64,000 bases of DNA from Escherichia phage UE-S1, in sequence record ON568341.1. One strand, written 5' to 3'. Below, one piece after another: positions 1 to 64,000 of this stretch. The notes beneath the pieces were generated by a model. It saw nothing but the letters and a program-made list of their open reading frames with translations, did no database searches and was not told the DNA's origin. The translations under genes and the position numbers were made by a program. The number at the start of each line of letters is the position of its first letter. Within the stretch, counting starts at the first letter, position 1.

Positions 1-70
1 TACGCACAGATCAAGCTGTTGGTCATGCACATAATACTCGTATATGGGTATAAGTACTTAAAGGTTATTT

Positions 71-144
71 GGTCAGTTAGTTCAGTTGGTAGAACGCTTC
101 ACTTCATAATGAAGAACTTACAGGTTCAAATCCAGAACTGACCA
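71..144 (+). tRNA. tRNA-like element, atypical (possible pseudo-tRNA or variant tRNA)
   Basis: Acceptor stem GGTCAGT/ACTGACC, D-arm GTTC..GAAC, T-loop TTCAAAT; but anticodon stem CTTCA/TGAAG encloses an 8-nt loop CTTCATAA and T-stem has 2 mismatches. Confidence 0.3.
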
Positions 145-151
145 CAAAAAA

Positions 152-1849
<1,698 letters not shown>

Positions 1850-2108
1850 AATATTCTCCTGAATTTGCTAAAAGTTATAATAATATTTAGTTACAATATT
1901 TATGAAATAGATTAAAAATTTGAAATGTGTTCAAAAATATTATAATAAATTTATAAAAAAAAATAAATGATTTTTTTTGAAACGGTTCAAAAAAATGTGG
2001 TATAATATATATGTTGTTCACGGAAAGATTAAGCGGGGATGCATGAGTTTGCTTAACGGAGATGATTGCAAATCCGATGTTAGTGGGTTAGAATCCCACA
2101 CTCACTGT

Positions 2109-2206
<98 letters not shown>

Positions 2207-2207
2207 C

Positions 2208-2257
<50 letters not shown>

Positions 2258-2330
2258 CTTTTTAATTTAAAAGTACTTTACTGTAGTGTTTAGTACCGTA
2301 TAATGTAAACAAAAGGATAAAATAAAACTC

Positions 2331-2855
<525 letters not shown>

Positions 2856-2897
2856 TTAAAAAAATCAGTACTTTATTATTGACTAAATAGTTCAGTG

Positions 2898-3263
<366 letters not shown>

Positions 3264-3280
3264 TTCACATGATATAGGGA

Positions 3281-3542
<262 letters not shown>

Positions 3543-3550
3543 GAATTTAA

Positions 3551-3952
3551 ATGAAAAAGAATGACTTGATCAAAATGCTTCAAGAAATTGACGGCAATCC
3601 AGAGATTGTTATTTGGAATGGATACGTCGATGATTATATGAACATCGAAAAAGGCTTGACTAAAATCACTCTAGTCAAAGAAACCGAACAGTTTCTTCAG
3701 AGTGCATTAGAGCACGAATGGTGTGAACGTAACAATACATTCGACATTCCAGAAGACCAACGAACCAAGATTGCAGAACGTGCTAAAGAACTGCATAAGA
3801 AACGCGAATACGATTTCCAGAACCCATATGTCACTGAAGACGAATTCAATCGCTGGTACGGTAAAAAGAAATTGACAAAGTATGTCCTTTCACCTAAACT
3901 ACGTGGTAAGACTTCACTTGGTGTATTCAACGCCGCAGACTTAAACTACTAG
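3551..3952 (+). CDS. hypothetical protein (133 aa)
   Basis: Track ORF, AGGA RBS; N-terminus MKKNDLIKMLQEI paralogous to next gene. Confidence 0.55.
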   Translation: MKKNDLIKMLQEIDGNPEIVIWNGYVDDYMNIEKGLTKITLVKETEQFLQSALEHEWCERNNTFDIPEDQRTKIAERAKELHKKREYDFQNPYVTEDEFNRWYGKKKLTKYVLSPKLRGKTSLGVFNAADLNY

Positions 3953-3961
3953 CGGGTATTA

Positions 3962-4229
<268 letters not shown>

Positions 4230-4273
4230 GATTCCCGATTCAGTAGTTTTAAAGCTGACCCGTATGTGCCTAT

Positions 4274-4373
<100 letters not shown>

Positions 4374-4374
4374 T

Positions 4375-4508
<134 letters not shown>

Positions 4509-4510
4509 TA

Positions 4511-4592
<82 letters not shown>

Positions 4593-4593
4593 G

Positions 4594-4626
<33 letters not shown>

Positions 4627-4631
4627 GTGCT

Positions 4632-4753
<122 letters not shown>

Positions 4754-4774
4754 TATCTTACTTTTAAACAAACT

Positions 4775-4848
4775 GCCTCAATAGCAAAATTGGTAATGCA
4801 CACGATTTGTAATCGTGAGATTTTTCCGTTCGAGTCGGAATTGGGGCA
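4775..4848 (+). tRNA. tRNA-Thr (anticodon TGT)
   Basis: Acceptor GCCTCAA/TTGGGGC (one G-U), anticodon stem CACGA/TCGTG with loop TTTGTAA, T-arm TTCCG-TTCGAGT-CGGAA; 6-nt variable loop. Confidence 0.65.
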
Positions 4849-4864
4849 CAAATAAAGGCACATT

Positions 4865-5290
4865 ATGAAATACAACATCGTTGAAATGGTGAACTATGTA
4901 TTAAAAAACAACGCATGGTCACTGCATGATGTACAATTAGAAGATATTGGTGAAGTTAGAGTATTTTGCTATGATCCAGAGTTGAATCAAACCACAGATT
5001 TGAGTAAATGTTTTAATATTTTTCTTGGTTATGAATTCAATAATCATTTTTATTCATTTGATGTGTATTTTGAAAAAGTTATATTCAGAAGTTATGAATG
5101 TGATAATGAAGATTATGATTATGATGACGAATCAATTGAATTGAATGTTAACGACATTGATACTGAAGAAAAATTCTTCCAGTACTGCCTCGTTAACAAC
5201 ACATTAGGATTGTCATTTAAGGACATTGAATCTATACTTAAAGTTCAAAAGTTGATTCCAGAAGAGGTACTAAATCCATTAAATGACTAG
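4865..5290 (+). CDS. hypothetical protein (141 aa)
   Basis: Track ORF; C-terminal region paralogous to 5283-5648 and 6777-7205. Confidence 0.55.
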   Translation: MKYNIVEMVNYVLKNNAWSLHDVQLEDIGEVRVFCYDPELNQTTDLSKCFNIFLGYEFNNHFYSFDVYFEKVIFRSYECDNEDYDYDDESIELNVNDIDTEEKFFQYCLVNNTLGLSFKDIESILKVQKLIPEEVLNPLND

Positions 5291-5648
5291 TCTAATAGTA
5301 CGTATAATGCAAGATGTTTGTAATAACCTTTATACAGGTAATTTTGACGATCCGAACATAAAAATATTATGTTATGATGGTTTTACAATGGTACATCCAG
5401 CCTATTCAAATAATATCTACGTAGCATATACAGGTGAAAATCTATTGTATCAATTTGATATATATAGTACAATGACAAAGATAATTTTGGATGCATCTAA
5501 ACCAGCAATTATTATTGCTTCTCATGATTATCATTACACTGAAGAATCACTATTTCAGTACTCAATGATTAATGACATTGGTGGGTTGACATTGGATGAG
5601 GTTAATGCTATACTAGCTGTCTCACGTTTGGTTAAAACTCACAATTAG
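5283..5648 (+). CDS. hypothetical protein (121 aa), paralogue family
   Basis: Track ORF overlapping previous stop; shared C-terminal motif GLTLDEVNAIL. Confidence 0.55.
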   Translation: MTSLIVRIMQDVCNNLYTGNFDDPNIKILCYDGFTMVHPAYSNNIYVAYTGENLLYQFDIYSTMTKIILDASKPAIIIASHDYHYTEESLFQYSMINDIGGLTLDEVNAILAVSRLVKTHN

Positions 5649-5657
5649 GAGATTCAT

Positions 5658-5849
5658 ATGTTCTGGAATTTATTATGCTTGTTTGGTCGCACATTAGTTC
5701 TTGCAATTATTCATACACCTGGCATTCGTAATTATGTTTCTTATGAATTTAAGAAAGATTATCACAACGGTACTGAAGCACGTGCTACTAAAATGTGCAA
5801 AGACTTCAATGTATCAGTACCACCATTTAAGAAATACGAGGATGAATAA
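5658..5849 (+). CDS. hypothetical protein (63 aa)
   Basis: Track ORF with GGAG RBS. Confidence 0.45.
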   Translation: MFWNLLCLFGRTLVLAIIHTPGIRNYVSYEFKKDYHNGTEARATKMCKDFNVSVPPFKKYEDE

Positions 5850-6133
5850 TGGAATTCATTGTTGCCCCTGATGATATTAAAACATTTACGTTCAGAGATA
5901 ATAATAATTATCCTTATACAAATCATTCATTGAATTCATTACATGTTATTTCAATCATTGCATCTGAATACAGAGAAAATCCCTGTATTGATTTTAAAAC
6001 CACTGATGGTGAATATACATGGGTAATCCCAAAAGATAAATATAGTTATCAAGGGGCAGTAGAAATTCGCGACTTGATTCTAAAACAAATCGAAGATGGA
6101 AATACTCATCCTAAACTAAACACTCAGTACTGA
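5849..6133 (+). CDS. hypothetical protein (94 aa)
   Basis: Track ORF; ATG overlaps previous stop (TAATG coupling). Confidence 0.5.
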   Translation: MEFIVAPDDIKTFTFRDNNNYPYTNHSLNSLHVISIIASEYRENPCIDFKTTDGEYTWVIPKDKYSYQGAVEIRDLILKQIEDGNTHPKLNTQY

Positions 6134-6319
6134 AAATGTTCCCTCTGATAGCTTTTAATCAGTACTGATTTTCTCCTTATGTGTAGAAGCTATCACCATT
6201 ACAATGATATTATTATCAATTCATTATATTCTTTACCCTCCTAACAGTATCTAGATAAATTTATATTAGATACTGTGATTTTAGAAGTTGCATTTTAACT
6301 TCTTTCCTGTTATACTTAA

Positions 6320-6349
6320 GGCTGATTCATGTTCGAATCGGCCTTTTTT
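6320..6349 (+). terminator. intrinsic terminator
   Basis: Hairpin GGCTGATTC-ATGTTC-GAATCGGCC followed by TTTTTTC. Confidence 0.6.
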
Positions 6350-6358
6350 CTTATATAG

Positions 6359-6784
6359 GTGAATACAATGAATGATTTGTTTACTTTGATCGATAAGTAT
6401 GTTGACATTGTATACCATCAAGTTGGTAGTGATACGTTTGAAACAAAAAACCCAATTAGAGATGGCAATTTTGATGTTGTCGTTGGTTCATTTTTGAATG
6501 GATACACCGAGACATTATACAATAGTAATAATATTTTTATTTCAGTTCAATCCAGACATACATCAGACTATTCTGTTAGCATTGATATTTGGGAAAATAA
6601 TATAGAAATAGATATAACGGAATCTACTAATATTTGTGTTGATGATTCATTTAATCAATTAACTGAGGAAATGTACTTGCAGTTGAATTTTGTACATGAT
6701 CTTACAAATATCAGTTATAAAACATTAAGGAAAATATGTTTTCTTAGTGGGGTGATACGTAGTAATATGAATAAGGATGATTAG
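6359..6784 (+). CDS. hypothetical protein (141 aa), paralogue family
   Basis: Track ORF (GTG start; in-frame ATG at 6368 is an alternative). Confidence 0.5.
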   Translation: MNTMNDLFTLIDKYVDIVYHQVGSDTFETKNPIRDGNFDVVVGSFLNGYTETLYNSNNIFISVQSRHTSDYSVSIDIWENNIEIDITESTNICVDDSFNQLTEEMYLQLNFVHDLTNISYKTLRKICFLSGVIRSNMNKDD

Positions 6785-7205
6785 AGAAATGATAAAAATT
6801 CCACCTGATTCACTAACACATCTTATTGAATGTGGTGTAAAATTTTGCGAAGGAGATATCTCATCTTATACATCAGTTGATGAACCTTATAAATTTTTAT
6901 ATCAATCTTATAAAAATAATTCTAAAGTTTCTTGTAGAGAGGCTGACAACATATTAATTGATGTTTCGTTACATAATGTACCTAAATTTTATATTGATAT
7001 CTTTGGTGATTCTTTAACAATTCGAACATATGATTATTTTATTAATAAAGATCTCTTGAATCTTTCAATCGATCATGATACTATAGATTCAGAACTTTTC
7101 TTTCAACTATCAACGGTTTCTGATTTACAGGGTTTAACTGTTGAACAGTTGAATGGTCTGTTTGAGATTTCAAGAAACATACGAAGTAGGAACACAAATG
7201 TCTAA
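6777..7205 (+). CDS. hypothetical protein (142 aa), paralogue family
   Basis: Track ORF; C-terminal motif LQGLTVEQLNGLFEIS matches 4865 and 5283 genes. Confidence 0.55.
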   Translation: MIREMIKIPPDSLTHLIECGVKFCEGDISSYTSVDEPYKFLYQSYKNNSKVSCREADNILIDVSLHNVPKFYIDIFGDSLTIRTYDYFINKDLLNLSIDHDTIDSELFFQLSTVSDLQGLTVEQLNGLFEISRNIRSRNTNV

Positions 7206-7614
7206 TATTTTAAATGAAAAAACAGTTGATGTTGTCATTGATGTACTTGAGAACAGTAATACATTTGAGAAAAAATACAGAACAGTATACTTTGGTGAAT
7301 ATTGTTGGCTAAATTATACTTCAGAAAATTTATTTATAATTCGTGTTGAAACGGATGATATTGGATTAACTATACATAATGCACTTAATAAAAGTGGTAA
7401 GAAAATAACTATTATTTTGGATAAATCAAGTACATCTTCTTTCTGTGATAGAATTGATGATTGTGAACACTTCACGTCAACATTTTATGATACCGAAGAA
7501 GAACATTTTATGGCTAGTACTGTTAAAGAATTACCTATTCCATTCAAATTGATGAAAGCGACAAGGGATTTTATCTTAAAATATAAAAAATCAGGAGTTT
7601 ATAATGACATTTAA
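7198..7614 (+). CDS. hypothetical protein
   Basis: Track ORF 7153-7614 trimmed to internal ATG preceded by AGGAAC. Confidence 0.5.
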   Translation: MSNILNEKTVDVVIDVLENSNTFEKKYRTVYFGEYCWLNYTSENLFIIRVETDDIGLTIHNALNKSGKKITIILDKSSTSSFCDRIDDCEHFTSTFYDTEEEHFMASTVKELPIPFKLMKATRDFILKYKKSGVYNDI

Positions 7615-8053
7615 TGGTAATGTTTCTAAAGTTGGTTTAGTTTTTGAAAATTGTGAATTTGTTGAGATTGATGTAGAGAATGTTTTATGGATGCATATTG
7701 CTGATGAAAAGACACTTTGTAGTCGTTTTTCAAATGGACTGACAATTAATACTGGTATCGGTGAGTTTGGTATTGCATTACGTAGCAATACACCATCTGA
7801 TTTCATGGACAACTCTACATTATTGGAACGTTTGAAAATGCGTGACGTGACACACGTTTATCTTTATGATACTAACGGTGTTATTCAACGTTATGTAGTT
7901 GAATGGGCTGATTACAACCTTAATGGTCAATATTCCATCAACCAGCGTGTTCAACTGACACCTGGTGGTAATATTGTGTTTGTTAGTTCAACTGGTAAAT
8001 TAATCAGTGTAGATGATAAAAATATTGATCTGTTCACTTCATACAATCAATAA
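7604..8053 (+). CDS. hypothetical protein (149 aa)
   Basis: Track ORF, overlapping start/stop with previous gene. Confidence 0.5.
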   Translation: MTFNGNVSKVGLVFENCEFVEIDVENVLWMHIADEKTLCSRFSNGLTINTGIGEFGIALRSNTPSDFMDNSTLLERLKMRDVTHVYLYDTNGVIQRYVVEWADYNLNGQYSINQRVQLTPGGNIVFVSSTGKLISVDDKNIDLFTSYNQ

Positions 8054-8086
8054 GATGTTATTCTTCATTTAGGTTGAGGGTAAAAG

Positions 8087-8449
8087 ATGAGCTTTATAAC
8101 ATTTACGATTATTTGTTGCATCACTATTGTACTTTGTCGTCTAATTCATGCATACTCATATCACAAAGCGTTACGAATTGAGCAAGAGACTTATATTGAA
8201 AACCAACCAAAGAAAAAACCACCATCACCTTATGGATTAAAGCGTGAGATGCACTCTCAAAGTAAAGAGTGGGGGTATGCAATCACAAAACATGGTTACA
8301 TTTATACAGCAAGTAATGGTTATTTTCAAATTCATCACAAGTTAGATGTAGCTGTTAAGATTTTGTGGGAGATGGAGGATATTGGTGGTTATGAGCGTAC
8401 TAAGTTTGAATTCATATCAAATGATACAGGAACTTCACCAGAATCATGA
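8087..8449 (+). CDS. hypothetical protein (120 aa), N-terminal TM helix
   Basis: Track ORF; hydrophobic N-terminus ITFTIICCITIVLC. Confidence 0.5.
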   Translation: MSFITFTIICCITIVLCRLIHAYSYHKALRIEQETYIENQPKKKPPSPYGLKREMHSQSKEWGYAITKHGYIYTASNGYFQIHHKLDVAVKILWEMEDIGGYERTKFEFISNDTGTSPES

Positions 8450-8594
8450 TATAATTATTGATATTAATAAGAAGGAAGTTGTGATGAAAAAGGAAGTATA
8501 CCGTATGTTAGAAGACTTCCATTTAAAAGCATTTATAATGAAGTTCTGTACAGATGAACATCTTACGGGACGAGTAATACGTAAGGAGTTGTAA

Positions 8595-8936
8595 ATGAAC
8601 TTAAGTTCAACAATTCAGTTCTTGAGCAATAATTTCGAGAAAATTATTTCTCGCGGTGGAATGATTGTACATCCAGACACAGATGAAATGTACATCATTG
8701 GATTTGATAAAAATTCTTATGATCAAGTACTTGTAATTTCAAAGTTAGAACGTTATAATGAAGTGGTTCAGTTTTGTTGTACCGAATTTGGTATATACAT
8801 CAAAGACGCTGAAACAAATACCATTTCACATTATTTTTACCATACGCTGATGGGTACTAAAGACTTTGGATTGAAGTTTGATGATTTAGTGCAATGTCAT
8901 TATATGTTTAAAACCTTTCCTGCTAGTGGATACTAA
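8595..8936 (+). CDS. hypothetical protein (113 aa)
   Basis: Track ORF with AGGAG RBS. Confidence 0.5.
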   Translation: MNLSSTIQFLSNNFEKIISRGGMIVHPDTDEMYIIGFDKNSYDQVLVISKLERYNEVVQFCCTEFGIYIKDAETNTISHYFYHTLMGTKDFGLKFDDLVQCHYMFKTFPASGY

Positions 8937-9735
8937 GGAGTATTTCAATATGAACAACATTTTCTTCAAAACTATTTCTTTCAAAAAATCATCTTATTCT
9001 TACGCATATGTTGATGGTAAAGTACTCAATATTGTTCTTGATGGGGTTGATGTACCAGTCCAATTCAATTCACATGAAGAAGCAATTGATGGAGCAAAAG
9101 AATTGAATTCCATTCTTAATGGGGAAGTAAGTCTAAAACAAAATGTAAAATCTGATTTAGATGTACTTTTGGAAAAAATTAAAAGTGGGGAAGTTCTAGA
9201 AATTTTGGAAAATTGCAATGAAAAGTTATCTAATGTAGTAAATAATGTCCGTGAACATATTCAAGAAAAAGCACTAGACCAAGCATTCAAACATGTATCA
9301 AAGAAAGCTGAATCACGCATCGATAGTATGGTTAAAAATATTGATGATGTTCTATCCCATCTCTTTACTAAAGAATATGAACACGAAACCGAAGAACCAA
9401 AAGAAGAAGTCAAAAAAGAAAAACGTAGTTTTGGTTCAGGTGATGATGTGTTTGGTTTCACTAATGTACGAACAAGTTCAGATGAACCAAAGGAAATCAG
9501 TGAAATGCTTATTGGTGATATGACAACTACACAACTTCGTAAAGAAATTGATAAGTTTGTAACCACTTCGGTTCAATCAGAACGTGCACAAAATATGTTT
9601 AAAAGTATTAGTGATAATTTTGGACCAGAAGCAACTGAACAAGCACTAACTGCATTTAAAGAATTGATTTATAATGTAGCTATTCGTAATCCAGAAAAAA
9701 CGCTTGAAGAAGTACTGCGTGATAATTTCAAATAA
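8926..9735 (+). CDS. hypothetical protein (269 aa), K/E-rich, predicted coiled coil
   Basis: Track ORF; charged low-complexity composition. Confidence 0.55.
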   Translation: MDTKEYFNMNNIFFKTISFKKSSYSYAYVDGKVLNIVLDGVDVPVQFNSHEEAIDGAKELNSILNGEVSLKQNVKSDLDVLLEKIKSGEVLEILENCNEKLSNVVNNVREHIQEKALDQAFKHVSKKAESRIDSMVKNIDDVLSHLFTKEYEHETEEPKEEVKKEKRSFGSGDDVFGFTNVRTSSDEPKEISEMLIGDMTTTQLRKEIDKFVTTSVQSERAQNMFKSISDNFGPEATEQALTAFKELIYNVAIRNPEKTLEEVLRDNFK

Positions 9736-9750
9736 TTAGATAAAATTAAA

Positions 9751-9775
9751 GCCACTACAATGTAGTGGCTTTTTT
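9751..9775. terminator. bidirectional intrinsic terminator between convergent genes
   Basis: Hairpin GCCACTAC-AAT-GTAGTGGC flanked by A-run and T-run. Confidence 0.65.
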
Positions 9776-9776
9776 A

Positions 9777-10931
9777 TTATTCGTTATAGCCAACAATAAC
9801 TACTGAGCAGTCAAGTGGTTCACCAACTTTTACAATTACGTTATCATCTTCATCAACTTGTAAATCACTATGAATTACCTGTTTATCAGAAGAATACAAT
9901 TGAACTTGTGGAAGTGCTTTACCATGTTCAGTTGCAGGAATGGATAGAGAATACATTGAGTCTTCATCATGTTTCCAATCACTTAACGCATATTCCTTGT
10001 GGAACGGTGTAGTATGTAGAGTTTTACCCATAATACGTAAAGATATAGGAGAATTATCAGTTTGTTGTACTGTAATATTACCTTTATCATCAACTGACAT
10101 ATCAACGCCTATTTGATGGGAATCCCCATTATATGTTTGGAGAACCAATTTATGTCCACGTTTATGAACATCATATGGTACTACAGCAGAGAATGCACCA
10201 TCAGGTGATGGTTGAAAATCTGACAAGTGAACAGGTGTAACAAAATCTACATCTTCACCATGTTCCTGAACATCAAACTCAACAACTTTAGTATTATAAT
10301 ATGGAGAAGTTAGGGTAGCAGTACCTTTTCCTTTTTGTGTAATTGCATCAACTTGGATTGTAAATGTATCACCAGCAAATTGAGTAGTAGTGTATTCTGT
10401 TCCTTCAGGTAAAACAATTTTGATTTCCATTGAATTGGTATCAATTTCGGAACCAGCATTGAATAACTTACCACTAATTGATTTGTCACCAACAAATACA
10501 GGTGAAATAATAATATTATCTATATCACGATCAATAATACTACATTCAGGTGTGTACATATTGTAAAGAGTTTTTGAACTTCCTAATATTGTTTTATGTA
10601 ATAGGAATTTATATACAAAGCCAGTATCAGCCTCTTGATGGTCATCCGAATGTCCACGAACAAAGAAACTATTTTTATTAATTTCACTTAATAGTTCGTC
10701 AGTTGATTTACTATAATTTAATAGATAACCTTTATTATCTTTTGTTGTTAATTGGACTTTACGATAGATTATATTAGTTCTAGGATCAACTAAATCATAT
10801 AATTTATGACTTCTCTGACGATAGATTCTAATATTTTTTAGTTTAGATCCGTCATTAAGAATCGCACCATCAACGATATAACCACATTCACCAAACTTAT
10901 ATCTTCCAGCCGCTGCAATTGATCTTGACAT
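9777..10931 (-). CDS. hypothetical protein (384 aa)
   Basis: Track ORF on minus strand, GGAGGAAT RBS, convergent with 8926-9735. Confidence 0.6.
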   Translation of the reverse strand: MSRSIAAAGRYKFGECGYIVDGAILNDGSKLKNIRIYRQRSHKLYDLVDPRTNIIYRKVQLTTKDNKGYLLNYSKSTDELLSEINKNSFFVRGHSDDHQEADTGFVYKFLLHKTILGSSKTLYNMYTPECSIIDRDIDNIIISPVFVGDKSISGKLFNAGSEIDTNSMEIKIVLPEGTEYTTTQFAGDTFTIQVDAITQKGKGTATLTSPYYNTKVVEFDVQEHGEDVDFVTPVHLSDFQPSPDGAFSAVVPYDVHKRGHKLVLQTYNGDSHQIGVDMSVDDKGNITVQQTDNSPISLRIMGKTLHTTPFHKEYALSDWKHDEDSMYSLSIPATEHGKALPQVQLYSSDKQVIHSDLQVDEDDNVIVKVGEPLDCSVVIVGYNE

Positions 10932-11047
10932 TTATTCCTCCATTGATATAATTATTATAGCGTATTTATTAGGTATATCAAAAAAGTGCTTGACTGGTGC
11001 ATAACAAAGTGCTACTATATAGTGAATGAATAAATGAGGCGTTTTTT

Positions 11048-11632
11048 ATGAATGTTATTGACGATAGATTAGTACTGAAAAATGGAAAAATGACAGTTAA
11101 GTTATACAAAGACGAAGCTGATTCATTTATGGCAAAAGCTATTGAGAAATCAGAGCGATATAAACTACTAGCACCTGCAAGTAGATCACCCTACGGTTTT
11201 AATCATGCACATAGTCATTTTGTTGGTATGGTGTGTGAACATGCATCTTTAGTACTTTTTAATGAAATAGAAAATAATACCGGTATTAAACTTAACATCG
11301 ATGCAGCATTTCAGAATGAAGCACGTGATGGTGAATGTGATATTAAAGTAAACAATCTTCGCATAGAAGTTAAAGGTATTAAGTATAAATCTTGGACGGA
11401 CTTTGGACCATGTGTTAGTACTCGACAACTAAAAAATATTCAGAAAAAAGCTGACGTGATTCTATGGGTGTTGTATAATGAGAAAAAACAAGAGTTCACA
11501 TTTGAAGGATTTAACTATGTAAAAGATATTAGTTCTATCCCTGTTATTCTTACTGGTGTTCCTGGGCGACCAATGATTGAAAATCACCCAGTGCTAAGTA
11601 TTATGAAACCACTACAGGAGTTACCATTATGA
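11048..11632 (+). CDS. hypothetical protein (194 aa)
   Basis: Track ORF; upstream TTGACT and TACTAT promoter-like hexamers. Confidence 0.55.
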   Translation: MNVIDDRLVLKNGKMTVKLYKDEADSFMAKAIEKSERYKLLAPASRSPYGFNHAHSHFVGMVCEHASLVLFNEIENNTGIKLNIDAAFQNEARDGECDIKVNNLRIEVKGIKYKSWTDFGPCVSTRQLKNIQKKADVILWVLYNEKKQEFTFEGFNYVKDISSIPVILTGVPGRPMIENHPVLSIMKPLQELPL

Positions 11633-11856
11633 TTACTGCAACTGTATATCAGGATATTAATGAAGAATTTAATTCTAAAATTGCTTTTTTGTCATTTCCA
11701 GTACTACCCGAAATTGGTTCATCTTTAAATTTAAAAATTTGTGGGTTTGAAAAATATTATGAAGTAATAGATATTGAGTACTGTGCTGATGTTTATTCAT
11801 GTAATAGTGAATTTGCCATTCCGGTATCAATCGATATTATCGTAAAAGAGGTTTAA
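11629..11856 (+). CDS. hypothetical protein (75 aa)
   Basis: Track ORF, start overlaps previous stop. Confidence 0.45.
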   Translation: MITATVYQDINEEFNSKIAFLSFPVLPEIGSSLNLKICGFEKYYEVIDIEYCADVYSCNSEFAIPVSIDIIVKEV

Positions 11857-11859
11857 AAT

Positions 11860-12315
11860 ATGTTTAAAAATTTTATTGTTATTGTAGCAGTGCTTTTTGG
11901 TGTATCATATTTTATTTCCCCTGTACATGCAGAAGAACAACGACAAACAATTAAAACAATAGGTACTGGGAAAACTCCACCTAAACGCACTGCTGAAGAA
12001 TATATGCCTGAGATGCGTGAACGTTATCGCCAGACATATAGAGAAAAACATGCAAATGATAAACCAATCAAGAAACACAAATGGGAAGTCGTTAAATCAC
12101 CTTCATTTTGTGCTGGGTATGCTAAAGTAAAAGTTGAGCAACACAAAAACCAGTACTACAAAGATATGTATTATTTCTATAACTCCAGAATCTCAGACAC
12201 TGATATGATGGCAGGGAAAGTTAACAAAGAAGAGTTTCTTCAAGGTTATGATATGATGGATGATGATAAGATTATGGAATGTGTGGAAGTATATGAGAAA
12301 TACAGAGGGTTCTAA
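11860..12315 (+). CDS. secreted hypothetical protein (signal peptide)
   Basis: N-terminus MFKNFIVIVAVLFGVSYFISPVHA then charged region. Confidence 0.55.
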   Translation: MFKNFIVIVAVLFGVSYFISPVHAEEQRQTIKTIGTGKTPPKRTAEEYMPEMRERYRQTYREKHANDKPIKKHKWEVVKSPSFCAGYAKVKVEQHKNQYYKDMYYFYNSRISDTDMMAGKVNKEEFLQGYDMMDDDKIMECVEVYEKYRGF

Positions 12316-12788
12316 TGATAACAATGGTATTATTTTCAAGCCCGTTTGCTTATTTTATTCTGTATAATATTTTTAGTAATGCTCATCATTTTAAATACGC
12401 ACAAACAATTGCAAAACATGAAGGATTTTGGAATTTTTTCCCAGCGTTATTATGTTCCTACCAATATCATGAACGCTATTTTATATTTCCAGAATATCAA
12501 AAATATGGATATGATTCTAAAGTAAATGCACTAATTGAGTACTGTACACGAAACTATTTGAATAATAGTAATGATAATGTTCAGATACTAATAGGGAATG
12601 GAAGGATTCCAAGAATAGTTTTTATATCTGATATACAAGACCCGATTTACTTATATCTATATGAATATTGTATCAAGGCTGGTGGTTCTATGCACGGAAG
12701 TAGGTCCATGTATGAATACTTCATATTGCCACCAACGCATATCAGGCTAATAGAAAAATACTTAAAAAATATTGACAAAAATGATTAG
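12315..12788 (+). CDS. hypothetical protein (157 aa)
   Basis: Track ORF, ATG overlaps previous stop. Confidence 0.5.
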   Translation: MITMVLFSSPFAYFILYNIFSNAHHFKYAQTIAKHEGFWNFFPALLCSYQYHERYFIFPEYQKYGYDSKVNALIEYCTRNYLNNSNDNVQILIGNGRIPRIVFISDIQDPIYLYLYEYCIKAGGSMHGSRSMYEYFILPPTHIRLIEKYLKNIDKND

Positions 12789-12832
12789 TAGTATTATAAT
12801 CATAATACCATCTAACCAAAGAGGAATGGAAA

Positions 12833-13291
12833 ATGGACGTATTAGCTACCAACTTCAAACGCAATACTGAAGAACGTGAAGGGTATCTTAGTATTAATGA
12901 TGTTGTTGCCGACAATTTTAAACAATACATTTTTAATAGTGCAATTAAATTAAAATGCACAAAAGATGCACCTGACCGTAGTTTTACTAAATGGATTGCA
13001 TACTGGGAAGATTCCCCTGTTGCAATTGAAATGACAGTCATTACTACTGTTCTTGAAACTGGTTACATTAAAGCAATTGTAGTTGATAAAAAAGTTCACA
13101 CACTAGATGAAATTAATCCATATCCTGCACGAAATTCTAAAGTTTTTGGTGTATTAGTTGATGGTAAATTTATGGTAGAAAAAGATGCAAAAGAATATGT
13201 AATTAACAAACTTCAATCTACGGCAGAAAAAAAAGAAGTGGTGGACCAAAATTCAGTGGATGCAATTAAAAAAGCATGGGGATTGAACTAA
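12833..13291 (+). CDS. hypothetical protein (152 aa)
   Basis: Track ORF with GGAATGGAAA RBS region. Confidence 0.5.
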   Translation: MDVLATNFKRNTEEREGYLSINDVVADNFKQYIFNSAIKLKCTKDAPDRSFTKWIAYWEDSPVAIEMTVITTVLETGYIKAIVVDKKVHTLDEINPYPARNSKVFGVLVDGKFMVEKDAKEYVINKLQSTAEKKEVVDQNSVDAIKKAWGLN

Positions 13292-13292
13292 T

Positions 13293-13712
13293 ATGTTCAC
13301 ACTAAGTAATACAAAATATCTTTTTCTTATTAGTATTATTGGTTGGGTTATGGCTCCAGTGCTAAATGCACTGGGGTTTTCAGATGAACACAAACTTGTC
13401 ATCGTTTCAGGCGTAATTCAGGGTATTTCATGGTATACATTGATTATATTTTCAGTGTGTATCAATACCTTTGCCCGTGATTATCGACGTTTTTTATATC
13501 TGAAAGTATTCGGTACTACGCGATACAGTTTTGTTTATACTTTTATTTTAGTACCGTGCATGTTATATGCATTTGTATTTGATTACTATACATACCTATG
13601 GGTATGTGGAACTATGTTTGTCATGTTAGAATACATCAGAACAGTACAAAACTCATATGCTGACGAGTATTATGATTTAGAAGTTAAACGACAATTAACG
13701 GAGATAAACTAA
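13293..13712 (+). CDS. small multi-pass membrane protein
   Basis: Several hydrophobic segments. Confidence 0.5.
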   Translation: MFTLSNTKYLFLISIIGWVMAPVLNALGFSDEHKLVIVSGVIQGISWYTLIIFSVCINTFARDYRRFLYLKVFGTTRYSFVYTFILVPCMLYAFVFDYYTYLWVCGTMFVMLEYIRTVQNSYADEYYDLEVKRQLTEIN

Positions 13713-14137
13713 TGAGAGCGTATAATAAGATTTGTATTTTTGTATTTTTAGTTTGTGCATTCAATTCATTTGGATACTACTGCGTTGAAAACAACATTTC
13801 ATATGGTTTAAATCCGTTATGGTTTTCAATTGCCAATGTAGTTCAAATTGGTATTGCTGTCATGTCCGCACTTATGTTCTGTCCAATTGTCACGATAGAT
13901 AGTGAATATGAAAAGCTTGGATTTCTACGTGATACGGGAGATGAACCTTACAATAGATTGATCGTATTGTATCCATTTTTAATGATGTTAGGTATTAATA
14001 TTCAACTAGGTGCAACAACCAACAGTATTACATCAGCAGCCATTGCTGTATTTGCATTCACATTTTTAACGATTCACCGCTCTATAAGTCATTGGTACAT
14101 TGCAAAAATGGCAGAGGAAGGTACTCAAAATACTTGA
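13712..14137 (+). CDS. small multi-pass membrane protein
   Basis: Hydrophobic segments; ATG overlaps previous stop. Confidence 0.5.
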   Translation: MRAYNKICIFVFLVCAFNSFGYYCVENNISYGLNPLWFSIANVVQIGIAVMSALMFCPIVTIDSEYEKLGFLRDTGDEPYNRLIVLYPFLMMLGINIQLGATTNSITSAAIAVFAFTFLTIHRSISHWYIAKMAEEGTQNT

Positions 14138-14199
14138 CATAATTTAGTATTTTATATATAATTATTTCATAAAAAAAAAGAAATTTGAGTGAGGAACTT

Positions 14200-14451
14200 A
14201 TGAACATTGATAAGGTCAAAGAAATTAGTGCTGCACTAATTAAAAATGAAGAGGTTTGTGAAGAACTTCGCAGTACTATCAAATTTGAGTACGCGAGATT
14301 GCAAAGTATGCTTCAAGAATCTGAATGGGTAGTAACTAAATCTATCGAAGCAATCTATAAGGATATCGAATCCCTTTTCAACAAGAAAAGTAAGATTGAA
14401 TCTGATTCATACAATAAGCGTAAAGAATTAAATTCGGCACTCGGTATTTAA
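14200..14451 (+). CDS. hypothetical protein
   Basis: Track ORF (TTG at 14185) trimmed to ATG preceded by GAGTGAGGAA. Confidence 0.45.
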   Translation: MNIDKVKEISAALIKNEEVCEELRSTIKFEYARLQSMLQESEWVVTKSIEAIYKDIESLFNKKSKIESDSYNKRKELNSALGI

Positions 14452-14525
14452 AATTCATTTGACATAATAAAAAACATGGAGTACAATGTACTCCTAATTT
14501 AATTATAAGATAAAAGGAAATAGTT

Positions 14526-14795
14526 GTGAAATCTATTCTTGTAGCAGTTAATCTCATTGCTTCCCCATCTTTTAACTTCAAAAAAGTTGTTGCTGATAAT
14601 CTGAAGAAGATCTGCCCAAACGCTGAATTGACTTTTTGTGTGTTTGATTCAGAAAAAGTAACTAAAGTTGATTTGAACTATATTTTGAACGATGTACAAT
14701 GTATTTCAGGTGAAAGCAACTTAAAAGTTCTTCGTGAGATTGCAGACGATTATGATGACACTTTAGTAATTTCGGAGAAAATCCAAATCAAATGA
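14526..14795 (+). CDS. hypothetical protein (89 aa), GTG start
   Basis: Track ORF; AAAGGAAA upstream. Confidence 0.45.
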   Translation: MKSILVAVNLIASPSFNFKKVVADNLKKICPNAELTFCVFDSEKVTKVDLNYILNDVQCISGESNLKVLREIADDYDDTLVISEKIQIK

Positions 14796-15211
14796 TTAGA
14801 TTCATTCAGTACTTAATCATTAAATTTTTTGGCTGTTATACGATTGAAGGAAAAGCCACACTTGCACATAAAATTTTTGTAGCATTATGTACAGGTGATT
14901 ATGACGTATTGAATAAGTACTGTAAATCTCAAGCATGTATTGATATAATGGCACTTCGTATCTATGAGTGCCAGTTCTTTAGATACAATTTTTACAAGTA
15001 CAGATTTGATAAACAAGAATTTGATAGTTTTGAAATGTTAAAAAATTTATGTAACAATAAAAAGAATATGCATATATCAGAATTTGTTGCTTTGTATTTT
15101 TATTTAAAAAGTTCATTGTTTATGAACACGAGTAAACTTTTTGATACTAGATTTAATGTATTCGAAGGTAAAGAATTTTACATATATGATAAATTCTTAG
15201 ATAAGGTGTAA
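14792..15211 (+). CDS. hypothetical protein (139 aa)
   Basis: Track ORF, ATGA overlap with previous gene. Confidence 0.5.
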   Translation: MIRFIQYLIIKFFGCYTIEGKATLAHKIFVALCTGDYDVLNKYCKSQACIDIMALRIYECQFFRYNFYKYRFDKQEFDSFEMLKNLCNNKKNMHISEFVALYFYLKSSLFMNTSKLFDTRFNVFEGKEFYIYDKFLDKV

Positions 15212-15212
15212 T

Positions 15213-15710
15213 ATGACAACTGTTTATATTGATAAACGATTAAATTTGTTGATTACCGATTCTAGAGTTACATCAACTATACCACGAAACTTATTTGGTC
15301 TTTTTCCACTAAGACCAAAATATCAATATGGAGTTGTTAATCAAAAAACTTTATATGTACATGACCGTTTATTCAGTGCTAGTGGATCAGTAAGTGAAAT
15401 TGATAAAGTACTTAATTGGTTGATTAATAAAGTATCAATTATTCCTGACAGAAAATTAAGTTGTCATTGTATTTTACTTTCCAAAGATTATATCATTCAT
15501 TTGATTTTATCTAATGGTGAGTTTACTAAAAAACTTGAGTATCTACATAAAGACTACACATTCTTTATGGGAAGTGGTGGAGAATACATGATAGATGCAG
15601 CTATTCATGAAGAGTATACAACTTTATATGATAAAGTACTTAGAACTTTTATGGATGTGCATAATCATGATTGTTTCACCGATGATAATATTAATGTATA
15701 TCGTTTTTGA
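15213..15710 (+). CDS. hypothetical protein (165 aa)
   Basis: Track ORF. Confidence 0.5.
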   Translation: MTTVYIDKRLNLLITDSRVTSTIPRNLFGLFPLRPKYQYGVVNQKTLYVHDRLFSASGSVSEIDKVLNWLINKVSIIPDRKLSCHCILLSKDYIIHLILSNGEFTKKLEYLHKDYTFFMGSGGEYMIDAAIHEEYTTLYDKVLRTFMDVHNHDCFTDDNINVYRF

Positions 15711-15732
15711 TTTTTTTCATTAGGAGACGTAA

Positions 15733-16686
15733 TTGAAAAAACTAGATTTGAATGCAATTGCAGATGAAGTACTGGACGAATGTTTTTCTAATGAAGAAGT
15801 CAATACACTTGATGCATTAGATTCAGTACAAGATGAAGATAAAGTTCAAAGTAATTTCAAGTTTAATATTAGTCTTAAGCGTCCACATAATGTAACAAAT
15901 GAAGATCTAATCCGTGATATTCAAGCTGGTATCAATGTTAAGAAAAACACTGAACTATTAGTTCGTTATAATTATGGACTAATTGTTGATGTTGCAAGTA
16001 AATGCACGTGTTATATCCCATTTGAAGATAAGATATCATATGGTATTGAGGGATTCATGCGAGCACTAAAAACATTTGATCTTAGTAAGAATGTTAAGTT
16101 CGTTACATACGCATCTTCCAGCATTTATATGACAGTATACAATGAAAGTTCAGATGCCAATCATCTGGTACATTTTCCACGCTATATGAGTGTTAATAAG
16201 ATACAAGTTAAACGCTTTTGTCATGAATATGAGCGTAAGCACGGTTGTCGTCCAACACCTGAACTAATTTCAGAGGGGACGGGAATTGAAATTCAACATG
16301 TAAAGAATTGTTTGTTATTCCAAAGTGAATATACTGCATTGGATGCACCATTGGATGGTGTTTCGGATGGTACGTTAAGTGATATTCTTCATACATCTGA
16401 TTGCGATTACAATCTTAATGTTGATAGTATTCGTGCACCTTTGCGTTATGTCATTAATGATCTAACACATGAATTGAGTACGAAAGAACGTGAAATTATC
16501 CAGCGTGTTCATGGTTTAGGTGAATTTAATCCTGAATCACTTCGTGAAATTGCTGATAGTGGTTTTGTTGATGACAATGGCAAATGTGTTAAATCAAGAT
16601 CATCTGTACACCGTAAATATAGTGAAGCTATAAAAAAACTTAAGAAATTAGTACTTGAAAAAGGGTACGAATACGAAGATTTCTAA
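15733..16686 (+). CDS. sigma-70-family-like protein (regions 2 and 4 recognisable)
   Basis: LVRYNYGLIVDVASK...GIEGFMRALKTFD...VKFVTYASSSIYM resembles sigma region 2; C-terminal SLREIADS..KSRSSVHRKYSEAIKKLKKL resembles region 4.2; TTG start after AGGAG. Confidence 0.5.
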   Translation: MKKLDLNAIADEVLDECFSNEEVNTLDALDSVQDEDKVQSNFKFNISLKRPHNVTNEDLIRDIQAGINVKKNTELLVRYNYGLIVDVASKCTCYIPFEDKISYGIEGFMRALKTFDLSKNVKFVTYASSSIYMTVYNESSDANHLVHFPRYMSVNKIQVKRFCHEYERKHGCRPTPELISEGTGIEIQHVKNCLLFQSEYTALDAPLDGVSDGTLSDILHTSDCDYNLNVDSIRAPLRYVINDLTHELSTKEREIIQRVHGLGEFNPESLREIADSGFVDDNGKCVKSRSSVHRKYSEAIKKLKKLVLEKGYEYEDF

Positions 16687-16693
16687 AGAACAA

Positions 16694-16720
16694 GGGTTGA
16701 CTTAGGTCAACCCTTTTTTT
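16694..16720 (+). terminator. intrinsic terminator
   Basis: GGGTTGACC-TTAG-GTCAACCC hairpin plus T7 run. Confidence 0.7.
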
Positions 16721-17348
16721 ATGGGACAAATTATAAAGTTATGATATACTTATTATGTACAATCCTGTTGAATGCAGAAATGCATATAAATGAGAACCTG
16801 ATCCTATCGAAAATGTAGATGGCAGATGAGCAGTTCAACAGTGCGATGAGCAGAAGAAACCCGTCAGATGTGGGCATAGTTTGAACCCCTCACGGCAATG
16901 CGGCTCAATAAAGAACCATGTTAGGATAGCTGATGGTTCCTTGATAGACATATAAGGATAACACCTTACGAATTATCTAAGGGAGAGTACTCAAATTTTG
17001 TACAAGAAAGTTGCGTCCAAAATTTGAGTACTCACATTAAGTATTTGATTGCATAGATACTTAATGAAGATACACTATGTTTAAAAGTGTAGACCGTCAT
17101 ATGAAACTGAAGTAGAGAGAAACAGGATGACCCGCTTTCGCACTCGTTATGAGTAATCTTCAATGCAATAGCTCTGATACCATCAGCGTCAAATTTCCCT
17201 CCGCAGTGGGGGGAAGAAAAATCACCTCCTCAAATCCCGTCAATATTAAAAGTCCTTGACAGTTATTAATCATTCGCGTAGAATACGTAGTATTAGAAGC
17301 GAACAGACATCTCGAAGAGATGGATGATTAACTATTGAGGAATTTCCA

Positions 17349-17558
17349 ATGAATTCAGTAATCTTTTTAGTAGTCGCTCTTTCAATTCAATCCGGTGTAC
17401 AAATTACCCCAATGAACTCAATGAACCAATGTTTTTCAGTACGTGACAGTACTTATGAACAAGTAAACCACATGTCACTTATGACAGTTAGTAAAGAAAG
17501 TATGTGGTGTTACAATAGTAATACTAACACAAAGCTTATTGTAGGACAAAATCAATGA
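17349..17558 (+). CDS. hypothetical protein (69 aa), hydrophobic N-terminus
   Basis: Track ORF; upstream TTGACA-17-TAGAAT promoter-like. Confidence 0.45.
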   Translation: MNSVIFLVVALSIQSGVQITPMNSMNQCFSVRDSTYEQVNHMSLMTVSKESMWCYNSNTNTKLIVGQNQ

Positions 17559-17785
17559 GTTATGGTGTTCGTTTTGAGATTCGTTCTATTATTATCAATG
17601 GCGAGAAACAAGCATCGTTGGATGGAGATATACGAGAAAAATATCTATCATGTATCCGTGCAAAATCTGAAGCAGATGCATTAGCACAAATGTATAGTTT
17701 TAACTTTTTTCATGGATACCATTTGGTACGAGTTATCGAAGTTACAAAAATAATTATAGATTGTAGCATGGAAGGATTAATGTAA
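17555..17785 (+). CDS. hypothetical protein (76 aa)
   Basis: Track ORF, ATGA overlap. Confidence 0.45.
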   Translation: MSYGVRFEIRSIIINGEKQASLDGDIREKYLSCIRAKSEADALAQMYSFNFFHGYHLVRVIEVTKIIIDCSMEGLM

Positions 17786-17786
17786 A

Positions 17787-18575
17787 ATGAGCACTATAGA
17801 TGAACTGATTCGACGGAATTCAAAATACTACAAACCATCAGAAATTGTAGGTAACATTACCAAATCAGAGTTTGGTCCAAATACTCGAAAACTAATTCAT
17901 GTAATGTCACGTGATGGCTTTAAATGTGATTGTTGTGGTGAATCCAATGTGGTATTCACTTTGCATAAGCACAGTACTAAAGACCGTTATAAATTCAGAC
18001 CTTATGTACTTAAAGGGAAACGCCTTGTACGCATGACGTTAGACCATAATGTACTGGACTGTCTTCAGGGTGGTAATGATAAAGAGAACATGACTGCATT
18101 ATGTGAAGATTGTAACGCATTACGCCAACATAAGTTTGCTGAGTACAGTGAGTTTAAACACTGGTATCATAATGCGGAACGTTCAATCGAGCCGGACGTT
18201 AACTACTGCTTCATTGAGTACATTAAGAATGCTAAAGATACATATATTCTTAAATCTATGGAACCAATTACCGTGTTTCCAATGAACCTATTCACTACAT
18301 TAAAGAATAGTTTTATGGTAGGTGATATTGATGCATTCAAGTATTTTGACAAAGGTGCAAAACATTTTGAAGTTCAATGTCTTAGTACTGCACTATGTGA
18401 ACTTATTAAAATTTACATAAAAGATTATTTGGGTATTGACAATGTACGCGTACCAGAGTATACTTTTTCTATTGATTTCGATTGTGAATCAATCAAAGAG
18501 TTTGGGATTCTTTTCAATAAACAAATAGAACTTGCAATTCAAAACGAAATCAAGTACTATAATACTAACATTTAA
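17787..18575 (+). CDS. HNH-motif nuclease-domain protein with Cys cluster
   Basis: CDCCGE and LDHNVLDCLQGGNDKENMTALCEDCNALRQHK match the HNH D-H..GG..N..C..C..K pattern. Confidence 0.55.
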   Translation: MSTIDELIRRNSKYYKPSEIVGNITKSEFGPNTRKLIHVMSRDGFKCDCCGESNVVFTLHKHSTKDRYKFRPYVLKGKRLVRMTLDHNVLDCLQGGNDKENMTALCEDCNALRQHKFAEYSEFKHWYHNAERSIEPDVNYCFIEYIKNAKDTYILKSMEPITVFPMNLFTTLKNSFMVGDIDAFKYFDKGAKHFEVQCLSTALCELIKIYIKDYLGIDNVRVPEYTFSIDFDCESIKEFGILFNKQIELAIQNEIKYYNTNI

Positions 18576-18590
18576 TCAGAGGAAATTATT

Positions 18591-18773
18591 ATGCAAATCA
18601 TCATTCTTATCGTAGGTATCATTCTTGGTGTATATGGTCACTCCTGGATGAACGAGAAGTTCCCTAATACCCGTCCTGAGTATTGCAGTACTAATGTATT
18701 TCAGAATGGTGAGAAACCAAAGGAAAGTATTGGTAAAAAGCTGGACAAAGTACTTGATGTGATCAATGAATAA
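18591..18773 (+). CDS. small membrane protein (60 aa)
   Basis: N-terminal TM helix IIILIVGIILGVYG. Confidence 0.45.
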   Translation: MQIIILIVGIILGVYGHSWMNEKFPNTRPEYCSTNVFQNGEKPKESIGKKLDKVLDVINE

Positions 18774-18984
18774 GGGCCATAAAATGTTTAAACCGAATTC
18801 AAATGTTGGTAAGAAAGTCCAATTACTTGAAGATGTATCCACTATGAGTGGAACCTTCACTAAAGGCCACATCATGACTATTATTGCCGAAACATCCCGT
18901 GGTTGGGACTTGGAAGATGCTGATGGTAATCGCATCCTTGAGGCTGGTTTTTATGGTCATCGTGAATATAAAATCATCGATTAA
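18766..18984 (+). CDS. hypothetical protein (72 aa)
   Basis: Track ORF. Confidence 0.45.
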   Translation: MNKGHKMFKPNSNVGKKVQLLEDVSTMSGTFTKGHIMTIIAETSRGWDLEDADGNRILEAGFYGHREYKIID

Positions 18985-19080
18985 GGATATAAAATGATGT
19001 TAGAGGCTATCTTTGGTATTGTCAGTTTAGTCATCTGTGTTGGTTGGTTTGGGTATCTGATGATTTTTGGTGATTAATAC

Positions 19081-19108
19081 TTGACATAAGATATCAGTAC
19101 TGTATAAT
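19081..19108 (+). promoter_or_regulatory. sigma-70-type promoter (TTGACA-16-TATAAT, TG-extended)
   Basis: TTGACATAAGATATCAGTACTGTATAAT. Confidence 0.6.
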
Positions 19109-19153
19109 GTTTATATCAAACGAAATCCACTTTAACAAATGATAGGAAATATT

Positions 19154-19432
19154 ATGTCTTTTTCTAAAGAAGAACGTGACCTTATTAAAAAAGCAATCTG
19201 GTTTTATGCTAATGAAGGGAAGTGCGATGAAGAAAAAGCACGTGAACTGTGTAATATCTTTGAGAAGAAACAAGATCTGAAAGTGTATCGTATCCGTGAT
19301 TTGGATGAAGGGGATCGTATTGTCCTAGCTGAAACAAAAGAAGAAGCAGAACAAATCTTCACTGATAAAAACGAAAATCCACATTGGATGGAAGAAGTCT
19401 GTGATGTTAAAAAAGGTACTTATATCGATTGA
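19154..19432 (+). CDS. hypothetical protein
   Basis: Track ORF 19139 trimmed to ATG after AGGAAA. Confidence 0.45.
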   Translation: MSFSKEERDLIKKAIWFYANEGKCDEEKARELCNIFEKKQDLKVYRIRDLDEGDRIVLAETKEEAEQIFTDKNENPHWMEEVCDVKKGTYID

Positions 19433-19457
19433 CAGAACTGAATAATAGCAGTATAAT
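19429..19457 (+). promoter_or_regulatory. sigma-70-type promoter (TTGACA-17-TATAAT)
   Basis: TTGACAGAACTGAATAATAGCAGTATAAT. Confidence 0.6.
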
Positions 19458-19549
19458 GTTTATATCAAAGGGAATGCAGTGAAAGGAAAGACAGCATAAT
19501 CGTACTCGTCACTGCGTTTCCAACCTATTAATTAAATGAGGAATTAACT

Positions 19550-19858
19550 ATGTTTCAAACTAACACTCAAGGTTTTGTAATCATAGATTTGAATCAAAAC
19601 AGCGGTTATTGGATGAAACCTACTGACGCATGTATGCAGTTTGATTTCTTAGGTTACAGAATTAGTGTAAGTACTGGTGCTTCTGTACTGAGAGGTGGTT
19701 GTATCGTTGAACATCTGGTAACTGATCCAGAAGGTCGTGAGTATGAAATCGCAGGTTCAGTACAAGATGCCATTATGTTTGTATGTCAGCGTGAAATGAA
19801 TGGTTCGAATTCAAATGCACTGACTCATGCTCTTTCTCAAGAAGTGGAGATTCGTTAA
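19550..19858 (+). CDS. hypothetical protein (102 aa)
   Basis: Track ORF with GAGGAA RBS. Confidence 0.5.
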   Translation: MFQTNTQGFVIIDLNQNSGYWMKPTDACMQFDFLGYRISVSTGASVLRGGCIVEHLVTDPEGREYEIAGSVQDAIMFVCQREMNGSNSNALTHALSQEVEIR

Positions 19859-20109
19859 TGAAATACATTGTAGCAGTACTCGTCGCATTTTTACTCACTG
19901 CATGTGATGCTTCAACCAAAGAACGCACAAGTGATTTTGAACTCCCTACTGAATTAAAAGAAGCAGGATGTAAGATTTATCGTATGCAACAGGAAGGTGC
20001 TGGTGCAACGTTGTATACAGTTTATTGTCCTAATGCAAACACCAGTACTGGATACACTAGTGGAAAAACACGAATCAACACTTCAGTGATTAATGGAGTA
20101 CAACAATGA
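19858..20109 (+). CDS. putative lipoprotein (83 aa)
   Basis: MKYIVAVLVAFLLTAC signal peptide with lipobox LTAC. Confidence 0.55.
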   Translation: MKYIVAVLVAFLLTACDASTKERTSDFELPTELKEAGCKIYRMQQEGAGATLYTVYCPNANTSTGYTSGKTRINTSVINGVQQ

Positions 20110-20474
20110 GCCTTGATACAACCCGTGCAACAGATTTATTAACTCGTCTGAATGATGAAGAGTATCTTGCTGAAATAAAATACAAGCTTGATAAACTGGT
20201 TCGAAGTGCTGAAGTAATTGAAGTTGAAGGTCACTTACCAATGGATCAATTCCATACGTTCAACGAAGATATGGTTTATTATCCTAATGAAATTTGGATT
20301 GAGTGGCAACATTGGACTGGTAAAACACTACGTATTGAAGGGTATTGTGTGAAGTATGAACGTGATCCTGGTTATGTGACAAAAACTTTGTCAATTTGGT
20401 GTACAAAAACACATGAACTCGTTGAGGTGAATTTGAATTATATGAATGGCTTCCGTTGGGGTGATGTTAAATGA
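20106..20474 (+). CDS. hypothetical protein (122 aa)
   Basis: Track ORF, ATGA overlap. Confidence 0.5.
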   Translation: MSLDTTRATDLLTRLNDEEYLAEIKYKLDKLVRSAEVIEVEGHLPMDQFHTFNEDMVYYPNEIWIEWQHWTGKTLRIEGYCVKYERDPGYVTKTLSIWCTKTHELVEVNLNYMNGFRWGDVK

Positions 20475-20746
20475 TTAAAAAACTCTTGACGGTGTTCTTT
20501 GTATTCAGTATAATGTTTCTTACCGCATGTAATGACGATGGCACGTTAAGTGCAAAAGACTTAGCTCGATATGATTGTACATTCACAGGTAAGTCTTTTA
20601 TTAACGAATATGAAATATGTACACAAGCAGGACGTATCTGTGGTGGTTGGGAGAAACGTCAAGAGAAGTTGTATGTATACGAATGTCCCGGAAAACACAA
20701 TAAAGTTCTAAGTAAACAAAAACTTGTTTATGATAAGGTTGAATAA
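20471..20746 (+). CDS. putative lipoprotein (91 aa)
   Basis: MIKKLLTVFFVFSIMFLTAC with lipobox; Cys-rich mature part. Confidence 0.55.
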   Translation: MIKKLLTVFFVFSIMFLTACNDDGTLSAKDLARYDCTFTGKSFINEYEICTQAGRICGGWEKRQEKLYVYECPGKHNKVLSKQKLVYDKVE

Positions 20747-20961
20747 TGACTACCAATGAAATGATGCAGGTTATTTGGGATAAAGGATGTGATATTAAAA
20801 TCACTAGCACTGATGTTCGTGTGTTCAAAACTGAATACCTAGAGTACTTGGACCTTGATACTTATAATAATATTGTATCAATTGAACACAAAGGTGCAGT
20901 ACTTGAAACTATTGATGTGGTTCTGAAGAAAGCAACAGACCTATTAGGTGCGTCAGTGTGA
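20746..20961 (+). CDS. hypothetical protein (71 aa)
   Basis: Track ORF, TAATG coupling. Confidence 0.45.
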   Translation: MTTNEMMQVIWDKGCDIKITSTDVRVFKTEYLEYLDLDTYNNIVSIEHKGAVLETIDVVLKKATDLLGASV

Positions 20962-21111
20962 ATAATAAAGAGTGGGAAGAATATAGAAAAAATGCCGAGA
21001 GTTTGATAAAGAACTAACTGGTACTATTAATGCAATAATGGGTGTATCTGTTTTTATTGCAGTTGTGTCATTATTTTCTGTTATTATTAATAAATTTTTA
21101 TAGGAACTCCC

Positions 21112-21309
21112 ATGTTTACTTTATATCTTGCAGTGGTTCTTACTAATGGTGACATAACTCGAACTATTGGTGAAGGTGTATATAAAACTCCTGAGCAATG
21201 TTACTCTGCTACACATTGGCCTCGTGATAGTGATGATACTCGTACCGAATTTAAATGCATGAAAGTAAAAGGTGATTTTGTTAACCTTAAAGTTATCGAG
21301 GCTAAATGA
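21112..21309 (+). CDS. hypothetical protein (65 aa), hydrophobic N-terminus
   Basis: Track ORF. Confidence 0.45.
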   Translation: MFTLYLAVVLTNGDITRTIGEGVYKTPEQCYSATHWPRDSDDTRTEFKCMKVKGDFVNLKVIEAK

Positions 21310-21827
21310 TGAATATTAATGAGTTGTTAATATTATTGTTTAATCGTGAACGCCGCGATACAAGACCAATTGAATATCAAGATGTGATACGTATTGAAAC
21401 GGATTTCTGTTATGGTAAAACAACTCATGATCTTTTGAATCCATCTGGAAAACGCTATGCTGATGTTTGTTTTTCTGAAAGAAGTGATGGTTCAGAAATA
21501 ACAAGTACTGAAATTGTGTTTTATGATAGATCCTCGGCAGGTTCGTATGAAATAGAACTTATATATTGTCCTTGTTCAGAAACACACAATAAACATCAGA
21601 TATTATATGATGTTTATTCACCCCCAGGTATTGCTGAATATTTTGTTATTGATTACAGTACTGAAGAAAGTGTGTTTCAACAGAGCTTGATTCATAACTT
21701 CCAGTTGAATGATCCATTAGTACCGAAGATTTTCAAACTACTTGACACAATCGATGTTGATTTTGAATTTGTTATGTGCATTAGAACTTCTTTATTCAAT
21801 GAATTCATGGAACTTTTTAATATATGA
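21306..21827 (+). CDS. hypothetical protein (173 aa)
   Basis: Track ORF, ATGA overlap. Confidence 0.5.
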   Translation: MMNINELLILLFNRERRDTRPIEYQDVIRIETDFCYGKTTHDLLNPSGKRYADVCFSERSDGSEITSTEIVFYDRSSAGSYEIELIYCPCSETHNKHQILYDVYSPPGIAEYFVIDYSTEESVFQQSLIHNFQLNDPLVPKIFKLLDTIDVDFEFVMCIRTSLFNEFMELFNI

Positions 21828-22045
21828 ATAGATACTATGTTGTGTATGAACACGTTTCTGAATTTAATAACATACGAGGTTATTCCAGAGTTGTCACAAA
21901 GATGGATGTATTCATTCGTGCTCTTAGTGAAGTAGATGCACTGTTTAAATTGTTTGATGAAATTACAAAGTATAACACACCCAAAACACACCGCTATGTG
22001 GAAACTGTACATAGCATTATGCTAACTGAAAGTGATGAGGAATGA
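21824..22045 (+). CDS. hypothetical protein (73 aa)
   Basis: Track ORF. Confidence 0.45.
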   Translation: MNRYYVVYEHVSEFNNIRGYSRVVTKMDVFIRALSEVDALFKLFDEITKYNTPKTHRYVETVHSIMLTESDEE

Positions 22046-22048
22046 TAA

Positions 22049-22267
22049 ATGAATTTATATCTTGTTGAAGGATTGGTACAAGTCTATAAACTTGAATGTG
22101 AAGGGCAGCGTTTTTCACACGTAGAAGATTTTAAGTACGTTGTAAAGGCATCTTGTCAAAACGATGTTGAAATTCAAGTTCGAGAATCATTTCGTAATAA
22201 GAATGCAATTGGAAAATTCAAATATCAGCACTTACAATTCAAAGTATGGCCTAGCATAAATGACTAA
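22049..22267 (+). CDS. hypothetical protein (72 aa)
   Basis: Track ORF. Confidence 0.45.
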   Translation: MNLYLVEGLVQVYKLECEGQRFSHVEDFKYVVKASCQNDVEIQVRESFRNKNAIGKFKYQHLQFKVWPSIND

Positions 22268-22475
22268 GATGTGGTGGTGTCATGGTGTCTATAACGTGTA
22301 TGTAAATGGTCGATATAAAATGTCTAGTACCTATGCTAGACGTGTTCATGCGAAGAATAAAGTTGATGCGGCGTGTGATATCATTGAGTGGTATGCTGAG
22401 TTTAATACATTTGACTATATGTACGAAATAGTTACAATAAATGTTGTACAAATTGACACGTCTCTGATACAATAA
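22260..22475 (+). CDS. hypothetical protein (71 aa)
   Basis: Track ORF. Confidence 0.4.
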   Translation: MTKMWWCHGVYNVYVNGRYKMSSTYARRVHAKNKVDAACDIIEWYAEFNTFDYMYEIVTINVVQIDTSLIQ

Positions 22476-22508
22476 CTACATCAAAAAACAACTGCAACTG
22501 AGGATACT

Positions 22509-23171
22509 ATGTTAGTAAATCTTAATTTCATCACTTCTCCTGATTGGGCATTACGTGGTGTTTCTTTGAACTTTAAAGAAACTAATTTCGACTACATTGG
22601 GGATTGTACTTTAGTTAATGCTACATTTGATCCTCATCATCCTTTTTGGGCTAAGATTCATGATCCTAATGTAAACAATAGTGTATCTGTTATGACTATT
22701 GTACAGACGAAATATCCTGGCATTCTCGCAGGAGAACATCCTAAAGTTGCAATTAATCATTTCACTGATTATGATGTAGTAGATGAGTATCCAATGATTC
22801 ATAAAGATGGAAGTTTATACACATCTGAAGACGTTCGTGCTATCTTTAATAGTACTGATGATATTCTACCAAGTGGACGAACACGTCCTAAGTCTTATCT
22901 TATGCATTCATCTTATGGTGTAGCAGATACGCTTGAGCAGATTATGAAGAAGTACAAGAACCTAATTGAAGGTCCAGAAGAAGTTGTCATGTGCTATTAT
23001 CCAGTACTGAAATCAGACCAGCCAAAGAGTGGTGGGTGGCGTTGGCATAAAAACGGTGAGTACATTGGAAATAAACGTAGCAAAGAACGTTTTGAGTACT
23101 TGTATGATGAACCCGATATTGATGTTGTTTTGTGTTATAACTTCCTTAAGGTGAAAAAGAAATGTATCTAG
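22509..23171 (+). CDS. hypothetical protein (220 aa)
   Basis: Track ORF with GAGGA RBS. Confidence 0.55.
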   Translation: MLVNLNFITSPDWALRGVSLNFKETNFDYIGDCTLVNATFDPHHPFWAKIHDPNVNNSVSVMTIVQTKYPGILAGEHPKVAINHFTDYDVVDEYPMIHKDGSLYTSEDVRAIFNSTDDILPSGRTRPKSYLMHSSYGVADTLEQIMKKYKNLIEGPEEVVMCYYPVLKSDQPKSGGWRWHKNGEYIGNKRSKERFEYLYDEPDIDVVLCYNFLKVKKKCI

Positions 23172-23398
23172 TATTGAGTATTGTAACTGCACTATTGTTT
23201 ATGTTTTACCCTACACTAGTAGCACTAGTTACAAGACGAACTGTTGGAGATATCACTACAGTATTCTTGTTAAACGTGGTTCTGGCACTAGTGTCTATTA
23301 AAATCCCAGTAACCCCCACTGTTATTGATACGGTAACAGTATTTCTCTTTGTTTTCAGTTATCTTATGCTTATCGATGAGAAACCTGTTGACAAATAA
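23162..23398 (+). CDS. small membrane protein (78 aa)
   Basis: Two hydrophobic helices. Confidence 0.5.
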   Translation: MYLVLSIVTALLFMFYPTLVALVTRRTVGDITTVFLLNVVLALVSIKIPVTPTVIDTVTVFLFVFSYLMLIDEKPVDK

Positions 23399-23457
23399 TC
23401 TTAGTGCTGTATAATAATTCTTGAAATGTAAAAAACTTAAACATGAGGGTATAAAAT

Positions 23458-23778
23458 ATGTTATCAGTATTGTTTTCAATTCCATCTTTAATTCTAATTT
23501 GGATTATTGTGTATGAATGTTTTATTGTAGATGATACGGAGAAAAAAGAATTCAATGAGTTATTCATGCTTGATACGCCAGTTGTCCGCATTTTCTATTC
23601 TGTAGTTATCGTTTCAGTACTTGCATGGATTGTAAGTTTTATCTTCCCAATGGGTGCAATCATTAATGTATTGAATTTGGTTGAAAACACTATTGCTATT
23701 CTATGGCTTATCAAAGCGTGGTATGTAGGAAATGTTAATATTTGGATTGATATTGTTAAATCTAAATTTACAAAATAA
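23458..23778 (+). CDS. small membrane protein (106 aa)
   Basis: Hydrophobic segments; GAGGG RBS. Confidence 0.5.
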   Translation: MLSVLFSIPSLILIWIIVYECFIVDDTEKKEFNELFMLDTPVVRIFYSVVIVSVLAWIVSFIFPMGAIINVLNLVENTIAILWLIKAWYVGNVNIWIDIVKSKFTK

Positions 23779-23870
23779 GATGTAATAAGTAATAGTGAAA
23801 CAACCTAGATATGATTAAATACTTCTGTACATACATATAGTACAGAAGTATTTCTTAGTAGAGGTTTGTT

Positions 23871-24230
23871 ATGAATACTTATATAAAATTAATAGCACTT
23901 ACTTGCTTGTTATTGTCTTTTTTTAGTTACGGTTCGTCATCTGAAACACAATGTCGTAGTACTAATGGAACGATGTATTCATTAACTAACGATCCGGGAA
24001 ATGGTAAAAATATTGTTATTGATGGTGAAACTTATCGTTTTAAAGTACAAAGCACTATTGGTAATAAAAAGATAACGACTTATATTAATGATTCTGGAAC
24101 ACTTGCAAATGTTATATTAATTGTTAATCCAAAAACAGGTCGTGGTGATATCTATATAGTAATTTATTTAGATTCAGCACAACAACGAGAATTAGATATA
24201 GATGAATTAAATCTTCATTGCAAAATATAG
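23871..24230 (+). CDS. secreted small protein (signal peptide), paralogue of 24615-24971
   Basis: Signal-peptide-like N-terminus; shared motif DGxxYxF..TIG. Confidence 0.5.
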   Translation: MNTYIKLIALTCLLLSFFSYGSSSETQCRSTNGTMYSLTNDPGNGKNIVIDGETYRFKVQSTIGNKKITTYINDSGTLANVILIVNPKTGRGDIYIVIYLDSAQQRELDIDELNLHCKI

Positions 24231-24240
24231 GGTATAAAAT

Positions 24241-24618
24241 ATGATAGATTCTATTGTAATTGGGTTGATAAGTATTCCATTTATTTTGTCTTTTATAATT
24301 TCCATATGCATGATTGTGTATTTTATATTTGCTGGAATGTATTTTGTTTTAACAAACAAGTATATTTTTATTTCTAAGCTTGATTCAATATTTGCATGTG
24401 AAACTTTAGCTTACAACTTATGGATAATCTGCTCTAGTATTATGGGGTTGACTTACCTTTTATATAAATTTGATTTTATTAATGTAAATATTGTATATAT
24501 TAGTGCTGGATTAGCATTATATCCTGCTACATGGTACTTGATTTATGTTGTGGACATATGGTATAGTACTTACAAAGAATACCAGTGTAAGAAATCATTA
24601 AAAGTTGAGAGGAATTGA
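24241..24618 (+). CDS. small multi-pass membrane protein (125 aa)
   Basis: Hydrophobic segments. Confidence 0.5.
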   Translation: MIDSIVIGLISIPFILSFIISICMIVYFIFAGMYFVLTNKYIFISKLDSIFACETLAYNLWIICSSIMGLTYLLYKFDFINVNIVYISAGLALYPATWYLIYVVDIWYSTYKEYQCKKSLKVERN

Positions 24619-24971
24619 TTATGAAAATTATTTTATTTTTTGTATCTATGTTATTGAGTGGATTTGTATATGCTGAACCACTTGAAGGTTTAGTTTGCAC
24701 AGACGGACACATCAAACATATCTATCAAGGTGATAGTTATGATCATGATATTGTTTATATTGATGGTCAACAATATAACTTTGTTAAAGAGCATACTATT
24801 GGCGACATTAGCTTCAATGAGTTTTCAAATGATGAAGATCCTAACGCCTTGGCATTTATGGAAGTTGATTTGTATGAAGATAGTAATGGTACACAATATG
24901 CTAAACTTGTTATGATGCGTCGTGGTGCTAAAGAAACAAGTTTCGGTGGTTTATGTAAATATAAGGATTAA
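24615..24971 (+). CDS. secreted small protein (signal peptide)
   Basis: MIMKIILFFVSMLLSGFVYA then EP. Confidence 0.5.
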   Translation: MIMKIILFFVSMLLSGFVYAEPLEGLVCTDGHIKHIYQGDSYDHDIVYIDGQQYNFVKEHTIGDISFNEFSNDEDPNALAFMEVDLYEDSNGTQYAKLVMMRRGAKETSFGGLCKYKD

Positions 24972-24976
24972 TTATT

Positions 24977-25168
24977 ATGCTGATTTATAAATGTGATAAT
25001 ATTCGTGTTCTACAACATCCTTATCTTCAAATCTTTGATGTGCAGATGTTCATGGAAGGTGATAATCCGAGAACCTATGGACGTAAGTATGATTATTTCA
25101 CGGTCAAGCAGTGCAACAACATTGATGAAGTACGACGATTAGTACATGAACTCCAAAACAAAGGTTGA
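24977..25168 (+). CDS. hypothetical protein (63 aa)
   Basis: Track ORF ending inside terminator stem. Confidence 0.45.
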   Translation: MLIYKCDNIRVLQHPYLQIFDVQMFMEGDNPRTYGRKYDYFTVKQCNNIDEVRRLVHELQNKG

Positions 25169-25194
25169 CTTCGGTCAGCCTTTTTTGTTATAAT
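25163..25194 (+). terminator. intrinsic terminator overlapping promoter-like hexamers
   Basis: GGTTGAC-TTCG-GTCAGCC hairpin plus T6; the stem TTGACT and a downstream TATAAT are spaced 18 nt like -35 and -10. Confidence 0.65.
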
Positions 25195-25222
25195 TATTTT
25201 ATATTCTAATGGATTTTAAATT

Positions 25223-25663
25223 ATGTTAGTATATCGTTTTGAACTTAAATTTAGTTACATTGAACCTGATTTGAAACCAGCAACAAATGTTGGTCCATTT
25301 GCACGGTATTCTTCAAAATACAGTACTAAAAATGGTTTTGACCGTTTGTATATGTCTACGCCTACGCAGTTCCAACCTGAACCAACTGATGATGGAATCT
25401 ATTCAATCAAATATGGATGGGCATTTGGCTGTCAAAGTTTGAATGATTTGTTTCGGTTCTTTACTATGGACTTGGGTAAATTACATCGTGCTGGGTTTGC
25501 TATTTCCGTATATGATGTACCTGATAATCATGTGGATATTGGTCGTAATCAGGTTCAGTACTATTGCGGTAGTGCAACATTGGTTCGTATCATGTCAGTT
25601 AAGGATGCAAAGGTGGAGTACAGTCAAAGTAAAAGAGTAATACATGAGGCTATATATGGATAA
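25223..25663 (+). CDS. hypothetical protein (146 aa)
   Basis: Track ORF. Confidence 0.5.
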   Translation: MLVYRFELKFSYIEPDLKPATNVGPFARYSSKYSTKNGFDRLYMSTPTQFQPEPTDDGIYSIKYGWAFGCQSLNDLFRFFTMDLGKLHRAGFAISVYDVPDNHVDIGRNQVQYYCGSATLVRIMSVKDAKVEYSQSKRVIHEAIYG

Positions 25664-26000
25664 GACACAAATAGAATTGAAAAAATTTGTATCATTCTAT
25701 CTACCAAATGATCCACGTACTTCACAAAAAGATTTTGAATATTATAATATTCTAAGTAAACAGTTAATGAGAAAGTTTCAACAGTGTTTAAGTATATTCA
25801 ATACCGATGGTAGACGTAGATACCGAATCATTTCAATGAATGATGAAAACGCAAACTACTTTGATTATGATGTTGTTTTTAGAGCATATAATGATGACCG
25901 AATTAAATTAAATTATGATCAAATAATATTTGATCTAAGTGCTATATCTGTTATAATCACGCATATCGCCGAGATTAATGGTTTTAAAGAGTGGTATTGA
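25644..26000 (+). CDS. hypothetical protein (118 aa)
   Basis: Track ORF. Confidence 0.5.
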   Translation: MRLYMDKTQIELKKFVSFYLPNDPRTSQKDFEYYNILSKQLMRKFQQCLSIFNTDGRRRYRIISMNDENANYFDYDVVFRAYNDDRIKLNYDQIIFDLSAISVIITHIAEINGFKEWY

Positions 26001-26014
26001 TTAGAGGACAACAT

Positions 26015-26281
26015 ATGAAGCTTAAATTGCAATATAACGGATTTACTTTACGTAATGATACTGAGTTTGTAAATCGTTCACCTGGTGCTGAACTTTTTTT
26101 GCGAGAGATGAACATTCCTTTCATTGTCACCACTGTTGGGGATCGTGAAGTTTTACAATACGCAGAGCATCCTATTATTGATGTTCCTTGGTATTCTGAA
26201 CATATGTACATGGATATGGCACGTCGCTACAACTGTAAGTTCATAGTAGAAGGTGATAAAATTACAGTACAATTTAAATGA
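26015..26281 (+). CDS. hypothetical protein
   Basis: Track ORF 25991 trimmed to ATG after GAGGACAACAT. Confidence 0.45.
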   Translation: MKLKLQYNGFTLRNDTEFVNRSPGAELFLREMNIPFIVTTVGDREVLQYAEHPIIDVPWYSEHMYMDMARRYNCKFIVEGDKITVQFK

Positions 26282-26421
26282 TGTGAATTGAAATGAACAG
26301 TACTACACTCAATTTAAGCATCATCGCAAATGTAGAAATATAATATAAAAAGGGAAATCATATATGGTTCCCCCTTTTTCTTATTACGTACAATTAAGTA
26401 CATATATTAATTGAGGAAATT

Positions 26422-26994
26422 ATGAATCGTAAAGGCCGTTTTAAGGTATCAAAGAAGAATAAGAGTTCTAGGTTTAAACCTATAGTGTTAACAGTTAAAG
26501 CTAAAGAAGAATTAACTGCACTTAGTAAAAAGATCATTTCATCTAAGATCAAAATATCATATATAAATTCAGTAAAATATCAAAATGTAAAACCACGAGA
26601 TCAACTTATTTCACTTATATTTGAACGTAATGATTTTGAGATATCAGTAGATGATTATAGAGCCTATAATGCTGGCTTCATTAATGTTACTTGTAATAAA
26701 GAACTAACTGCATTAGAAAATTTGTCATGTATAATAAATCTAGATAAAGGTGTTGTGAAATACCATTTTGTACATTTCACTAATATCAATAATGGAATGG
26801 GCGTAGAATCCAGACCTATAGTGCCTACGTGTGATGTTACTAAATTAGCAAAACTCAATGATGAAGAATATTTTCAAGAAAGCATTGTAACTGAGCATTT
26901 AGATGATATAATAGCAACTTACAAAGAATGCATATGGGTTTTGAATGCCATTAAGCCTAAATTGTGTTTAATGAATATTGTTCGTGATTTATGA
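26422..26994 (+). CDS. hypothetical protein (190 aa), basic N-terminus
   Basis: Track ORF with GAGGAAA RBS. Confidence 0.55.
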   Translation: MNRKGRFKVSKKNKSSRFKPIVLTVKAKEELTALSKKIISSKIKISYINSVKYQNVKPRDQLISLIFERNDFEISVDDYRAYNAGFINVTCNKELTALENLSCIINLDKGVVKYHFVHFTNINNGMGVESRPIVPTCDVTKLAKLNDEEYFQESIVTEHLDDIIATYKECIWVLNAIKPKLCLMNIVRDL

Positions 26995-27007
26995 ATGGGA
27001 AATTAAA

Positions 27008-27451
27008 ATGGGTTGGGTAAATGTAAATAGTATTGAACTTAACGAACAAGATATTTTTGCATTTGTGAATTTGACCAATAATACAGTACTGAAAGGGCGT
27101 TTGTTCAGAGCGAGTGATGGATATAAATGGATCTCTTTGATGGATGATTGTGGTGTGATTTATAATGCAATGCAATTGCCACAGTGGGTATATAGTAATA
27201 CTTCTGACGATGTTCTTGCCGCTGTTATGCGTGAGTTTGAAAAACTACCAGGTGGTGATATGAAAAACAAAGTTTTTAATGCAGAACGTCATAATTATAC
27301 AGCACAGCAATTGGAATCACTTGCCATTGCTGCATATCAAGCTGCTATTAAGAAGCCAGAGTGTGTTATTCTTAAGTACGTCCCAGACTTAAAACTCACG
27401 TTGGAAGATATGGATGCATTCATTTTTACATCTGAACTTGAACAGTACTGA
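27008..27451 (+). CDS. hypothetical protein
   Basis: Track ORF (TTG at 26978) trimmed to first ATG. Confidence 0.45.
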   Translation: MGWVNVNSIELNEQDIFAFVNLTNNTVLKGRLFRASDGYKWISLMDDCGVIYNAMQLPQWVYSNTSDDVLAAVMREFEKLPGGDMKNKVFNAERHNYTAQQLESLAIAAYQAAIKKPECVILKYVPDLKLTLEDMDAFIFTSELEQY

Positions 27452-27565
27452 TTTAACTTTGGGACAAACTTTTCTATAATGATATAATTTTCTTGTCTGA
27501 TTATTTAAATGACATGTTGAAGTATAAATATTATTGTAAAGTTATCTCTTATAGGAGTTATAAAA

Positions 27566-27949
27566 ATGGTTGATAAATGGAATAAGAAAGATCCATCCCA
27601 TGATGTTGATATTTCTGATCTAGATGATGCACATAAGCATAAGTATCTAGATTCACTAGGTCTTCTCAAACCGGACCAAAGTCTTGCACACGAACGCCCA
27701 TCACGTGAAAAAGCATTCAGTCTAGAATCACTTGGTCATGAGCTAAATCGTGTGTTTGAAGAACACCCAATTTATGTACGTGATATTATTGAGAAACTTA
27801 AAGTAACTCCTAAAGAGCACTTTAAAGCAACTGTACATTCTGCATTCCGTGCATTGCATGATTCTCTCAAGAAAACTCATAATCTTCGTAAAATTCATGA
27901 TGAAATTGTGAATGCAATCGAAAGTGAAAAGCATAAGTTCAAGAAGTAA
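27566..27949 (+). CDS. hypothetical protein (127 aa), K/E-rich
   Basis: AGGAG RBS; shares LDSLGLL motif with next gene. Confidence 0.5.
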   Translation: MVDKWNKKDPSHDVDISDLDDAHKHKYLDSLGLLKPDQSLAHERPSREKAFSLESLGHELNRVFEEHPIYVRDIIEKLKVTPKEHFKATVHSAFRALHDSLKKTHNLRKIHDEIVNAIESEKHKFKK

Positions 27950-27957
27950 TAGAAAAT

Positions 27958-27983
27958 GGGTTGACTTCGGTCAGCCTTTTTTT
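27958..27983 (+). terminator. intrinsic terminator
   Basis: GGGTTGAC-TTCG-GTCAGCC plus T7. Confidence 0.7.
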
Positions 27984-28014
27984 ATATACTATAAATATAG
28001 TCATAGAGAAAAAC

Positions 28015-29289
28015 ATGAAATCTATGGAGAGAAATCAAATGCCAAGTAATTTTACTGATAAAAATGGTGGTAACATGGCAGGTCACTCGGATAAATGGAG
28101 TGAACGCAACCGCCGACCAAATAGTTACCAAGCAGGTCAAGGTTCTCGTGGCTCCAGAAACCAAGGAACTGGTCTAGCTGGTAAAGCAAATGCTGAACCT
28201 GGTGAAGTTAAAAGTACTGAGAACATGACTGAGCTAGAAAAACTACGCTACGTTAATTCATTGGGACTTCTTAATGCTACACAAAAACAACGTCTAGCTG
28301 ATATGGAACGTGAAGAAAAAGAAAAGACTGCTCCTGCGAAAGAAGAACCAAAACAAGAAGCACCAAAGGCGGTTAACCCTGTCAAAGAACTGTCTGATAA
28401 GTTAGGTAAGATCTTTGCAAATAAACCCCAACTTATTCAAGGTATTGTCAAAGAATTGCAATCTGTACCTAAAGAAGAATTAAAAGCCAAAGCACAAGCT
28501 GTTCTGGATGCAATGAAAGGAAATACCAGTACTGAACCAACCGAAGTATTCAGTACTATTATGCGTGCACTGGAAGGTAAACAACAAGGTGAAGAACGTG
28601 GTGATGAAGTAAGTCTTGAACGTGTTCTTAAAACATTTGATAGTATTGGGAAAGAAGACCGTGTTAATGCACAACAGGTTAAAAATGTACTAGCAAAATT
28701 GGAAAACCGTCTAGAAGGTAAAGATGATAAGATTAAATTGGTATCCGATGCAGTTGAAAATGCACTTAAATCTTATGTACAAGGTGAAAAGAGTCGTTTT
28801 GTAACTGCTATGGATGCTGCATTCAATACTATGAAAAAGTACGAAGCGGATCATGGAGAGAAGGTAACACGAGATGGTTATTTAATGCGTGATGATGAAG
28901 AAGGTGCAGTGGAACAGAATGATGCTCATTCTGACGAAGATATTGATGACATGGAAGCAGAACTGTCACAGGACCGCCAAATGACTGAAAAATCTCACAA
29001 TGAACTACAGAAATTAATGCAGTGGGTTGCAGAAGTAGGTGAAAAGGCTGGTGAAGATAAGAAGAGTATCAACCGAAACCTAAGTTGGATTAAAGATAAG
29101 GTTGGTAATAACGCTCGTAAACTACAAAAAGCATGGACTGATGTAGTGAATGGTGCGGTAGATATTGATGTTGAGTCTGGTGAAGCATATGATTATGCAT
29201 TGACTACACTTGATGATTCTTTTCGTGACTACGAAAAAGGAAACGTTACTCCTTGGGAAAAGGACATAATGAGTAAATATGGTAAATGA
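28015..29289 (+). CDS. hypothetical protein, highly charged K/E-rich
   Basis: Track ORF 27961 trimmed to ATG downstream of the terminator; paralogous motif SLGLL. Confidence 0.5.
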   Translation: MKSMERNQMPSNFTDKNGGNMAGHSDKWSERNRRPNSYQAGQGSRGSRNQGTGLAGKANAEPGEVKSTENMTELEKLRYVNSLGLLNATQKQRLADMEREEKEKTAPAKEEPKQEAPKAVNPVKELSDKLGKIFANKPQLIQGIVKELQSVPKEELKAKAQAVLDAMKGNTSTEPTEVFSTIMRALEGKQQGEERGDEVSLERVLKTFDSIGKEDRVNAQQVKNVLAKLENRLEGKDDKIKLVSDAVENALKSYVQGEKSRFVTAMDAAFNTMKKYEADHGEKVTRDGYLMRDDEEGAVEQNDAHSDEDIDDMEAELSQDRQMTEKSHNELQKLMQWVAEVGEKAGEDKKSINRNLSWIKDKVGNNARKLQKAWTDVVNGAVDIDVESGEAYDYALTTLDDSFRDYEKGNVTPWEKDIMSKYGK

Positions 29290-29298
29290 TAACAAAAA

Positions 29299-29322
29299 GG
29301 TTGACTTCGGTCAGCCTTTTTT
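29299..29322 (+). terminator. intrinsic terminator
   Basis: GGTTGAC-TTCG-GTCAGCC plus T6. Confidence 0.7.
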
Positions 29323-29358
29323 GTTATCATAGCTTTCCTAACTACAAAGGATGACGTG

Positions 29359-30000
29359 ATGACTAAGCAAGAAATATTCAAAACATTAATTGACATTTTA
29401 CGTTCATCTAAAACTCGTTGTGCAATGGAGTTTGATATTCCTTACGCTGAACGAGTCATCTTTCCACAAGTAAAAGCGGCAGGTCTTACTTTACTTGGTA
29501 TGGGGATGTACTCTGTAGTAGTTGAACATAAAAACTATCCAGGTCGTGCATTTAAAGTAACCACGTCACGATGGGATGGTTTTCGTGCTTATGCAAAGTA
29601 CTGTATTGATAACACAGGAACTAAGTTTCTTCCTGTAATATACAGTGCAAATGAACAAGGAAACTTTGGATGGTATGAAATGGATAAGTACTACCCTATC
29701 ATTAAACAAAAAAATAATTATGATGACTTTGTTAGTACTAAAATTGGAGATTTGTATTCGTATGCACATGCTGGTCAGTACGCAACTTCAGTGAATGAAC
29801 TGCGTGGAAATTCAGAAGAGATTGCCATTGCAACTGTTGCAGCTAACATAATGAAAGAGTTTCATGGTCGTTTTGTACCAGACATTCATTCCAGTAATGT
29901 GATGATGGATAAAGATGGAAATTTATTCATCACTGACCCTATTTCGTGTGATGTACGTCGAGAAATACCAATCACTGAAGAAGACCCAATTTTTTATTGA
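29359..30000 (+). CDS. protein-kinase-fold protein (putative kinase or phosphotransferase)
   Basis: DIHSSNVMMDKDGNLFITD matches catalytic-loop D..N and DFG-like spacing of eukaryotic-like kinases. Confidence 0.45.
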   Translation: MTKQEIFKTLIDILRSSKTRCAMEFDIPYAERVIFPQVKAAGLTLLGMGMYSVVVEHKNYPGRAFKVTTSRWDGFRAYAKYCIDNTGTKFLPVIYSANEQGNFGWYEMDKYYPIIKQKNNYDDFVSTKIGDLYSYAHAGQYATSVNELRGNSEEIAIATVAANIMKEFHGRFVPDIHSSNVMMDKDGNLFITDPISCDVRREIPITEEDPIFY

Positions 30001-30063
30001 CAGAACTTGTGTTCTGGTGTATATTAAGTGAATTATAAACAAATTGTGACACAGGATTAAATC

Positions 30064-30345
30064 ATGCGTTCATTTGAAAACTTAATAGGTAAACTTCTTT
30101 TATCTGAAATTGAAGAAGACGTTAAGGAATTATGCAAATCAAAAAGTTACATTCATTTGGATGAACTGTTTGTTAAGTACGGAGAGATTAGTTTTAAATC
30201 ATTATTTGTTTTTACTATGAAAGTACATAGTTTAAAGCACTTCGATTTAAGTTATAAAAATGATCAACCAAATCTATATCATATGTATTATCTCAAGAAT
30301 ATAGAAGAAGCTCATGCATTATTTTCTGAATATCTGAAGGTATAA
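30064..30345 (+). CDS. hypothetical protein (93 aa)
   Basis: Track ORF. Confidence 0.5.
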   Translation: MRSFENLIGKLLLSEIEEDVKELCKSKSYIHLDELFVKYGEISFKSLFVFTMKVHSLKHFDLSYKNDQPNLYHMYYLKNIEEAHALFSEYLKV

Positions 30346-30346
30346 A

Positions 30347-30685
30347 ATGGAACAATATTTTGAATTAATTAATAAAGTGTCATTCTATGTAGTGTCATTG
30401 ATGTGGGTTTATTTCATGTTTTGCTACATTATTGCATTCTTCCGATACACTACTTTATATGAACGTATCTATTATGATGCACCGATTTCATTCTTGGTAT
30501 TCTGTGCGTGTACGTGGGGAATATTAGAAGTACTGATATGTGGATATAGTACTGATGAATTAAATCTGGTATCGGTATTGACTGGGTTATCACTTGGCGT
30601 TATGATATCTTTCTTTCCAGTATGGTTGTTCTTTGAGCTGTTCCATCGCATTGATGTATGGCGTTCTAATATCCCTGAAAAATAA
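30347..30685 (+). CDS. small membrane protein, paralogue family A (1 of 3)
   Basis: 3-4 hydrophobic helices; C-terminal tail R.NIPEK. Confidence 0.55.
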   Translation: MEQYFELINKVSFYVVSLMWVYFMFCYIIAFFRYTTLYERIYYDAPISFLVFCACTWGILEVLICGYSTDELNLVSVLTGLSLGVMISFFPVWLFFELFHRIDVWRSNIPEK

Positions 30686-30688
30686 GGA

Positions 30689-31036
30689 TTGATAATGATT
30701 TATTACACTAACGTGTTTGCCTATGCTGTTGCTTGCATTTACATTGTTTACTTCTTATTTGGTGGAGTGCTTTACTTCTTTAAGTACAAAACACTGTTTA
30801 ATAGGATGTATCCAAATCACCCTATCGTAGTTGTACTTTTGATTCTTTCTGTTTCCCAAATAATCGTTGAAACTACAATGGGTATCAGTAGTGTACATTA
30901 TAGCTTCGGTACTATAGTAATTATTACTATGCTTATTGCATACATTTTAGTACTTGGATATGGTATATTTGGTAATGTTGGAATGAAAATGTATCATCGA
31001 ATTAAAACCTTACGTGATAATCTACCGGAGCGTTAA
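30689..31036 (+). CDS. small membrane protein, paralogue family A (2 of 3)
   Basis: Shared FxYxTLxxRxY motif and tail LRDNLPER. Confidence 0.55.
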   Translation: MIMIYYTNVFAYAVACIYIVYFLFGGVLYFFKYKTLFNRMYPNHPIVVVLLILSVSQIIVETTMGISSVHYSFGTIVIITMLIAYILVLGYGIFGNVGMKMYHRIKTLRDNLPER

Positions 31037-31037
31037 T

Positions 31038-31382
31038 ATGTATAATTTAAACCTAATCTCATATATTATAACAACACTGTTTACATTCTATGCCTTTGTT
31101 GGTATAATCCTACTGTACTTTAAATTTTATAAAGTGTTTAACCGTTTCTATCCTTCAATGGAGAATGAGTTTTTCTTTGTGTTGTACGTAGGTTACACAT
31201 TAATGGCTACATGTTTCACTGTAGCCGATGGTGTCATCGGCATTAAAACTGATGCACCAAATGGTAGTACGCTGGTTGCATTTATTCTTACCGGATTCCT
31301 TGCAACTTATATTGCCTTCATTACAACATGGTCAGTAGTTGAATTTCTCTTGCGACTACGTAAGAATATGCCGAATCGATAG
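31038..31382 (+). CDS. small membrane protein, paralogue family A (3 of 3)
   Basis: Track ORF 31014 (GTG) trimmed to ATG after GGAG; tail LRKNMPNR. Confidence 0.5.
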   Translation: MYNLNLISYIITTLFTFYAFVGIILLYFKFYKVFNRFYPSMENEFFFVLYVGYTLMATCFTVADGVIGIKTDAPNGSTLVAFILTGFLATYIAFITTWSVVEFLLRLRKNMPNR

Positions 31383-31391
31383 GAGACATAT

Positions 31392-31646
31392 ATGTTTGCA
31401 TTGCGTAATAAAGACACTAAAGAATTATTATGTATTGATACCGTATGGGATTGTGCGGGTTCAACTACTGTTCTTGAAGAAGGAACTGGTTGTTGTGTGT
31501 TTGTTGTTCAAGATAAGAATATTCTCGAATCATTACTTGCTGAGTTCAATGCTGGTGATAATCCTAATAGTACTGAATACCCTGAGATTATCAATCCAGC
31601 ACCTCCAGGTTCTTATGAAATCCTACCACTATGGGTGTTGAAATAA
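31392..31646 (+). CDS. hypothetical protein (84 aa)
   Basis: Track ORF. Confidence 0.5.
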   Translation: MFALRNKDTKELLCIDTVWDCAGSTTVLEEGTGCCVFVVQDKNILESLLAEFNAGDNPNSTEYPEIINPAPPGSYEILPLWVLK

Positions 31647-32026
31647 TGCGACAAATGTACAAAGTAACCGAGCTAAACAAGCGTCTGGTTAAACAATCTA
31701 TGTTTGAGGATAAAGAGTCTTACTATAACTTTAAACGTGCTGTAGAGGCTGCTATCCACATTCAGAAGCTTAAAGAACGTGGTTTTATTATTCTGGAAAA
31801 TGGTTCGGAAGTTGTAACGGATGACTTTAGTGTAGCGTTTGATGTTTCACCTGATGGCACGCTATCAATGCCCCGCTTAGGAACTGGAAACATGACTGTT
31901 TGGGTTGGCTTCACTATGGGGAATGTACCTGGTACTGTGTACGTAGATGATGCGGAATTGAAAGACAGTTTCAAAAACTTATCTTATCTGGAACCACAAT
32001 ACGCACATGAAATGAATTTATTTTGA
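31646..32026 (+). CDS. hypothetical protein
   Basis: Track ORF 31631 trimmed to ATG overlapping previous stop (TAATG). Confidence 0.45.
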   Translation: MRQMYKVTELNKRLVKQSMFEDKESYYNFKRAVEAAIHIQKLKERGFIILENGSEVVTDDFSVAFDVSPDGTLSMPRLGTGNMTVWVGFTMGNVPGTVYVDDAELKDSFKNLSYLEPQYAHEMNLF

Positions 32027-32027
32027 G

Positions 32028-32055
32028 TTGACAAACACATTCAGTACTGTATAAT
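32028..32055 (+). promoter_or_regulatory. sigma-70-type promoter (TTGACA-16-TATAAT) followed by stem-loop 32066-32083
   Basis: TTGACAAACACATTCAGTACTGTATAAT then GGGATGA-ACTTC-TCATCCC hairpin before RBS. Confidence 0.6.
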
Positions 32056-32102
32056 GTTTATCAAGGGGATGAACTTCTCATCCCTACAATCGAGGAACGA
32101 CC

Positions 32103-32657
32103 ATGATTACTTTTAAGAAAACTGCTAACCACATCCATGAAATCTACATTAACGGTCACAAAGCTGGCCTTCTTCGTTTACTCAGCCATCATCCTGATGT
32201 TACTGTATCTGATAATGAACCTAAAGATTGGCGTGTCTTTTTCTTTGGGAAGTACAGTGATTTTCAAGTATCAAACCTGAAGAACATTCGTTCAGTATGC
32301 ACGTTAACTGAAATTAAAGAAAAGTTAGTAAAAGCATTGAAAACTAATCCAGATGCAGTTCTTCCACCAGATAATTTTGTAGAGAAAGGTTATGCCTTAG
32401 CTCATTTCAAAGATGGCACTATTCAATCTATCAGTACTGCATATGAATATCAATGGACTGAGTACTTCACTTATGGCTCCCGTGAAACTTTGATGGCTTC
32501 ACGTAGTAAATTGGAAGAAGTAATAACTATTATAAATGAACGTGAACGTCATTTATATGATAAACCTGAAATGTGGAGTTCAACTTACATTGACCGTATT
32601 GACTATGTTATTATGTCTCCAATCTTTGACACTGCTTACTATGATTCTTTGAAATAA
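32103..32657 (+). CDS. hypothetical protein (184 aa)
   Basis: Track ORF, GAGGAA RBS. Confidence 0.55.
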   Translation: MITFKKTANHIHEIYINGHKAGLLRLLSHHPDVTVSDNEPKDWRVFFFGKYSDFQVSNLKNIRSVCTLTEIKEKLVKALKTNPDAVLPPDNFVEKGYALAHFKDGTIQSISTAYEYQWTEYFTYGSRETLMASRSKLEEVITIINERERHLYDKPEMWSSTYIDRIDYVIMSPIFDTAYYDSLK

Positions 32658-32668
32658 GGATAACTTAT

Positions 32669-32845
32669 ATGAAACTTCGTACTCGCAATCGTTTGATGGA
32701 TGCACTGTACCACGAACAATGTACATTGAATGACACAAAGCGTCAGTTAATGTATACATATCAGTTACCAGCCCGTGCTGCGAAACAACGTGCCAAAGAA
32801 TTACTAAAAGAAGCTATCGAGTACTGGGAATCTGATTCGTACTAA
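32669..32845 (+). CDS. hypothetical small protein (58 aa, below track cut-off)
   Basis: ATG after AAGGAT; fills gap between flanking genes. Confidence 0.4.
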   Translation: MKLRTRNRLMDALYHEQCTLNDTKRQLMYTYQLPARAAKQRAKELLKEAIEYWESDSY

Positions 32846-32884
32846 TATTACGTGAAATGTCACGTTAATTAATTGAGGCGATAA

Positions 32885-33136
32885 ATGAAAATTTTATTAG
32901 TTCTAATACTACTAGTTGTTTTACCATTTACTTTAGTATCACCTGAACTTGCATGGAATGTGTTTGTGTACTTAGTATGTACTATTGTAGTAAATGGTAT
33001 CTTGTTCTTAGTTCTATTCATAAATGGAATAGGACACGGTGGAGGATGGACCAATACTGCTGATATTGTACATAAAACCACTATGTCTTTATTTGTTGTG
33101 TGGAATTTATTCTGGACTTGGTTTGTGTTCTTCTAA
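32885..33136 (+). CDS. small membrane protein (83 aa)
   Basis: Three hydrophobic helices. Confidence 0.5.
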   Translation: MKILLVLILLVVLPFTLVSPELAWNVFVYLVCTIVVNGILFLVLFINGIGHGGGWTNTADIVHKTTMSLFVVWNLFWTWFVFF

Positions 33137-33145
33137 TTAAAAAAT

Positions 33146-33517
33146 ATGAATATAGATTTGAAAGGTGCAACCCGAACTGTTATTCTCATTGGGGAATACG
33201 CTATCAAGATTCCAACTTTCAAAAGCTGGAAGTTATTCTTAACGGGAATGATAGCTAACCTAAATGAACGTTCGTGGATGCAGTACTCCAATCGTAGTGA
33301 CAGTAGTATCTGTCCTACGTTGTGGTCATCATGTACTGGACTAGTAACTGTACAGAAACGTTGTAAGCCAATACATCATAGGGGTTTATTTTGGGTGGAG
33401 TTGTGTGCTTTAGCATTGAATTCAGAGTTAAGTGCTGACTTCTTCTATTCAGATGCGAAGCCAGAAAACTTTGGGTATCTGGGTGGTAAGTTAGTTAAAC
33501 TTGATTATGGAGATTAA
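33146..33517 (+). CDS. hypothetical protein (123 aa)
   Basis: Track ORF. Confidence 0.5.
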   Translation: MNIDLKGATRTVILIGEYAIKIPTFKSWKLFLTGMIANLNERSWMQYSNRSDSSICPTLWSSCTGLVTVQKRCKPIHHRGLFWVELCALALNSELSADFFYSDAKPENFGYLGGKLVKLDYGD

Positions 33518-33518
33518 T

Positions 33519-33788
33519 ATGTACGCACTGTATAATAAAGAAAAGAAACAATTTGCTAAGGTTGAAATTTCGATTGATACATTTGATATGTTGGAGTACT
33601 GTATTGTAACGGACCCATATGCTAATTTGTATTACGTTCATGATGACACATCAGTACTGCAACGATTGCTTGAGAGTTCAAAAAGTCAATGTCAGGGAAT
33701 CCATGATGGTTCATCCTATGAAACTCCTGAGTGTTCATATGGCTGTCTGGATGGATATGAGATTGTTAAGTTGGGGATCGTTGAATAA
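33519..33788 (+). CDS. hypothetical protein
   Basis: Track ORF 33501 trimmed to ATG after GGAGA. Confidence 0.45.
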   Translation: MYALYNKEKKQFAKVEISIDTFDMLEYCIVTDPYANLYYVHDDTSVLQRLLESSKSQCQGIHDGSSYETPECSYGCLDGYEIVKLGIVE

Positions 33789-33794
33789 AGAAAA

Positions 33795-33827
33795 GGGTTG
33801 ACTTTGGTCAGCCCTTTTTGTTATAAT
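33795..33827 (+). terminator. intrinsic terminator overlapping promoter-like hexamers
   Basis: GGGTTGAC-TTTG-GTCAGCCC plus T5; TTGACT and TATAAT 18 nt apart. Confidence 0.65.
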
Positions 33828-33855
33828 TTTTTCATCGAAACGTGAGGATGAATAC

Positions 33856-34371
33856 ATGACACGCATTAACTTAGTACACGTTAAAGAACTTGCAGACCAA
33901 CATCTGATGGCTGAATATCGTGAACTACCACGTGTATTTGGTGCTGTACGAAAACACGTTCACGCACGTAAGCGTGTACGTGATTTCAAAATTAACAGTA
34001 CTTATCTGTTAGGTTCAGGTCATGTGACCTTCTTTTACGACAAGTTGCTGTACTTACAGAAGCGTCATATCGATATTGTCAACGAATGTTTGCGTCGTGG
34101 GATGAAGATTCAAAATACTGAAGTAAACGACATTAGCAGCTTCCCTGCTGAGTTTTGTAATGACTATGTACCATCGGAGTCAGAGATTAAAATGTCTCGT
34201 GATCGTTTGATTGAGAAGCTCCAGATGAAGCCTACGTGGTATAAGTTTACTGACGTTGAACGTCCACAGTACGTTAAAGATATTCAGGACGTAAGTAGTA
34301 ATATAGAATCTAGTACGGATATGTTAGACGAAATTGAAGAACAAATCAAAAATGAAATGAATAATTATTAA
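33856..34371 (+). CDS. denV: pyrimidine-dimer DNA glycosylase / AP lyase (T4 endonuclease V homologue)
   Basis: N-terminus MTRINL...[33 protein letters not shown]...[10 protein letters not shown] matches recalled T4 DenV, including catalytic Thr2 and Glu23; ~30-residue C-terminal extension. Confidence 0.85.
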
Positions 34372-34409
34372 AGGAAAGGATTGACTTCGGTCACATAAAG
34401 GAACATAAC

Positions 34410-34604
34410 ATGTTATTAGTATATTCAAAGCGTTTCTGGATTTCTTTTATTGTACTATCGCTAATCGGCTTCGGTGTGAGTATGCTCTTTTCGTGGAATG
34501 AATTGGGCACATGGTATTATGAAGTCCCGTGGTACATGAAGATAGCTCCTTGTTACGCGGCTTTGTTCGTATCATTCCTTATTGTTGTCTTCAGCGAGGA
34601 TTAG
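34410..34604 (+). CDS. small membrane protein (64 aa)
   Basis: Two hydrophobic helices. Confidence 0.45.
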   Translation: MLLVYSKRFWISFIVLSLIGFGVSMLFSWNELGTWYYEVPWYMKIAPCYAALFVSFLIVVFSED

Positions 34605-34711
34605 TTGATGTAGTATGTTCTACATCAAAAGTATTTGGATATTTGAGATATAAACATTGACACATGTTCTATCTTTCTGTATTATGTACATCACCAAATG
34701 AGGAATACAAC

Positions 34712-35071
34712 ATGGCATCTTTAAGTGAAATCGCGGAATACAATCCACTAACAATCTCAACAATTCAACGTACAAAAACTTTTTATTTCCGTCCTGTTGA
34801 TGGATGGAAACGTGGAATGAATAGTGACTATCGAGTACTGGAAGATTCACTCATCGAGCGTATCAACTCTGAACTACAGAAGTATGAAGGTGTTAAAGTT
34901 GTACGTTCAACTTCTCGTTATTTTGAGTACTATATTGAGTCTTTAACAGTAAATGAAAACTCATCATCATCTGTGGATAACACTGATATTCTTCGTAATG
35001 CAGTTGGTCTGTTATGCAACATTGCAGAAGAAATGGGATTAACTATCACAACAATGAGTGAAATAGAATAA
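34712..35071 (+). CDS. hypothetical protein
   Basis: Track ORF 34664 trimmed to ATG after GAGGAA. Confidence 0.45.
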   Translation: MASLSEIAEYNPLTISTIQRTKTFYFRPVDGWKRGMNSDYRVLEDSLIERINSELQKYEGVKVVRSTSRYFEYYIESLTVNENSSSSVDNTDILRNAVGLLCNIAEEMGLTITTMSEIE

Positions 35072-35078
35072 CAAAAAA

Positions 35079-35103
35079 GGGTTGACTTTAGTCAGCCCTT
35101 TTT
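35079..35103 (+). terminator. intrinsic terminator (composite with downstream CTATAAT)
   Basis: GGGTTGAC-TTTA-GTCAGCCC plus T5. Confidence 0.65.
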
Positions 35104-35139
35104 GCTATAATCATTTCATCAACTGATGAGGATAACGAA

Positions 35140-35913
35140 ATGAACCGTACAGAGAAAGCACTCCAAATTGAAAAGAACTTCAACTCCATGATGGCAGCAC
35201 TGGAATGTCTTCTTGATACACAAACTAACTCGATCAACTCGCTGATCGTTTCTGGTAAAGGTGGTGTTGGTAAAACTTACAATGTTGACCAACGGTTACA
35301 GAAAGCTGATGACAACTTTGAAATCGACTACAAGAAAATCAGTGGTAAAGTAACTACTGTAGGTCTGTACGAAGCACTGTATCGTTCACGTCATGCTGCT
35401 TCAGTACTGTTACTTGACGACGTTGATATCTTCTCTGATGAAACGAATATTGATTTGCTTAAAGCTGTATTGGATACTTCTGAGAAGCGTGTAGTGTCTT
35501 ATGCTACATCTGCGAAGTACCTGGAACAGCAGGGTATCCCTAAACAGTTTGAATTCCGTGGTAAAGTAATCTTTCTGACTAACAAAAATCTGTCACAGAT
35601 TGCTAAAGGTAAAAGCAGTTTAGCACCACACATTGATGCACTGATTACTCGTAGTATCTTTGTTGACCTGCAACTGTTCACCAACGAAGAAGTTATGATT
35701 CACATTGAGAATATCATGAACAAAACTAACATCCTTGAGAACAATGGTGTTAACAAAAATGGTTGTAAAGCAATTTTGAACTGGATGTTGAGTAATGAAG
35801 ATCGTCTGCGTTCACCTTCACTGCGTATGCCAGTACTGATCGCTGGACTGTATAATAAATTCCCATATGATTGGGAGTCAATGGCAGAGAATATGTTCCT
35901 TGAGAAAATTTAA
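35140..35913 (+). CDS. P-loop NTPase (Walker A and B motifs)
   Basis: SGKGGVGKTY Walker A and LLLDDVD Walker B. Confidence 0.55.
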   Translation: MNRTEKALQIEKNFNSMMAALECLLDTQTNSINSLIVSGKGGVGKTYNVDQRLQKADDNFEIDYKKISGKVTTVGLYEALYRSRHAASVLLLDDVDIFSDETNIDLLKAVLDTSEKRVVSYATSAKYLEQQGIPKQFEFRGKVIFLTNKNLSQIAKGKSSLAPHIDALITRSIFVDLQLFTNEEVMIHIENIMNKTNILENNGVNKNGCKAILNWMLSNEDRLRSPSLRMPVLIAGLYNKFPYDWESMAENMFLEKI

Positions 35914-35966
35914 TTTCCATATTGACAGTACTAACAATGTGTAGTATTATACACTGGAGACACCTG

Positions 35967-36308
35967 ATGCGTATATTTTTTGAATCTAATATAATGCTTG
36001 GTATTACACTGATATACATGTTTGTATTCTTGTTTTATCATTCAATTGTAATTAGTCTTTGGTATTTTAAAAGGAAAATGGTTTTTAAATTATATTCGTA
36101 TGATAATGTATTCTTAGTTGTATATAGTATCATACAAGGTGGATTTGTTCTATTTGGTGTTATGACGTATGTGATTTATAGATTACAAATTGATAACACA
36201 CCATACATTACACAGTATGTTGTGTTCACAGGACTAATCGTATGGTTGTTGGTGTGTATCATGTATTTCATAATTAAAGCTCGTGATAGAATTAAAGGGG
36301 AGTTCTAA
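35967..36308 (+). CDS. small membrane protein, paralogue family B (1 of 8)
   Basis: Track ORF trimmed to ATG after GGAGA; tail ARDRIKGEF. Confidence 0.5.
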   Translation: MRIFFESNIMLGITLIYMFVFLFYHSIVISLWYFKRKMVFKLYSYDNVFLVVYSIIQGGFVLFGVMTYVIYRLQIDNTPYITQYVVFTGLIVWLLVCIMYFIIKARDRIKGEF

Positions 36309-36646
36309 TGTTAGAATTTTTTAAATCAGATGTGATGCTTAGTATTACATTGATTTATATGTTTGGGTTTTTATTTTATCATATACTAGTTGTAGTTCTA
36401 TGGTATTTTAAAAAGAAAATAGTTTTCAAACTGTATCCACCTAGTAATATTTTATTGTTTCTTTACACACTTATTCAAGGTATGTTTGTGATTGTTGGTG
36501 TTATCACTCACTTAATTTATTGTACTAATCCACATTTAAACTCGATAACACAATATGTTGTTTTCTTTGGGTTGTTCATTTGGTTAGTTGTATACTTAAT
36601 CCATCTCATTATTCATGGTAGAGATAAAATTCGCGGAGACTTCTAA
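36308..36646 (+). CDS. small membrane protein, paralogue family B (2 of 8)
   Basis: Highly similar to previous (ITLIYMFxFLFYH...WYFKRK); tail GRDKIRGDF; TAATG coupling. Confidence 0.55.
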   Translation: MLEFFKSDVMLSITLIYMFGFLFYHILVVVLWYFKKKIVFKLYPPSNILLFLYTLIQGMFVIVGVITHLIYCTNPHLNSITQYVVFFGLFIWLVVYLIHLIIHGRDKIRGDF

Positions 36647-36993
36647 TGTTTGAAGCTTATCTTGAGTTTTTAAGGAGTAGTCCAGTTGCACATTCACTTG
36701 CAGGGATTATTCTAACAACTTATGTAACATTTTGGGTAGTTATGTTTATAGGATGGTATTTTAAACGACAATTCTATAAACGTAATGTTGAAGATTTTAT
36801 GAATTCTGCAATTAATCAATCGTTGTTTGCATCAACATTTATTGCATGTATTGTAGCAACACTCACAGGAAAGGTACTACCAGCTTTTTCCGCAGTTTAC
36901 GGTACACTTGGGATGATATGTTTAACTTTTATATTGACCATTAAAATTTGTTGTGTTATGATTGAACTTCGAAACAAGATACCGGAGGAATGA
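36646..36993 (+). CDS. small membrane protein, paralogue family B (3 of 8)
   Basis: Hydrophobic helices, WYFKRQ motif, tail LRNKIPEE. Confidence 0.55.
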   Translation: MFEAYLEFLRSSPVAHSLAGIILTTYVTFWVVMFIGWYFKRQFYKRNVEDFMNSAINQSLFASTFIACIVATLTGKVLPAFSAVYGTLGMICLTFILTIKICCVMIELRNKIPEE

Positions 36994-37328
36994 TGGAGTA
37001 CTTTATTGATTTACTACCGTGGTATATGAAAGTTAGTACTTTGTACTATATTATTAGTGCTGGATTCTATTTCCTGATGTGGTTCTTTAAACGACCAATT
37101 TCAGTATTCATCTCTGACAACCTACTGCAATTAAAATTACACGCATGGTTTGGTATGTCCATGATTATGCCAATTATTCATTACTCGATGATTAGTAATG
37201 GTTTTCGTTCTAGTGGTGAGCCAGTTGTAATTGTATTTTATTGGGGTTCAACTATAGTATATGTCGGTTTTCTATTGTTCCCGATCATTCATAAATTACG
37301 TGCTAAAGTTCCTGATGCGAGGTACTAA
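36990..37328 (+). CDS. small membrane protein, paralogue family B (4 of 8)
   Basis: WFFKRP motif, tail LRAKVPDARY. Confidence 0.55.
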   Translation: MMEYFIDLLPWYMKVSTLYYIISAGFYFLMWFFKRPISVFISDNLLQLKLHAWFGMSMIMPIIHYSMISNGFRSSGEPVVIVFYWGSTIVYVGFLLFPIIHKLRAKVPDARY

Positions 37329-37642
37329 TGGATATAGTAACATTGATTTACACGTTGTATTCATTCTATTTTATTATGTGTTGGGTTGGATTTGTATTTG
37401 TACTCAAGATGTTTGATTATGTTGAAAGACAGATAAAAGATTTTTGTATTCCTTTTATCGGTTCAACCATTATTAGTGTTTCTTGTGTGTATTTTTTGGT
37501 GTTTGATCCACCAGATAACACTGCGATGATTGACTTCATGTTACTACCAACCACTATTATTTTTTTATGTAGTCTGATGCCACCTATTAGTCGTGGATTG
37601 ACTGAATTTAGACGCAAACAAAAGCGTAAAAGAGGGATGTAA
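37328..37642 (+). CDS. small membrane protein, paralogue family B (5 of 8)
   Basis: Hydrophobic; basic tail RRKQKRKRGM. Confidence 0.5.
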   Translation: MDIVTLIYTLYSFYFIMCWVGFVFVLKMFDYVERQIKDFCIPFIGSTIISVSCVYFLVFDPPDNTAMIDFMLLPTTIIFLCSLMPPISRGLTEFRRKQKRKRGM

Positions 37643-38010
37643 TGGAAATTGCTCTTATTATCTTAACTGCTATGCTGTTTATTAGTACTGTGGTTATAAT
37701 TGGTAAATTCTTTTGTGTATCATTTTTAGAAACGGTATACGATGAAATTGCTGATGATTATGAATTACAAGCCGGATTTTTTATTACGTATTGGCTTAGT
37801 TTATTTTGTCTAGTCATTGCTTGGATTTTGCATATCTTTAAATGGGGTATGGTAGATGGTGATCCTGTCATGGGAATTATTGTTCTAGTGTTTGGTATCC
37901 TTGGTGGTGCAGTGCATAATCTGATGGTTATCTGGCAAACTGTTCAATATGTTTTGGTTCCCTATTTTGAAAAGATGCACAGTACAATTAAAAAACGTAA
38001 ACGAGGTTAG
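37642..38010 (+). CDS. small membrane protein, paralogue family B (6 of 8)
   Basis: Hydrophobic; basic tail IKKRKRG. Confidence 0.5.
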   Translation: MEIALIILTAMLFISTVVIIGKFFCVSFLETVYDEIADDYELQAGFFITYWLSLFCLVIAWILHIFKWGMVDGDPVMGIIVLVFGILGGAVHNLMVIWQTVQYVLVPYFEKMHSTIKKRKRG

Positions 38011-38011
38011 T

Positions 38012-38374
38012 ATGAACGGGATAGAATTATCTTTCATTGGTCAATTACTAGTAATGGTGAATACTTTCATTTTCTCATTTATTGCATTGATGTGCATTGG
38101 AAAGTATTTCCACAAACGACCATTATCAAATTTATATGATGTAATAAAAAAGAAATATAGTCCAGCACACACTGTACTTATTAGTAGTTTCAATTTTGGG
38201 TTTGTTGTATTAATAATTGGATTGTTAACATCAACGTCGAATGTACTAATCTTCGGTCTTATGATTTGTTCATTGGTATTAGCAGCAATTATATGTTGTT
38301 TAGTACTGCACCTTGTAGTACTATTATATATAAAGCTCGTTGAAATCCATCAACGTTTAGGGATGAGGAAATAA
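38012..38374 (+). CDS. small membrane protein, paralogue family B (7 of 8)
   Basis: Track ORF 37949 trimmed to ATG after GAGG. Confidence 0.5.
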   Translation: MNGIELSFIGQLLVMVNTFIFSFIALMCIGKYFHKRPLSNLYDVIKKKYSPAHTVLISSFNFGFVVLIIGLLTSTSNVLIFGLMICSLVLAAIICCLVLHLVVLLYIKLVEIHQRLGMRK

Positions 38375-38375
38375 T

Positions 38376-38747
38376 ATGAGTTACCGTGAGATATTTTCCA
38401 TTATTTCAATTATTATGTTCAGTACTGGAACATTGGTGTGGGTATTATATTTTTTCTGTGTAGCACCAGTGTATAATATGTTATGTAATATTAAATCAAG
38501 TGCTGGATATATTACTTTTATGGTCTTTATGGGATATTATTGTCTAAGCATTTTAGGTGTTGTTTTGGTTGTTATATTAGATGTTGGACCGAATAGGGAT
38601 GGTCTGAAAATGTATGAGTTATTAACTATGTTTGGGTGTATGATACCAACAGCACTAATGTTTGTAGCTATTGGTGGTGGATGCATAAAGTTATACAATT
38701 ATTTAAAATCTATTCATCATTCCATTCACAATAAGCGTATGTCATAA
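38376..38747 (+). CDS. small membrane protein, paralogue family B (8 of 8)
   Basis: Hydrophobic helices; tail HNKRMS. Confidence 0.5.
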   Translation: MSYREIFSIISIIMFSTGTLVWVLYFFCVAPVYNMLCNIKSSAGYITFMVFMGYYCLSILGVVLVVILDVGPNRDGLKMYELLTMFGCMIPTALMFVAIGGGCIKLYNYLKSIHHSIHNKRMS

Positions 38748-38788
38748 TAAAAATCCAGTACTGAATAGTACTGGACTAATAAGGAGTT

Positions 38789-39439
38789 ATGATGAAATCA
38801 AAATTAGGTTTGTTTTATGGAAACTACTTCATTAAACAGCGTAAATTCATAAAAAAATACTTCTCTACAGAGAAATCTAGTCCTCTAATTTTTAAAAGAC
38901 CAAAATATAATTTTTACTTAGCTGGTGCTAAACAGTCTAAGAAATTCATTACATTTTTAAATAAAAACAAAATTAAAGCTTCTTATGTTGAAACCAGAAA
39001 GAACTCATCAATAATTCCTGGTGATTTTATTGAATACGGATGTTTCAATATTAAGCACAATGATAACACATACTTTATGGATATTGATTGTAATACATCA
39101 AATCTTTTTAACATTGTAATAAATCCATCAAAACAATATAATGTTTATGGTGATTCAATTATCAAATTAATAAGAAACAAAGATTGGTTTGATTTTGAAA
39201 TAAATGTTTTAGATGAAAACTTTGATGAAGTTCCAGTTAATCCTGAAATATGTGATATATTAAACAGTTTAAAAGGTAGTAGCTACAATATACCATCTGA
39301 TTTAATGTTCCAGTACTCATTAATCCATAAAGATATTGAACAGTACATTATGTGTGCTAAAATCTTGAATTATCTGTATGATGAATTTAAAATGAGTTCT
39401 AAAATAACAGCATATACTCTTTATAATATTTCTATATAA
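38789..39439 (+). CDS. hypothetical protein (216 aa)
   Basis: Track ORF, AAGGAG RBS. Confidence 0.55.
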   Translation: MMKSKLGLFYGNYFIKQRKFIKKYFSTEKSSPLIFKRPKYNFYLAGAKQSKKFITFLNKNKIKASYVETRKNSSIIPGDFIEYGCFNIKHNDNTYFMDIDCNTSNLFNIVINPSKQYNVYGDSIIKLIRNKDWFDFEINVLDENFDEVPVNPEICDILNSLKGSSYNIPSDLMFQYSLIHKDIEQYIMCAKILNYLYDEFKMSSKITAYTLYNISI

Positions 39440-39450
39440 TTTAAAATATT

Positions 39451-39476
39451 AAAGCCAGCACAAGAGCACTGGCTTT
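39451..39476. terminator. bidirectional terminator hairpin between convergent genes
   Basis: AAAGCCAG-loop-CTGGCTTT with flanking A/T runs. Confidence 0.55.
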
Positions 39477-39480
39477 AATA

Positions 39481-40626
39481 TTATTTTTTCCAAGGAAGTA
39501 ACGAAGTTGGAATCTTGATAGGTATATTTGATGCAGCAACATCAGGAAAATTTGCATCTCCACAAACATACAAATTATCGATTTCGTCAATCAATAATGT
39601 ATAGTTGTAACTTCTACAAAAACCGCTTAAGCCTCTTCCCTCTAATGCAGATAAATTCATTTCAGTGAATTGAGTTATATATGTTTCATTTGAACCAACA
39701 CCACATTGACCATTAGCATTTATACCACAAGTAAGCAATTTATTATTGTTTTGAATTACACATGATGGTCCAGCAAGGTTCGTACCTAGTTCACCTACAA
39801 CATTAACTTCACCTTTTAATGATAAATTTTGGATCACTGTACTCATAGGGACACGCGATGTATTTCCAACACCTGCTTGTCCTGAGCCATTAGTGGATGC
39901 AACTTTAACAGTACCGTCATTAAGAAAAATATAAGATGTTTCGATGGTATTAACTGCTTGTGTAGCTGTTGTTATTGTCGTATCCTGCTTGAATTTAAGT
40001 ACATTTGTTGTTGTTGAACCAGATATAAATGTAGCACCTGCGTACCAATAGGTTCCATCTTGAAGTACTAAACCAGTACTTCTAATTGAACACCCTGCAC
40101 TGCGAACATTTTCTATATGACTATATGTAAAGGTTGATACGATTGAAGATTCACCATTACCGAACACCCCACCAGTACCTGCACCACAGAAAAACCATTT
40201 ACCGTTTTTCAAAAATACACGCATACAAGCAGAAATAACCACACTATCAATATCACTTGCAGCTACACCAAAATCGGTAAAGAAATGAGTTATATCAATC
40301 CAATTACCACCAGTATTTGATGGGAGATGGGGAATTACAACTCTAGTCCCTGTGTACCAGATTGTATCATCATCTTTAATAACAAGAGTACCTTGAACAC
40401 CACCCCAATACCTTGTTACATTTGTATTAACAAGCCTCCACTCAGTAGATGATTCAGTGGAGCCATTACCACCTTGACCATAAGATGATGAGCCGTGCCA
40501 GTATAAATTTCCATTTTTATCTAAATAAAATTTTGCATCAGCCGAACATTGCAATCTGTATTTGAATACGGTTTTTGGTGCTGGTGCAATATTTGCATAT
40601 TTTAGCATTCTACCAAAAGGTAACAT
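39481..40626 (-). CDS. RCC1-like beta-propeller protein with conserved MLPFGRM N-terminus (array member 9, most downstream)
   Basis: N-terminus MLPFGRMLKYANIAP; repeats such as GSSSYGQGGNG, CGAGTGGVFGNG, CGINANGQCGVG. Confidence 0.7.
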   Translation of the reverse strand: MLPFGRMLKYANIAPAPKTVFKYRLQCSADAKFYLDKNGNLYWHGSSSYGQGGNGSTESSTEWRLVNTNVTRYWGGVQGTLVIKDDDTIWYTGTRVVIPHLPSNTGGNWIDITHFFTDFGVAASDIDSVVISACMRVFLKNGKWFFCGAGTGGVFGNGESSIVSTFTYSHIENVRSAGCSIRSTGLVLQDGTYWYAGATFISGSTTTNVLKFKQDTTITTATQAVNTIETSYIFLNDGTVKVASTNGSGQAGVGNTSRVPMSTVIQNLSLKGEVNVVGELGTNLAGPSCVIQNNNKLLTCGINANGQCGVGSNETYITQFTEMNLSALEGRGLSGFCRSYNYTLLIDEIDNLYVCGDANFPDVAASNIPIKIPTSLLPWKK

Positions 40627-40665
40627 AATTTTTCTCCTTCATTCATTATACTGTATTTAATCCAA

Positions 40666-40693
40666 TTAAGAAAAGCTAGTATCAAGTACTGGC
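40666..40693 (-). terminator. inter-cassette hairpin plus T-run
   Basis: GCTAGTA-TCAAG-TACTGGC with T-rich tract on minus strand. Confidence 0.5.
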
Positions 40694-40704
40694 ATTTAAA
40701 AGAA

Positions 40705-41880
40705 TCAAATTGTCGGAAGTGGGAATTCTTTCATCACCGATGAACTGTTTGCTGCAATATTATCAGGAGATTTACCAGCGTAGTATAATTTATTATTAAT
40801 AAACATATATAGCGTTGCATCGTTCCCTGCTACAAGAGAATTACTTTTCTTAAAAATAACCCCTGGGGGTAAAATAGCTTCAACAAATGAACCTGATTCT
40901 CGTGTTGAATTGTTTGCCAATTGACCATTATTATTATAACCAGTACTATAAATTTTACCTGAACTATAATACACAAGACCACGTGTACTAATGTTTTCTA
41001 TACGAATGAATTCACTATCGTCCGGTACTGTAGTTGATAGAACTGGGTATAACTTATAAGCTGATGTTACATTATTATTACCCAATTGACCATAACCTTG
41101 AAAGCCTAGTGCATACATAGGACATGATTCTGGTGTACCTTTTGTTATAATACCAATATAATTCGAACTACAAAAAATATCCACTGCTTCTACAACATTT
41201 GTACCCTTATATTGAACCCAAGGAAATACATATGATTGTTGTTTGCCATTACCCAAAACACCGGAAGTTGTTGTACCTGTACGCCACATTGTATCATCAA
41301 GTTTAATAATCCAGTTAGCAGTTGTTATAGTTGAACAGAATTTTTTAACATTATCAACCAAGTATGTAAATTTATTATAATATGATGCAGTGTTTATTCC
41401 AAATTTAGCACCAGTATTGTCACCTAACAAATATAAACTATTATCTGTACCTAAAATCAAAACATAATCATGACCCACGTATATCTTTTTGATTTTTGAA
41501 ATACCAAATTGTGTAAAATAGCTGGTACATTCAGTGAATATTGTTACATGATTTGATGTATTATTACCTAGCCATTTATCTAAACCACTATAAAAGAACC
41601 TATCATCATTTGTGCGTATTAGACAAAAAGAATTATTTGTACTGCACCAGAAATCTTTGACATTACTATATATTTTTGTCCATTCAGTTACTTGATTAGT
41701 ATGACCTAAACCAAAAATTCCACCATTTTGTAGTCCCATAGCCCATATTGAACCATTTTTATCAAGAAGCATTGTGCATGTAAATGAATACCCACACGCT
41801 GGAGTAACTAATTTAACAAAATTGGGAATATATGGTAAAACTTTATTCCCATAATTCACCATTCTTCCAAAAGGTAACAT
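40705..41880 (-). CDS. RCC1-like beta-propeller protein with conserved MLPFGRM N-terminus (array member 8)
   Basis: MLPFGRMVNYGN; repeats GYGQLGNNN, NNNGQLANNS. Confidence 0.7.
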   Translation of the reverse strand: MLPFGRMVNYGNKVLPYIPNFVKLVTPACGYSFTCTMLLDKNGSIWAMGLQNGGIFGLGHTNQVTEWTKIYSNVKDFWCSTNNSFCLIRTNDDRFFYSGLDKWLGNNTSNHVTIFTECTSYFTQFGISKIKKIYVGHDYVLILGTDNSLYLLGDNTGAKFGINTASYYNKFTYLVDNVKKFCSTITTANWIIKLDDTMWRTGTTTSGVLGNGKQQSYVFPWVQYKGTNVVEAVDIFCSSNYIGIITKGTPESCPMYALGFQGYGQLGNNNVTSAYKLYPVLSTTVPDDSEFIRIENISTRGLVYYSSGKIYSTGYNNNGQLANNSTRESGSFVEAILPPGVIFKKSNSLVAGNDATLYMFINNKLYYAGKSPDNIAANSSSVMKEFPLPTI

Positions 41881-41916
41881 ATTCTCTCCTTATTCATTAT
41901 AATATATATTTAATAC

Positions 41917-41948
41917 AAATAATAATGCCAGTACTCAAATACTGGCAT
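41917..41948 (-). terminator. inter-cassette hairpin plus T-run
   Basis: ATGCCAGTA-CTCAA-ATACTGGCAT. Confidence 0.5.
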
Positions 41949-41953
41949 TATTA

Positions 41954-43144
41954 TTACAATTGTCTAGGTGTATCCAGAACATATCTATTTGTGCTAGGAC
42001 CGCCATCATCATAAGTTCCGGTTGAATATATATTTTTCATATCAGCAGTTAGAAATGTACGATACGAACCTCTATATATTTTTATTTTATCATACATATT
42101 ATATGTAATTTGTGCTGGCATTGGACATATAGTAAATCTTCCAATAGTCCCCACTGAACCTACCCCCAATGAGCCAGCATAACTACTCGCATTTAAACCA
42201 GTTGCATATACACCAGAACTCGTAACTAGTATACTAGATTGTGATGGGTATCCAGTATGAATTGAATACAAAGTTCCAGGTGGTAATGTCGTACTATTTC
42301 TCCCTAATACAGCAAGTGCCGAACTGGATGTGGTATTATTACCCCATGCACCATTACTTGCTAAACCACCAACTAGGAACTGACGTACACCCGTACTTGG
42401 ATTTTCCACCAAAGCACTGACTGAACCCATTGAGCATCCAGTGTATTGTAACGTTTTTGTGTATGTTGTACTTGGCTGATATAAAGTATATTCATTATAT
42501 AAAGTCCATGTAGTACTGGAACTTATACCGGATGTACCACCACCAATATATAAATTATTTTGTTTATCAAACAACATTACACAGTTATTTGTTGACATTA
42601 TTTGTGCAATATCAACATTAGGTGTTACTGCTTTTACAAATGAACCATCTGTTATTTGTTGAGTTTTTCCAGTACCATCAGCGAATTGTCTAGCCCCACT
42701 CCAACCAGTACTCCATATTGTATTATTATCCATTAAGAAAGTAAACCACGTAGTACCTGCATACATCTGTTTAATTGAAGTACTTGAACTTTGTTTGTAC
42801 AAATTTTCAATATATTGGTTATAACTTAAAAATGATGTAGTACTGGTTGGTAAACCAATATGACTACCAAATCCACAATAGAAATAATTTAAGTCATTAT
42901 CTTGAACTAACAAAGTTCCTTGTGTGATCCAGCAATCATTAACGTTTTCTCTAATTAATGTCCATGTTCTTAATGCAGTGTTGTTTCCTCTCCCAAACTG
43001 CCCAAAACTATTATTACCTCGTGCATATAGTTGACCATCAGTATAAAGTACAACAACATCAGTATCGGTTGTTAGTATTTTCTTAATTTGAAGTGGGATA
43101 GGTACAATATTCCCGTACTTAACCATTCTTGCAAAAGGTAACAT
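41954..43144 (-). CDS. conserved-N-terminus family protein, beta-propeller-like (array member 7)
   Basis: MLPFARMVKYGNIVP; G/S/T/N-rich with NSFGQFGRGNN repeat. Confidence 0.65.
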   Translation of the reverse strand: MLPFARMVKYGNIVPIPLQIKKILTTDTDVVVLYTDGQLYARGNNSFGQFGRGNNTALRTWTLIRENVNDCWITQGTLLVQDNDLNYFYCGFGSHIGLPTSTTSFLSYNQYIENLYKQSSSTSIKQMYAGTTWFTFLMDNNTIWSTGWSGARQFADGTGKTQQITDGSFVKAVTPNVDIAQIMSTNNCVMLFDKQNNLYIGGGTSGISSSTTWTLYNEYTLYQPSTTYTKTLQYTGCSMGSVSALVENPSTGVRQFLVGGLASNGAWGNNTTSSSALAVLGRNSTTLPPGTLYSIHTGYPSQSSILVTSSGVYATGLNASSYAGSLGVGSVGTIGRFTICPMPAQITYNMYDKIKIYRGSYRTFLTADMKNIYSTGTYDDGGPSTNRYVLDTPRQL

Positions 43145-43180
43145 ATTTTCCTCCTTTATTCATTATACTATATTTAATCA

Positions 43181-43208
43181 AAAAGAAAAGCCAGTATCAA
43201 GTACTGGC
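43181..43208 (-). terminator. inter-cassette hairpin plus T-run
   Basis: GCCAGTA-TCAAG-TACTGGC; minus strand followed by TTTTCTTTT. Confidence 0.55.
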
Positions 43209-43215
43209 CTATATT

Positions 43216-43953
43216 TTAGACTGAATTGTTAGGATAATATCTCCCCCTTCCCCATATTATTCGCACAGCACCACCACCAGCAGCCGTATAAGAAGAATTA
43301 TCCCATATACTACCACCACCACCATACCTCTTACCAGCACCACCACTACCAGCACCACCATTATATGAACCACCGTAGCTACCACCAATACCATTAGCAC
43401 CTTGAACAATGATACCAGTACCACCACCCGTACCAATGAACGAGGTACTATAGAATGTACCACCCCCACCGCCGCCACCAGCACCATTTTCACCAGTGAT
43501 TGCATCTCCGTTACCACCTTTACCAGTGTAGCCACCAGCACCACCACCAATGACTGCACCACCACTTACACCAGTGTTGCCACCATTACCACCACCATCA
43601 TTAATAGCGTTAGCAGCTTTTCCACCTAGTCCACCAACCGTATATGCACCAGTGAAGCTAACACATAGTTTTTCAGTTCCACGATATAAACCGTTTTCAA
43701 CTGCTGTAGTAGTGTTGGGATGTGTAAGAGAAACACTTAAGTACTCACCACCAGAAACCGGAATATTATTACGCCACGATAAGCCGCCACCAGCACCACG
43801 TTGACCACCCGGCGAAATAACACATACTGATATTTCGGTAACGCCAGCAGGAACTGTAAATTGTGTTGTTCCTATTGTCGTGATTAATTGTTCACCATGT
43901 GGCTTATATTCAATTTTATTCCCGAACTTAACCATTCTTCCAAAAGGTAACAT
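43216..43953 (-). CDS. conserved-N-terminus family protein with glycine-rich body (array member 6)
   Basis: MLPFGRMVKFGN then long GGxGG tracts. Confidence 0.65.
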   Translation of the reverse strand: MLPFGRMVKFGNKIEYKPHGEQLITTIGTTQFTVPAGVTEISVCVISPGGQRGAGGGLSWRNNIPVSGGEYLSVSLTHPNTTTAVENGLYRGTEKLCVSFTGAYTVGGLGGKAANAINDGGGNGGNTGVSGGAVIGGGAGGYTGKGGNGDAITGENGAGGGGGGGTFYSTSFIGTGGGTGIIVQGANGIGGSYGGSYNGGAGSGGAGKRYGGGGSIWDNSSYTAAGGGAVRIIWGRGRYYPNNSV

Positions 43954-43990
43954 AATTCCCTCCTTTATTTGTTATACTATATTTAATACA

Positions 43991-44018
43991 AAAAGAAAAG
44001 CCAGTACTCAGTACTGGC
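43991..44018 (-). terminator. inter-cassette hairpin plus T-run
   Basis: GCCAGTACT-CA-GTACTGGC. Confidence 0.55.
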
Positions 44019-44024
44019 ATAATG

Positions 44025-45167
44025 TCAATAAGTATCCCAAGGTAATGGTGTCTTCCTAAATCCATACCTGGTTGTGCTCGCACCATCACCAGCAATGTAT
44101 CTACCTATACCACATTGGTATAACTCTGTACTACTACATATAGCACCACCTATAGTACCACTACTCCACTGAATTATATTAGAATATGTTATTGGTAAAT
44201 CACTACATTTAGTATATACAGCAACGGTAGAAGCACCACTAATACCACCAAACATACTTCGCTTAGCACCAGTGTAATATATACCATCTGGACTCATAAA
44301 TGCAGAGGTGTAAGTTGTACTGCAATCCACTGGACTTCTTATTGTATTAAGATCGCCTGGATATGTTCTGACACCAAAGGTGTATACATTACCATCAGTT
44401 GTAATACCATTACCTAACTGCCCACTGTTTTGTCCACCACATGTAAGCAACGATGCAGAACCAGAAACAATTGCAGTAGCATTATACGAAGTGCCCATTG
44501 CAATAGAAGCACCAGACAATAGTTTTGGAGTAACAATAGCTGTTGTATTACCCTGGCCTAATTCACCATTTGTGTTTCGTCCCCATGCGTATATGGAAGT
44601 AGTATCCAACCTACATAGTACTGAACCATAACTAAACGTATATCGCATGTCAATTACCGCAGAAGGCAAATTAACCTTAGTTGCAACACTAATAACACCA
44701 CCAGTAACACCACTGTTTGCGTTCATGTTACGACCATATGCATATAAAGAACCATCTGAAGTTTTAATATGCATCATACCATCTGTACAATATAATGCAT
44801 CTATACTCTCCACCGCAACCGGACCCATACTGGTAGTTATATCGGTCCACCCAAGAGTAGTAGTACTAGAAATTAAGTTATTTCCTGCGTATAGTATTCT
44901 ATTATTATTAGTAACTACAACTGTATATCTGGCAGTAACACCAATTAATCGAACATCAGTATATATCTTAGACCACGCACCTAATGAATTGGTGTTTGCA
45001 TCCAAAAAGCCCAACTGCCCATCTGTATTGTATCCAATGCCCCATACATCACCTGCACTGTCCAATAACACTTCATGTGAAAATCCAATCTTAAAATCTT
45101 TTATTGTAGGAACTACCGGATCTGGTGCAATATTCCCGTACTTAACCATTCTAGTAAAAGGTAACAT
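44025..45167 (-). CDS. RCC1-like beta-propeller protein with conserved N-terminus (array member 5)
   Basis: MLPFTRMVKYGNIAP; repeats GYNTDGQLGF, GRNTNGELGQGN, GGQNSGQLGNG. Confidence 0.7.
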   Translation of the reverse strand: MLPFTRMVKYGNIAPDPVVPTIKDFKIGFSHEVLLDSAGDVWGIGYNTDGQLGFLDANTNSLGAWSKIYTDVRLIGVTARYTVVVTNNNRILYAGNNLISSTTTLGWTDITTSMGPVAVESIDALYCTDGMMHIKTSDGSLYAYGRNMNANSGVTGGVISVATKVNLPSAVIDMRYTFSYGSVLCRLDTTSIYAWGRNTNGELGQGNTTAIVTPKLLSGASIAMGTSYNATAIVSGSASLLTCGGQNSGQLGNGITTDGNVYTFGVRTYPGDLNTIRSPVDCSTTYTSAFMSPDGIYYTGAKRSMFGGISGASTVAVYTKCSDLPITYSNIIQWSSGTIGGAICSSTELYQCGIGRYIAGDGASTTRYGFRKTPLPWDTY

Positions 45168-45203
45168 AATTCCCTCCCTTATTCATTATAATATATTTAA
45201 TAC

Positions 45204-45234
45204 AAAAAAGAAAAGCCAGTACTTGAGTACTGGC
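45204..45234 (-). terminator. inter-cassette hairpin plus T-run
   Basis: GCCAGTACT-TG-AGTACTGGC. Confidence 0.55.
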
Positions 45235-45240
45235 ATTATG

Positions 45241-46350
45241 TTATTTTGGTAAATCAATTTTAGTAAAGACTGCAACATCCTCGCTTGCCCCAGGAATGGC
45301 GTAATACGATCCAGTACTATATACATCTCCGTCTTTGGTTAATATTGATGTTAAACCATCACTAAAAAGAACATCCCTAATCTCACTAACTTCAACGGGT
45401 AATTGTAAATTAGTAGCACTATATATTGCACCAGTTTGAGAATTGTTTAATCCCAAACCACGGTTCGCCCCAACACCCTTCTGATATGTACTAGTAATTA
45501 TCATTTGTGTAGCAGTATTTAAGGCAGGTGAATTCGTCATAAACAACGGAGAACTATTAGGCAAAGTACTTGCAGGAACTGCACGAAATGAAGTTGTATC
45601 TGAACTAAGAAAGTTTGGCGTTTGACCACATACGAAATATGATGTACCATTATAGTAATTAAATGCATTACCACCAATGACTGCATCGATTACACCAGAG
45701 CTACGTAATCCCCACGTGTTAATTTGTGTTCGGTTCCCCGTGCCATGCTGACCCCTGTCATTCCACCCAGAACTATATAACTTATTATCTAATGTAATAT
45801 ACATACTGTCATTTGCATTCGTCATTACTTTACGCACATTAGTAGCACATTGAGTTAATGTGTAAATTGATGATGAACCAATACCTAAAGCACCACGATA
45901 TCCATTAGCTCCTGCACCATAGAGTACTGAACTAGTGCTAAGTACAAATATTAAACCATACGAACATACAATATTAGCAATTTCACTCACTGGTATAGCA
46001 CTGGTAAACCAATTAGTTCTTTCAACTAATACTGTGCTGTAAGAAGTAGTTGTAGACGATGTGAACCAATATGTTTCCCCTGATGTCCATATAGTATTAT
46101 CATTTTTAATAATAACAAGTGCACGATCACCTACGAAAAAATTAGAAACATCTGCACTTACTAATATCCATGAAGATACCGTGTTTTTATTACCATTTCC
46201 AGATTCACCACCTTGATTTCTACCTATGTAATATAAATCATGTGAATCAGTTAATAAGAATTGACCCTGTGTAGATGCACCAACTTTAATTATATTTTTA
46301 GGACCAGGTACAATATTCCCATAATCAAACATTCTTACAAAAGGTAACAT
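45241..46350 (-). CDS. RCC1-like beta-propeller protein with conserved N-terminus (array member 4)
   Basis: Track ORF to 46365; start moved to internal ATG (MLPFVRMFDYGNIVP) with GGAG 9 nt upstream. Confidence 0.65.
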   Translation of the reverse strand: MLPFVRMFDYGNIVPGPKNIIKVGASTQGQFLLTDSHDLYYIGRNQGGESGNGNKNTVSSWILVSADVSNFFVGDRALVIIKNDNTIWTSGETYWFTSSTTTSYSTVLVERTNWFTSAIPVSEIANIVCSYGLIFVLSTSSVLYGAGANGYRGALGIGSSSIYTLTQCATNVRKVMTNANDSMYITLDNKLYSSGWNDRGQHGTGNRTQINTWGLRSSGVIDAVIGGNAFNYYNGTSYFVCGQTPNFLSSDTTSFRAVPASTLPNSSPLFMTNSPALNTATQMIITSTYQKGVGANRGLGLNNSQTGAIYSATNLQLPVEVSEIRDVLFSDGLTSILTKDGDVYSTGSYYAIPGASEDVAVFTKIDLPK

Positions 46351-46387
46351 AACTAAAATCTCCATATAATAATTATAATGTATTTAC

Positions 46388-46420
46388 AAAAAAATACCAG
46401 CACATATTTCAGTACTGGTA
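46388..46420 (-). terminator. inter-cassette hairpin plus T-run
   Basis: TACCAG..AGTACTGGTA stem with T7 on minus strand. Confidence 0.5.
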
Positions 46421-46425
46421 TAATG

Positions 46426-47607
46426 TTATGGTAAAATAATAGCTTGTAACGAACTCATACCCAATGTTGGAACACTCGCCTGTGGTGCTGGAGAATTCAA
46501 TTTTGGTGATGAAACCGCATATGACATTCCTGAACCCAAATCTGGATCAAAAACTACAGCACAATAATTCCCACTATATATAAGTCCATTCTTGTATCCT
46601 TGTGCACTTTGAATGCATTTCGTGAACGTACCAATATCTGTAGTGGCATTTATTAAGTTCCTCCCACGATAACCGCAGGTGTATATGAAATTATCATCGC
46701 CTATGTACATACTAGAATCCCCAGAAGAACTACATAGATACGACATATAAGCACGCATGTTTTTAGGAGCAACTGACAATGTACCTGCATAGAATTTATT
46801 ATTCGAACCCGTAATATTACCATCACCCAATGCACCAAAACTTCCCCAGCCAGTACCGTAATATCTCTTATCACTCAAAAATATAATACAGTTGTTATTA
46901 CACATCTTGATTTGATATATCAATGAAGGATCAATCCCAGGGAATGATTCAGTGAATGTTAGAACAGCCGGATCAGTACTAGCATTACATTGATGATATG
47001 TATTAGTACCAGCGGACAAGATTGTTCCATTAGCTAACAGAATTCTCGCAGTACCAGTACCAGCAGTACAAGCAACTGCACTTCCTGCACTTCCGGTGTA
47101 TATTTGTCTGAAAGTAAAGAAACCAACAGTTTTACTTCCCTGCCCACTCCAACCAGTATTATCAACTCCACACGCCCATACTGAACCATCTTGCATGATC
47201 ATCATTACACCAAAGCGTTCTATTGAAATATAAACAATCTTCGTTGTATCAACTGCACTAAATCTAGAAGTTATATCAGTCCATACCTTAACACTTACCG
47301 CCGTCGCACTGGAAGTAGGATCTTCACCAGCTATCATTATCCTCCCATTGTTAGTAAGATACATTGTCTGACTATAACCAGTACTACAAAACTTAACACT
47401 ATCAGTCTCTGGAACTTTTAACCACTCGTTGTAACGTGTTACGTTAGTGTTATTACCTAACTGATAATAGTTATTCATCCCAGATACATATAACACACCA
47501 TCCTTTATTAAACTATAAGTCGCACTATAGTCACTACAGGTATAACGTGTACCCACAGGTGGCTCAACGACGTTCCCGTACTTAACCATTCTCCCAAAAG
47601 GTAACAT
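46426..47607 (-). CDS. RCC1-like beta-propeller protein with conserved N-terminus (array member 3)
   Basis: MLPFGRMVKYGNVVEP; repeats NNYYQLGNN, DNTGWSGQGS, GSFGALGDGN. Confidence 0.7.
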   Translation of the reverse strand: MLPFGRMVKYGNVVEPPVGTRYTCSDYSATYSLIKDGVLYVSGMNNYYQLGNNTNVTRYNEWLKVPETDSVKFCSTGYSQTMYLTNNGRIMIAGEDPTSSATAVSVKVWTDITSRFSAVDTTKIVYISIERFGVMMIMQDGSVWACGVDNTGWSGQGSKTVGFFTFRQIYTGSAGSAVACTAGTGTARILLANGTILSAGTNTYHQCNASTDPAVLTFTESFPGIDPSLIYQIKMCNNNCIIFLSDKRYYGTGWGSFGALGDGNITGSNNKFYAGTLSVAPKNMRAYMSYLCSSSGDSSMYIGDDNFIYTCGYRGRNLINATTDIGTFTKCIQSAQGYKNGLIYSGNYCAVVFDPDLGSGMSYAVSSPKLNSPAPQASVPTLGMSSLQAIILP

Positions 47608-47642
47608 AATAAAATCTCCGTAATTAAATTATATAGTATTTA

Positions 47643-47676
47643 CAAAAAATACCAGTACATATTTCAGTACTGACCT
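47643..47676 (-). terminator. inter-cassette hairpin plus T-run
   Basis: CAGTAC-loop-GTACTG palindrome with T-run. Confidence 0.5.
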
Positions 47677-47680
47677 ATTA

Positions 47681-48802
47681 TTAAAAGGGCAACGGTAACT
47701 CAGTAAAAGTACTTACGTCCGGTAAACCATACATTAAATTAGCATCACCACAGTAATACCACTTCGTAGAATCATGTACCACCGATAAACGCTGTGCACA
47801 TAACACTTCCTGTATGTCATTAAACACCATCGGGACTAACTCATATGTATCTGCAAATGAAGATTCACTACCACTCGCATGAAAAGTATTTGTCCCAGCA
47901 TAAAATAACTGATTAGTGTTCTTACCCACAGCAAATGTTATCAAAACCCCATCATTCTCCCATAAAGAAGAAAACTTATCAACACTACCAGAAAGCTCTG
48001 TGTAAGTACTCGTAATGGCACTCGCCGCCGCCGCATTACCCATCTGTTTATTCAAGTTCTGTCCAGCAATAAAATATCTCGTTCGTGCACTAGAATCAGT
48101 ATATAATAACCCAGTGTTCGTAGTCATCATTCCAATGTCCTTAATCGTCATATCAGTCTGTGAATAACTTAGATACGAAGTTAAATTAACATTATTACCC
48201 AACGAACCGTTAGAACTCATGCCACAACGATGTAATATACCACTTGTATCAACGTAGATAGTACTAACTAAACTCGTATACAACTCTTGTACATTATTCG
48301 CAATAAACACAGCAGTCGCCTTATTACTAACCCCACCAAATGATAGGTTATTATCAAATCCCTTAGCGTATAATTGATTATTAGTAGTCAATAATCCAAT
48401 CGTGTAATAAGACATTTTCATATCCCTTACTGTACTCAAATCTACTGCCCCAAATTGATACGTAACATCTGTCCATTTGAAAATCTGTGCACTACCAACA
48501 CCACCCGTTTCAAACCATTTGTCACCACAGTACAATATGCGATTATCCTTAGTAAAGATAACTGTTAACAATCCACTACCACACGCAAACTTTACATCAC
48601 TTCTAACCTTCGTCCAATCAAGTACATAGGTAGTGGTGTTATTACCTATACCTAACTTGCCATAACGGTTATAACCACGCACCCATAAATCACCACTCTT
48701 AGTAATTAATAGTAATGCGTCTCCTGTACTTATTATTCGAAATCCCGAACTAGGATCAGGGGCAATATTCCCGTACTTAACCATTCTCCCAAAAGGTAAC
48801 AT
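47681..48802 (-). CDS. RCC1-like beta-propeller protein with conserved N-terminus (array member 2)
   Basis: MLPFGRMVKYGNIAPDP; repeats GYNRYGKLGIGNN, SSNGSLGNN. Confidence 0.7.
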   Translation of the reverse strand: MLPFGRMVKYGNIAPDPSSGFRIISTGDALLLITKSGDLWVRGYNRYGKLGIGNNTTTYVLDWTKVRSDVKFACGSGLLTVIFTKDNRILYCGDKWFETGGVGSAQIFKWTDVTYQFGAVDLSTVRDMKMSYYTIGLLTTNNQLYAKGFDNNLSFGGVSNKATAVFIANNVQELYTSLVSTIYVDTSGILHRCGMSSNGSLGNNVNLTSYLSYSQTDMTIKDIGMMTTNTGLLYTDSSARTRYFIAGQNLNKQMGNAAAASAITSTYTELSGSVDKFSSLWENDGVLITFAVGKNTNQLFYAGTNTFHASGSESSFADTYELVPMVFNDIQEVLCAQRLSVVHDSTKWYYCGDANLMYGLPDVSTFTELPLPF

Positions 48803-48837
48803 ATTTTCCTCCTTTATTCATTATACTATATTTAATA

Positions 48838-48869
48838 CAAAAAGAAATGCCAGTATCAAGTACTGGCAT
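48838..48869 (-). terminator. inter-cassette hairpin plus T-run
   Basis: ATGCCAGTA-TCAAG-TACTGGCAT. Confidence 0.55.
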
Positions 48870-48875
48870 ATTAAT

Positions 48876-50024
48876 TCATTGTATAAATGACATATCTACT
48901 TCTGTATAATTAAGAACGTTCTGTCCAGAAATACCACCCATTACTACTATTGCAAGGCCACAATAATATAATTTTCCAGTATCCGTAAGTATAAGTGATC
49001 CAGATGGACTGCGTACCAAATCACACGAACTATTAAAAGAAGTATAAGAAGGAGTATAGGAGTACTGATTATTATTATTACCAACACCTAATTGCCCAAA
49101 CCCATTCGATCCAGAAGCATATAGAACTTCATCTGCTTTGACAATATGTGATGCCATGTTACCAACACAAGTATATAGAGTATAAACTCCTGAACTCAAT
49201 AATGTCGGAGTTTTATATTGTATATCTGTAGATGTAGAAGTACCACCTGTACCAAATTCGTTCCCATATTGTGCACCGAACTGTTTGCCACAAGCGTACA
49301 AATTATTATCCGATTTGATAAAAAATGTACTCTGATAACTTACATTAAAATCTATAACATCCGAAGAAATCATCGTCACCCCAGTAATAGAAGTTTGATT
49401 ACCCGTGCCCAACTGGTAGTAATAGTTAAAACCACAACCCCATAAAGTATTATCTTCTCGCAAATAAATGTTACCAACTGCCTTTTTAACCGAAGTTATA
49501 GTATCTACTCTTTTGAATGTGTTAAAAGAATTAATGTTTGTACCATCACCAAATGATGATATGTTCGATATATTGTTAACTCCACAACAATACAATGTAC
49601 CATCTTTTGTTATCAAATTCACCTTCATATCATAAAAACTACTCATGTATTTTATATCAGAAACATTAACACCACTTGATGTTATCCACGTAGTACAGTC
49701 CGTCCACAAAGTTTTTCTATCAGTTACACCAGTGAATGCCTTCGTGTTACCAGTGATAAAAACTTTTCCAGTACCTTTCTCTTCATACAATTGACAATCA
49801 CTACTGTTATCTTCCAATAGAACTCGTTTAACATTCTCCGCACAAAGAATAAATTTACTCGATGCTACACCTGTACCAGTACCCCAATTCGTCGCAGAAG
49901 ATGCATACAACTTATCAGTATAAGTATCATGAAGATACATAGAATCACTGGAATATATTTTAAAACGCCCTTCTTTCTCAGGTATAATATTCCCGTACTT
50001 AACCATTCTCCCAAAAGGTAACAT
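48876..50024 (-). CDS. RCC1-like beta-propeller protein with conserved N-terminus (array member 1, most upstream)
   Basis: MLPFGRMVKYGNIIPE; repeats GFNYYYQLGTGN, GSNGFGQLGVGNN. Confidence 0.7.
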   Translation of the reverse strand: MLPFGRMVKYGNIIPEKEGRFKIYSSDSMYLHDTYTDKLYASSATNWGTGTGVASSKFILCAENVKRVLLEDNSSDCQLYEEKGTGKVFITGNTKAFTGVTDRKTLWTDCTTWITSSGVNVSDIKYMSSFYDMKVNLITKDGTLYCCGVNNISNISSFGDGTNINSFNTFKRVDTITSVKKAVGNIYLREDNTLWGCGFNYYYQLGTGNQTSITGVTMISSDVIDFNVSYQSTFFIKSDNNLYACGKQFGAQYGNEFGTGGTSTSTDIQYKTPTLLSSGVYTLYTCVGNMASHIVKADEVLYASGSNGFGQLGVGNNNNQYSYTPSYTSFNSSCDLVRSPSGSLILTDTGKLYYCGLAIVVMGGISGQNVLNYTEVDMSFIQ

Positions 50025-50066
50025 ATTCCCTCCTTATTCATTATATCATATTTACCCAAAAAACAC

Positions 50067-50095
50067 TTGACACCCTTTCAGTACTGTTGTACAAT
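50067..50095 (+). promoter_or_regulatory. sigma-70-type promoter (TTGACA-17-TACAAT)
   Basis: TTGACACCCTTTCAGTACTGTTGTACAAT in divergent intergenic region. Confidence 0.5.
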
Positions 50096-50120
50096 AGAAG
50101 GAATATTAGGAGAACTACAT

Positions 50121-50348
50121 ATGACAAATACCCTTAAGTACTACCTCAATACTCTGCCCGACCTAGAGTACGGGAAGTTTCTCGCAGATAGTTCGTGGCT
50201 GATTGAGCTAAAAAAATATAATAGTCCCGGATGCACCCTTATGATGAACAATGCAATTGATACCCTTATAGTGAGTATTTTACATAGCAACATCTACGGG
50301 GATAACAATAAACAATTAACAAAAATCTTAGTACTGCTATCTCTATGA
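50121..50348 (+). CDS. small protein, tandem paralogue family C
   Basis: Track ORF trimmed to ATG after AGGAG; N-terminus MTNTLKYYLNTLP. Confidence 0.5.
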   Translation: MTNTLKYYLNTLPDLEYGKFLADSSWLIELKKYNSPGCTLMMNNAIDTLIVSILHSNIYGDNNKQLTKILVLLSL

Positions 50349-50557
50349 ACACTATGAGCACTGAACAGTTCTACATCAATGCACTACCAACTAAAAGTCT
50401 TCAAGAAAGCTTACTGTATACACAAAAGAATTTTAAAAACTTCAAACGTTGCCCTAAACTACTGAACTCGTACAGGAATAATATTATAAGAAATGTTTTA
50501 CAAGGAGAAGAAAGTATGCAATACTATCACATCCTTATACTTATATTGGAGTACTAA
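50345..50557 (+). CDS. small protein, family C
   Basis: ATGA overlap; ends LILILEY. Confidence 0.5.
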   Translation: MNTMSTEQFYINALPTKSLQESLLYTQKNFKNFKRCPKLLNSYRNNIIRNVLQGEESMQYYHILILILEY

Positions 50558-50558
50558 T

Positions 50559-50768
50559 ATGAATACTGAACATAAAGAATTCTACACCAAATACCTCAGT
50601 AACGAAGAACAATTGTTTCTAAGAAGTGTATCACCGGTAAGTACCAATACTCAATTCGGTAGAGATTGCTTTAATAATTGTATACGTAGTACCCTAGAAG
50701 CAATCGAATATAATAACAAAAATATTATGTACTCAGGTTTAATAGGACTAATATTCTTCTATGAATAA
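50559..50768 (+). CDS. small protein, family C
   Basis: Start in TACTAATATGAATA junction; MNTEHKEFYTKYL ... LIFFYE. Confidence 0.55.
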   Translation: MNTEHKEFYTKYLSNEEQLFLRSVSPVSTNTQFGRDCFNNCIRSTLEAIEYNNKNIMYSGLIGLIFFYE

Positions 50769-50955
50769 TCATAAAGATTTCTATGGTAGTAAACTACACA
50801 AACATGAACAGCTATCATTCTCTTTAGCACCACCTATGAGAAAGGATAATCTATATTATAATTACGATTTCAGGATGGCGACACGTTATGCAATAGAACA
50901 TCAGTTCCCTGAAACTAAGTACCGCTCTATCCTGAACCTCATCTTTAAGTTCTAA
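50761..50955 (+). CDS. small protein, family C
   Basis: MNNHKDFYGSKL ... LIFKF. Confidence 0.55.
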   Translation: MNNHKDFYGSKLHKHEQLSFSLAPPMRKDNLYYNYDFRMATRYAIEHQFPETKYRSILNLIFKF

Positions 50956-51002
50956 AAACAGCACCAGGGTCCGAGTACTTTAACATAGTAAGGCTAATTA
51001 CA

Positions 51003-51188
51003 ATGAATCATATACGCTACTATTACCAACAACTATCCGACAGGGACAAGTACAGCCACAATTCCCATGTATGGTACTACAAACGCGGCAGTATAAGAGA
51101 CAAACAACATTACTTCTGTATTTCTATTAAAGAAGCACTAACAACTAAGTACACGTACAGAGCAGTACTTAAACTAATCTCTATCTAA
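51003..51188 (+). CDS. small protein, family C-like
   Basis: Track ORF in array. Confidence 0.45.
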   Translation: MNHIRYYYQQLSDRDKYSHNSHVWYYKRGSIRDKQHYFCISIKEALTTKYTYRAVLKLISI

Positions 51189-51196
51189 GGAATACT

Positions 51197-51376
51197 ATGC
51201 AAGAATTCTATATAGAACATATAACCATAAAAGACCGTTTCATGTACCACACCTTCGTGAAATACTACAAACTGGGAACAAAAAGTACTAAAAATATTAA
51301 TCTCAATAGCTGCATTCATTCTGCACTAACAAAAGATAATCCCTTCAGGGAAATCCTCGCACTAGCATCTGTATAA
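51197..51376 (+). CDS. small protein, family C (59 aa, below track cut-off)
   Basis: ATG after AAGGAATACT; MQEFYIEHI. Confidence 0.45.
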   Translation: MQEFYIEHITIKDRFMYHTFVKYYKLGTKSTKNINLNSCIHSALTKDNPFREILALASV

Positions 51377-51386
51377 AGGAAACCAA

Positions 51387-52046
51387 ATGAAACTTAATGC
51401 ACACAGCAAACAATACCTTAAGCACTTTAAGTACCTCAACAGTATTCAAGCAGAATCTTTTACACCAGCATATACGTATCACCCTAATGTACTAAAGAAA
51501 CGAAATAAAAAGAAAAAATCCAGAAATGTTCTCGTATCTAAGAACCTCAAATCGTACTTGAAGAAAAATAATATAGCTCTTGCTTTTATTAATATCTATA
51601 ATACTGATTTAAAAGTATTGAGTACTAATACCAGCACAAAAGCACTAAAGAATGCATCTATCTATATACACATGGATAATATCCCGTGCACTATAATTCT
51701 ATCTTCCGGGAATGTATACTTCTTCGGGAATTGTAATAGCACCCATGATATCAGTACTGCACAATTCCAAATCGGAGATATGTACTGCATGGGTTCAGAA
51801 AAAATACACGATAATATGCACTTCTTCCAAAAGCAACGTACTAACGAAACTGATACAGTACTGCAATTCCTCAAAGAACTAGAACACAAAGAATTATCCG
51901 AGGAAGAAGAATTCATGTACAGTACTGTAATCGATAATCCAGGACTCTATAAAAACGCGTACAAACTAACAAAACATGTACAGGAACTTATCAGTACTGA
52001 TAAGAAAATTCATCACCTCATTACGTATATTTCAAACTATGTATAA
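51387..52046 (+). CDS. hypothetical protein (219 aa) within family C array
   Basis: Track ORF; basic N-terminal region. Confidence 0.5.
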   Translation: MKLNAHSKQYLKHFKYLNSIQAESFTPAYTYHPNVLKKRNKKKKSRNVLVSKNLKSYLKKNNIALAFINIYNTDLKVLSTNTSTKALKNASIYIHMDNIPCTIILSSGNVYFFGNCNSTHDISTAQFQIGDMYCMGSEKIHDNMHFFQKQRTNETDTVLQFLKELEHKELSEEEEFMYSTVIDNPGLYKNAYKLTKHVQELISTDKKIHHLITYISNYV

Positions 52047-52221
52047 AGAATACTACATAGAGAAACTCCCAATGCATCTACAACACCATATACCAAACGT
52101 TGCATTGGGCATAACCGAGCACGCAAAGATAATGTTCCAACAATGTACTAAGTACACGCTCATATACGATGATAATCCATATATGCTGTACTACGTAGTA
52201 ATGCTAACATTCAGGTACTAA
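52039..52221 (+). CDS. small protein, family C
   Basis: Track ORF trimmed; MYKEYYIEKLPMHL ... TFRY; ATGTATAA overlap. Confidence 0.55.
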   Translation: MYKEYYIEKLPMHLQHHIPNVALGITEHAKIMFQQCTKYTLIYDDNPYMLYYVVMLTFRY

Positions 52222-52222
52222 T

Positions 52223-52402
52223 ATGAATACTTATAAAGAATTCTACCTCTCGTACCTTAATTCCGATATAGTAACATCCAATACATTCAGTACTAAAATT
52301 ATCTATAATGAAGTAATGAAAGAATGTATTAAAGGTGCTATTAACCCTAAAGATACGTATGACTTGTACTATGCAGTACTAACCCTTGTTTTCACGAAAT
52401 AA
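52223..52402 (+). CDS. small protein, family C (59 aa, below track cut-off)
   Basis: TACTAATATGAATA junction; MNTYKEFYLSYL. Confidence 0.5.
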   Translation: MNTYKEFYLSYLNSDIVTSNTFSTKIIYNEVMKECIKGAINPKDTYDLYYAVLTLVFTK

Positions 52403-52410
52403 CACATAAT

Positions 52411-52602
52411 ATGAATAACCACAAAGAATACTACATAGAGAAACTCCCAATGTATCTCCAACACCTTCTACCAACAGAACCATTGCGTATAGAAAAAAAC
52501 TACGAAAAAGACTACTTCATTCAGTGCACTAAATCCTCGATATATATTGAAGACTATAATCGAGTACTGTATCACATCCTTTTACTAATATATAAGTACT
52601 AA
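52411..52602 (+). CDS. small protein, family C
   Basis: MNNHKEYYIEKLPMYL ... LLLIYKY. Confidence 0.55.
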   Translation: MNNHKEYYIEKLPMYLQHLLPTEPLRIEKNYEKDYFIQCTKSSIYIEDYNRVLYHILLLIYKY

Positions 52603-52603
52603 T

Positions 52604-52792
52604 ATGAATAACCACAAAGAATACTACACACAATTTCTCCCCAGCATTTTGGAACAATACGCCAGATATAAAGTCCCCCTCGATAACGATTTGGCAGTAC
52701 TGGGATTCAATAACTGCATAGAACGAAGTATAGAAAATAGTAATAGCTATGAACAATTATATAACACTATCCTACTTATATTCAGGTACTAA
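52604..52792 (+). CDS. small protein, family C
   Basis: MNNHKEYYTQFLP ... LLIFRY; TAATATG coupling. Confidence 0.55.
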   Translation: MNNHKEYYTQFLPSILEQYARYKVPLDNDLAVLGFNNCIERSIENSNSYEQLYNTILLIFRY

Positions 52793-52793
52793 T

Positions 52794-52982
52794 ATGTATA
52801 AAGAATACTACGCAAAATATTTCCCAATGTATCTCAGAACTAATCTATTAGATAAACCTCGCGATATCAATGCACAAAACGATAAAGTGTACTTTATTAT
52901 GTGCACTAAAGCATGTATACTAGATCATGACAGCTACCATCGAGTACTGTATCATACACTGTACCTAGCTTTCGTATACTAA
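52794..52982 (+). CDS. small protein, family C
   Basis: Track ORF trimmed; MYKEYYAKYFPMYL ... LAFVY. Confidence 0.55.
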   Translation: MYKEYYAKYFPMYLRTNLLDKPRDINAQNDKVYFIMCTKACILDHDSYHRVLYHTLYLAFVY

Positions 52983-52983
52983 A

Positions 52984-53042
52984 ATGTACTCCGGTTTAAT
53001 AGGACTAATATTCTTCTATGAATAATCATAAAGATTTCTACA
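52984..53042 (+). repeat. 59-bp near-identical direct repeat of 50728-50786 (gene-junction duplication)
   Basis: ATGTACTC(A/C)GGTTTAATAGGACTAATATTCTTCTATGAATAATCATAAAGATTTCTA present twice. Confidence 0.8.
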
Positions 53043-53197
53043 TAAGCCATCTGGATATAAACTCCCAAATGCTTATACTACTAAACACAATAGATTTCAA
53101 GGATAAGAAAAAGATCCAACAATTCATTGACCATACGGACCGTGCTGTGAACCAAAATTATATGTACTACATTCTCGCCCTAATATACAGGTACTAA
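53018..53197 (+). CDS. small protein, family C (59 aa, below track cut-off)
   Basis: MNNHKDFYISHL ... LALIYRY; preceded by duplicated junction. Confidence 0.5.
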   Translation: MNNHKDFYISHLDINSQMLILLNTIDFKDKKKIQQFIDHTDRAVNQNYMYYILALIYRY

Positions 53198-53198
53198 T

Positions 53199-53384
53199 AT
53201 GCATAGAGAATACTATATACAATTTGTTAAAGAAAACTACAAACACGCCGTCCCCGTAAACCCTTTAAATTCTAATGACCCAAGTACTATATTCTTGTTC
53301 CATGACGCAATACGTACAGTACTCAATACTAAAGATGAACAAGTGCAGTACGTATTCTTACTTTTACTTATATACAGACACTAA
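53199..53384 (+). CDS. small protein, family C
   Basis: MHREYYIQFV ... LLLIYRH. Confidence 0.55.
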   Translation: MHREYYIQFVKENYKHAVPVNPLNSNDPSTIFLFHDAIRTVLNTKDEQVQYVFLLLLIYRH

Positions 53385-53397
53385 AGCACTAACTAAT

Positions 53398-53598
53398 ATG
53401 AATAAAGAATATAAAGACTTCTATATAAGTAAACTAAAAGAAAATGAACAAGCATGGATTCAACCACTAATAATACTTCCATTTAATAGATATTCATTGA
53501 ACCGATGTACCGAGATTGCTATAGACCCTTGTCCTATTAAAGAGAATGTACAATACAATCAGTACTACTATATCTTAATGCTTATATATAGGAAGTAA
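53398..53598 (+). CDS. small protein, family C
   Basis: Track ORF trimmed; MNKEYKDFYISKL ... LMLIYRK. Confidence 0.55.
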   Translation: MNKEYKDFYISKLKENEQAWIQPLIILPFNRYSLNRCTEIAIDPCPIKENVQYNQYYYILMLIYRK

Positions 53599-54285
53599 TT
53601 AAACACATATAGACAGGGGAAGCTCCGTAGTGGAAGCATTATACAGGCTTTAACATATGTTGCATATGTTAAAATTCAGCCTGGACAAATGCGATCACTA
53701 GGATTCTCCCCAGGCTAAACCCCGTAACTCTACAGAGAAGCCAATAGCTTCTCTTTGTCATAGGTAGTCATAAGTAATCATATATAAACATTTAAGTAAT
53801 CATTCATACGCACGGTAGTGATTAGTATTGAGTACTAGAGTACAGGAATGTTCACGTTTAATCAAGAACGTAGCAGTACTGCCCCAAAAGTATTCAGTAC
53901 TGAAGGTGTCGATATCCCACTAAGTAGGCAGAGGAAGTCTGCCGTACTTTGTAGTTTCCAAGCTCCTTTTCCATTTTTCAAATTACATCAAATGTATTCA
54001 AAAGTAATCACGTAATGATTAGTACTGAATTATTACTTTCACCTTAATTCCAAATACTCTTTTACCCTTCGGGGAAAATCCCATTACCCCTTGAGGCTCC
54101 AGCAAAAAGTTGGAAAGTACTCCATCGTAAATCTGGATCGTAAAAATTTTGGAGTACCTATGAAATAAAAGTTGGATCTTCGAAAGTTGAAATTTACGTT
54201 GGGACATATAGGATTGATGGGATATAATGAGTTTTGTAGAGATACAGATTATACGATTTCAGTACTGAATAATGAAAGAAAGCTA

Positions 54286-54313
54286 TTGACTTTATGATTC
54301 AGTACTGTATAAT
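54286..54313 (+). promoter_or_regulatory. sigma-70-type promoter (TTGACT-16-TATAAT) with no downstream ORF
   Basis: TTGACTTTATGATTCAGTACTGTATAAT inside ORF-free region. Confidence 0.5.
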
Positions 54314-54689
54314 GTTCTATATAGAGAGATGAGTTGCCGCAAACAATTCATTCACTCTACCTCCTGTCGTGAGACAGTACAGAAAAGATAGTTCCTCCTA
54401 TGGGTGGTACATCTTTTTATAACCTCTTTTTTCGTAATATAAACAGTACTGATATTAACAGAATGGTGTCAGTACTGATTTTAATCTAATACAATACACC
54501 CACCAGCTTGTGCTGGTGGATTATCCACTAACAGTATTCAGTACTACATGATAGTCTTCATCCTCCTAGGGTAACATAGTGAGGGCTATTGTGGGAGTAC
54601 TGAATACTCCTTTCACAAGATAGATCTATGGTATAGTACTGACGGATTTTGGGCGTAGTAAGCCTAGGTTAAATTTAGACGTAGAGATG

Positions 54690-54835
54690 TCTAGACCTCC
54701 AGATGGTTGGAAGTAAAGATGGCTATCCCTCTAGGCGGCTGGATGGCTAGATTTCTAGATGGCTGTACTGCTAGACGTTTGGACGGCTAAACGGCTAGAT
54801 GGTTACACGTCTGGAAGTATAGACGGCTAAATCAA
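54690..54835. repeat. iteron-like cluster of short degenerate direct and inverted repeats
   Basis: Recurring CTAGATGG, GGCTAGAT and AGACGGCTAAA units. Confidence 0.6.
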
Positions 54836-55452
54836 AATTTTTATTCTGTTTTTTCCAATAGTTCCCCTACCGCGTGAGGATGTTTTTCCCCGCAGTATCT
54901 GGTGTTAGATTTTTCTGAATCTGGAATCATTATCTAATAAACTGGGGGCAATGTCAACGGCCTGGATGAATATTTTTAAAAAATAATCTAGTACTAAATT
55001 TTGGGCGTAACTATGCACCCGGTGGGCTTGAGTCTTTCTCGACTTGATGAAATAATTATATCAGTACTGGAAAAATAAAGCAATACCATGGAAGCAAAAA
55101 AGTTTTAATTAATTTGCTTGCTATCCTGGGCCGGACTATGGTACTATATTTCAGTACTGAGAAAGTGCGTTTACCTGCTAGGGTGCGGGAGTGTATCCTT
55201 TTTTTATATCTTGAATTTTGGGCGTAATTCCGCACCCTCTGGGGTTTCCGCTTTCTCGCGTCTATGTAGTAATTATACGCTTTTTTAGTACTGAGTCAAT
55301 AGCCAAAAACAAAATAATTGAAAATAATTTAACGCGTTTAAACGGCCTGTAAAGCCCTGAAATGATTAGAATGGTGCAAATGTATAGCTTAGGTGTATTA
55401 ATGCGTTAGAATGCGTCTGAGGCCGTTTTACGTGGTATAGGGATGATTTAGT

Positions 55453-55548
55453 GGATTGATTCAGTACTGAATAATAGTACTCCTATATAGAAAGATAGTT
55501 CCCCTGGATTGATTCAGTACTGAATAATAGTACTCCTATATAGAAAGA
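55453..55548 (+). repeat. tandem direct repeat (~43-bp unit, 2 copies, period ~53)
   Basis: GGATTGATTCAGTACTGAATAATAGTACTCCTATATAGAAAGA twice. Confidence 0.8.
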
Positions 55549-55579
55549 AAACTATTTTAAAAGTATTTGTAGAAAGTAC

Positions 55580-55607
55580 TTGCACAGTACTGAAAAAAGC
55601 GTATAAT
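55580..55607 (+). promoter_or_regulatory. early-type sigma-70 promoter (TTGCAC-16-TATAAT) followed by 5-prime stem-loop 55624-55636
   Basis: Conserved AGTACTTGCA..GCGTATAATGTTTTACATC module then GGGAA-CAC-TTCCC. Confidence 0.6.
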
Positions 55608-55661
55608 GTTTTACATCGAGAGCGGGAACACTTCCCTACTCACTTTTAAGAGATTAAAACG

Positions 55662-56024
55662 ATGGCGACTCAAATCACTAAAATCATTGCTAACCTGGTT
55701 AACTTCCGCGACGATATGAAAGATCTTCCGGCGGCAACGGTTAAAACTCACATTGACGCATACCGCGAACTGATTAAAATGTTGCCGCTTAAGCGTGAAC
55801 AATACGCCGCTAAACTGATGCTTGATGCGATGATCCATAAGATGATCGCCAGTGATTTGACGATGGTTTATCAGTATATGGGCGAAAATTTCGCGGTGTA
55901 TAGTAAACCAGTACCAGGAATGGAAAGTACAGAAGTATTACACGGTTTAAATTTAAAACAAGATGCATGGGATAATATGCCTCGTTTCCTGGTATGGGCT
56001 GACAGTGGCAAAATTTACGAATAA
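55662..56024 (+). CDS. hypothetical protein (120 aa)
   Basis: Track ORF; own promoter and 5-prime hairpin. Confidence 0.6.
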   Translation: MATQITKIIANLVNFRDDMKDLPAATVKTHIDAYRELIKMLPLKREQYAAKLMLDAMIHKMIASDLTMVYQYMGENFAVYSKPVPGMESTEVLHGLNLKQDAWDNMPRFLVWADSGKIYE

Positions 56025-56037
56025 GTTAAAAATTAGT

Positions 56038-56065
56038 TTGACAGTACTGAATAAAAGCGTATAAT
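56038..56065 (+). promoter_or_regulatory. early-type promoter (TTGACA-16-TATAAT) followed by stem-loop 56078-56096
   Basis: TTGACAGTACTGAATAAAAGCGTATAAT then GTGGGGAA-TAG-TTCCCCAC. Confidence 0.6.
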
Positions 56066-56116
56066 GTTTTACATCAGGTGGGGAATAGTTCCCCACTATA
56101 TAAGAGGATTAAAAAA

Positions 56117-56356
56117 ATGGCTAAATCAAAAATGTTCTTAGGTCACAAAAACAAAACTCATTGGAATGTAAGCCTGTGGATTAATAACGATGAGGGATTG
56201 TATCGGTTGGCCCTGGACTTTATTGCCGCCCATACTAATCGCAATGATGCGGCCCGTCATATGATGTTATTTTTAGAACAGACTGGACAAGATAAAACAC
56301 CGGACGGATTCAAATATAGCACTACTGCGATCCGTGCGGCGATGGTTGGAATGTAA
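56117..56356 (+). CDS. hypothetical protein, paralogue of 58157-58396
   Basis: Track ORF trimmed to ATG after AGAGGA; conserved GHKNKTHWNVSLWINN and PDGFKYSTTAIRAAMVGM. Confidence 0.55.
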   Translation: MAKSKMFLGHKNKTHWNVSLWINNDEGLYRLALDFIAAHTNRNDAARHMMLFLEQTGQDKTPDGFKYSTTAIRAAMVGM

Positions 56357-56442
56357 TAGAATTTATTTAAAGTACTATCATTTTTTTGCGATAGTACTTT
56401 ATAATAGTGTTTTATTCATACACCAACGATAAGGGCAACAGC

Positions 56443-56709
56443 ATGAATATTAAGTATTTTGCGACGCGTGAACAAGCTCGGATCGCCGCACGCCAGGACG
56501 GGGCAACGTTTAAAGATATGGGCGTACAATCGGAACGTGGTAAACGTTGGGCCATTGTAAAGCGTAGTACCGCCAGATCATTACAGTACTGGTTAGCGGC
56601 CTTAAAAAGTCCCGATAGTGTATCGCGTCGAGTGGTAGAAATAAAGCTCGACCGAAAGGGCAACCGCGTGACTGTGTACCGTACTAAAAAGATTGCAGTA
56701 CTTGAATAA
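56443..56709 (+). CDS. hypothetical protein
   Basis: Track ORF trimmed to ATG at MNIKYFATRE. Confidence 0.45.
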   Translation: MNIKYFATREQARIAARQDGATFKDMGVQSERGKRWAIVKRSTARSLQYWLAALKSPDSVSRRVVEIKLDRKGNRVTVYRTKKIAVLE

Positions 56710-56716
56710 AAAGTAC

Positions 56717-56744
56717 TTGCAAACTATGTTTAAAGGCGTATAAT
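56717..56744 (+). promoter_or_regulatory. early-type promoter (TTGCAA-16-TATAAT) followed by stem-loop 56759-56775
   Basis: TTGCAAACTATGTTTAAAGGCGTATAAT then GCGGGAA-CTC-TTCCCGC. Confidence 0.6.
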
Positions 56745-56796
56745 GTTTTACATCGAGAGCGGGAACTCTTCCCGCCTATAACCTGGAGTAATAAAA

Positions 56797-57027
56797 ATGA
56801 CTAATATGTATATGACTGAAGTTAAAACCGTAAAAGATACTACCACGAATAAAACTACTTACTTACAGCGGATCTGTGGTGTATGGCAACGTATCAGCAA
56901 ATCAAAGTACTTTAAATTAACATCATATGCAAACCGTTCGGATTCATTCAGTACTGAAATAAAAGGTAATAAAGTACACCAATACGGCACTTATTATTAT
57001 TACAGCCTGGACGCGATTGCAGTATAA
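56797..57027 (+). CDS. hypothetical protein (76 aa)
   Basis: Track ORF after promoter, hairpin and GGAG RBS. Confidence 0.55.
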   Translation: MTNMYMTEVKTVKDTTTNKTTYLQRICGVWQRISKSKYFKLTSYANRSDSFSTEIKGNKVHQYGTYYYYSLDAIAV

Positions 57028-57278
57028 TCATATTTTTTGAAAAATTTACAATTGCCGGTATTGACTTATTTTGTCAGTACTGGCATAATGTATTCATTGG
57101 CAGATAAGCCGTAGCCCATAGGGTGCGGGAGTGTATCTATAGAAAAATTAGTTTAGTATAGTTACAATTGTGCACCCGGTGGGTTAGCTGTTGTCATGGG
57201 GTATATTATGCCAGTACTTGATAATGCTGTCAATACTTTTTTTACTATTCAGTACTGAAAACTATTTTTAAAAAGTAC

Positions 57279-57306
57279 TTGCTAACTATGTTTAAAGGCG
57301 TATAAT
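57279..57306 (+). promoter_or_regulatory. early-type promoter (TTGCTA-16-TATAAT) with stem-loop but no ORF
   Basis: Promoter and ACGGGG..CCCCGT hairpin with no ATG before the next promoter. Confidence 0.5.
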
Positions 57307-57394
57307 GTTTTACATCAGGACGGGGAACGAAATAAGTAACCCCGTTAAGTAGTCCAGGAGTAAGACATACGAAAAACTCCCCTGATAAAATAGT

Positions 57395-57422
57395 TTGACA
57401 AATGTTTTTAAAAGCGTATAAT
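57395..57422 (+). promoter_or_regulatory. early-type promoter (TTGACA-16-TATAAT)
   Basis: TTGACAAATGTTTTTAAAAGCGTATAAT upstream of 57455 gene. Confidence 0.6.
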
Positions 57423-57454
57423 ACTTACATCAACTACTGAATGAGGGTTACAAA

Positions 57455-58066
57455 ATGAAAACTATCACTACTACTACTTTTGTTATGGCTTTTTCTGAAC
57501 TGAACGCAGAACAAAAAACGGCGGCTATCGAACTGGTTCGGGATCGTGAGCGTTCATGTGAGGATAATTTCTTTGCTGAGGGCGTTATCGAGTACTATAA
57601 AGAAACAGTACTACCAGAATACGGCATAGATGAAGCTGAATTGCAATACAGTGGTTTTTGGTCGCAAGGTGACGGTGCATCAATCAGTACTGACAGCGTG
57701 GACGCGGAGAAGTTTTTACGCAAGATTAAAGCGTTAACGAAATATCGTTCTATCCGTCACTTGTTGAATGAAGATGATTTGGCAATGAGTGTAGAACGTT
57801 CACACTCTCGCTACGCACACGAAAACACGGTAAGCGGTTGCGTTGATACTCGCTACACTGATTTAACTGTAAAACAAGCGGCACTTGCTGATGACCTGGA
57901 AAACTTACTGACTGATGCGATCCGTGAATTATCTCGTAAGTTGTACCGTGATTTAGAGAATGCATATGAGGATCAATTCACTACTGAAAACATTACTGCA
58001 CTGATTGAGGGTAACGAATATCAATTCAATGTTATTGATGGCGTAGTGGAATCAATCGAATATTAA
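57455..58066 (+). CDS. acidic hypothetical protein (203 aa)
   Basis: Track ORF with GAGGG RBS; D/E-rich. Confidence 0.6.
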   Translation: MKTITTTTFVMAFSELNAEQKTAAIELVRDRERSCEDNFFAEGVIEYYKETVLPEYGIDEAELQYSGFWSQGDGASISTDSVDAEKFLRKIKALTKYRSIRHLLNEDDLAMSVERSHSRYAHENTVSGCVDTRYTDLTVKQAALADDLENLLTDAIRELSRKLYRDLENAYEDQFTTENITALIEGNEYQFNVIDGVVESIEY

Positions 58067-58156
58067 TTCAAAAAGTACTTGTAAACTAAGTTTAAAAGCG
58101 TATAATACTTTACATCAAGGCGGGGAGTGGTTCCCCGCTCAAACGAGGATTTAAAA

Positions 58157-58396
58157 ATGGCTAGTACTAAAACTTACAACGGACACAAAAACAAAACTCA
58201 TTGGAATGTAAGCCTTTGGATTAATAACGGTGAGTCATTGTATCGGCTTGCACAAAGTTGCATCGCACAAAGTAGAACTAAAGATATTGCTGCGGAATGT
58301 ATGTACCGCAGATTAAAAGCCAACGGTACTACTACAACACCGGACGGATTCAAATATAGCACTACTGCGATCCGTGCTGCAATGGTTGGAATGTAA
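58157..58396 (+). CDS. hypothetical protein, paralogue of 56117-56356
   Basis: Track ORF trimmed to ATG after GAGGA; conserved N- and C-terminal blocks. Confidence 0.55.
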   Translation: MASTKTYNGHKNKTHWNVSLWINNGESLYRLAQSCIAQSRTKDIAAECMYRRLKANGTTTTPDGFKYSTTAIRAAMVGM

Positions 58397-58453
58397 TATT
58401 CAGTACTGAGATAATGGCGGGTAATAGTTCCCGCCTTTACTGAGGGTTATCTA

Positions 58454-58714
58454 ATGAGTAAAGTAATTAGCTATACAGCACTAAGCAAGACATTATCTAT
58501 TAGCCAGTGCACCGATGGTTATTGGCTATTTGATGAAACGCGTGGCATGAATTTAGCCATGCGTGCAAAAACTGCTGAGGCGGCGTATCTTGAAGCATTG
58601 GAATACTACCAGGAACGTTTAAAGGAAGTAGAAGAAGATTATAAAAGCCTCAAAGCGAAAGTAGATCATTTCGTCGGTCAATTCATCGAGGAAGACGACG
58701 ACAAACAATATTGA
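58454..58714 (+). CDS. hypothetical protein (86 aa)
   Basis: Track ORF after GCGGG..CCCGCC hairpin and GAGGG RBS. Confidence 0.55.
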   Translation: MSKVISYTALSKTLSISQCTDGYWLFDETRGMNLAMRAKTAEAAYLEALEYYQERLKEVEEDYKSLKAKVDHFVGQFIEEDDDKQY

Positions 58715-58800
58715 AAAAGTACTTGCAATTAGTTTTCAGTACTGTATAATGGTTTACATCAAAGGGAGAAATGGTTCTCCCTGGTAATGAGGAAAATAAA

Positions 58801-59022
58801 ATGGCTAATATCACTACTCTTTCCCAACTGGAAGCACTGGTGAAATCTATGCGGGAACATGCCGACAAAATCGGCGTACAAGATCCAGCCGTTTGCTTCT
58901 GCGACGAATTGAATGATGATACACTGGTAATAGCAGAAGTCCAGGACGTTTCTAACTATTCCTCGCGTTACACTGGCGGCGTAGCAAATAAAGGCGACTT
59001 CTGTTTATACCTTACAAAATAA
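58801..59022 (+). CDS. hypothetical protein
   Basis: Track ORF trimmed to ATG after promoter, GGGAGAAATGGTTCTCCC hairpin and GAGGAAAA RBS. Confidence 0.55.
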   Translation: MANITTLSQLEALVKSMREHADKIGVQDPAVCFCDELNDDTLVIAEVQDVSNYSSRYTGGVANKGDFCLYLTK

Positions 59023-59265
59023 CAACGCGGGGAGATAATAACTCCCCGTTACTTTTTCAGTACTGAATCATTTAATAGACGGATCTCGGCACCCGGTGGG
59101 TTAGTGACTGTTTCGTCTTGATGTAGTAATTATGCCAGTACTGGATGCACTTGTCAACAACTATTTTTCAAATACTTTTTATTAAAATACTTGCAATTAG
59201 TTTTTAAACGCGTATAATGTTTTGCATAGGGGGAGCGGTTCCCCTGGTAACTAAGGAATAAGAAA

Positions 59266-59502
59266 ATGCTCGAACAAATCAAATCAACGTCTGCGAATGT
59301 AACGGGAACTGTATCACACTTTACTAGTGATGAATCGCGTGGTGTTCCTTATTGTGCTGTACATGTAAACACTGATGGCAACTACTGGTTTACGGTTTAC
59401 GGATCATATTCATTTGGTCGGCCAGGACATCAAAAAATCCTGGATAAAGTACAGCCAACGGGTAAAAATATCACTGCTGAAATGTTTTATAAAAAATCAT
59501 AA
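59266..59502 (+). CDS. hypothetical protein (78 aa)
   Basis: Promoter, GGGGGAGCGGTTCCCC hairpin, AAGGAA RBS. Confidence 0.55.
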   Translation: MLEQIKSTSANVTGTVSHFTSDESRGVPYCAVHVNTDGNYWFTVYGSYSFGRPGHQKILDKVQPTGKNITAEMFYKKS

Positions 59503-59586
59503 AGTACTTGATAATAGTTTTTAGTACTGTATAATATTTTACATCGCAAGGGGGAGCGGTTCCCCCTGGTAACTAAGGATAATAAA

Positions 59587-59886
59587 ATGAAAATTGCAAT
59601 CATCGCCCTGGCTTTATCTGTTTCCTCTTTCGCTGTTAATGCGTCATTAGATGTAAGTAGTGAAAAATTCATTCAGTGCACTGTTGCAATGACCGATGAA
59701 AGTACTGGCGAGATTGTATTAAAGGATTTAGAGATCCAGCCGGAAGCATTTAAAAACGGCCCGTTCCATGAAGAAGACGAAAACGGTAGCACATCAATTT
59801 ATTATGATGCCAGTACTAAACGCGGTTCGGTCACTGTAATGGATACTGAGAAAGTAACGCATACCGGCGTTATTAATTGCCGTTGA
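59587..59886 (+). CDS. secreted small protein (signal peptide)
   Basis: MKIAIIALALSVSSFAVNA; promoter and hairpin upstream. Confidence 0.6.
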   Translation: MKIAIIALALSVSSFAVNASLDVSSEKFIQCTVAMTDESTGEIVLKDLEIQPEAFKNGPFHEEDENGSTSIYYDASTKRGSVTVMDTEKVTHTGVINCR

Positions 59887-59907
59887 TAGATACTACGGGG
59901 TAACATC

Positions 59908-60138
59908 ATGACTAAGCGAATTGTTTTACTTAACGAAAGCAGTACTACACAACTACTTAACGCCGTGCATTATGATATTGAAACGAGCGTTAATCTTATC
60001 AGTACTGTAGTACTGTTGGACACTGGAAAGGTCGCCAATGATAAAGCGATTGCAGGTATATTAACGGATCTTGAGCCTGGTAGCAGTGCACCAATAACGT
60101 TAAATGGTAAAGTGTTTAATATTTTACTCACTGATTAA
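59908..60138 (+). CDS. hypothetical protein (76 aa)
   Basis: Track ORF followed by terminator. Confidence 0.5.
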   Translation: MTKRIVLLNESSTTQLLNAVHYDIETSVNLISTVVLLDTGKVANDKAIAGILTDLEPGSSAPITLNGKVFNILLTD

Positions 60139-60144
60139 GTACAT

Positions 60145-60166
60145 AGCCCACCTGGTGGGCTTTTTT
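60145..60166 (+). terminator. intrinsic terminator
   Basis: AGCCCAC-CTG-GTGGGCT plus T6. Confidence 0.7.
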
Positions 60167-60371
60167 GTTTTTGTAGTATCGTAGTACTGAGATACTTTGA
60201 AAATAGTTTTAAGAAAGTAGTTGACATTACCGCAGAAAAGCGTAGAATGTATTACATCAAGACGGGGAGCACTAAGTAGACCGCCAGTAAGTCGAACGAA
60301 AAACTGGACACGTCGAGAAAACTTTGATACACTAATAAACGTAAACTAAACTTTAATTGAGGATTTATAAA

Positions 60372-60854
60372 ATGGCTAATGTAAAATCATTTCTGAAAGC
60401 ACTGATTTCTAACGACACTGCTATTGCGGCTGAATTGCTGGCGGATCTGGATAGCGATACCATGAAAGCAGTACGCAACAATTTTAACATTGCGTACAGT
60501 GAAGCTAAAGAACTGCAAGCCAAAAAGATAGCAGAACTGGAAGAACAGAAAAAAGCCCGTGAAGAAGAACTACAAGCAACGATTGAAAGTATTCAGGCGG
60601 CGGTTGCAGGGTTGGATCTGGAAGTAGTTATTGAAATGGCACATAAAGCACTGGCAGTTAAGTACGGGGAAGATAAGCCAGTAACTAAACCTAAAAAATG
60701 GATTCAGGAACGCGTAACGGTTGTTCTTGATAATGGCGAGGAACATTTAATTCCCGTGCGTGGTAACTGCATTGCGGTAGTTCTGGATGCTATCAAAGAA
60801 AGCGGATTGACTCGCGAGGAATGGATCGAAGCTCACCGCAAAATTGAAGCATAA
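60372..60854 (+). CDS. hypothetical protein (predicted coiled coil)
   Basis: Track ORF trimmed to ATG after GAGGA; promoter TTGACA..TAGAAT upstream. Confidence 0.55.
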   Translation: MANVKSFLKALISNDTAIAAELLADLDSDTMKAVRNNFNIAYSEAKELQAKKIAELEEQKKAREEELQATIESIQAAVAGLDLEVVIEMAHKALAVKYGEDKPVTKPKKWIQERVTVVLDNGEEHLIPVRGNCIAVVLDAIKESGLTREEWIEAHRKIEA

Positions 60855-60875
60855 CAATTAAAGTACTGAATCACT

Positions 60876-60902
60876 AGCCCACTTCTTATAGTGGGCTTTT
60901 TT
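60876..60902 (+). terminator. intrinsic terminator
   Basis: AGCCCAC-TTCTTATA-GTGGGCT plus T6. Confidence 0.65.
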
Positions 60903-61129
60903 GTGTTTATCGTTTACCAGTCCACTAGCACCGCCTAGAATCGATTCTAACGCATTAAACTGATTATCTGATGAATAGCCCTAGCTGGTGGCGTTAATGC
61001 CGTTAGAAAGCGATTGAGGACGTTTAAAGTATTTTGCAAAAAGTAATAAAAAGTACTTGCACGATTAAGAGATTAGAGTATAATTAATTACATCAAGACA
61101 AGACACCTTAACTAACTGAGGATATAAAG

Positions 61130-61282
61130 ATGAATACTTATGAACTGGATTGTTTCACTTTACAAGTAATGTCAGTATGCAGTAAAAAAGATTGGTCATC
61201 AAAGGAATTTAAAGCAGTTATTGCGTGTGCAAAACACGGCAAGACTATCAATGAAACGGCATCAATCATTGATAAACTTTAA
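61130..61282 (+). CDS. hypothetical small protein (50 aa, below track cut-off)
   Basis: ATG after GAGGATATAAAG; own promoter upstream. Confidence 0.45.
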   Translation: MNTYELDCFTLQVMSVCSKKDWSSKEFKAVIACAKHGKTINETASIIDKL

Positions 61283-61290
61283 AAAATAGT

Positions 61291-61319
61291 TTGACAATAG
61301 TTTTAAGTACTGCGATAAT
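61291..61319 (+). promoter_or_regulatory. early-type promoter (TTGACA-17-GATAAT)
   Basis: TTGACAATAGTTTTAAGTACTGCGATAAT. Confidence 0.5.
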
Positions 61320-61354
61320 ACATACATCAACTACTGAATAGGAATAAAAAAACA

Positions 61355-61582
61355 ATGGCTATCATCATTACTTACGTATCTGGTACTACTGGCACTGCTT
61401 CAACTGTTGCTGTAATTACTAATAAGAAAGGAGCGGAATTACATTTTGCAATGGATAATTGGGCCGTGAAGGAGTTCGGACCGTGGGCAAGTGTAGCATA
61501 CATTGAAACCTATCAAGTGCCATCGATTAGCTTAACTGATTTAGGTGTAGATCGAATCTTATGCCTGGATGAATTAATTTAA
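61355..61582 (+). CDS. hypothetical protein (75 aa)
   Basis: Track ORF. Confidence 0.5.
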   Translation: MAIIITYVSGTTGTASTVAVITNKKGAELHFAMDNWAVKEFGPWASVAYIETYQVPSISLTDLGVDRILCLDELI

Positions 61583-61668
61583 AAAAGTACTTGCAAAGTA
61601 AATCGAATAAAGTATAATACATTACATCAAGGGGAGAAAATGGTTCTCCCCACTAAGAGGAAACTAAT

Positions 61669-61812
61669 ATGAAAACTTGTCAATGTGGTAAAAAATCTAT
61701 TACTGGTTTGAAACGGGGCGTTGCACTTTGCCAGTACCATTATAATTTACAAGTATGGGGTAAAGAATGGGCCGATCAAGTGGAAGCAATTAAGAAAGCA
61801 AAAAGTAAGTAA
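61669..61812 (+). CDS. Cys-rich small protein (47 aa), possible zinc ribbon
   Basis: MKTCQCGKK...ALCQYHYN; promoter, GGGGAGAAAATGGTTCTCCCC hairpin and AGAGGA RBS upstream. Confidence 0.45.
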   Translation: MKTCQCGKKSITGLKRGVALCQYHYNLQVWGKEWADQVEAIKKAKSK

Positions 61813-61893
61813 AAATATTATCACAGTACTATTGACATAGATTGATAGTACTGGCATAATAGATTTTATCAAGACAACTAAGAGGAAATTAAA

Positions 61894-62238
61894 ATGGCTA
61901 ACATCAATACTATAGCAGCACAAAATATTAACCTGTCTTCTGTTGAAGTTGTACACATTGCCGCCCGGCGTTGGTTCCAGGCGTCTTATGGTAATACTTA
62001 TTTCTCTTTAACGGTAGATGTTGAAATCAATGGCGAATTTATTGAAGTAGTAAACGTGCCGTTCCAATATGGCTACGGGGATCATTTTGACACTGTAGCA
62101 ATGGAAGAATTTAGCAAGGTTATTAATATGGAAGGTAAAGAGTTTTTACGCGGTTCTTATCTTTCCCGTTTTTGCCGTGATAATAATATTACTGTTTATA
62201 GTTCTGTTAGTGATGTTAAACGCAAAAAAGATCTTTAA
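61894..62238 (+). CDS. hypothetical protein (114 aa)
   Basis: Track ORF; promoter TTGACA..CATAAT upstream, AGAGGA RBS. Confidence 0.55.
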   Translation: MANINTIAAQNINLSSVEVVHIAARRWFQASYGNTYFSLTVDVEINGEFIEVVNVPFQYGYGDHFDTVAMEEFSKVINMEGKEFLRGSYLSRFCRDNNITVYSSVSDVKRKKDL

Positions 62239-62318
62239 TTAGCTTTACTTTATGCAGATACTTTGATATAGTGTCTGCATAGGGGAAAGAAATTAAATCA
62301 ACTTAAGAGGATAGTAAA

Positions 62319-62588
62319 ATGAAAAATATCAGTACTTTAATCGATGCAGGCACACATGTTCGTCGGTCTATGGTTGCAACCAGTTCTACAAAACAAGTAG
62401 CGAGCGGTTATCTTGTATTTGTGCACGATGGAAAACTCCTGGAACGTTCAATCAATTTTGATGTTAAAAACAATTGCCGTTTTATTATCTTTAAGCGTGA
62501 GCAATATAAAATTGATTTACCAGCAAAGCCCATTAGTGGGGCGTACAACGTGCAATCATTGTTTGAGCGTCAACCATACACCTATTAA
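62319..62588 (+). CDS. hypothetical protein (89 aa)
   Basis: Track ORF after hairpin and AGAGGA RBS. Confidence 0.55.
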   Translation: MKNISTLIDAGTHVRRSMVATSSTKQVASGYLVFVHDGKLLERSINFDVKNNCRFIIFKREQYKIDLPAKPISGAYNVQSLFERQPYTY

Positions 62589-62639
62589 TCAAAACAACGT
62601 TAGCGGTCGATTTAGGCCGCTTATACTGGGGATTATATA

Positions 62640-62810
62640 ATGAATACTAATCAAGTACTGAACGAGATTGAAAGCATCATTAAACCGATGAAGCGTACTG
62701 ATGCAATGTTAACACCGGAAGAATGCCGCTTATATGAGCGTTACAGCGTCGAACAAGTCCAGGCAATGGCCCGTATCCGTCCGGTTGCCAGTACTGATAA
62801 GGCGGCGTAA
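62640..62810 (+). CDS. hypothetical small protein (56 aa, below track cut-off)
   Basis: ATG after GGGG; followed by TAATATG-coupled next gene. Confidence 0.4.
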   Translation: MNTNQVLNEIESIIKPMKRTDAMLTPEECRLYERYSVEQVQAMARIRPVASTDKAA

Positions 62811-62811
62811 T

Positions 62812-63021
62812 ATGCTTACTGTACAGGATAAGATCGACATCTTAAAGGTTAATATGTATGTGATTGATGCCGTACCTGGTAAAGTATTTGCATACGATGA
62901 CACCACTGTAAGCAATTTCTACTATAGCCAGGACGTGGGGGATCTTTCTGTACAGTCGGTTATTGAAAATGTAGTTAATGCAGCGTATGAGCATTTACTT
63001 TCAAATAGTACTTGCAATTAG
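62812..63021 (+). CDS. hypothetical protein
   Basis: Track ORF 62734 trimmed to ATG coupled to upstream stop. Confidence 0.45.
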   Translation: MLTVQDKIDILKVNMYVIDAVPGKVFAYDDTTVSNFYYSQDVGDLSVQSVIENVVNAAYEHLLSNSTCN

Positions 63022-63090
63022 TTTTCAGTACTGTATAATGTTTTACATGAAGGGGAGAAATAGTACTCCCCACTAATTAAGGAATATGAA

Positions 63091-63237
63091 ATGAAAGCAT
63101 CAAAAAAGAGTAATACTAAGAAAGCATGTTCACCTTTCGCTGGGGTATTCCCTTTACGTTTCGTTGATGAAGTGGTTTCCTACCCGCCGGGCCTTACTCC
63201 TGAGATGGTAGAAAGTTTGCGTAAATCTAAAAAATAA
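63091..63237 (+). CDS. hypothetical small protein (48 aa, below track cut-off)
   Basis: Promoter, GGGGAGAAATAGTACTCCCC hairpin and AAGGAA RBS upstream. Confidence 0.45.
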   Translation: MKASKKSNTKKACSPFAGVFPLRFVDEVVSYPPGLTPEMVESLRKSKK

Positions 63238-63318
63238 TACTTGCAATTAGTTTTTAGTACTGTATAATGTTTTACATGAAGGGGAGAAATGATTCTCCCC
63301 AAGAACAGGAGAAACAAA

Positions 63319-63471
63319 ATGAAACAATACAACGCTCGGTTTGATGTTACTATCGGCAACGGCAAAGGTCAATTCTCTTTCAGTACTCGTAAGAGTTATA
63401 CAGAAAACTTCTTGCGTAATTGTGCACTGACCGCCGCACAAATTAAACATTATTTTCAGGCTAAAAAATGA
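63319..63471 (+). CDS. hypothetical small protein (50 aa)
   Basis: Track ORF 63289 trimmed to ATG after AGGAGA; promoter and hairpin upstream. Confidence 0.5.
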   Translation: MKQYNARFDVTIGNGKGQFSFSTRKSYTENFLRNCALTAAQIKHYFQAKK

Positions 63472-63557
63472 AATCATTAGCTTATTATAGTTCGGCCCTG
63501 GTCGGTGCATTGATCGCGGCATTGTTAGTAGCTTATCTATTCTTTATGGTGATTTAA
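63468..63557 (+). CDS. possible 29-aa hydrophobic micro-protein
   Basis: ATGA overlap with previous stop; single TM-like helix. Confidence 0.3.
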   Translation: MKSLAYYSSALVGALIAALLVAYLFFMVI

Positions 63558-63695
63558 ATGAATCCTAACGGTATAATTTACAGTACTCCTAAAACGAAAG
63601 CAGATAAAGCTAAAGCACGTAAAGCGAAAGTAAAGGAATACATCAAGCAAGGCATGACACGAAAGGCGGCGATTCTAAAAGCTAAAAATAAATGA
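63558..63695 (+). CDS. hypothetical small basic protein (45 aa)
   Basis: ATG directly after previous stop (TAAATG); K/A-rich; followed by terminator. Confidence 0.4.
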   Translation: MNPNGIIYSTPKTKADKAKARKAKVKEYIKQGMTRKAAILKAKNK

Positions 63696-63702
63696 AAAAA
63701 GT

Positions 63703-63726
63703 GGTTGACTTCGGTCAGCCATTTTG
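63703..63726 (+). terminator. intrinsic terminator (weaker T-run)
   Basis: GGTTGAC-TTCG-GTCAGCC then ATTTTG. Confidence 0.55.
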
Positions 63727-63916
63727 CTATTATATAATCATTGAGAGATAGCTCACTAGCCCACGGGGTGCGGGAGTGTATCTATTATATAAGCATTGAG
63801 TACTGAAAACTATTTTAAAAGTATTTGCAGAAAGTACTTGCAAACTATCTCAATTGGCGTATAATGTTTTACATCGCAAGGGGAAACGGTTTCCCCTAGT
63901 AATAAGGAATAAAATC

Positions 63917-64000
63917 ATGACTATTGCAATTGTACAATCTAACTTTGAAAATGAAATCATCGCCCAAGCACTGCGTTTAAATGATGGTCGGGCCGAAATT
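63917..64000 (+). CDS. hypothetical protein, 5-prime partial (runs off window)
   Basis: Promoter TTGCAA..TATAAT, GGGGAAACGGTTTCCCC hairpin, AAGGAA RBS, ATG at 63917. Confidence 0.5.
   Translation, partial: MTIAIVQSNFENEIIAQALRLNDGRAEI

What the first reader, a model, noticed from the sequence alone, without database searches (positions are those of the whole stretch)
33856..34371. T4 endonuclease V homologue with a C-terminal extension
The first ~135 residues align by eye at high identity with T4 DenV as I recall it, including the N-terminal Thr2 nucleophile and Glu23. This is the one confident functional anchor in the window and points to a T4-type lineage. The protein is ~30 residues longer at the C-terminus than the 138-aa T4 enzyme, ending in an acidic tail.
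Basis: established knowledge. Interest (0 to 1): 0.45.

Follow-up and report, generated by a model that had tools for sequence, protein, structure and literature searches.

The report
Jumbo-phage DenV UV-repair enzyme, acidic tail
This is an ordinary, already annotated UV-damage repair gene (T4 endonuclease V type) in a 121Q-like jumbo coliphage. Its only unusual feature is a short acidic tail that some sister phages have and others lack.

Summary
ORF 33856-34371 (+) encodes 171 aa whose first 131 residues align without gaps to T4 endonuclease V (66% identity, E=6e-55). Thr2, Arg3, Arg22, Glu23, Arg26, Arg117 and Lys121 are all kept. The predicted fold superposes on 2END (TM 0.93).

The window is not a T-even phage. 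It is an Asteriusvirus jumbo phage (121Q/PBECO4 group, about 93% nt identity), where the same 171-aa protein is already annotated as endonuclease V (121Q gp217).

The C-terminal extension is real: 33 aa beyond T4 and about 27 aa beyond tail-less sister alleles. It has a fast-evolving Ser/Asn/Asp linker (pN/pS about 1) followed by a conserved acidic amphipathic helix, E-x-Q-I-K-x-E-M-N. That motif recurs in three jumbo-phage DenV clades, each with tail-less relatives. The tail (net -7) cancels the core's charge (+6).

No other protein in the window, in IMG/VR or in 1.8 billion representative proteins carries the motif. AlphaFold does not dock the tail onto the core.

The core function, a CPD glycosylase/AP lyase, is secure by homology. 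The tail's role (partner docking or tuning of DNA binding, versus a neutral recombination by-product) is unresolved. Low interest; already known gene.

The parts
33856..34371 (+). denV-like gene, 171 codons plus TAA stop: pyrimidine-dimer DNA glycosylase/AP lyase (T4 endonuclease V orthologue; equivalent to 121Q gp217)
33856..34287 (+). Catalytic core, codons 1-144. Residues 1-131 align to T4 EndoV. Residues 132-144 ([13 protein letters not shown]) are the C-terminal end shared with the tail-less 144-147-aa alleles of RaK2-like phages. Core net charge about +6, pI 9.4.
   Evidence: pN/pS 0.10 over codons 1-137
34288..34326 (+). Linker, codons 145-157 ([13 protein letters not shown]). It is Ser/Asn/Asp-rich and variable in length and sequence among relatives: absent in P0003/P0004, 4 aa shorter in ph0011, longer and unalignable in P0008 and XbC2.
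   Evidence: pN/pS 1.03; the equivalent stretch in P0008 is predicted disordered
34327..34368 (+). Conserved terminal acidic amphipathic helix, codons 158-171 ([14 protein letters not shown]). The motif is E-x-Q-I-K-x-E-M-N.
   Evidence: Nearly invariant in 8 Asteriusvirus alleles. Kept in P0008, P0009 and XbC2. Hydrophobic moment 0.50 against 0.20+-0.10 in shuffles.
33790..33827 (+). Composite hairpin terminator plus sigma-70-like promoter directly upstream of denV. -35 TTGACT (33798-33803) lies inside the stem, followed by an 18-nt spacer with TG, then -10 TATAAT (33822-33827). It is PeSL-like.
   Evidence: The hairpin core GGGTTGACTTnGGTCAGCCC occurs 7 times on the + strand of the window against 0 expected. 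Compare PeSLs in PMC4122927.
33844..33848 (+). Shine-Dalgarno GAGGA, 7 nt before the ATG
   Evidence: read directly from the sequence
34378..34394 (+). Degenerate copy of the same hairpin module (GGATTGACTTCGGTCAC) directly after the denV stop. Phage EC.P1 has a complete hairpin/promoter at this position.
34258..34263 (+). Mosaic breakpoint, codons 135/136. DNA homology between the long (tailed) and short (144-145 aa) Asteriusvirus denV alleles ends here.
   Evidence: In Salmonella phage SD-2_S15, DenV is fused to the next gene at the same point.

Best explanation
The gene encodes a working orthologue of T4 endonuclease V (DenV) in an Asteriusvirus (121Q-like) jumbo coliphage.

Core mechanism, inferred by homology to the T4 enzyme. 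After removal of Met1, the free alpha-amino group of Thr2 attacks C1' of the 5' pyrimidine of a cis-syn cyclobutane dimer and forms a Schiff base. Glu23 assists catalysis. The glycosyl bond is cut and the strand is nicked by beta-elimination. Arg3, Arg22, Arg26, Arg117 and Lys121 hold the kinked DNA backbone. The gene has its own sigma-70-type promoter and ribosome-binding site, so it is probably read by host RNA polymerase early in infection.

The extra C-terminus is a flexible, fast-evolving linker that carries a conserved 14-residue acidic amphipathic helix. My preferred reading of the tail is that it is a tethered interaction peptide. It would either dock the enzyme to an unidentified partner protein, or transiently compete with DNA for the basic face of the enzyme and so tune its salt-sensitive scanning of undamaged DNA. 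This part is inference only; I put it at about 0.4, split roughly 60:40 between the partner and the DNA-competition versions. The tail is not essential, because sister phages carry tail-less alleles.

What is shown: homology, residue conservation, fold, and tail anatomy and distribution. What is inferred: enzyme activity, expression timing and any tail function.
For: Identity:
- E=5.8e-55 to T4 EndoV, ungapped over 131 aa.
- Pfam PF03013 above its cut-off and PHROG 1183.
- All catalytic and DNA-contact residues are kept. T2, R3, R22, E23, R26 and R117 are invariant, and K121 nearly invariant (90% or more), in 83 homologues.
- AF2 model with pLDDT 92 superposes on 2END at TM 0.93, rmsd 1.3 A.
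- Core pN/pS is 0.10.
- Orthologues at 93-96% identity are annotated as endonuclease V in 121Q and other phages.
- The family has been reported in subgroup 2.2 jumbo phages (PMC7824862), in the RaK2-like jumbo phage CBB (PMC5259590) and in the Asteriusvirus Sharanji (PMC11895373).

Expression: an 11/12 promoter match with extended -10 at 33798-33827, and GAGGA 7 nt upstream of the ATG.

Tail as a functional module:
- The motif E-x-Q-I-K-x-E-M-N is retained in three separate DenV clades whose linkers cannot be aligned.
- The 158-aa alleles P0003 and P0004 delete exactly the linker and keep the motif in frame.
- The helix is strongly amphipathic: only 0.3% of shuffles reach its hydrophobic moment.
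- The tail's -7 cancels the core's +6.
- In P0008, AF2 gives a disordered linker plus a low-confidence terminal helix. That is the usual signature of a peptide that folds on a partner rather than a cis-packed element.
Against: - No activity data exist for this protein or any jumbo-phage DenV.
- Tyr131 and Tyr132 of the T4 aromatic segment WYKYY are Phe and Thr here.
- Tail-less alleles of 144-147 aa exist in close sisters such as PBECO4, SHEFM2K, Turkey3, CMSTMSU and RaK2, so the tail is dispensable.
- The linker evolves neutrally.
- The motif's conservation within Asteriusvirus cannot be separated from recent common descent, because it shows no synonymous changes either. Across genera only 1-2 synonymous differences are seen.
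- No second protein carries the motif: none in the window, none in IMG/VR beyond chance hits, and none in 1.84 billion representative proteins. There is therefore no sign of a shared docking motif such as the clamp-binding tails of T4 gp43, gp33 and gp55.
- Other DenV homologues have unrelated tails that are basic (P0018) or neutral (P0013). This shows that the 3' end simply tolerates additions.
Confidence: 0.85

Rival explanations
1. The enzyme is DenV, but the tail is a functionally neutral by-product. The 3' end of denV lies at a recombination hotspot in a hyperplastic, cassette-shuffled region. Different phages have simply acquired different read-through sequences, which are tolerated because the C-terminus points away from the active site.
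For: - DNA homology between long and short alleles breaks inside the gene at codon about 135.
- SD-2_S15 has DenV fused in frame at that same point to the next gene.
- The flanks differ in nearly every Asteriusvirus genome, with HNH or homing endonuclease genes, a methyltransferase gene and small ORFs inserted.
- Unrelated acidic, basic and neutral tails occur in other homologues.
- Linker pN/pS is about 1.
- Tail-less alleles are common.
- The tail has no homologue anywhere else.
Against: - The terminal motif is kept residue for residue in three clades, while the adjacent linker has diverged beyond alignment and varies by 0-21 residues.
- An in-frame deletion removes only the linker (P0003 and P0004).
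- The amphipathic periodicity is non-random.
- Junk read-through would be expected to decay as P0013 appears to have done.
Confidence: 0.45
2. The tail is specifically a cis-acting autoinhibitory DNA mimic. The acidic helix folds back on the basic DNA-binding groove, like the acidic tails of HMGB1 or T7 gp2.5, and is displaced by damaged DNA. This would raise specificity for damaged DNA.
For: The charges balance almost exactly: core +6, tail -7, and pI falls from 9.4 to 6.6. From established knowledge, T4 EndoV's search for dimers is electrostatic and salt-sensitive. A second, non-homologous acidic tail ending in an aromatic residue occurs in P0030.
Against: - AF2 does not fold the tail back on the core. 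It models one straight helix 138-169 in this protein, and a low-confidence detached helix in P0008.
- The conserved positions are Q, I, K, M and N rather than the acidic ones. This points to a shape-specific contact rather than generic charge mimicry.
- A basic tail exists in P0018.
Confidence: 0.15
3. The ORF is a decayed or non-functional denV copy, or the extension is an annotation or sequencing artefact such as a lost stop codon in this one genome.
For: None found. It was considered only because the tail is absent from T4 and from many relatives.
Against: The same tail-bearing reading frame is present in 18 independently sequenced Escherichia (Asteriusvirus-group) phage records, 171 aa in those translated and 167 aa in ph0011, and a 179-aa tailed version is present in XbC2. 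The core is under strong purifying selection, pN/pS 0.10. All catalytic residues are intact. A promoter and ribosome-binding site are present.
Confidence: 0.02

Closest known systems
Bacteriophage T4 endonuclease V (DenV; PDB 2END, 1VAS; Pfam PF03013 Pyr_excise)
   Same: 66% identity over residues 1-131 without gaps. The catalytic Thr2/Glu23 pair and the basic DNA-contact residues are the same. The all-alpha fold is the same (TM 0.93). Both have an early-type promoter context.
   Different: The C-terminus after residue 131 is replaced: T4 has YGKAIYA, this protein has [13 protein letters not shown] plus a 27-aa acidic tail. Y131 is Phe and Y132 is Thr. The overall pI is 6.6 instead of about 9.4. 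The host genome is a jumbo phage of about 350 kb, not a T-even phage.
Escherichia phage 121Q gp217 (YP_009101804.1) and its Asteriusvirus orthologues (vB_Ec-M-J, TH47, Sharanji and others), annotated 'endonuclease V N-glycosylase UV repair enzyme'
   Same: Same 171-aa architecture including the tail, at 93-96% identity, and the same upstream genomic neighbourhood.
   Different: Only point differences, for example I143 against M, L157 against F and N166 against D. Nothing is functionally distinct.
Tail-less DenV alleles of RaK2-like jumbo phages (PBECO4 gp309, SHEFM2K, Turkey3, CMSTMSU at 144-145 aa; RaK2 DenV at 147 aa; CBB_519 at 144 aa)
   Same: Same core, 66-92% identity, and the same '...WYKFTxVExPxYYxxM' ending.
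   Different: They stop at residues 144-147 and have no linker or acidic helix. In Asteriusvirus the DNA diverges from codon about 135 on, so this is a 3'-end replacement rather than a nonsense mutation.
Disordered terminal tails of eukaryotic DNA glycosylases (UNG2, NEIL1, NTH1) and acidic C-terminal tails of phage and bacterial ssDNA-binding proteins (T7 gp2.5, T4 gp32, E. coli SSB). This is an analogy from established knowledge only.
   Same: A globular DNA-binding core, then a flexible linker, then a short conserved acidic or amphipathic terminal peptide. In those systems the tails recruit partners or modulate DNA binding.
   Different: There is no sequence similarity. No partner is known here. 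The motif does not fit the PIP box (QxxLxxFF), the T4 clamp-binding consensus or the SSB tip (DDDIPF). Function is untested.

Membership tests
T4 endonuclease V / pyrimidine dimer DNA glycosylase (Pfam PF03013 Pyr_excise) | Significant sequence match to the family profile, above the curated threshold | tested here: met
   PF03013 at 54.4 bits against a cut-off of 23, E=1.7e-14. PHROG 1183 at 7e-59. T4 EndoV PDB chains at E=6e-55. NCBIfam has no model that matched.
T4 endonuclease V / pyrimidine dimer DNA glycosylase (Pfam PF03013 Pyr_excise) | N-terminal Met-Thr: Thr2 alpha-amino nucleophile, exposed after Met removal | tested here: met
   The sequence starts MTRINL. T2 is invariant in 83 homologues. 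Actual Met removal is not testable here.
T4 endonuclease V / pyrimidine dimer DNA glycosylase (Pfam PF03013 Pyr_excise) | Catalytic Glu23 | tested here: met
   E23 lies in the identical context AEYRELPRV and is invariant.
T4 endonuclease V / pyrimidine dimer DNA glycosylase (Pfam PF03013 Pyr_excise) | Basic DNA-backbone contacts Arg3, Arg22, Arg26, Arg117, Lys121 | tested here: met
   All five are present at the same positions. R3, R22, R26 and R117 are invariant and K121 is conserved at 90% or more.
T4 endonuclease V / pyrimidine dimer DNA glycosylase (Pfam PF03013 Pyr_excise) | C-terminal aromatic segment W128-Y129-K130-Y131-Y132, implicated in dimer-specific binding in T4 | tested here: inconclusive
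   The segment here is W-Y-K-F-T. The first three residues are kept, Y131 is the conservative Phe, and Y132 is Thr. Only Y129 is invariant across the family, so positions 131 and 132 are probably not defining.
T4 endonuclease V / pyrimidine dimer DNA glycosylase (Pfam PF03013 Pyr_excise) | Single-domain all-alpha EndoV fold | tested here: met
   The AF2 model has mean pLDDT 92.3. Foldseek against 2END gives E=7e-16, TM(target) 0.93 and rmsd 1.3 A over 133 columns.
T4 endonuclease V / pyrimidine dimer DNA glycosylase (Pfam PF03013 Pyr_excise) | CPD-specific N-glycosylase plus AP-lyase activity; rescue of UV sensitivity | not testable with these tools
   This needs biochemistry or genetics. No paper found reports an assay of a jumbo-phage DenV.
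   Window 30000-38000 is 87-93% identical at DNA level to Asteriusvirus jumbo phages only (43 records, genomes of about 350-386 kb). The taxonomy of the hits is Caudoviricetes; Asteriusvirus.
Clamp-binding / shared C-terminal docking motifs (T4 gp43/gp33/gp55 type; PIP box) | The same terminal motif present on several proteins of the phage, or a match to a known consensus | tested here: not met
   No other ORF in the window matches a tail HMM; the one 14-bit hit is internal to a membrane ORF. An IMG/VR pattern scan finds only 121Q DenV plus chance hits. A search of 1.84 billion representative proteins gives 0 hits. QIKNEMNNY does not fit QxxLxxFF, by direct reading.

The most novel reading that the evidence does not exclude
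The conserved acidic amphipathic helix, tethered by a disposable linker, is a genuine regulatory or docking peptide. It would be a phage counterpart of the disordered tails of eukaryotic DNA glycosylases. It would either couple the CPD glycosylase to a replisome, repair or host protein, or act as an intramolecular DNA competitor that tunes the enzyme's one-dimensional search. Repeated gain and loss among jumbo phages would then reflect adaptation to the host or to genome size.
Probability: 0.35. Interest if true: 0.35.

Novelty: already known. Interest (0 to 1): 0.15.

Why it matters
It matters little for discovery. DenV is one of the best-understood DNA repair enzymes, and this exact architecture is already deposited and annotated in 121Q-like phages. 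The practical value is threefold:
- It identifies the window as an Asteriusvirus jumbo phage.
- It shows that DenV is not a reliable marker of the T-even lineage.
- It documents a small natural experiment, tailed versus tail-less alleles in near-identical genomes. This could be used cheaply to ask whether charge-neutralising tails alter the classic electrostatic DNA-scanning behaviour of EndoV.

Tried and rejected
1. Shared docking motif. I built an HMM of the last 19 residues from six tails and searched all 571 stop-to-stop ORFs of the window. Only DenV matched, plus one internal 14-bit chance match (FDYVERQIKDF) in a membrane ORF at 37316-37639.

2. A back-translated pattern for E-x-Q-I-K-x-E-M-N scanned over IMG/VR gave 6 loci. 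Only 121Q is DenV. The rest are chance matches, either very short ORFs or unrelated proteins.

3. phmmer of the 30-aa tail against 1.84 billion representative proteins gave 0 hits at E<=0.001. This search is underpowered for so short a query, and the 50%-identity cluster representative of DenV may itself be tail-less.

4. dN/dS on the terminal motif within Asteriusvirus is uninformative, because there is no synonymous variation either. Across genera there are only 1-2 synonymous differences.

5. A cis-docked tail is not supported by either AF2 model. Model coordinates could not be inspected, so contacts were not measured.

6. A PIP-box or T4 clamp-motif reading of QIKNEMNNY was rejected by direct comparison with the consensus.

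7. The tail is not a package with the downstream 64-aa membrane ORF (34410-34604, equivalent to 121Q gp218). BF17, ph0011, EC.P1 and XbC2 carry the tail with different downstream genes.

8. NCBIfam gave no match.

9. Literature searches found no paper discussing a DenV C-terminal extension.

Full report
**Observation.** The window has an ATG-to-TAA ORF at 33856..34371 on the + strand, 171 codons. A GAGGA Shine-Dalgarno sequence lies 7 nt upstream. The product starts MTRINL. It matches Pfam PF03013 (pyrimidine dimer DNA glycosylase) at 54.4 bits against a cut-off of 23, and PHROG 1183 'endonuclease V N-glycosylase UV repair enzyme' at 7e-59.

Against all PDB chains, the only hits are the six T4 endonuclease V entries. 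The best is 2END at E=5.8e-55, with residues 1-131 aligned to 1-131 without a gap. That is 86/131 = 66% identity. Thr2, Arg3, His16, Arg22, Glu23, Arg26, Arg117, Lys121, Trp128, Tyr129 and Lys130 are all in place; Tyr131 is Phe and Tyr132 is Thr. In an alignment of 83 homologues, T2, R3, R22, E23, R26 and R117 are invariant.

An AlphaFold2 model has mean pLDDT 92.3. It superposes on 2END with TM 0.93 and rmsd 1.3 A. The protein is 33 residues longer than T4's 138, and its last 27 residues carry 8 acidic and 1 basic residue.

**What the window is.** The gene is not in a T-even phage. tblastn finds DenV homologues in 1,099 phage records. The closest, at 93-96% identity over all 171 residues, are E. 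coli jumbo phages of 350-380 kb: vB_Ec-M-J, TH47, Ecwhy_1, 121Q, Sharanji, G17 and others.

Eight kilobases around the gene are 87-93% identical at DNA level to the same genomes, classified as Asteriusvirus. In 121Q the orthologue is gp217, annotated 'endonuclease V N-glycosylase UV repair enzyme' and also 171 aa.

The literature already lists EndoV in a subset of 'subgroup 2.2' jumbo phages (PMC7824862), in the RaK2-like phage CBB (PMC5259590) and in Sharanji (PMC11895373). CBB's core replication proteins are only 25-31% identical to T4's (PMC5259590). A DenV at 66% is therefore much closer to T4 than the rest of the genome is. By inference, this reflects gene exchange among enterobacterial phages or unusually strong constraint, and it makes DenV a poor lineage marker.

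**Context.** Directly upstream lies a 13-bp-stem hairpin followed by a T-run (33790-33819). The stem contains a TTGACT -35 hexamer. An 18-nt spacer with TG and a perfect TATAAT follow, ending at 33827.

The hairpin core GGGTTGACTTnGGTCAGCCC occurs seven times on the + strand of the window against none expected, always between small + strand ORFs. These composite terminator/promoter modules look like the PeSLs that mediate cassette shuffling in the hyperplastic regions of T4-like phages (PMC4122927, PMC2839356).

This neighbourhood differs in almost every Asteriusvirus genome. HNH or homing endonuclease genes, a methyltransferase gene and assorted small ORFs come and go. The neighbouring ORFs have no Pfam function, apart from a weak AAA hit for 35140-35913. 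I infer that denV is an early gene read by host sigma-70 RNA polymerase, as in T4.

**Anatomy of the tail.** Comparison with relatives splits the C-terminus into three parts.
- Residues 132-144 ([13 protein letters not shown]). This stretch replaces T4's YGKAIYA and is shared, as xVExPxYYxxM(I/L), with the 144-147-aa DenV proteins of PBECO4, SHEFM2K, Turkey3, CMSTMSU, RaK2 and CBB.
- Residues 145-157 ([13 protein letters not shown]), a Ser/Asn/Asp-rich linker.
- Residues 158-171 ([14 protein letters not shown]).

The linker is absent in the 158-aa proteins P0003 and P0004, and 4 residues shorter in ph0011. It is longer and unalignable in P0008 (176 aa) and in XbC2/P0009 (179 aa). All of these nevertheless end in E-x-Q-I-K-x-E-M-N-(NY/LE).

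Among eight Asteriusvirus alleles, pN/pS is 0.10 for the core and 1.03 for the linker. The terminal 14 codons are invariant apart from N/D166.

The last 17 residues form a strongly amphipathic helix, with hydrophobic moment 0.50 against 0.20+-0.10 in shuffles; 0.3% of shuffles reach that value. The tail's charge of -7 cancels the core's +6 and moves the pI from 9.4 to 6.6.

AF2 models the whole stretch 138-169 as one helix in this protein, with pLDDT 82-87. In P0008, with its longer linker, AF2 gives a helix 138-153, a disordered segment 154-162 (pLDDT<50) and a low-confidence terminal helix 163-172. It does not fold the tail back on the core in either model.

**Distribution and origin.** Only 19 of the 1,099 phage records with a DenV hit encode the tail: 18 Escherichia phage records (Asteriusvirus-group jumbo phages) and XbC2. 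On a neighbour-joining tree of the core, the tailed proteins fall in three separate clades, each with tail-less sisters. This means either an old tail lost repeatedly, or 3' ends exchanged by recombination.

Within Asteriusvirus the long and short alleles are near-identical up to codon about 135 and then unrelated at DNA level. The difference is therefore a 3'-end replacement, not a nonsense mutation.

In Salmonella phage SD-2_S15, DenV is fused in frame at the same point to the downstream gene (P0005, 242 aa). Other homologues carry unrelated tails: acidic and aromatic in P0030, basic in P0018, neutral in P0013. The 3' end of denV clearly tolerates additions.

**Tests of tail function.** I looked for the motif on any other protein, as would be expected for a shared docking peptile such as the clamp-binding tails of T4 gp43, gp33 and gp55. 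All three searches were negative.
- A tail HMM against all ORFs of the window found nothing real.
- A degenerate DNA pattern over IMG/VR found only 121Q DenV plus chance hits.
- phmmer of the tail against 1.84 billion representative proteins found nothing.

The motif does not fit the PIP-box or the T4 clamp consensus. The tail is not linked to the downstream 64-aa membrane ORF (34410-34604), because other tailed alleles have different neighbours.

**Mechanism.** The core almost certainly works as T4 EndoV does. This is established knowledge for the family and was not tested here.
1. The Thr2 alpha-amino group attacks C1' of the 5' pyrimidine of a cyclobutane dimer.
2. A Schiff-base intermediate forms, assisted by Glu23.
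3. The strand is cleaved by beta-elimination.
4. The conserved basic residues grip the kinked duplex.

For the tail I commit, at about 0.4, to a tethered interaction peptide. This is more likely a docking helix for an unidentified partner than a cis DNA mimic, for two reasons. The conserved positions are Q, I, K, M and N rather than the acidic ones, and AF2 does not dock the tail in cis. The main rival, at about 0.45, is that the tail is a tolerated by-product of recombination at a mosaic junction. The data here cannot separate the two.

**Comparison and novelty.** The protein passes every testable membership criterion for the EndoV/Pyr_excise family. Only the Y131/Y132 positions of the aromatic segment differ, and those are not conserved family-wide. 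The gene, including its tail, is already present and annotated in public Asteriusvirus genomes, so the finding is 'already known'. The tail has not been discussed in the papers I could search and is a minor undescribed variant.

**Verdict.** Observation confirmed. Interpretation correct for the gene and overstated for the lineage. Interest low (0.15).

Noticed in passing
window 39481-50024, minus strand: Nine tandem ORFs of about 245-396 aa: 39481-40626, 40705-41880, 41954-43144, 43216-43953, 44025-45167, 45241-46365, 46426-47607, 47681-48802 and 48876-50024. The three I tested all hit RCC1-like beta-propeller Pfam models (PF25390, PF13540, PF00415). This looks like a large paralogue array of RCC1-like proteins in a phage.
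   Followed up: partly
window 15733-16686 (+): A 317-aa ORF with Sigma70_r2 and Sigma70_r3 domains, so a phage-encoded sigma-70 family factor. It is followed at 16694-16713 by one of the hairpin/promoter modules.
   Followed up: no
window 16694, 25162, 27958, 29298, 33795, 35079, 63702 (+ strand): A repeated 20-nt hairpin core, GGGTTGACTTnGGTCAGCCC, with an embedded -35 TTGACT. At the 33795 and 35079 copies a TATAAT -10 follows; the other copies were not checked. There are 7 copies on the + strand against 0 expected. It resembles the PeSL composite terminator/promoter cassettes of T4-like phages (PMC4122927), here in a jumbo phage.
   Followed up: partly
window 71-145, 2918-3009, 3017-3091, 3182-3256, 4775-4849 (+): Five tRNA genes: Ser-ACT (an unusual anticodon call), Met-CAT, Asn-GTT, Thr-TGT, and one with a 4-base 'tcat' anticodon loop call of undetermined identity.
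   Followed up: no
P0005 (Salmonella phage SD-2_S15, OR699181.1 near 158533-158937): A 242-aa protein in which the DenV core is fused in frame at residue about 136 to the homologue of the downstream window gene 34664/34712-35071 (PHROG 32140). The junction is the same as the long/short allele breakpoint. It could be a real deletion fusion or an assembly error.
   Followed up: no
window 34410-34604 (+): A 64-aa hydrophobic ORF (two predicted membrane-like segments, equivalent to 121Q gp218) lies between denV and the next conserved gene. It is present in 121Q, JNE01 and this window but absent from PBECO4, SHEFM2K and EC.P1. It has no PHROG family.
   Followed up: partly
P0030 (metagenomic DenV homologue, 181 aa): It carries a different, non-homologous C-terminal tail (…HDEFSEVADATWNEYYQENHF) that is also strongly acidic and ends in an aromatic residue. 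This may be convergence on acidic tails in jumbo-phage DenV proteins.
   Followed up: no

What the first reader, a model, noticed from the sequence alone, without database searches (positions are those of the whole stretch)
35967..38747. Eight tandem paralogous small membrane proteins, with a second three-gene family at 30347-31382
Eight consecutive ~105-125-aa genes each encode 3-4 hydrophobic helices with a WYFK(R/K) motif after the first helix and a short charged C-terminal tail; the first two are near-duplicates. A separate trio at 30347-31382 has the same architecture with N(I/L/M)P(E/N)(K/R) tails. Small phage inner-membrane proteins often act in superinfection exclusion, lysis timing or defence blocking, and tandem amplification suggests an arms-race family.
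Basis: partly seen in the sequence, partly recalled or inferred. Interest (0 to 1): 0.65.

Follow-up and report, generated by a model that had tools for sequence, protein, structure and literature searches.

The report
Conserved array of small phage membrane proteins
Eleven related genes for tiny three-helix inner-membrane proteins sit in two tightly packed, probably early operons of a ~350-kb E. coli jumbo phage; they form one uncharacterised family found only in this phage clade, so they are real and old, but their job (my best guess: early modification or guarding of the host membrane) is untested.

Summary
The window comes from an Asteriusvirus-like (121Q/PBECO4-type) jumbo coliphage. The eight ORFs at 35967-38747 and the trio at 30347-31382 are real genes: dN/dS is 0.03-0.53, each has a Shine-Dalgarno site, and orthologues occur across genera. 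Each has three hydrophobic segments, and K/R placement indicates N-out/C-in topology. By pairwise BLAST only A1/A2 (55% aa) and the trio are related. Profile-profile and leave-one-group-out HMM tests place all 11 in one superfamily, so the trio is not a separate family. The strict WYFK(R/K) motif occurs in 3 of 8; only the Phe is near-invariant. The array is ancient: seven subfamilies occur in nearly the same order in RaK2 and Muenster, and related arrays follow the NrdC.10-like ATPase gene in GAP32, Serratia BF, Munch and a 324-kb metagenomic contig. Recent duplications are few (A1/A2 here). The cistrons overlap or abut, and a near-consensus sigma-70 promoter precedes A1, predicting an early operon. 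Nothing matched Pfam, NCBIfam, PADLOC, PDB or BFVD; PHROGs says "unknown function". An exhaustive search of 1.84 billion representatives gave 26 hits. Function is unknown. My best guess is early inner-membrane takeover or exclusion; a holin role is unlikely.

The parts
35922..35950 (+). Near-consensus sigma-70-type promoter (TTGACA-17-TATTAT) 17 nt upstream of the A1 start codon
   Evidence: 11/12 match. The window has 31 such sites on the + strand against 2.5 expected. The same TTGACAGTACTA... element sits upstream of the array in 121Q, Ecwhy_1 and Turkey5. Its function is predicted, not shown.
35967..36308 (+). A1, 113 aa, 3-TM protein (WYFKRK; tail ARDRIKGEF). It is the diverged tandem copy of A2 and is present only in 121Q-type phages.
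   Evidence: (55% aa identity to A2, E 6e-38). dN/dS is 0.15 against 121Q. Ecwhy_1, A4, Turkey5 and RaK2 have a single gene of this type.
36308..36646 (+). A2, 112 aa, 3-TM protein (WYFKKK; tail GRDKIRGDF); orthologue of 121Q gp225 and RaK2 ORF311
   Evidence: (phrog_19454, unknown function)
36646..36993 (+). A3, 115 aa, 3-TM protein (WYFKRQ; tail ELRNKIPEE); the hub of the profile network
   Evidence: phrog_19046, plus weaker hits to phrog_16874 'membrane protein' and phrog_19454; AF2 pLDDT 73; helices 13-38, 42-53, 55-76, 82-111
36990..37328 (+). A4, 112 aa, 3-TM protein (WFFKRP; tail KLRAKVPDARY). Its start overlaps the A3 stop codon (ATGA).
   Evidence: 37% identity to RaK2 ORF312, E 9e-19; A3 group against A4 group hhalign 96.6%
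37328..37642 (+). A5, 104 aa, 3-TM protein (tail EFRRKQKRKRGM)
   Evidence: The 121Q copy is split by one extra T in a T-run.
37642..38010 (+). A6, 122 aa, 3-TM protein (GKFFCV; tail KMHSTIKKRKRG)
   Evidence: AF2 pLDDT 84.6, pTM 0.67; helices 2-23, 27-38, 40-65, 75-121
38012..38374 (+). A7, 120 aa, 3-TM protein (GKYFHKRP; tail EIHQRLGMRK). It links the GKFF subgroup (A6, A8) to the WYFK subgroup.
   Evidence: (A3 group-A7 group 81%, A6 group-A7 group 87%). There is no PHROG match. The start at 38012 agrees with the 121Q gp231 annotation.
38376..38747 (+). A8, 123 aa, 3-TM protein (tail SIHHSIHNKRMS); last cistron of the array
   Evidence: (38% identity to RaK2 ORF315, E 2e-22)
35140..35913 (+). 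T4 NrdC.10-like P-loop/AAA ATPase gene. It lies immediately upstream of the array in every Rak2-like genome examined (one to three small non-family ORFs intervene in some).
   Evidence: weak AAA_16/AAA hits. Synteny is shown. No family member was found among the four genes downstream of nrdC.10 in the T4-like phage RB14.
38752..38777 (.). 11-bp-stem hairpin 5 nt after the A8 stop codon, with no T-run on the + strand
   Evidence: sequence. Its role is unknown.
29997..30025 (+). Near-consensus sigma-70-type promoter (TTGACA-17-TATATT) ahead of orf30064 and the trio
30347..30685 (+). B1, 112 aa, 3-TM family member (tail WRSNIPEK); orthologue of 121Q gp207
   Evidence: (phrog_19285)
30695..31036 (+). 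B2, 113 aa, 3-TM family member (FFKYK; tail LRDNLPER); orthologue of 121Q gp208
   Evidence: 31% identity to B1, E 2e-8; dN/dS 0.03
31038..31382 (+). B3, 114 aa, 3-TM family member (YFKFYK; tail LRKNMPNR); orthologue of 121Q gp209

Best explanation
What it is (well supported). The 11 genes form one clade-specific superfamily of about 105-125-aa inner-membrane proteins.
- Each has three TM helices in N-out/C-in orientation.
- An aromatic-basic motif ((W/Y/F)(Y/F)F(K/R)) sits at the cytoplasmic end of TM1, followed by a short juxtamembrane helix.
- A basic C-terminal tail follows TM3, often (R/H)-x-(K/N)-(I/L)-P-(D/E) or K/R-rich.
- The family arose by old tandem duplications in the ancestor of the Rak2-like jumbo phages. 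It is kept next to the NrdC.10-like ATPase gene and still gains and loses copies.

How it is expressed (inferred from sequence).
- Host sigma-70 RNA polymerase probably transcribes each cluster early, from near-consensus promoters at 35922 and 29997.
- The cistrons are probably translationally coupled. Spacing is -4 to +1 nt within the eight-gene array and +1 to +9 nt in the trio. The SD of each downstream array gene lies inside the tail codons of the gene before it.

What it does (inference by analogy, not shown).
- The proteins insert into the E. coli inner membrane soon after infection and modify it for the phage.
- The most likely role is accessory: host takeover or protection. Examples are blocking entry or establishment of superinfecting phage DNA, or neutralising membrane-acting host factors.
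- Different paralogues would cover different targets, and they would act mainly through TM1 and the cytoplasmic face.
For: Real, constrained genes:
- dN/dS is 0.03-0.53 against 121Q and Ecwhy_1.
- Orthologues are present in 44 phage records.

One superfamily:
- hhalign links are A1/A2-A3 86%, A1/A2-trio 92%, A3-A4 96.6%, A3-A5 91%, A3-A7 81%, A3-trio 92%, A6-A7 87% and A6-A8 90%. Reversed-profile controls score at most 22.7.
- Leave-one-group-out HMMs recover every group: the best member of each left-out group scores 24-43 bits and decoys at most 11 bits, though the weakest orthologues of the A1/A2, A4 and A5 groups fall into the decoy range.
- Five other small TM ORFs tested from the window score nothing.

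Topology:
-, plus TMHMM/Phobius notes in the Muenster and GAP32 records.

Early operon:
- There are 31 near-consensus sigma-70 promoters on the + strand against 2.5 expected.
- One lies directly upstream of A1 and is conserved in relatives.
- Junction spacing and embedded SDs are shown.

Accessory and variable character:
- Detected copy number ranges from 2 to 11.
- Array proteins are 27-65% identical between phages whose DenV is 92% identical (A4) or whose NrdC.10 is 86-95% identical.
- One member is disrupted in the 121Q record.

Where conservation sits:
- The N-terminus, TM1, loop 1 and the C-tail are the best conserved regions. TM2 and TM3 are the least conserved, and loop 2 too at the largest distance.

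The known early phage membrane proteins T4 Imm and Sp, HK97 gp15 and P22 SieA act in exclusion (my own knowledge, not tested here).
Against: - There is no functional evidence at all. No homologue has a known function, and I found no transcriptome for this clade.
- The conserved parts face the cytoplasm, and at the largest distance (RaK2) the periplasmic loop is the least conserved part. This fits a cytoplasmic partner at least as well as a block to incoming DNA.
- Long-term one-to-one orthology, conserved gene order, tight coupling and constant linkage to an ATPase gene fit subunits of one complex better than independent exclusion factors.
- The promoter assignment is a consensus match only.
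Confidence: 0.4

Rival explanations
1. The paralogues are subunits of a single hetero-oligomeric inner-membrane complex made in fixed proportions. This complex works with the co-transcribed NrdC.10-like AAA ATPase, and in some genera with the DUF1190-type lipoprotein encoded after the array. It could serve as a membrane anchor or platform for a phage process.
For: - The array follows the ATPase gene in every Rak2-like lineage examined. In RaK2, Muenster and the 324-kb contig it has no separate promoter of its own.
- Seven subfamilies keep one-to-one orthologues and nearly the same order.
- Cistrons overlap or abut, which suggests coupled translation.
- The cytoplasmic-face motifs shared by all paralogues are the best conserved parts.
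- All genes are under purifying selection.
Against: - Copy number and composition vary widely (2-11 detectable members). Members can be duplicated, missing or disrupted, which is unusual for an obligate complex.
- The ATPase gene recombines independently of the array. It is 99% identical in CRJP21, which carries a 121Q-type array. It is 95% identical in Turkey5, whose array proteins are only 32-52% identical.
- T4-like phages have NrdC.10 without the array.
- No multimer prediction could be run.
Confidence: 0.22
2. The proteins are lysis regulators: holins, antiholins or pinholins for the clade's endolysin, which carries an N-terminal TM domain.
For: - The architecture matches class I holins: about 110 aa, 3 TMDs, N-out/C-in, charged C-tail.
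- No holin is mentioned in the CBB paper, and the clade's endolysin has an N-terminal TM domain (PMC5259590).
- One of 47 family members gives a weak Phage_holin_2 hit, E 6e-4.
Against: - The predicted promoter is an early sigma-70 type.
- No endolysin or spanin gene lies within the examined flanks. The endolysin is 121Q gp532, whereas the array is gp224-232.
- No window protein hits any holin model at E<=1 for A1-A8 or E<=0.1 for the trio.
- Foldseek against viral models gives no significant holin match.
- Eight to eleven conserved holin-like genes would be unprecedented.
Confidence: 0.08
3. One reading: a recently and rapidly amplified arms-race family, in which copy number itself is the adaptation.
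For: - Three lineage-specific duplications exist: A1/A2, RaK2 ORF309/310 and Turkey5 A5 x2.
- A1 diverged faster than A2 after duplication. A1 is 47% identical to the single Ecwhy_1 gene and A2 is 76%.
- Array proteins are far more diverged than flanking genes.
Against: - Most paralogues predate the Asteriusvirus/Alcyoneusvirus split and have too little pairwise similarity to be recent.
- Gene-wide dN/dS is below 0.55 for all.
- Only one repeat is detectable at the DNA level, the 71%-identical A1/A2 repeat.
Confidence: 0.12
4. The ORFs are spurious or decaying and have no function.
For: They are low-complexity hydrophobic ORFs in an AT-rich genome, and one orthologue is frameshifted in 121Q.
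Against: - dN/dS is well below 1, and every gene has an SD site.
- Frame, length and order are conserved across genera and in metagenomes.
- The 121Q frameshift is a single extra T in a homopolymer and may be a sequencing error.
Confidence: 0.01

Closest known systems
Orthologous 'hypothetical' or 'membrane' proteins of Rak2-like jumbo phages (121Q gp224-232 and gp207-209; RaK2 ORF309-316; Muenster gp554-561; GAP32 gp522-527; Serratia BF gp384-389). PHROGs 19454, 19046, 27396, 33258, 26405, 27618 and 19285.
   Same: These are the same family in the same position after the nrdC.10-like gene. They have the same 3-TM topology, which the GAP32 and Muenster records already note.
   Different: None has an assigned function. 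The databases split them into separate families. I found no paper describing them as one superfamily or as a conserved module. This window carries the 121Q-type extra copy (A1) and an intact A5.
Class I holins (lambda S105 type)
   Same: Size is about 105-125 aa, with three TM helices in N-out/C-in orientation and a short charged cytoplasmic C-tail (the holin features are from my own knowledge).
   Different: There is no sequence or fold match to holin families. The genes are not in a lysis cassette. The predicted promoter is an early type. There are eight to eleven copies rather than one gene with a dual start.
Early phage inner-membrane exclusion proteins (T4 Imm and Sp, HK97 gp15, P22 SieA)
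   Same: They are small inner-membrane proteins, with predicted early expression from host-type promoters, in a variable accessory region of a large lytic phage (the comparators are from my own knowledge).
   Different: No Imm-type or other Pfam family is matched by any window protein. Topology and size differ (Imm has 2 TMDs and Sp has 1). The known examples are single genes, not a conserved multi-paralogue array. No exclusion phenotype has been tested.
SPO1 host-takeover module / T4 early plasticity regions
   Same: Both have runs of small genes behind multiple strong host-type early promoters, with membrane proteins among them (the comparators are from my own knowledge).
   Different: There is no homology. 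Here the genes are paralogues of one family, with conserved order across genera.

Membership tests
Rak2-like jumbo-phage 3-TM protein superfamily (uncharacterised; PHROGs 19454/19046/27396/33258/26405/27618/19285) | Significant sequence or profile similarity to the orthologous groups in other Rak2-like phages | tested here: met
   PHROG E-values are 1e-48 to 1e-69 for 9 of the 10 proteins scanned: eight to their own family and B3 only weakly (4e-4) to phrog_19285; A7 has no PHROG match and B2 was not scanned. BLAST to RaK2 orthologues ranges down to 2e-22. hhalign and leave-one-group-out HMMs support the links.
Rak2-like jumbo-phage 3-TM protein superfamily | Three TM segments, N-out/C-in, with a basic C-terminal tail | tested here: met
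   Hydropathy and K/R distribution, AF2 models, and TMHMM/Phobius notes in the Muenster and GAP32 records
Rak2-like jumbo-phage 3-TM protein superfamily | Tandem array directly downstream of the nrdC.10-like ATPase gene | tested here: met
   Window genes 35140-35913 and then 35967-38747. The same synteny was seen in 14 other genomes or contigs.
Class I holins | Small protein with 3 TMDs, N-out/C-in, and a charged C-terminus | tested here: met
Class I holins | Match to a holin sequence family | tested here: not met
   No holin model matched any window protein at E<=1 (A1-A8) or E<=0.1 (trio). One of 47 family members gives a weak Phage_holin_2 hit, E 6e-4. NCBIfam gave nothing.
Class I holins | Gene located in a lysis cassette next to endolysin or spanin genes | tested here: not met
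   The neighbours are an ATPase gene and unknown ORFs. The clade's endolysin is 121Q gp532, far from gp224-232 (PMC5259590).
Class I holins | Late expression and lethal hole formation at a programmed time | not testable with these tools
   Only a consensus early-type promoter could be predicted. There are no expression or toxicity data.
T4 Imm-type superinfection immunity proteins | Sequence membership in the Imm family | tested here: not met
   No Pfam or NCBIfam hit
T4 Imm-type superinfection immunity proteins | Blocks DNA entry of superinfecting phage | not testable with these tools
   Requires efficiency-of-plating or DNA-injection assays
Known anti-phage defence components (PADLOC) | Match to a defence-system protein model | tested here: not met
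   Only chance-level hits, E of 0.03 or higher

The most novel reading that the evidence does not exclude
The array, its linked NrdC.10-like AAA ATPase and (in some genera) the DUF1190-type lipoprotein would together encode a previously unrecognised multi-subunit envelope machine. This machine would be specific to Rak2-like jumbo phages and built from 7-11 paralogous 3-TM subunits. It could, for example, anchor or drive a step that 350-kb genomes need early in infection.
Probability: 0.15. Interest if true: 0.7.

Novelty: new variant of a known kind. Interest (0 to 1): 0.4.

Why it matters
Rak2-like jumbo phages (121Q, PBECO4, RaK2, GAP32 and relatives) are being developed for therapy, yet by one published count 83% of their predicted gene products are of unknown function (phAPEC6 abstract, PMC7247149). 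This work merges 11 'hypothetical' genes, and at least seven separate PHROGs, into one clade-wide membrane-protein superfamily. The family has a defined topology, shared cytoplasmic motifs, a fixed partner gene and a predicted early expression programme. That gives a concrete and cheap experimental target: delete or express the array, then score exclusion, defence sensitivity, lysis timing and ATPase binding. If the proteins turn out to be exclusion or anti-defence factors, they bear on phage-cocktail design. If they form a complex with the ATPase, they would define a new phage membrane machine. As it stands, this is a solid family description without a demonstrated function.

Tried and rejected
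- Pairwise BLAST among the 11 proteins detects only A1/A2 and the trio, so it was not enough to test paralogy. Profiles were needed.
- Pfam, NCBIfam and PADLOC scans of the window proteins, and Pfam on 47 family members, gave nothing consistent.
- A profile search of all PDB sequences gave only chance hits: an opsin at E 0.05 and TMEM258 at E 0.2.
- Foldseek of both AF2 models against PDB (A3 model only) and BFVD gave no hit at E<=0.001. The best hit each time against BFVD was a putative membrane protein of the Rak2-like phage CBB.
- Two large-database searches and the exhaustive profile search found only jumbo-phage or metagenome relatives with no functional names.
- I looked for further family members elsewhere in the window and found none.
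- I checked whether T4-like phages carry the array after nrdC.10; they do not.
- I checked for a homologue of the Hallingskeid gene annotated as 'superinfection immunity protein' in the window. There is none, and that protein itself matches no Pfam family.
- Literature searches for a description of the array, for NrdC.10 function, or for an Asteriusvirus transcriptome found nothing useful.
- I rejected the idea that the conserved C-tail is only a by-product of the embedded SD of the next gene. The SD explains the last 2-3 codons (PEE, GEF, RGM, KRG). It does not explain the upstream (R/H)-x-(K/N)-(I/L) residues or the basic tails of the terminal genes A8 and B3.


Full report
**Origin of the window**

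The 4.5 kb around the finding matches 39 phage records by megablast, and the listed records with a taxonomy line are Asteriusvirus-type jumbo phages of about 350 kb (121Q, PBECO4, CRJP21, ph0011 and others). Identity is at most about 91%. The window therefore comes from a somewhat distinct member of this Rak2-like clade.

In the 121Q reference the eight genes are gp224-232 and the trio is gp207-209. All are annotated 'hypothetical protein'.

**The observation**

- The starts I use (35967 for A1, 38012 for A7, 30695 for B2, 31038 for B3) each have an SD site and agree with the 121Q annotation.
- Every protein has three hydrophobic segments.
- Lys and Arg concentrate in the loop after TM1 (1-6 per protein) and in the C-tail (2-8). 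The N-terminus (0-1) and the TM2-TM3 loop (0-2) are poor in them. This indicates N-out/C-in topology.
- AlphaFold2 gives the same architecture for two distant members. A3 has pLDDT 73 and A6 has pLDDT 85 with pTM 0.67. Each shows TM1, a short helix right after the aromatic-basic motif, TM2, a short loop, and a long TM3 helix that continues into the tail.
- The GenBank records of Klebsiella phage Muenster and Cronobacter phage GAP32 already annotate the orthologues as having 3 TMDs by TMHMM/Phobius.

**Are they paralogues?**

Pairwise BLAST is significant only for three comparisons: A1/A2 (55% identity over 110 aa, E 6e-38), B1/B2 (31%, E 2e-8) and B2/B3 (E 0.005).

I therefore built orthologue groups from five lineages (window, Ecwhy_1, A4, Turkey5, RaK2) and compared profiles.

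- Full-length collinear hhalign matches link the groups. The A1/A2 group matches A3 (score 37) and the trio (42). A3 matches A4 (58), A5 (40.5), A7 (36) and the trio (42). A6 matches A7 (38.5) and A8 (41).
- The best of 45 comparisons against reversed profiles scored 22.7.
- An HMM built from all groups but one recovers the left-out group each time: its best member scores 24-43 bits, against at most 11 bits for reversed sequences and all other window ORFs. The weakest orthologues of the A1/A2, A4 and A5 groups fall to 6-12 bits, within the decoy range.
- Five other small multi-TM ORFs tested from the same window give no hit at all, so the signal is not hydrophobic composition.
- No further member exists in the window.

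All 11 proteins are thus one superfamily, and the trio is not a separate family.

The strict WYFK[RK] motif is limited to A1-A3. Across 53 diverse members only the Phe (F39 of A3) is at least 90% conserved.

**Evolution**

The array is old.

- RaK2 and Muenster (Alcyoneusvirus) carry ORF309/310 (A3-type, duplicated), 311 (A1/A2-type), 312 (A4), 313 (A5), 314 (A6), 315 (A8) and an extra 316. All lie just after the nrdC.10-like gene, separated from it only by one or two small non-family ORFs.
- Escherichia phages A4 and Turkey5 have the seven types in the same order as the window. Turkey5 has two A5-type genes.
- A 324-kb metagenomic contig shows nrdC.10, then about ten small TM genes, then RCC1-like genes on the opposite strand, as in the window.
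- GAP32, Serratia phage BF, Munch, fENko-Kae01, EJP2, the Erwinia phage Hallingskeid and the Xanthomonas phage XbC2 also have runs of 3-TM genes after nrdC.10. Between 2 and 10 of these are detectable with the family HMM.
- The T4-like phage RB14 has nrdC.10 but no family member among the four genes that follow it.

The A1/A2 duplication is specific to 121Q-type phages. A2 is 76% identical to the single Ecwhy_1 gene and A1 is only 47% identical, so A1 is the fast-diverged copy.

Selection and divergence:

- Gene-wide dN/dS is 0.03-0.53.
- The proteins nevertheless diverge far more than their neighbours. Against phage A4, DenV is 92% identical but array proteins are 30-65%. Against Turkey5, EJP2 and Hallingskeid, NrdC.10 is 86-95% identical but array proteins are 27-52% or undetectable.
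- Part of this reflects recombination. NrdC.10 exists as two allele classes about 59% identical that are shuffled relative to the array. Synonymous divergence from 121Q also jumps from 0.04-0.08 (A3, A6, B3) to 0.26-0.43 in adjacent genes.
- Among orthologues, the N-terminus, TM1, loop 1 and the C-tail are the best conserved. TM2 and TM3 are the least conserved, and at the largest distance the periplasmic loop 2 is too.

**Expression signals**

- The window has 31 near-consensus sigma-70 promoters (at least 11 of 12 positions) on the + strand, against 2.5 expected. It has six on the - strand, and none ahead of the - strand RCC1-like genes.
- One (TTGACA-17-TATTAT, 35922-35950) lies 17 nt upstream of the A1 start. 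It is conserved in 121Q, Ecwhy_1 and Turkey5.
- In RaK2, Muenster and the metagenomic contig, the nearest such promoter precedes nrdC.10, so the ATPase and the array would be co-transcribed there.
- Another promoter at 29997 precedes orf30064 and the trio.
- Inside the eight-gene array, every junction is between -4 and +1 nt.
- The SD of each downstream gene is encoded by the last codons of the upstream tail: GGGGAG in ...GEF, CCGGAGGAA in ...PEE, AGAGGG in ...RGM.
- Part of the tail 'motif' is therefore doubly constrained. The upstream (R/H)-x-(K/N)-(I/L) residues and the basic tails of the terminal genes are not explained this way.

These are sequence predictions. I found no transcriptome for this clade.

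**Comparison with what is known**

- No window protein reaches any Pfam, NCBIfam or PADLOC threshold.
- Scanning 47 family members gives only scattered sub-threshold TM-type hits, including one Phage_holin_2 hit at E 6e-4.
- PHROGs places the genes in seven separate 'unknown function' families, and A7 in none.
- A family profile finds nothing in PDB sequences.
- Foldseek of both models finds nothing significant. The top viral hit each time is a putative membrane protein of the Rak2-like phage CBB.
- The exhaustive profile search of 1.84 billion cluster representatives returns 26 proteins. Two word-indexed searches return 29 and 15. The hits that carry names or long contigs come from jumbo-phage-sized contigs or named Rak2-like phages.
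- The CBB genome paper counts 43 'conserved putative membrane proteins', notes that the clade's endolysin (121Q gp532) has an N-terminal TM domain, and never mentions a holin (PMC5259590).
- Spanins of 121Q and PBECO4 have been catalogued elsewhere (PMC6139136).

**Interpretation**

The architecture resembles a class I holin. Against a holin role stand the predicted early promoter, the distance from the endolysin, the lack of any family match and the multiplicity of copies.

Several features fit an accessory host-takeover or protection role, as known for T4 Imm and Sp, HK97 gp15 and P22 SieA (my own knowledge):

- predicted early expression;
- inner-membrane location;
- variable copy number;
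- high divergence;
- position in a promoter-dense early region.

I commit to this as the most likely function, at about 0.4.

Other features fit a hetero-oligomeric complex working with the NrdC.10-like ATPase, at about 0.2:

- long-term one-to-one orthology;
- conserved gene order;
- tight coupling of cistrons;
- invariant linkage to the ATPase gene;
- conservation concentrated on the cytoplasmic face.

**Verdict**

This is a real, conserved and clade-restricted family of small 3-TM inner-membrane proteins. I describe it here as one superfamily and as one module linked to nrdC.10. Its function is unknown. Interest is moderate: it is a well-defined experimental target but not a surprise in kind.

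Noticed in passing
whole window, + strand (e.g. 4452, 10925, 12772, 14134, 19081, 19429, 23388, 32028, 56038, 57395): There are 31 near-consensus sigma-70 promoters (at least 11 of 12 positions; ten are perfect TTGACA-N16/17-TATAAT) on the + strand, against about 2.5 expected. The - strand has only six, and none lie ahead of the - strand genes at 39481 to about 53000. The + strand regions look like a T4/SPO1-style early region.
   Followed up: partly
35140-35913: The NrdC.10-like ATPase is 99% identical to ph0011 and CRJP21. It is 95% identical to Turkey5 and 86-89% identical to EJP2 and the Erwinia phage Hallingskeid. It is only 59% identical to 121Q, Ecwhy_1 and A4. There are two allele classes, shuffled by recombination relative to the adjacent array.
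   Followed up: partly
36646-36993, 37642-38010, 31038-31382: Synonymous divergence from 121Q is only 0.04-0.08 for A3, A6 and B3, but 0.26-0.43 for the genes next to them. This indicates gene-sized recombination patches inside the arrays.
   Followed up: no
L001 (121Q) 10264-10579, orthologue of window 37328-37642: The 121Q A5 orthologue is annotated as two genes (228/229) because of one extra T in a T6 run. It is either a pseudogene or a homopolymer sequencing error.
   Followed up: yes
39481-40626 (-) and further - strand genes to about 53000: A run of paralogous RCC1-like beta-propeller genes lies on the opposite strand. It converges on the array region and is conserved in position in 121Q, Ecwhy_1, Turkey5, Munch, BF and the metagenomic contig.
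   Followed up: no
13293-13712, 13712-14137, 23162-23398, 23458-23778, 24241-24618, 32885-33136, 34410-34604: These are further small predicted multi-TM proteins (2-3 TM segments each). None matches Pfam, and the five tested against the 3-TM family HMM (all but 32885-33136 and 34410-34604) do not match it. 13293-13712 and 13712-14137 are adjacent.
   Followed up: partly
38752-38777 and 39445-39482: There are two hairpins. An 11-bp stem lies just after A8, with no T-run on the + strand. A perfect 14-nt inverted repeat with a 10-nt loop lies between the convergent genes ending at 39439 (+) and 39481 (-), and is probably a bidirectional terminator.
   Followed up: no
L004 10076-10207 region, L007 3828-3956, L011 8769-8903, L012 7281-7409 (absent from the window): A conserved 42-44-aa soluble ORF (MKPEQWIIDDMR...LLQWYVKV...) lies inside or beside the membrane-protein array in RaK2, Muenster, Munch and the metagenomic contig; 129-nt ORFs in the same position in EJP2 and Hallingskeid were not translated. 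The window has no convincing copy.
   Followed up: partly
L005 6384-6935, L007 6779-7366, L013 9256-9891, L014 9549-10172: A lipoprotein gene follows the array in A4, Muenster, Serratia BF and GAP32; the GAP32 record assigns it to DUF1190, and the others share its N-terminal sequence and lipobox. A similarly placed RaK2 gene (ORF317) was not examined. In the window the array is followed instead by an unrelated 216-aa ORF at 38789-39439.
   Followed up: no
33856-34371 and 29356-30000: A T4 DenV-type pyrimidine-dimer glycosylase (94% identical to 121Q, 81% to RaK2) and a gene annotated in 121Q as a T7-like protein kinase lie in the same early region. The kinase gene lies just upstream of the trio's operon.
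   Followed up: no
whole window: The T4 late-promoter core TATAAATA is under-represented, with 3 occurrences on both strands against about 16 expected. None is near the arrays.
   Followed up: no

What the first reader, a model, noticed from the sequence alone, without database searches (positions are those of the whole stretch)
39440..50066. Each gene of the array is a self-contained cassette: hairpin, conserved TATAATGAATAAAGGAGG leader, conserved 5-prime coding block
Every intergenic gap (~70 bp) contains an AGTACT-centred hairpin (e.g. GCCAGTACT..AGTACTGGC) followed on the minus strand by a T-run, then TATAATGAATAA(A)GGAGG and the ATG. The DNA of the first ~40 coding nt is also conserved. 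This gives ~100 bp of near-identical sequence between divergent bodies, an ideal substrate for homologous recombination shuffling. The TATAAT lies only ~17 nt from the ATG, so a conventional -10 would give an unusually short leader; the transcription signal may be of another class.
Basis: seen in the sequence. Interest (0 to 1): 0.6.

Follow-up and report, generated by a model that had tools for sequence, protein, structure and literature searches.

The report
Recombining gene cassettes in jumbo phage
Nine neighbouring genes of a giant E. coli virus each have their own stop signal, start signal and a shared 12-residue protein tag. Related viruses have swapped and reordered the genes at these ~120-base junctions, which extends a mechanism already described for relatives of phage T4.

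Summary
Window 39481-50024 (minus strand) holds nine tandem genes of an Asteriusvirus-like jumbo coliphage: eight RCC1-like beta-propellers and one glycine-rich, tail-fibre-like protein. All start MLPFxRMxxYGN. Every internal gap has a terminator-like hairpin plus T-run, a promoter-like box, a strong Shine-Dalgarno sequence and a conserved 45-nt coding start. Two of nine leaders are a different variant. Junction identity averages 76% (64-93%), not "near-identical"; gene bodies are at chance level (52%).

The likely promoter element is not the TATAAT. It is an invariant TAAATA 3 nt upstream, matching the T4-type late box (ATAAATA) upstream of structural genes in phAPEC6. That gives a ~20-nt leader and removes the short-leader problem. 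No transcript data exist.

Nine related phages share a pool of at least 31 cassette types in different numbers and conflicting orders. Between orthologs, the conserved 5' block diverges 2.5 times more than the body. Synonymous sites of the tag codons are fixed. This supports recombination at the junctions.

Orthologs are virion-associated by mass spectrometry. The tag is predicted disordered on two unrelated folds, suggesting a docking peptide.

Closest analogues: T4-type PeSL cassettes and T-even internal-protein loci. New variant of a known kind; interest about 0.5.

The parts
48876..50024 (-). Array gene 1 (cassette type C): RCC1-like beta-propeller, 382 aa, N-terminus MLPFGRMVKYGN
   Evidence: ORF. 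Pfam WD40_RLD/RCC1. 96.9% aa identity to phAPEC6 gp549, which was detected in virions by mass spectrometry (PMC7247149 Table 1).
50025..50054 (-). Promoter and leader of gene 1: TAAATA 50049-50054, TATAAT 50040-50045, GGAG 50030-50033
   Evidence: There is no upstream terminator hairpin here. A divergent sigma70-like promoter for the + strand abuts at 50067-50095.
48847..48869 (-). Terminator-like hairpin after gene 1 (ATGCCAGTACTTGATACTGGCAT followed by TTCTTTTT)
   Evidence: 9 pairs; -12.0 kcal/mol.
47681..48802 (-). Array gene 2 (type K): RCC1-like propeller, 373 aa
   Evidence: 97.3% aa identity to the ph0011 ortholog and 94.1% to the EJP2 ortholog.
48803..48834 (-). Promoter and leader of gene 2 (type I): TAAATA 48829-48834, TATAAT 48820-48825, GGAG 48809-48812
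47651..47674 (-). Terminator-like hairpin after gene 2 (type II form, 8-nt loop, followed by ATTTTTTG)
   Evidence: 8 pairs; -10.6 kcal/mol.
46426..47607 (-). Array gene 3 (type N): RCC1-like propeller, 393 aa
   Evidence: 92.4% aa identity to the EJP2 ortholog; the K-N adjacency is shared with EJP2.
47608..47642 (-). Promoter and leader of gene 3 (type II variant): TAAATA 47637-47642, TATAAT 47628-47633, GGAG 47616-47619
   Evidence: It matches the junction form used throughout phage EJP2.
46394..46421 (-). Terminator-like hairpin after gene 3 (type II form, followed by TTTTTTG)
   Evidence: 10 pairs; -14.4 to -15.1 kcal/mol.
45241..46350 (-). Array gene 4 (type A): RCC1-like propeller, 369 aa. 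The real start is the MLPF ATG at 46350, not the upstream ATG at 46365.
   Evidence: 93.5% aa identity to 121Q gene 246.
46351..46386 (-). Promoter and leader of gene 4 (type II variant): TAAATA 46381-46386, TATAAT 46372-46377, GGAG 46360-46363
45215..45234 (-). Terminator-like hairpin after gene 4 (GCCAGTACTCAAGTACTGGC followed by TTTTCTTTTT)
   Evidence: -13.2 kcal/mol.
44025..45167 (-). Array gene 5 (type D): RCC1-like 7-bladed propeller, 380 aa, with a flexible N-terminal tag
   Evidence: Pfam. AlphaFold2 pLDDT 90, but residues 1-10 average 47 and residues 11-20 average 64, all coil. Foldseek hits UVR8/RPGR/RCC1 with TM about 0.75. The ortholog phAPEC6 gp005 was detected in virions.
45168..45199 (-). 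Promoter and leader of gene 5 (type I): TAAATA 45194-45199, TATAAT 45185-45190, GGAG 45174-45177
44000..44018 (-). Terminator-like hairpin after gene 5 (GCCAGTACTGAGTACTGGC followed by TTTTCTTTTT)
   Evidence: -12.4 kcal/mol.
43216..43953 (-). Array gene 6 (type G): 245-aa glycine-rich protein, not RCC1-like, with the same N-terminal tag
43954..43985 (-). Promoter and leader of gene 6: TAAATA 43980-43985, TATAAC 43971-43976, GGAG 43960-43963
43188..43210 (-). Terminator-like hairpin after gene 6
   Evidence: 9 pairs; -11.5 to -12.6 kcal/mol.
41954..43144 (-). Array gene 7 (type B): RCC1-like propeller, 396 aa
   Evidence: 88% aa identity to orthologs in CRJP21, slurp01 and ELP-22.
43145..43176 (-). 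Promoter and leader of gene 7 (type I): TAAATA 43171-43176, TATAAT 43162-43167, GGAG 43151-43154
41920..41953 (-). Hairpin after gene 7 (extended stem around GCCAGTATTTGAGTACTGGC). The tail ATTATTATTTG is a weak T-run.
   Evidence: -19 to -21 kcal/mol. It was not called by the terminator scan.
40705..41880 (-). Array gene 8 (type O): RCC1-like propeller, 391 aa
   Evidence: 90.3% aa identity to the CRJP21 ortholog.
41881..41912 (-). Promoter and leader of gene 8: TAAATA 41907-41912, a 5-nt spacer, TATAAT 41896-41901, GGAG 41886-41889
40675..40693 (-). Weak hairpin after gene 8 (GCCAGTACTTGATACTAGC, one mismatch, followed by TTTTCTTAATT)
   Evidence: -7.7 kcal/mol for the region. Not called by the scan.
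39481..40626 (-). Array gene 9 (type E): RCC1-like propeller, 381 aa, N-terminus MLPFGRMLKYAN
   Evidence: 94.5% aa identity to the last array gene of ph0011.
40627..40659 (-). Promoter and leader of gene 9: TAAATA 40654-40659, TATAAT 40645-40650, GGAG 40634-40637
39447..39480 (-). Strong terminal hairpin closing the array (TATTAAAGCCAGTGCTCTTGTGCTGGCTTTAATA followed by TTTT)
   Evidence: -20.7 to -22.6 kcal/mol.

Best explanation
The region is a tandem array of nine accessory virion-protein genes in an Asteriusvirus-like jumbo coliphage (relatives of 121Q, PBECO4 and phAPEC6).

Each gene fuses a flexible N-terminal tag of about 12 residues (MLPFxRMxxYGN) to a ligand-binding-type body. Eight bodies are RCC1-like 7-bladed propellers. 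One is a glycine-rich domain of the kind found in solved phage tail fibres and tail brushes.

Each intergenic gap supplies four things: (i) an intrinsic-terminator-like hairpin plus U-tract for the upstream gene; (ii) a promoter for the downstream gene that has no -35; (iii) a strong Shine-Dalgarno sequence; and (iv) the tag-coding block. The recognition element of the promoter is most likely the invariant TAAATA box, a T4-type late box read by the phage's gp55-like sigma, rather than the TATAAT 3 nt downstream. Transcription would then start inside the TATAAT and give a leader of about 20 nt.

This ~115-120-bp junction is the only nucleotide similarity left among the anciently diverged paralogs. 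The phage's T4-like recombination machinery uses it for unequal crossing-over and gene conversion, so cassettes are duplicated, lost, exchanged and reordered among related phages. The tag most likely docks each product onto a common site of the virion.

Shown here: the gene structure, the motifs, the fold predictions, and the comparative mosaicism. Taken from the literature: virion association of orthologs. Inferred: terminator and promoter activity, late timing, the docking role of the tag, and the recombination mechanism.
For: Identity of the region: the flanks are about 89-90% identical to Asteriusvirus genomes. The array sits at the same locus as 121Q genes 234-248.

Terminators: hairpins with T-runs follow every gene. 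The depositors of the G17 record independently annotated the equivalent hairpins as ARNOLD terminators.

Promoter:
- TAAATA is 9/9 invariant in the window.
- It is present 25-55 nt upstream of 85 of 128 tagged genes in 12 genomes or contigs. The spacing to TATAAT is 3 nt in 73 of the 78 junctions with a box in the 10-genome set.
- It survives in three sequence-divergent junction 'dialects'.
- phAPEC6 structural genes (major capsid protein, scaffold, gp228c, gp231c, gp232, gp238, gp242, gp244, gp245, gp253 and others) carry ATAAATA 30-55 nt upstream of their start codons. CBB and GAP32 have the same late motif (PMC5259590).
- The only other occurrence of the composite motif in the window precedes minus-strand ORF 9777-10931. 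That ORF is 79% identical to phAPEC6 gp077, a virion protein detected by mass spectrometry.
- No acceptable -35 exists for the TATAAT.
- T4 late promoters have no -35, an AT-rich downstream segment and either polarity (PMC2988020). The array runs opposite to the early genes on both sides.

Virion association: eight phAPEC6 array products were detected by mass spectrometry, including orthologs of window genes 1 and 5.

Tag:
- The invariant residues are M1, P3, F4, R6, Y10 and N12.
- Residues 1-11 have pLDDT below 50 and are coil on two unrelated high-confidence folds.
- The tag is also attached to Kelch, Laminin_G_3 and unknown bodies in distant jumbo contigs.
- Homologs of the G body in other phage lineages carry a different N-terminus.
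- The G body resembles solved tail-fibre and tail-brush proteins.

Recombination:
- Bodies show chance-level nucleotide identity (0.52 against 0.53 for a shuffled control), while junctions average 0.765.
- Tag-codon synonymous sites are fixed against body codon usage: CCT 90/90 against 28%; TTA 89/90 against 46%; AAG 51/51 against 31%.
- Cassette order conflicts and copy-number variation are described.
- The same body is found behind type I, type II or 8-12-nt junctions.
- Orthologs diverge 2.5 times more in nt 13-45 than in the body.
- Adjacent paralogs share near-identical tag blocks more often than non-adjacent ones (Fisher p=0.004).
- phAPEC6 has a U-H-U-H duplication.
Against: There are no transcript data for any Asteriusvirus, so promoter class, timing and termination efficiency are untested.

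The array box is TTAAATA or GTAAATA, a 6-7 of 8 match to T4's TATAAATA. The TATAAT itself is as well conserved as the box (82-95% per position), so it may be a functional -10 in its own right or part of a longer signal.

The hairpins are near-perfect palindromes with no sense/antisense energy difference. Their stems use a word that is over-represented genome-wide. A DNA-level or protein-binding role therefore cannot be excluded.

Two hairpins (after genes 7 and 8) lack a good stem or T-run.

The mass-spectrometry evidence is 1-5 peptides per protein in another phage. Location on the virion (surface or internal) is unknown, and the phAPEC6 authors proposed an internal DNA-condensation role.

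Exact homology runs between junctions are short (median 17.5 nt).

The ortholog-pair statistics use non-independent pairs. A few public assemblies contain frameshifts.
Confidence: 0.6

Rival explanations
1. The TATAAT is a true -10 element used by host sigma70 or by the phage's RpoD-like sigma. On this reading each junction is an early or continuous promoter plus stem-loop, a direct counterpart of T4-type PeSLs. The TAAATA would be only AT-rich upstream sequence.
For: TATAAT is a perfect consensus. It is conserved at 82-95% per position across 47 distinct junction sequences and three dialects. The array lies inside an early-gene region. The phage group encodes an RpoD-like sigma. PeSLs have exactly this terminator-promoter layout (PMC2839356).
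Against: No -35 or TGn extended -10 is present. The bona fide early promoters of the same window look different, TTGACA-N8-CAGTACTG-TATAAT. The leader would be about 10-11 nt and would start at the Shine-Dalgarno sequence. The products are virion proteins. TAAATA is invariant at a fixed 3-nt spacing, and it is shared with structural-gene promoters while the TATAAT is not. The genes run antisense to the early transcription units.
Confidence: 0.2
2. The array is one or a few long polycistronic late transcripts. The hairpins act as RNA stabilisers, processing sites or weak attenuators. The internal promoter-like boxes are passengers, copied with the junction by duplication or gene conversion.
For: In more distant relatives most tagged genes are joined by -4 to +12 nt operonic junctions, and only every second to fourth gene has a hairpin and box. 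Some Asteriusvirus junctions are also only 8-12 nt. The hairpins are modest, about -12 kcal/mol with 8-9 bp stems.
Against: Wherever a hairpin occurs it is followed by a T-run and the box at fixed spacing, in three otherwise divergent dialects. That argues for selection on both signals. All eight internal gaps of this window have the full set.
Confidence: 0.15
3. Junction conservation reflects only purifying selection on regulatory signals and on the tag peptide. Differences between phages arise by differential loss from a large ancestral array, not by recombination at the junctions.
For: The tag motif is conserved at the protein level in very distant lineages. A partial backbone order, A-E-B-G, recurs in several phages.
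Against: Synonymous sites of the tag codons are fixed against codon usage. Relative-order conflicts cannot be produced by deletion alone. The junction dialect follows the genome rather than the body. Orthologs diverge more in the tag block than in the body. phAPEC6 has a tandem U-H-U-H duplication.
Confidence: 0.08
4. The proteins are internal head proteins, either DNA-condensing or ejected. The tag would be a capsid-targeting sequence like the CTS of the T4 internal proteins IPI-III, not a surface docking peptide.
For: The layout matches the T-even IP loci: a short shared N-terminus, unrelated variable bodies, low-copy virion association, and flanking promoter/stem-loop elements (PMC2839356 discussion). 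The phAPEC6 authors suggested an inner-body or DNA-condensation role.
Against: The tag has no conserved Glu or L/I-x-E protease site. The G body matches solved external tail-fibre and tail-brush proteins. The other bodies (RCC1, Kelch, LamG) are typical ligand-binding folds. These phages show unexplained hair-like appendages on head and tail (PMC7247149).
Confidence: 0.2

Closest known systems
PeSLs (promoter-early stem-loops) of T4-type phages (Arbiol et al. 2010, PMC2839356; Comeau et al. 2014, PMC4122927)
   Same: Both are small composite terminator-plus-promoter motifs repeated between non-essential genes in hyperplastic regions. Both provide short homology at which genes are inserted, deleted and replaced between closely related phages. 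The host phages here are distant members of the T4-like assemblage and have T4-like recombination genes (UvsX- and UvsW-like genes in phAPEC6).
   Different: PeSL promoters are sigma70-consensus early promoters with a -35 and an AT-rich UP region, and their stems are polyG/polyC. Here there is no -35, the conserved box is late-type TAAATA, and the stems are CCAGTAC/GTACTGG. The homology also extends about 45 nt into the coding sequence, into a shared protein tag. The genes are virion proteins of one locus rather than scattered ORFans. Mini-circle formation was not tested.
T-even internal-protein (IP) loci with the capsid-targeting sequence
   Same: A short conserved N-terminal peptide sits on otherwise unrelated, highly polymorphic proteins that end up in the virion at low copy number. 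The genes are confined to a small locus, flanked by promoter/stem-loop elements, and differ between related phages (as summarised in PMC2839356).
   Different: The tag sequence is unrelated and has no prohead-protease cleavage motif. The bodies are 245-396-aa propeller or fibre-type domains rather than small basic proteins. The promoter type differs. Internal location is not shown, and for cassette G it is unlikely.
'RCC1-like / putative DNA condensation' paralog arrays of 121Q, PBECO4 and phAPEC6 (Buttimer et al. 2017, PMC5259590; Wagemans et al. 2020, PMC7247149)
   Same: This is the same locus and gene family. The multiplicity of copies, and their presence in the virion proteome, are already published.
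   Different: In the papers found here, the arrays are described only as paralogs or tandem duplications. The junction architecture, the shared N-terminal tag (including on non-RCC1 bodies), the promoter class and the shuffling between phages are not described. The library has limited coverage.
T4-type late promoters (TATAAATA; Geiduschek and Kassavetis 2010, PMC2988020) and the ATAAATA late motif of CBB and GAP32 (PMC5259590)
   Same: An AT-rich box about one helical turn upstream of the predicted start, no -35, an AT-rich downstream segment, and genes of either polarity. A gp55-like sigma is annotated in the phage group.
   Different: The array box deviates at the first one or two positions (TTAAATA or GTAAATA). 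It is always followed at 3 nt by TATAAT, which is not a general feature of the structural-gene promoters.
Conserved N-terminal anchor domains of multi-receptor-binding-protein systems (for example the branched tail-fibre and depolymerase sets of RaK2- and K64-1-type or CBA120-type phages; from my own knowledge, not tested here)
   Same: One shared N-terminal attachment module is combined with many alternative distal binding domains encoded side by side.
   Different: Those anchors are folded domains of about 100 residues or more, on trimeric fibres or spikes. Here the shared part is a peptide of about 12 residues, predicted disordered, on compact monomer-sized domains.
Integron gene cassettes (attC)
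   Same: Both are arrays of exchangeable single-gene units separated by inverted-repeat elements.
   Different: There is no integrase. The hairpins are 19-28 nt rather than attC-like. Each unit has its own promoter. Exchange appears to be homologous rather than site-specific. This comparison was rejected.

Membership tests
PeSL (promoter-early stem-loop) cassettes | Composite intergenic motif joining a stem-loop terminator and a promoter | tested here: met
   A hairpin with T-run, followed within about 10 nt by the promoter-like box, is present in all 8 internal gaps.
PeSL (promoter-early stem-loop) cassettes | The promoter matches the sigma70 consensus (-35 and -10) with an AT-rich upstream region, i.e. 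an early promoter | tested here: not met
   The sigma70 scan finds no acceptable -35 at 16-18 nt from the TATAAT; the position falls in the T-run. The window's own early promoters have TTGACA-N8-CAGTACTG-TATAAT instead.
PeSL (promoter-early stem-loop) cassettes | Stem generally polyG/polyC (GGGG...CCCC) | tested here: not met
   The stems are (G)CCAGTAC / GTACTGG(C).
PeSL (promoter-early stem-loop) cassettes | Motifs mark insertion, deletion and replacement breakpoints between closely related phages | tested here: met
   Cassette content and order differ among 9 genomes, with breaks inside the junction or tag block.
PeSL (promoter-early stem-loop) cassettes | Recombination between neighbouring motifs yields mini-circles | not testable with these tools
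   This needs inverse PCR or long-read sequencing of lysates.
T-even internal-protein loci (CTS-tagged encapsidated proteins) | Short conserved N-terminal peptide on otherwise unrelated proteins | tested here: met
   M[LI]PFx[RK]xxxYGN is found on RCC1-like, glycine-rich, Kelch, LamG and unknown bodies.
T-even internal-protein loci (CTS-tagged encapsidated proteins) | The tag ends in a prohead-protease site (L/I-x-E) and is removed | tested here: not met
   There is no conserved Glu in the first 15 residues across the family. Cleavage itself cannot be tested here.
T-even internal-protein loci (CTS-tagged encapsidated proteins) | Products are packaged inside the capsid | not testable with these tools
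   Orthologs are in the phAPEC6 virion proteome, but their location is unknown. The G body resembles external fibre and brush proteins.
Intrinsic (Rho-independent) terminators | G+C-containing stem of at least 5 bp, a loop of 3-8 nt, and an immediately following U-tract | tested here: met
   7 of the 9 post-gene hairpins pass the scan on the array strand. Regions fold at -10.6 to -22.6 kcal/mol, except -7.7 after gene 8. The hairpins after genes 7 and 8 are atypical. Activity was not tested.
T4-type late promoter | 8-bp TATAAATA box about 10 bp upstream of the start | tested here: inconclusive
   The core TAAATA is invariant (9/9), but the full match is only 6-7 of 8. The start site is unknown.
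T4-type late promoter | No -35 conservation, and an AT-rich segment downstream of the box | tested here: met
   Upstream there is only the terminator T-run. Downstream is TAGTATAATGAATAA.
T4-type late promoter | The phage encodes a gp55-type late sigma, and the same box precedes structural genes | tested here: met
   In the relative phAPEC6, gp237c is annotated 'sigma factor for late transcription', and ATAAATA lies upstream of more than 13 structural genes. The gene lies outside this window.
RCC1-like repeat beta-propeller (Pfam PF00415 / PF13540 / PF25390) | RCC1 repeats forming a 7-bladed propeller | tested here: met
   8 of 9 genes hit WD40_RLD (E 1e-14 to 1e-24, below that model's own gathering score of 150 bits). 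6 of the 8 exceed the RCC1 or RCC1_2 gathering cut-offs. The AlphaFold2 model matches UVR8, RPGR and RCC1. Gene 6 is not a member.
Integron cassette array | attC recombination sites and an adjacent integrase with attI and Pc | tested here: not met
   No integrase-like ORF flanks the array. The hairpins are 19-28 nt, and each gene has its own promoter-like box.

The most novel reading that the evidence does not exclude
The junction plus tag forms a dedicated 'plug-in' system found across several jumbo-phage genera (Asteriusvirus, relatives of Serratia phage BF, and several uncultured ~360-kb phages). Any domain that lands behind the portable terminator / late-promoter / Shine-Dalgarno / tag module is automatically expressed late and mounted on the virion through a 12-residue docking peptide. 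The array would then be a rapidly re-assortable repertoire of surface binders (propellers, lectins, fibre tips) that sets adsorption or host range. In addition, the CAGTACTG palindrome, over-represented about 80-fold genome-wide, supplies the hairpin stems and sits in the spacer of early promoters. It may be the site of a phage DNA-binding factor that links early-gene shut-off, termination and cassette exchange.
Probability: 0.2. Interest if true: 0.75.

Novelty: new variant of a known kind. Interest (0 to 1): 0.5.

Why it matters
If it holds, it extends the PeSL principle (regulatory cassettes as portable homology for modular shuffling) in three ways: from T4-type early ORFans to late virion genes, to RaK2/121Q-type jumbo phages, and across the start codon into a shared protein tag. 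It also reframes proteins that have been annotated for a decade as 'DNA condensation / RCC1' proteins. On this reading they are a swappable set of virion-mounted binding modules, and may be the unexplained 'hairs' of these phages. Practically, the 12-residue tag and the ~120-bp junction would be ready-made handles for displaying foreign domains on jumbo-phage virions and for engineering or predicting host range. The late-promoter assignment gives a testable annotation rule for this phage group.

Tried and rejected
1. G-U wobble and strand-asymmetry test of the hairpins. Sense and antisense folding energies do not differ (-12.0 against -11.75 kcal/mol, p=0.89), so strand specificity rests on the T-run only.
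2. Rfam at gathering thresholds on 38.5-50.5 kb: no known RNA family.
3. The sigma70 reading of the TATAAT: no -35 and no extended -10.
4. The T4 CTS and protease-site idea for the tag: no conserved Glu.
5. Integron/attC analogy: rejected, because there is no integrase and the hairpins are short.
6. A velcro-strand explanation for the conserved N-terminus, in which it would close the propeller: rejected. AlphaFold2 leaves residues 1 to about 18 outside the fold, and the same tag sits on a non-propeller fold.
7. Pfam and PDB sequence searches for cassette G: no hits. Only fold comparison was informative.
8. Literature searches for the junction architecture, the tag, or the CAGTACTG motif in these phages: nothing relevant found. 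No supplementary peptide lists are held for the phAPEC6 proteome.
9. The genomic context of the PVP-SE1 homolog of G was uninformative.
10. CMSTMSU (UNVERIFIED record, heavily frameshifted) was excluded from the cassette comparison.
11. The ungapped identity measure for junctions was misleading because of indels. It was replaced by pairwise global alignments.

Full report
WHAT THE WINDOW IS. Megablast of the region and of its left flank finds 36-56 jumbo-phage records, nearly all Escherichia and Salmonella Asteriusvirus (121Q, PBECO4/slurp01, G17, phAPEC6, EJP2 and others). The conserved flank is about 89-90% identical. The array itself has only patchy coverage, with the best record covering 47%. 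The finding lies at the locus occupied in 121Q by genes 234-248, annotated 'regulator of chromosome condensation / putative DNA condensation (RCC1-like)'. The existence of this multi-copy family is published (PMC5259590; PMC7247149).

CHECK OF THE OBSERVATION. Nine minus-strand ORFs fill 39481-50024. The fourth gene starts at the MLPF ATG at 46350. Gaps are 71-78 nt. Alignment of the nine upstream regions shows a conserved block running from the 5' arm of a hairpin (about -72) to about codon 15 (+45).

The block contains, in order:
- a CCAGTAC-loop-GTACTGG hairpin;
- a T-run;
- an invariant TAAATA;
- 3 nt (5 nt in one copy);
- TATAA(T/C);
- GGAG;
- ATGTTACCTTTT..AGAATG...

The consensus scan terminator-like sites against 5.0+/-2.8 in shuffles, and 7 of them are array hairpins on the array strand. 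The regions fold at -7.7 to -22.6 kcal/mol. TATAATGAATAA with at most 1 mismatch occurs 9 times against 3.0+/-1.8 expected.

By pairwise global alignment, the junction (-70..+45) averages 76.5% identity (64-93%). The first 45 coding nt average 80%. The next 120 nt (52.9%), the last 120 nt (51.3%) and whole bodies (52.4%) all equal a shuffled control (52-53%). The longest exact runs shared by two junctions have a median of 17.5 nt and a maximum of 47 nt, against at most 16 nt in bodies of about 1.1 kb.

Two of the nine leaders, upstream of 47607 and 46350, are a distinct variant. One leader has TATAAC. 'Near-identical' is an overstatement.

THE GENES. Eight products hit Pfam RCC1-like models. 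An AlphaFold2 model of gene 5 (pLDDT 90, pTM 0.87) is a 7-bladed propeller that matches UVR8, RPGR and RCC1 at TM about 0.75.

Paralogs within the window share only 28-40% aa identity over partial lengths. Each is 88-97% identical to a counterpart in another phage. The paralogs are therefore old and are not recent duplicates.

THE N-TERMINAL TAG. All nine proteins start MLPFxRMxxY(G/A)N. In an alignment with distant homologs the invariant residues are M1, P3, F4, R6, Y10 and N12. In both structure models residues 1-11 are coil with pLDDT below 50 and lie outside the fold. This rules out a propeller 'velcro' strand.

The same tag (MIPF[AV][RK][IV]xxYGN) heads every gene of comparable arrays in uncultured ~360-kb phage contigs. 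The bodies there include Kelch propellers, Laminin_G_3 lectin-like domains and unknown folds. A contig equal in length (357,154 bp) to the Serratia phage BF record has one tagged gene.

Homologs of the glycine-rich body in other phage lineages (PVP-SE1 gp19 and others) carry a different conserved N-terminus, MLELL.... The tag is therefore a lineage-specific module, and is not part of the body.

Eight phAPEC6 array products were found in purified virions by mass spectrometry, at 1-5 peptides each (PMC7247149 Table 1). They include gp549 and gp005, which are the orthologs of window genes 1 and 5.

A short, invariant, disordered N-terminal peptide on unrelated virion-associated domains is most simply a docking or incorporation signal. 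This is an inference.

WHICH PROMOTER? The TATAAT ends 17-21 nt before the ATG, so a sigma70-style start would give a leader of about 10-11 nt beginning at the Shine-Dalgarno sequence. No usable -35 or TGn is present.

Upstream regions of phAPEC6 structural genes (major capsid protein, scaffold, gp228c, gp229c, gp231c, gp232, gp238, gp242, gp244, gp245, gp253, gp205c, gp210) carry ATAAATA 30-55 nt before the start codon. This is the T4-like late motif already proposed for CBB and GAP32. phAPEC6 gp237c is annotated as the late sigma factor.

The array junctions have TAAATA in 9 of 9 copies. Across 128 tagged genes in 12 genomes or contigs, 85 have the box 25-55 nt upstream of the start codon. 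In the 10-genome set the spacing to the TATAAT is 3 nt in 73 of 78 junctions. The box persists in three otherwise divergent junction dialects.

In the 64-kb window the composite TAAATA-N2-5-TATAAT occurs only at the array and upstream of the lone minus-strand ORF 9777-10931. That ORF is 79% identical to phAPEC6 gp077, a virion protein with 10 peptides by mass spectrometry (PHROG 10468, 'virion structural protein').

T4 late promoters lack a -35, have an AT-rich downstream segment and drive genes of either polarity (PMC2988020). The array and ORF 9777-10931 both run against the surrounding early genes.

Applying the T4 rule, transcription would start inside the TATAAT and give a leader of about 20 nt. 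I rate this reading at about 55-60%. The TATAAT is as well conserved as the box, so a dual or longer signal remains possible. No transcript data were found.

RECOMBINATION. I extracted the arrays of eight other phages and clustered 103 cassettes. They fall into 31 types at 70% aa identity or higher, or 39 types at 85%.

Cassette orders by phage:
- Window: C K N A D G B O E
- 121Q: C H A E B G V D .. I L
- G17: P F A Q C H B G M R I J
- ELP-22: S F A E B G D M I J
- EJP2: Y A Z C K N F ...
- phAPEC6: C U H U H A F Q B G D M I L J
- ph0011: only 5 genes

Relative-order conflicts affect 20 of 101 co-occurring type pairs at the 70% threshold and 8 of 83 at 85%. For example, the window has D-G-B where others have B-G-D, and C lies before A in some phages and after it in others. 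Six of the eight window adjacencies at the 70% threshold, and seven at 85%, are unique to the window. Deletion from a single ancestral order cannot explain these conflicts.

Two junction dialects exist. Type I is found in 121Q-like phages. Type II is found throughout EJP2. The window is a mosaic: it has type II only upstream of N and A, and it shares the C-K-N run with EJP2.

The same body (for example A) is found behind type I, type II or 8-10-nt operonic junctions. Tag-codon variants such as ARMMNYGNIA follow the genome or the neighbouring cassette rather than the body.

Quantitatively:
- Orthologs differ by 10.0% in nt 13-45 but by 4.0% in nt 46-345 (97 pairs, Wilcoxon p=3e-9; the pairs are not independent).
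- Adjacent paralogs share near-identical tag blocks more often than non-adjacent ones (8 of 80 against 9 of 371, p=0.004).
- The similarity of ortholog flanks depends on whether the neighbour is the same, on both sides. Crossovers therefore fall anywhere in the junction.

Synonymous sites of the tag codons are fixed against body codon usage: CCT 90/90 against 28%; TTA 89/90 against 46%; AAG 51/51 against 31%; GGG 60/83 against 11%. In a distant lineage with operonic junctions the Pro codon does vary. Conservation at the nucleotide level therefore exceeds protein-level selection and is lineage-specific. This is the signature of concerted evolution.

COMPARISON WITH WHAT IS KNOWN. The closest mechanism is the PeSL of T4-type phages. 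These are terminator-plus-promoter cassettes whose short homology mediates modular shuffling in hyperplastic regions (PMC2839356, PMC4122927). The T-even internal-protein loci add the feature of a shared N-terminal targeting peptide on polymorphic encapsidated proteins.

The present elements fail two defining PeSL features, the sigma70-type early promoter and the polyG/C stem. The tag fails the protease-site feature of the CTS. The elements therefore work like these systems but are not members of either. In more distant relatives most junctions are operonic. 'One gene, one cassette' is therefore a derived state of the Escherichia Asteriusvirus clade, and it is complete in this window.

VERDICT. 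The architecture is real. The recombination and 'other promoter class' inferences are supported by comparative evidence. Transcriptional independence and the role of the tag remain inferences. The locus is already known as a paralog array. The mechanism is a new variant of a known kind (a late-type, coding-extended PeSL analogue with a universal docking tag). Interest 0.5.

Noticed in passing
whole window (e.g. 19081-19108, 32028-32055, 50067-50095, 54286-54313, 57061-57089 on the + strand): The 8-bp palindrome CAGTACTG occurs 53 times against about 0.6 expected. CAGTACT occurs 199 times against 8.2+/-3.3, and AGTACT 211 times against about 22. The consensus context is TTCAGTACTGAA. 30 of the 53 sites lie in the ~20% of the window that is non-coding, and the sites are densest at 52-60 kb. 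A subset sits exactly in the spacer of sigma70-like early promoters (TTGACA-N8-CAGTACTG-TATAAT). The word is also enriched in phAPEC6 structural regions, in EJP2 and in a distant 361-kb contig. It supplies the stems of the array hairpins. No literature on it was found. It may be an operator for a phage regulator.
   Followed up: partly
window 9777-10931 (- strand), with its promoter at 10932-10968 and a hairpin just after the stop codon: A lone minus-strand gene lies inside the plus-strand early region. It is 79% identical to phAPEC6 gp077, a virion protein verified by mass spectrometry (PHROG 10468). It is preceded by AATAAATACGCTATAAT, the same composite late-type motif as the array, and followed by its own terminator hairpin.
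   Followed up: yes
window 50493-53598 (+ strand): At least seven small paralogous ORFs (about 60-110 aa) lie immediately to the right of the RCC1 array. [quoted passage not shown] 2017 (PMC5646251) reported for 121Q. Two further paralog pairs lie at 35937-36646 and 51003-51376.
   Followed up: partly
window 38752-38777: A CCAGTACTGAATAGTACTGG hairpin of the same stem family lies between two plus-strand genes just left of the array. It has no T-run on the + strand, and its function is unclear.
   Followed up: no
L009+L006 (phAPEC6 MK817115.1, array spanning the record origin): phAPEC6 carries a tandem duplication of a two-cassette unit (types U-H-U-H), a direct footprint of unequal crossing-over between junctions. 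Its G-type cassette (244 aa) appears unannotated or mis-annotated in the record; 'gp004' is only 303 nt.
   Followed up: partly
L005 (CRJP21 OQ708376.1) and L001 (121Q): In the CRJP21 record the product names 'regulator of chromosome condensation' are attached to small plus-strand ORFs gp_559-563, while most true RCC1-like genes are labelled hypothetical. This looks like an annotation offset. In the 121Q, ELP-22 and CMSTMSU records several cassettes are split by frameshifts, which may be sequencing errors or pseudogenes.
   Followed up: no
proteins P0018, P0020, P0023, P0029, P0041, P0047, P0063 (homologs of window gene 43216-43953): Glycine-rich-domain homologs in other phage lineages (PVP-SE1 gp19, ~150-kb Plesiomonas and E. 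coli contigs) share their own conserved N-terminus, M(L/I)E(L/M)L..G. This suggests that a second, lineage-specific N-terminal tag system exists for the same body.
   Followed up: no
L013 (ENA HAYD20-1 scaffold_3, 361 kb), L017, L019 (IMG/VR ~360-kb contigs): Uncultured jumbo phages carry arrays of 10-14 tagged genes that mix RCC1-like, Kelch, Laminin_G_3 and unknown bodies. Most genes are joined by -4 to +12 nt junctions, and a hairpin + TTTTTT + GGTTAAATAnnnTATAATGAT module occurs only every few genes.
   Followed up: partly
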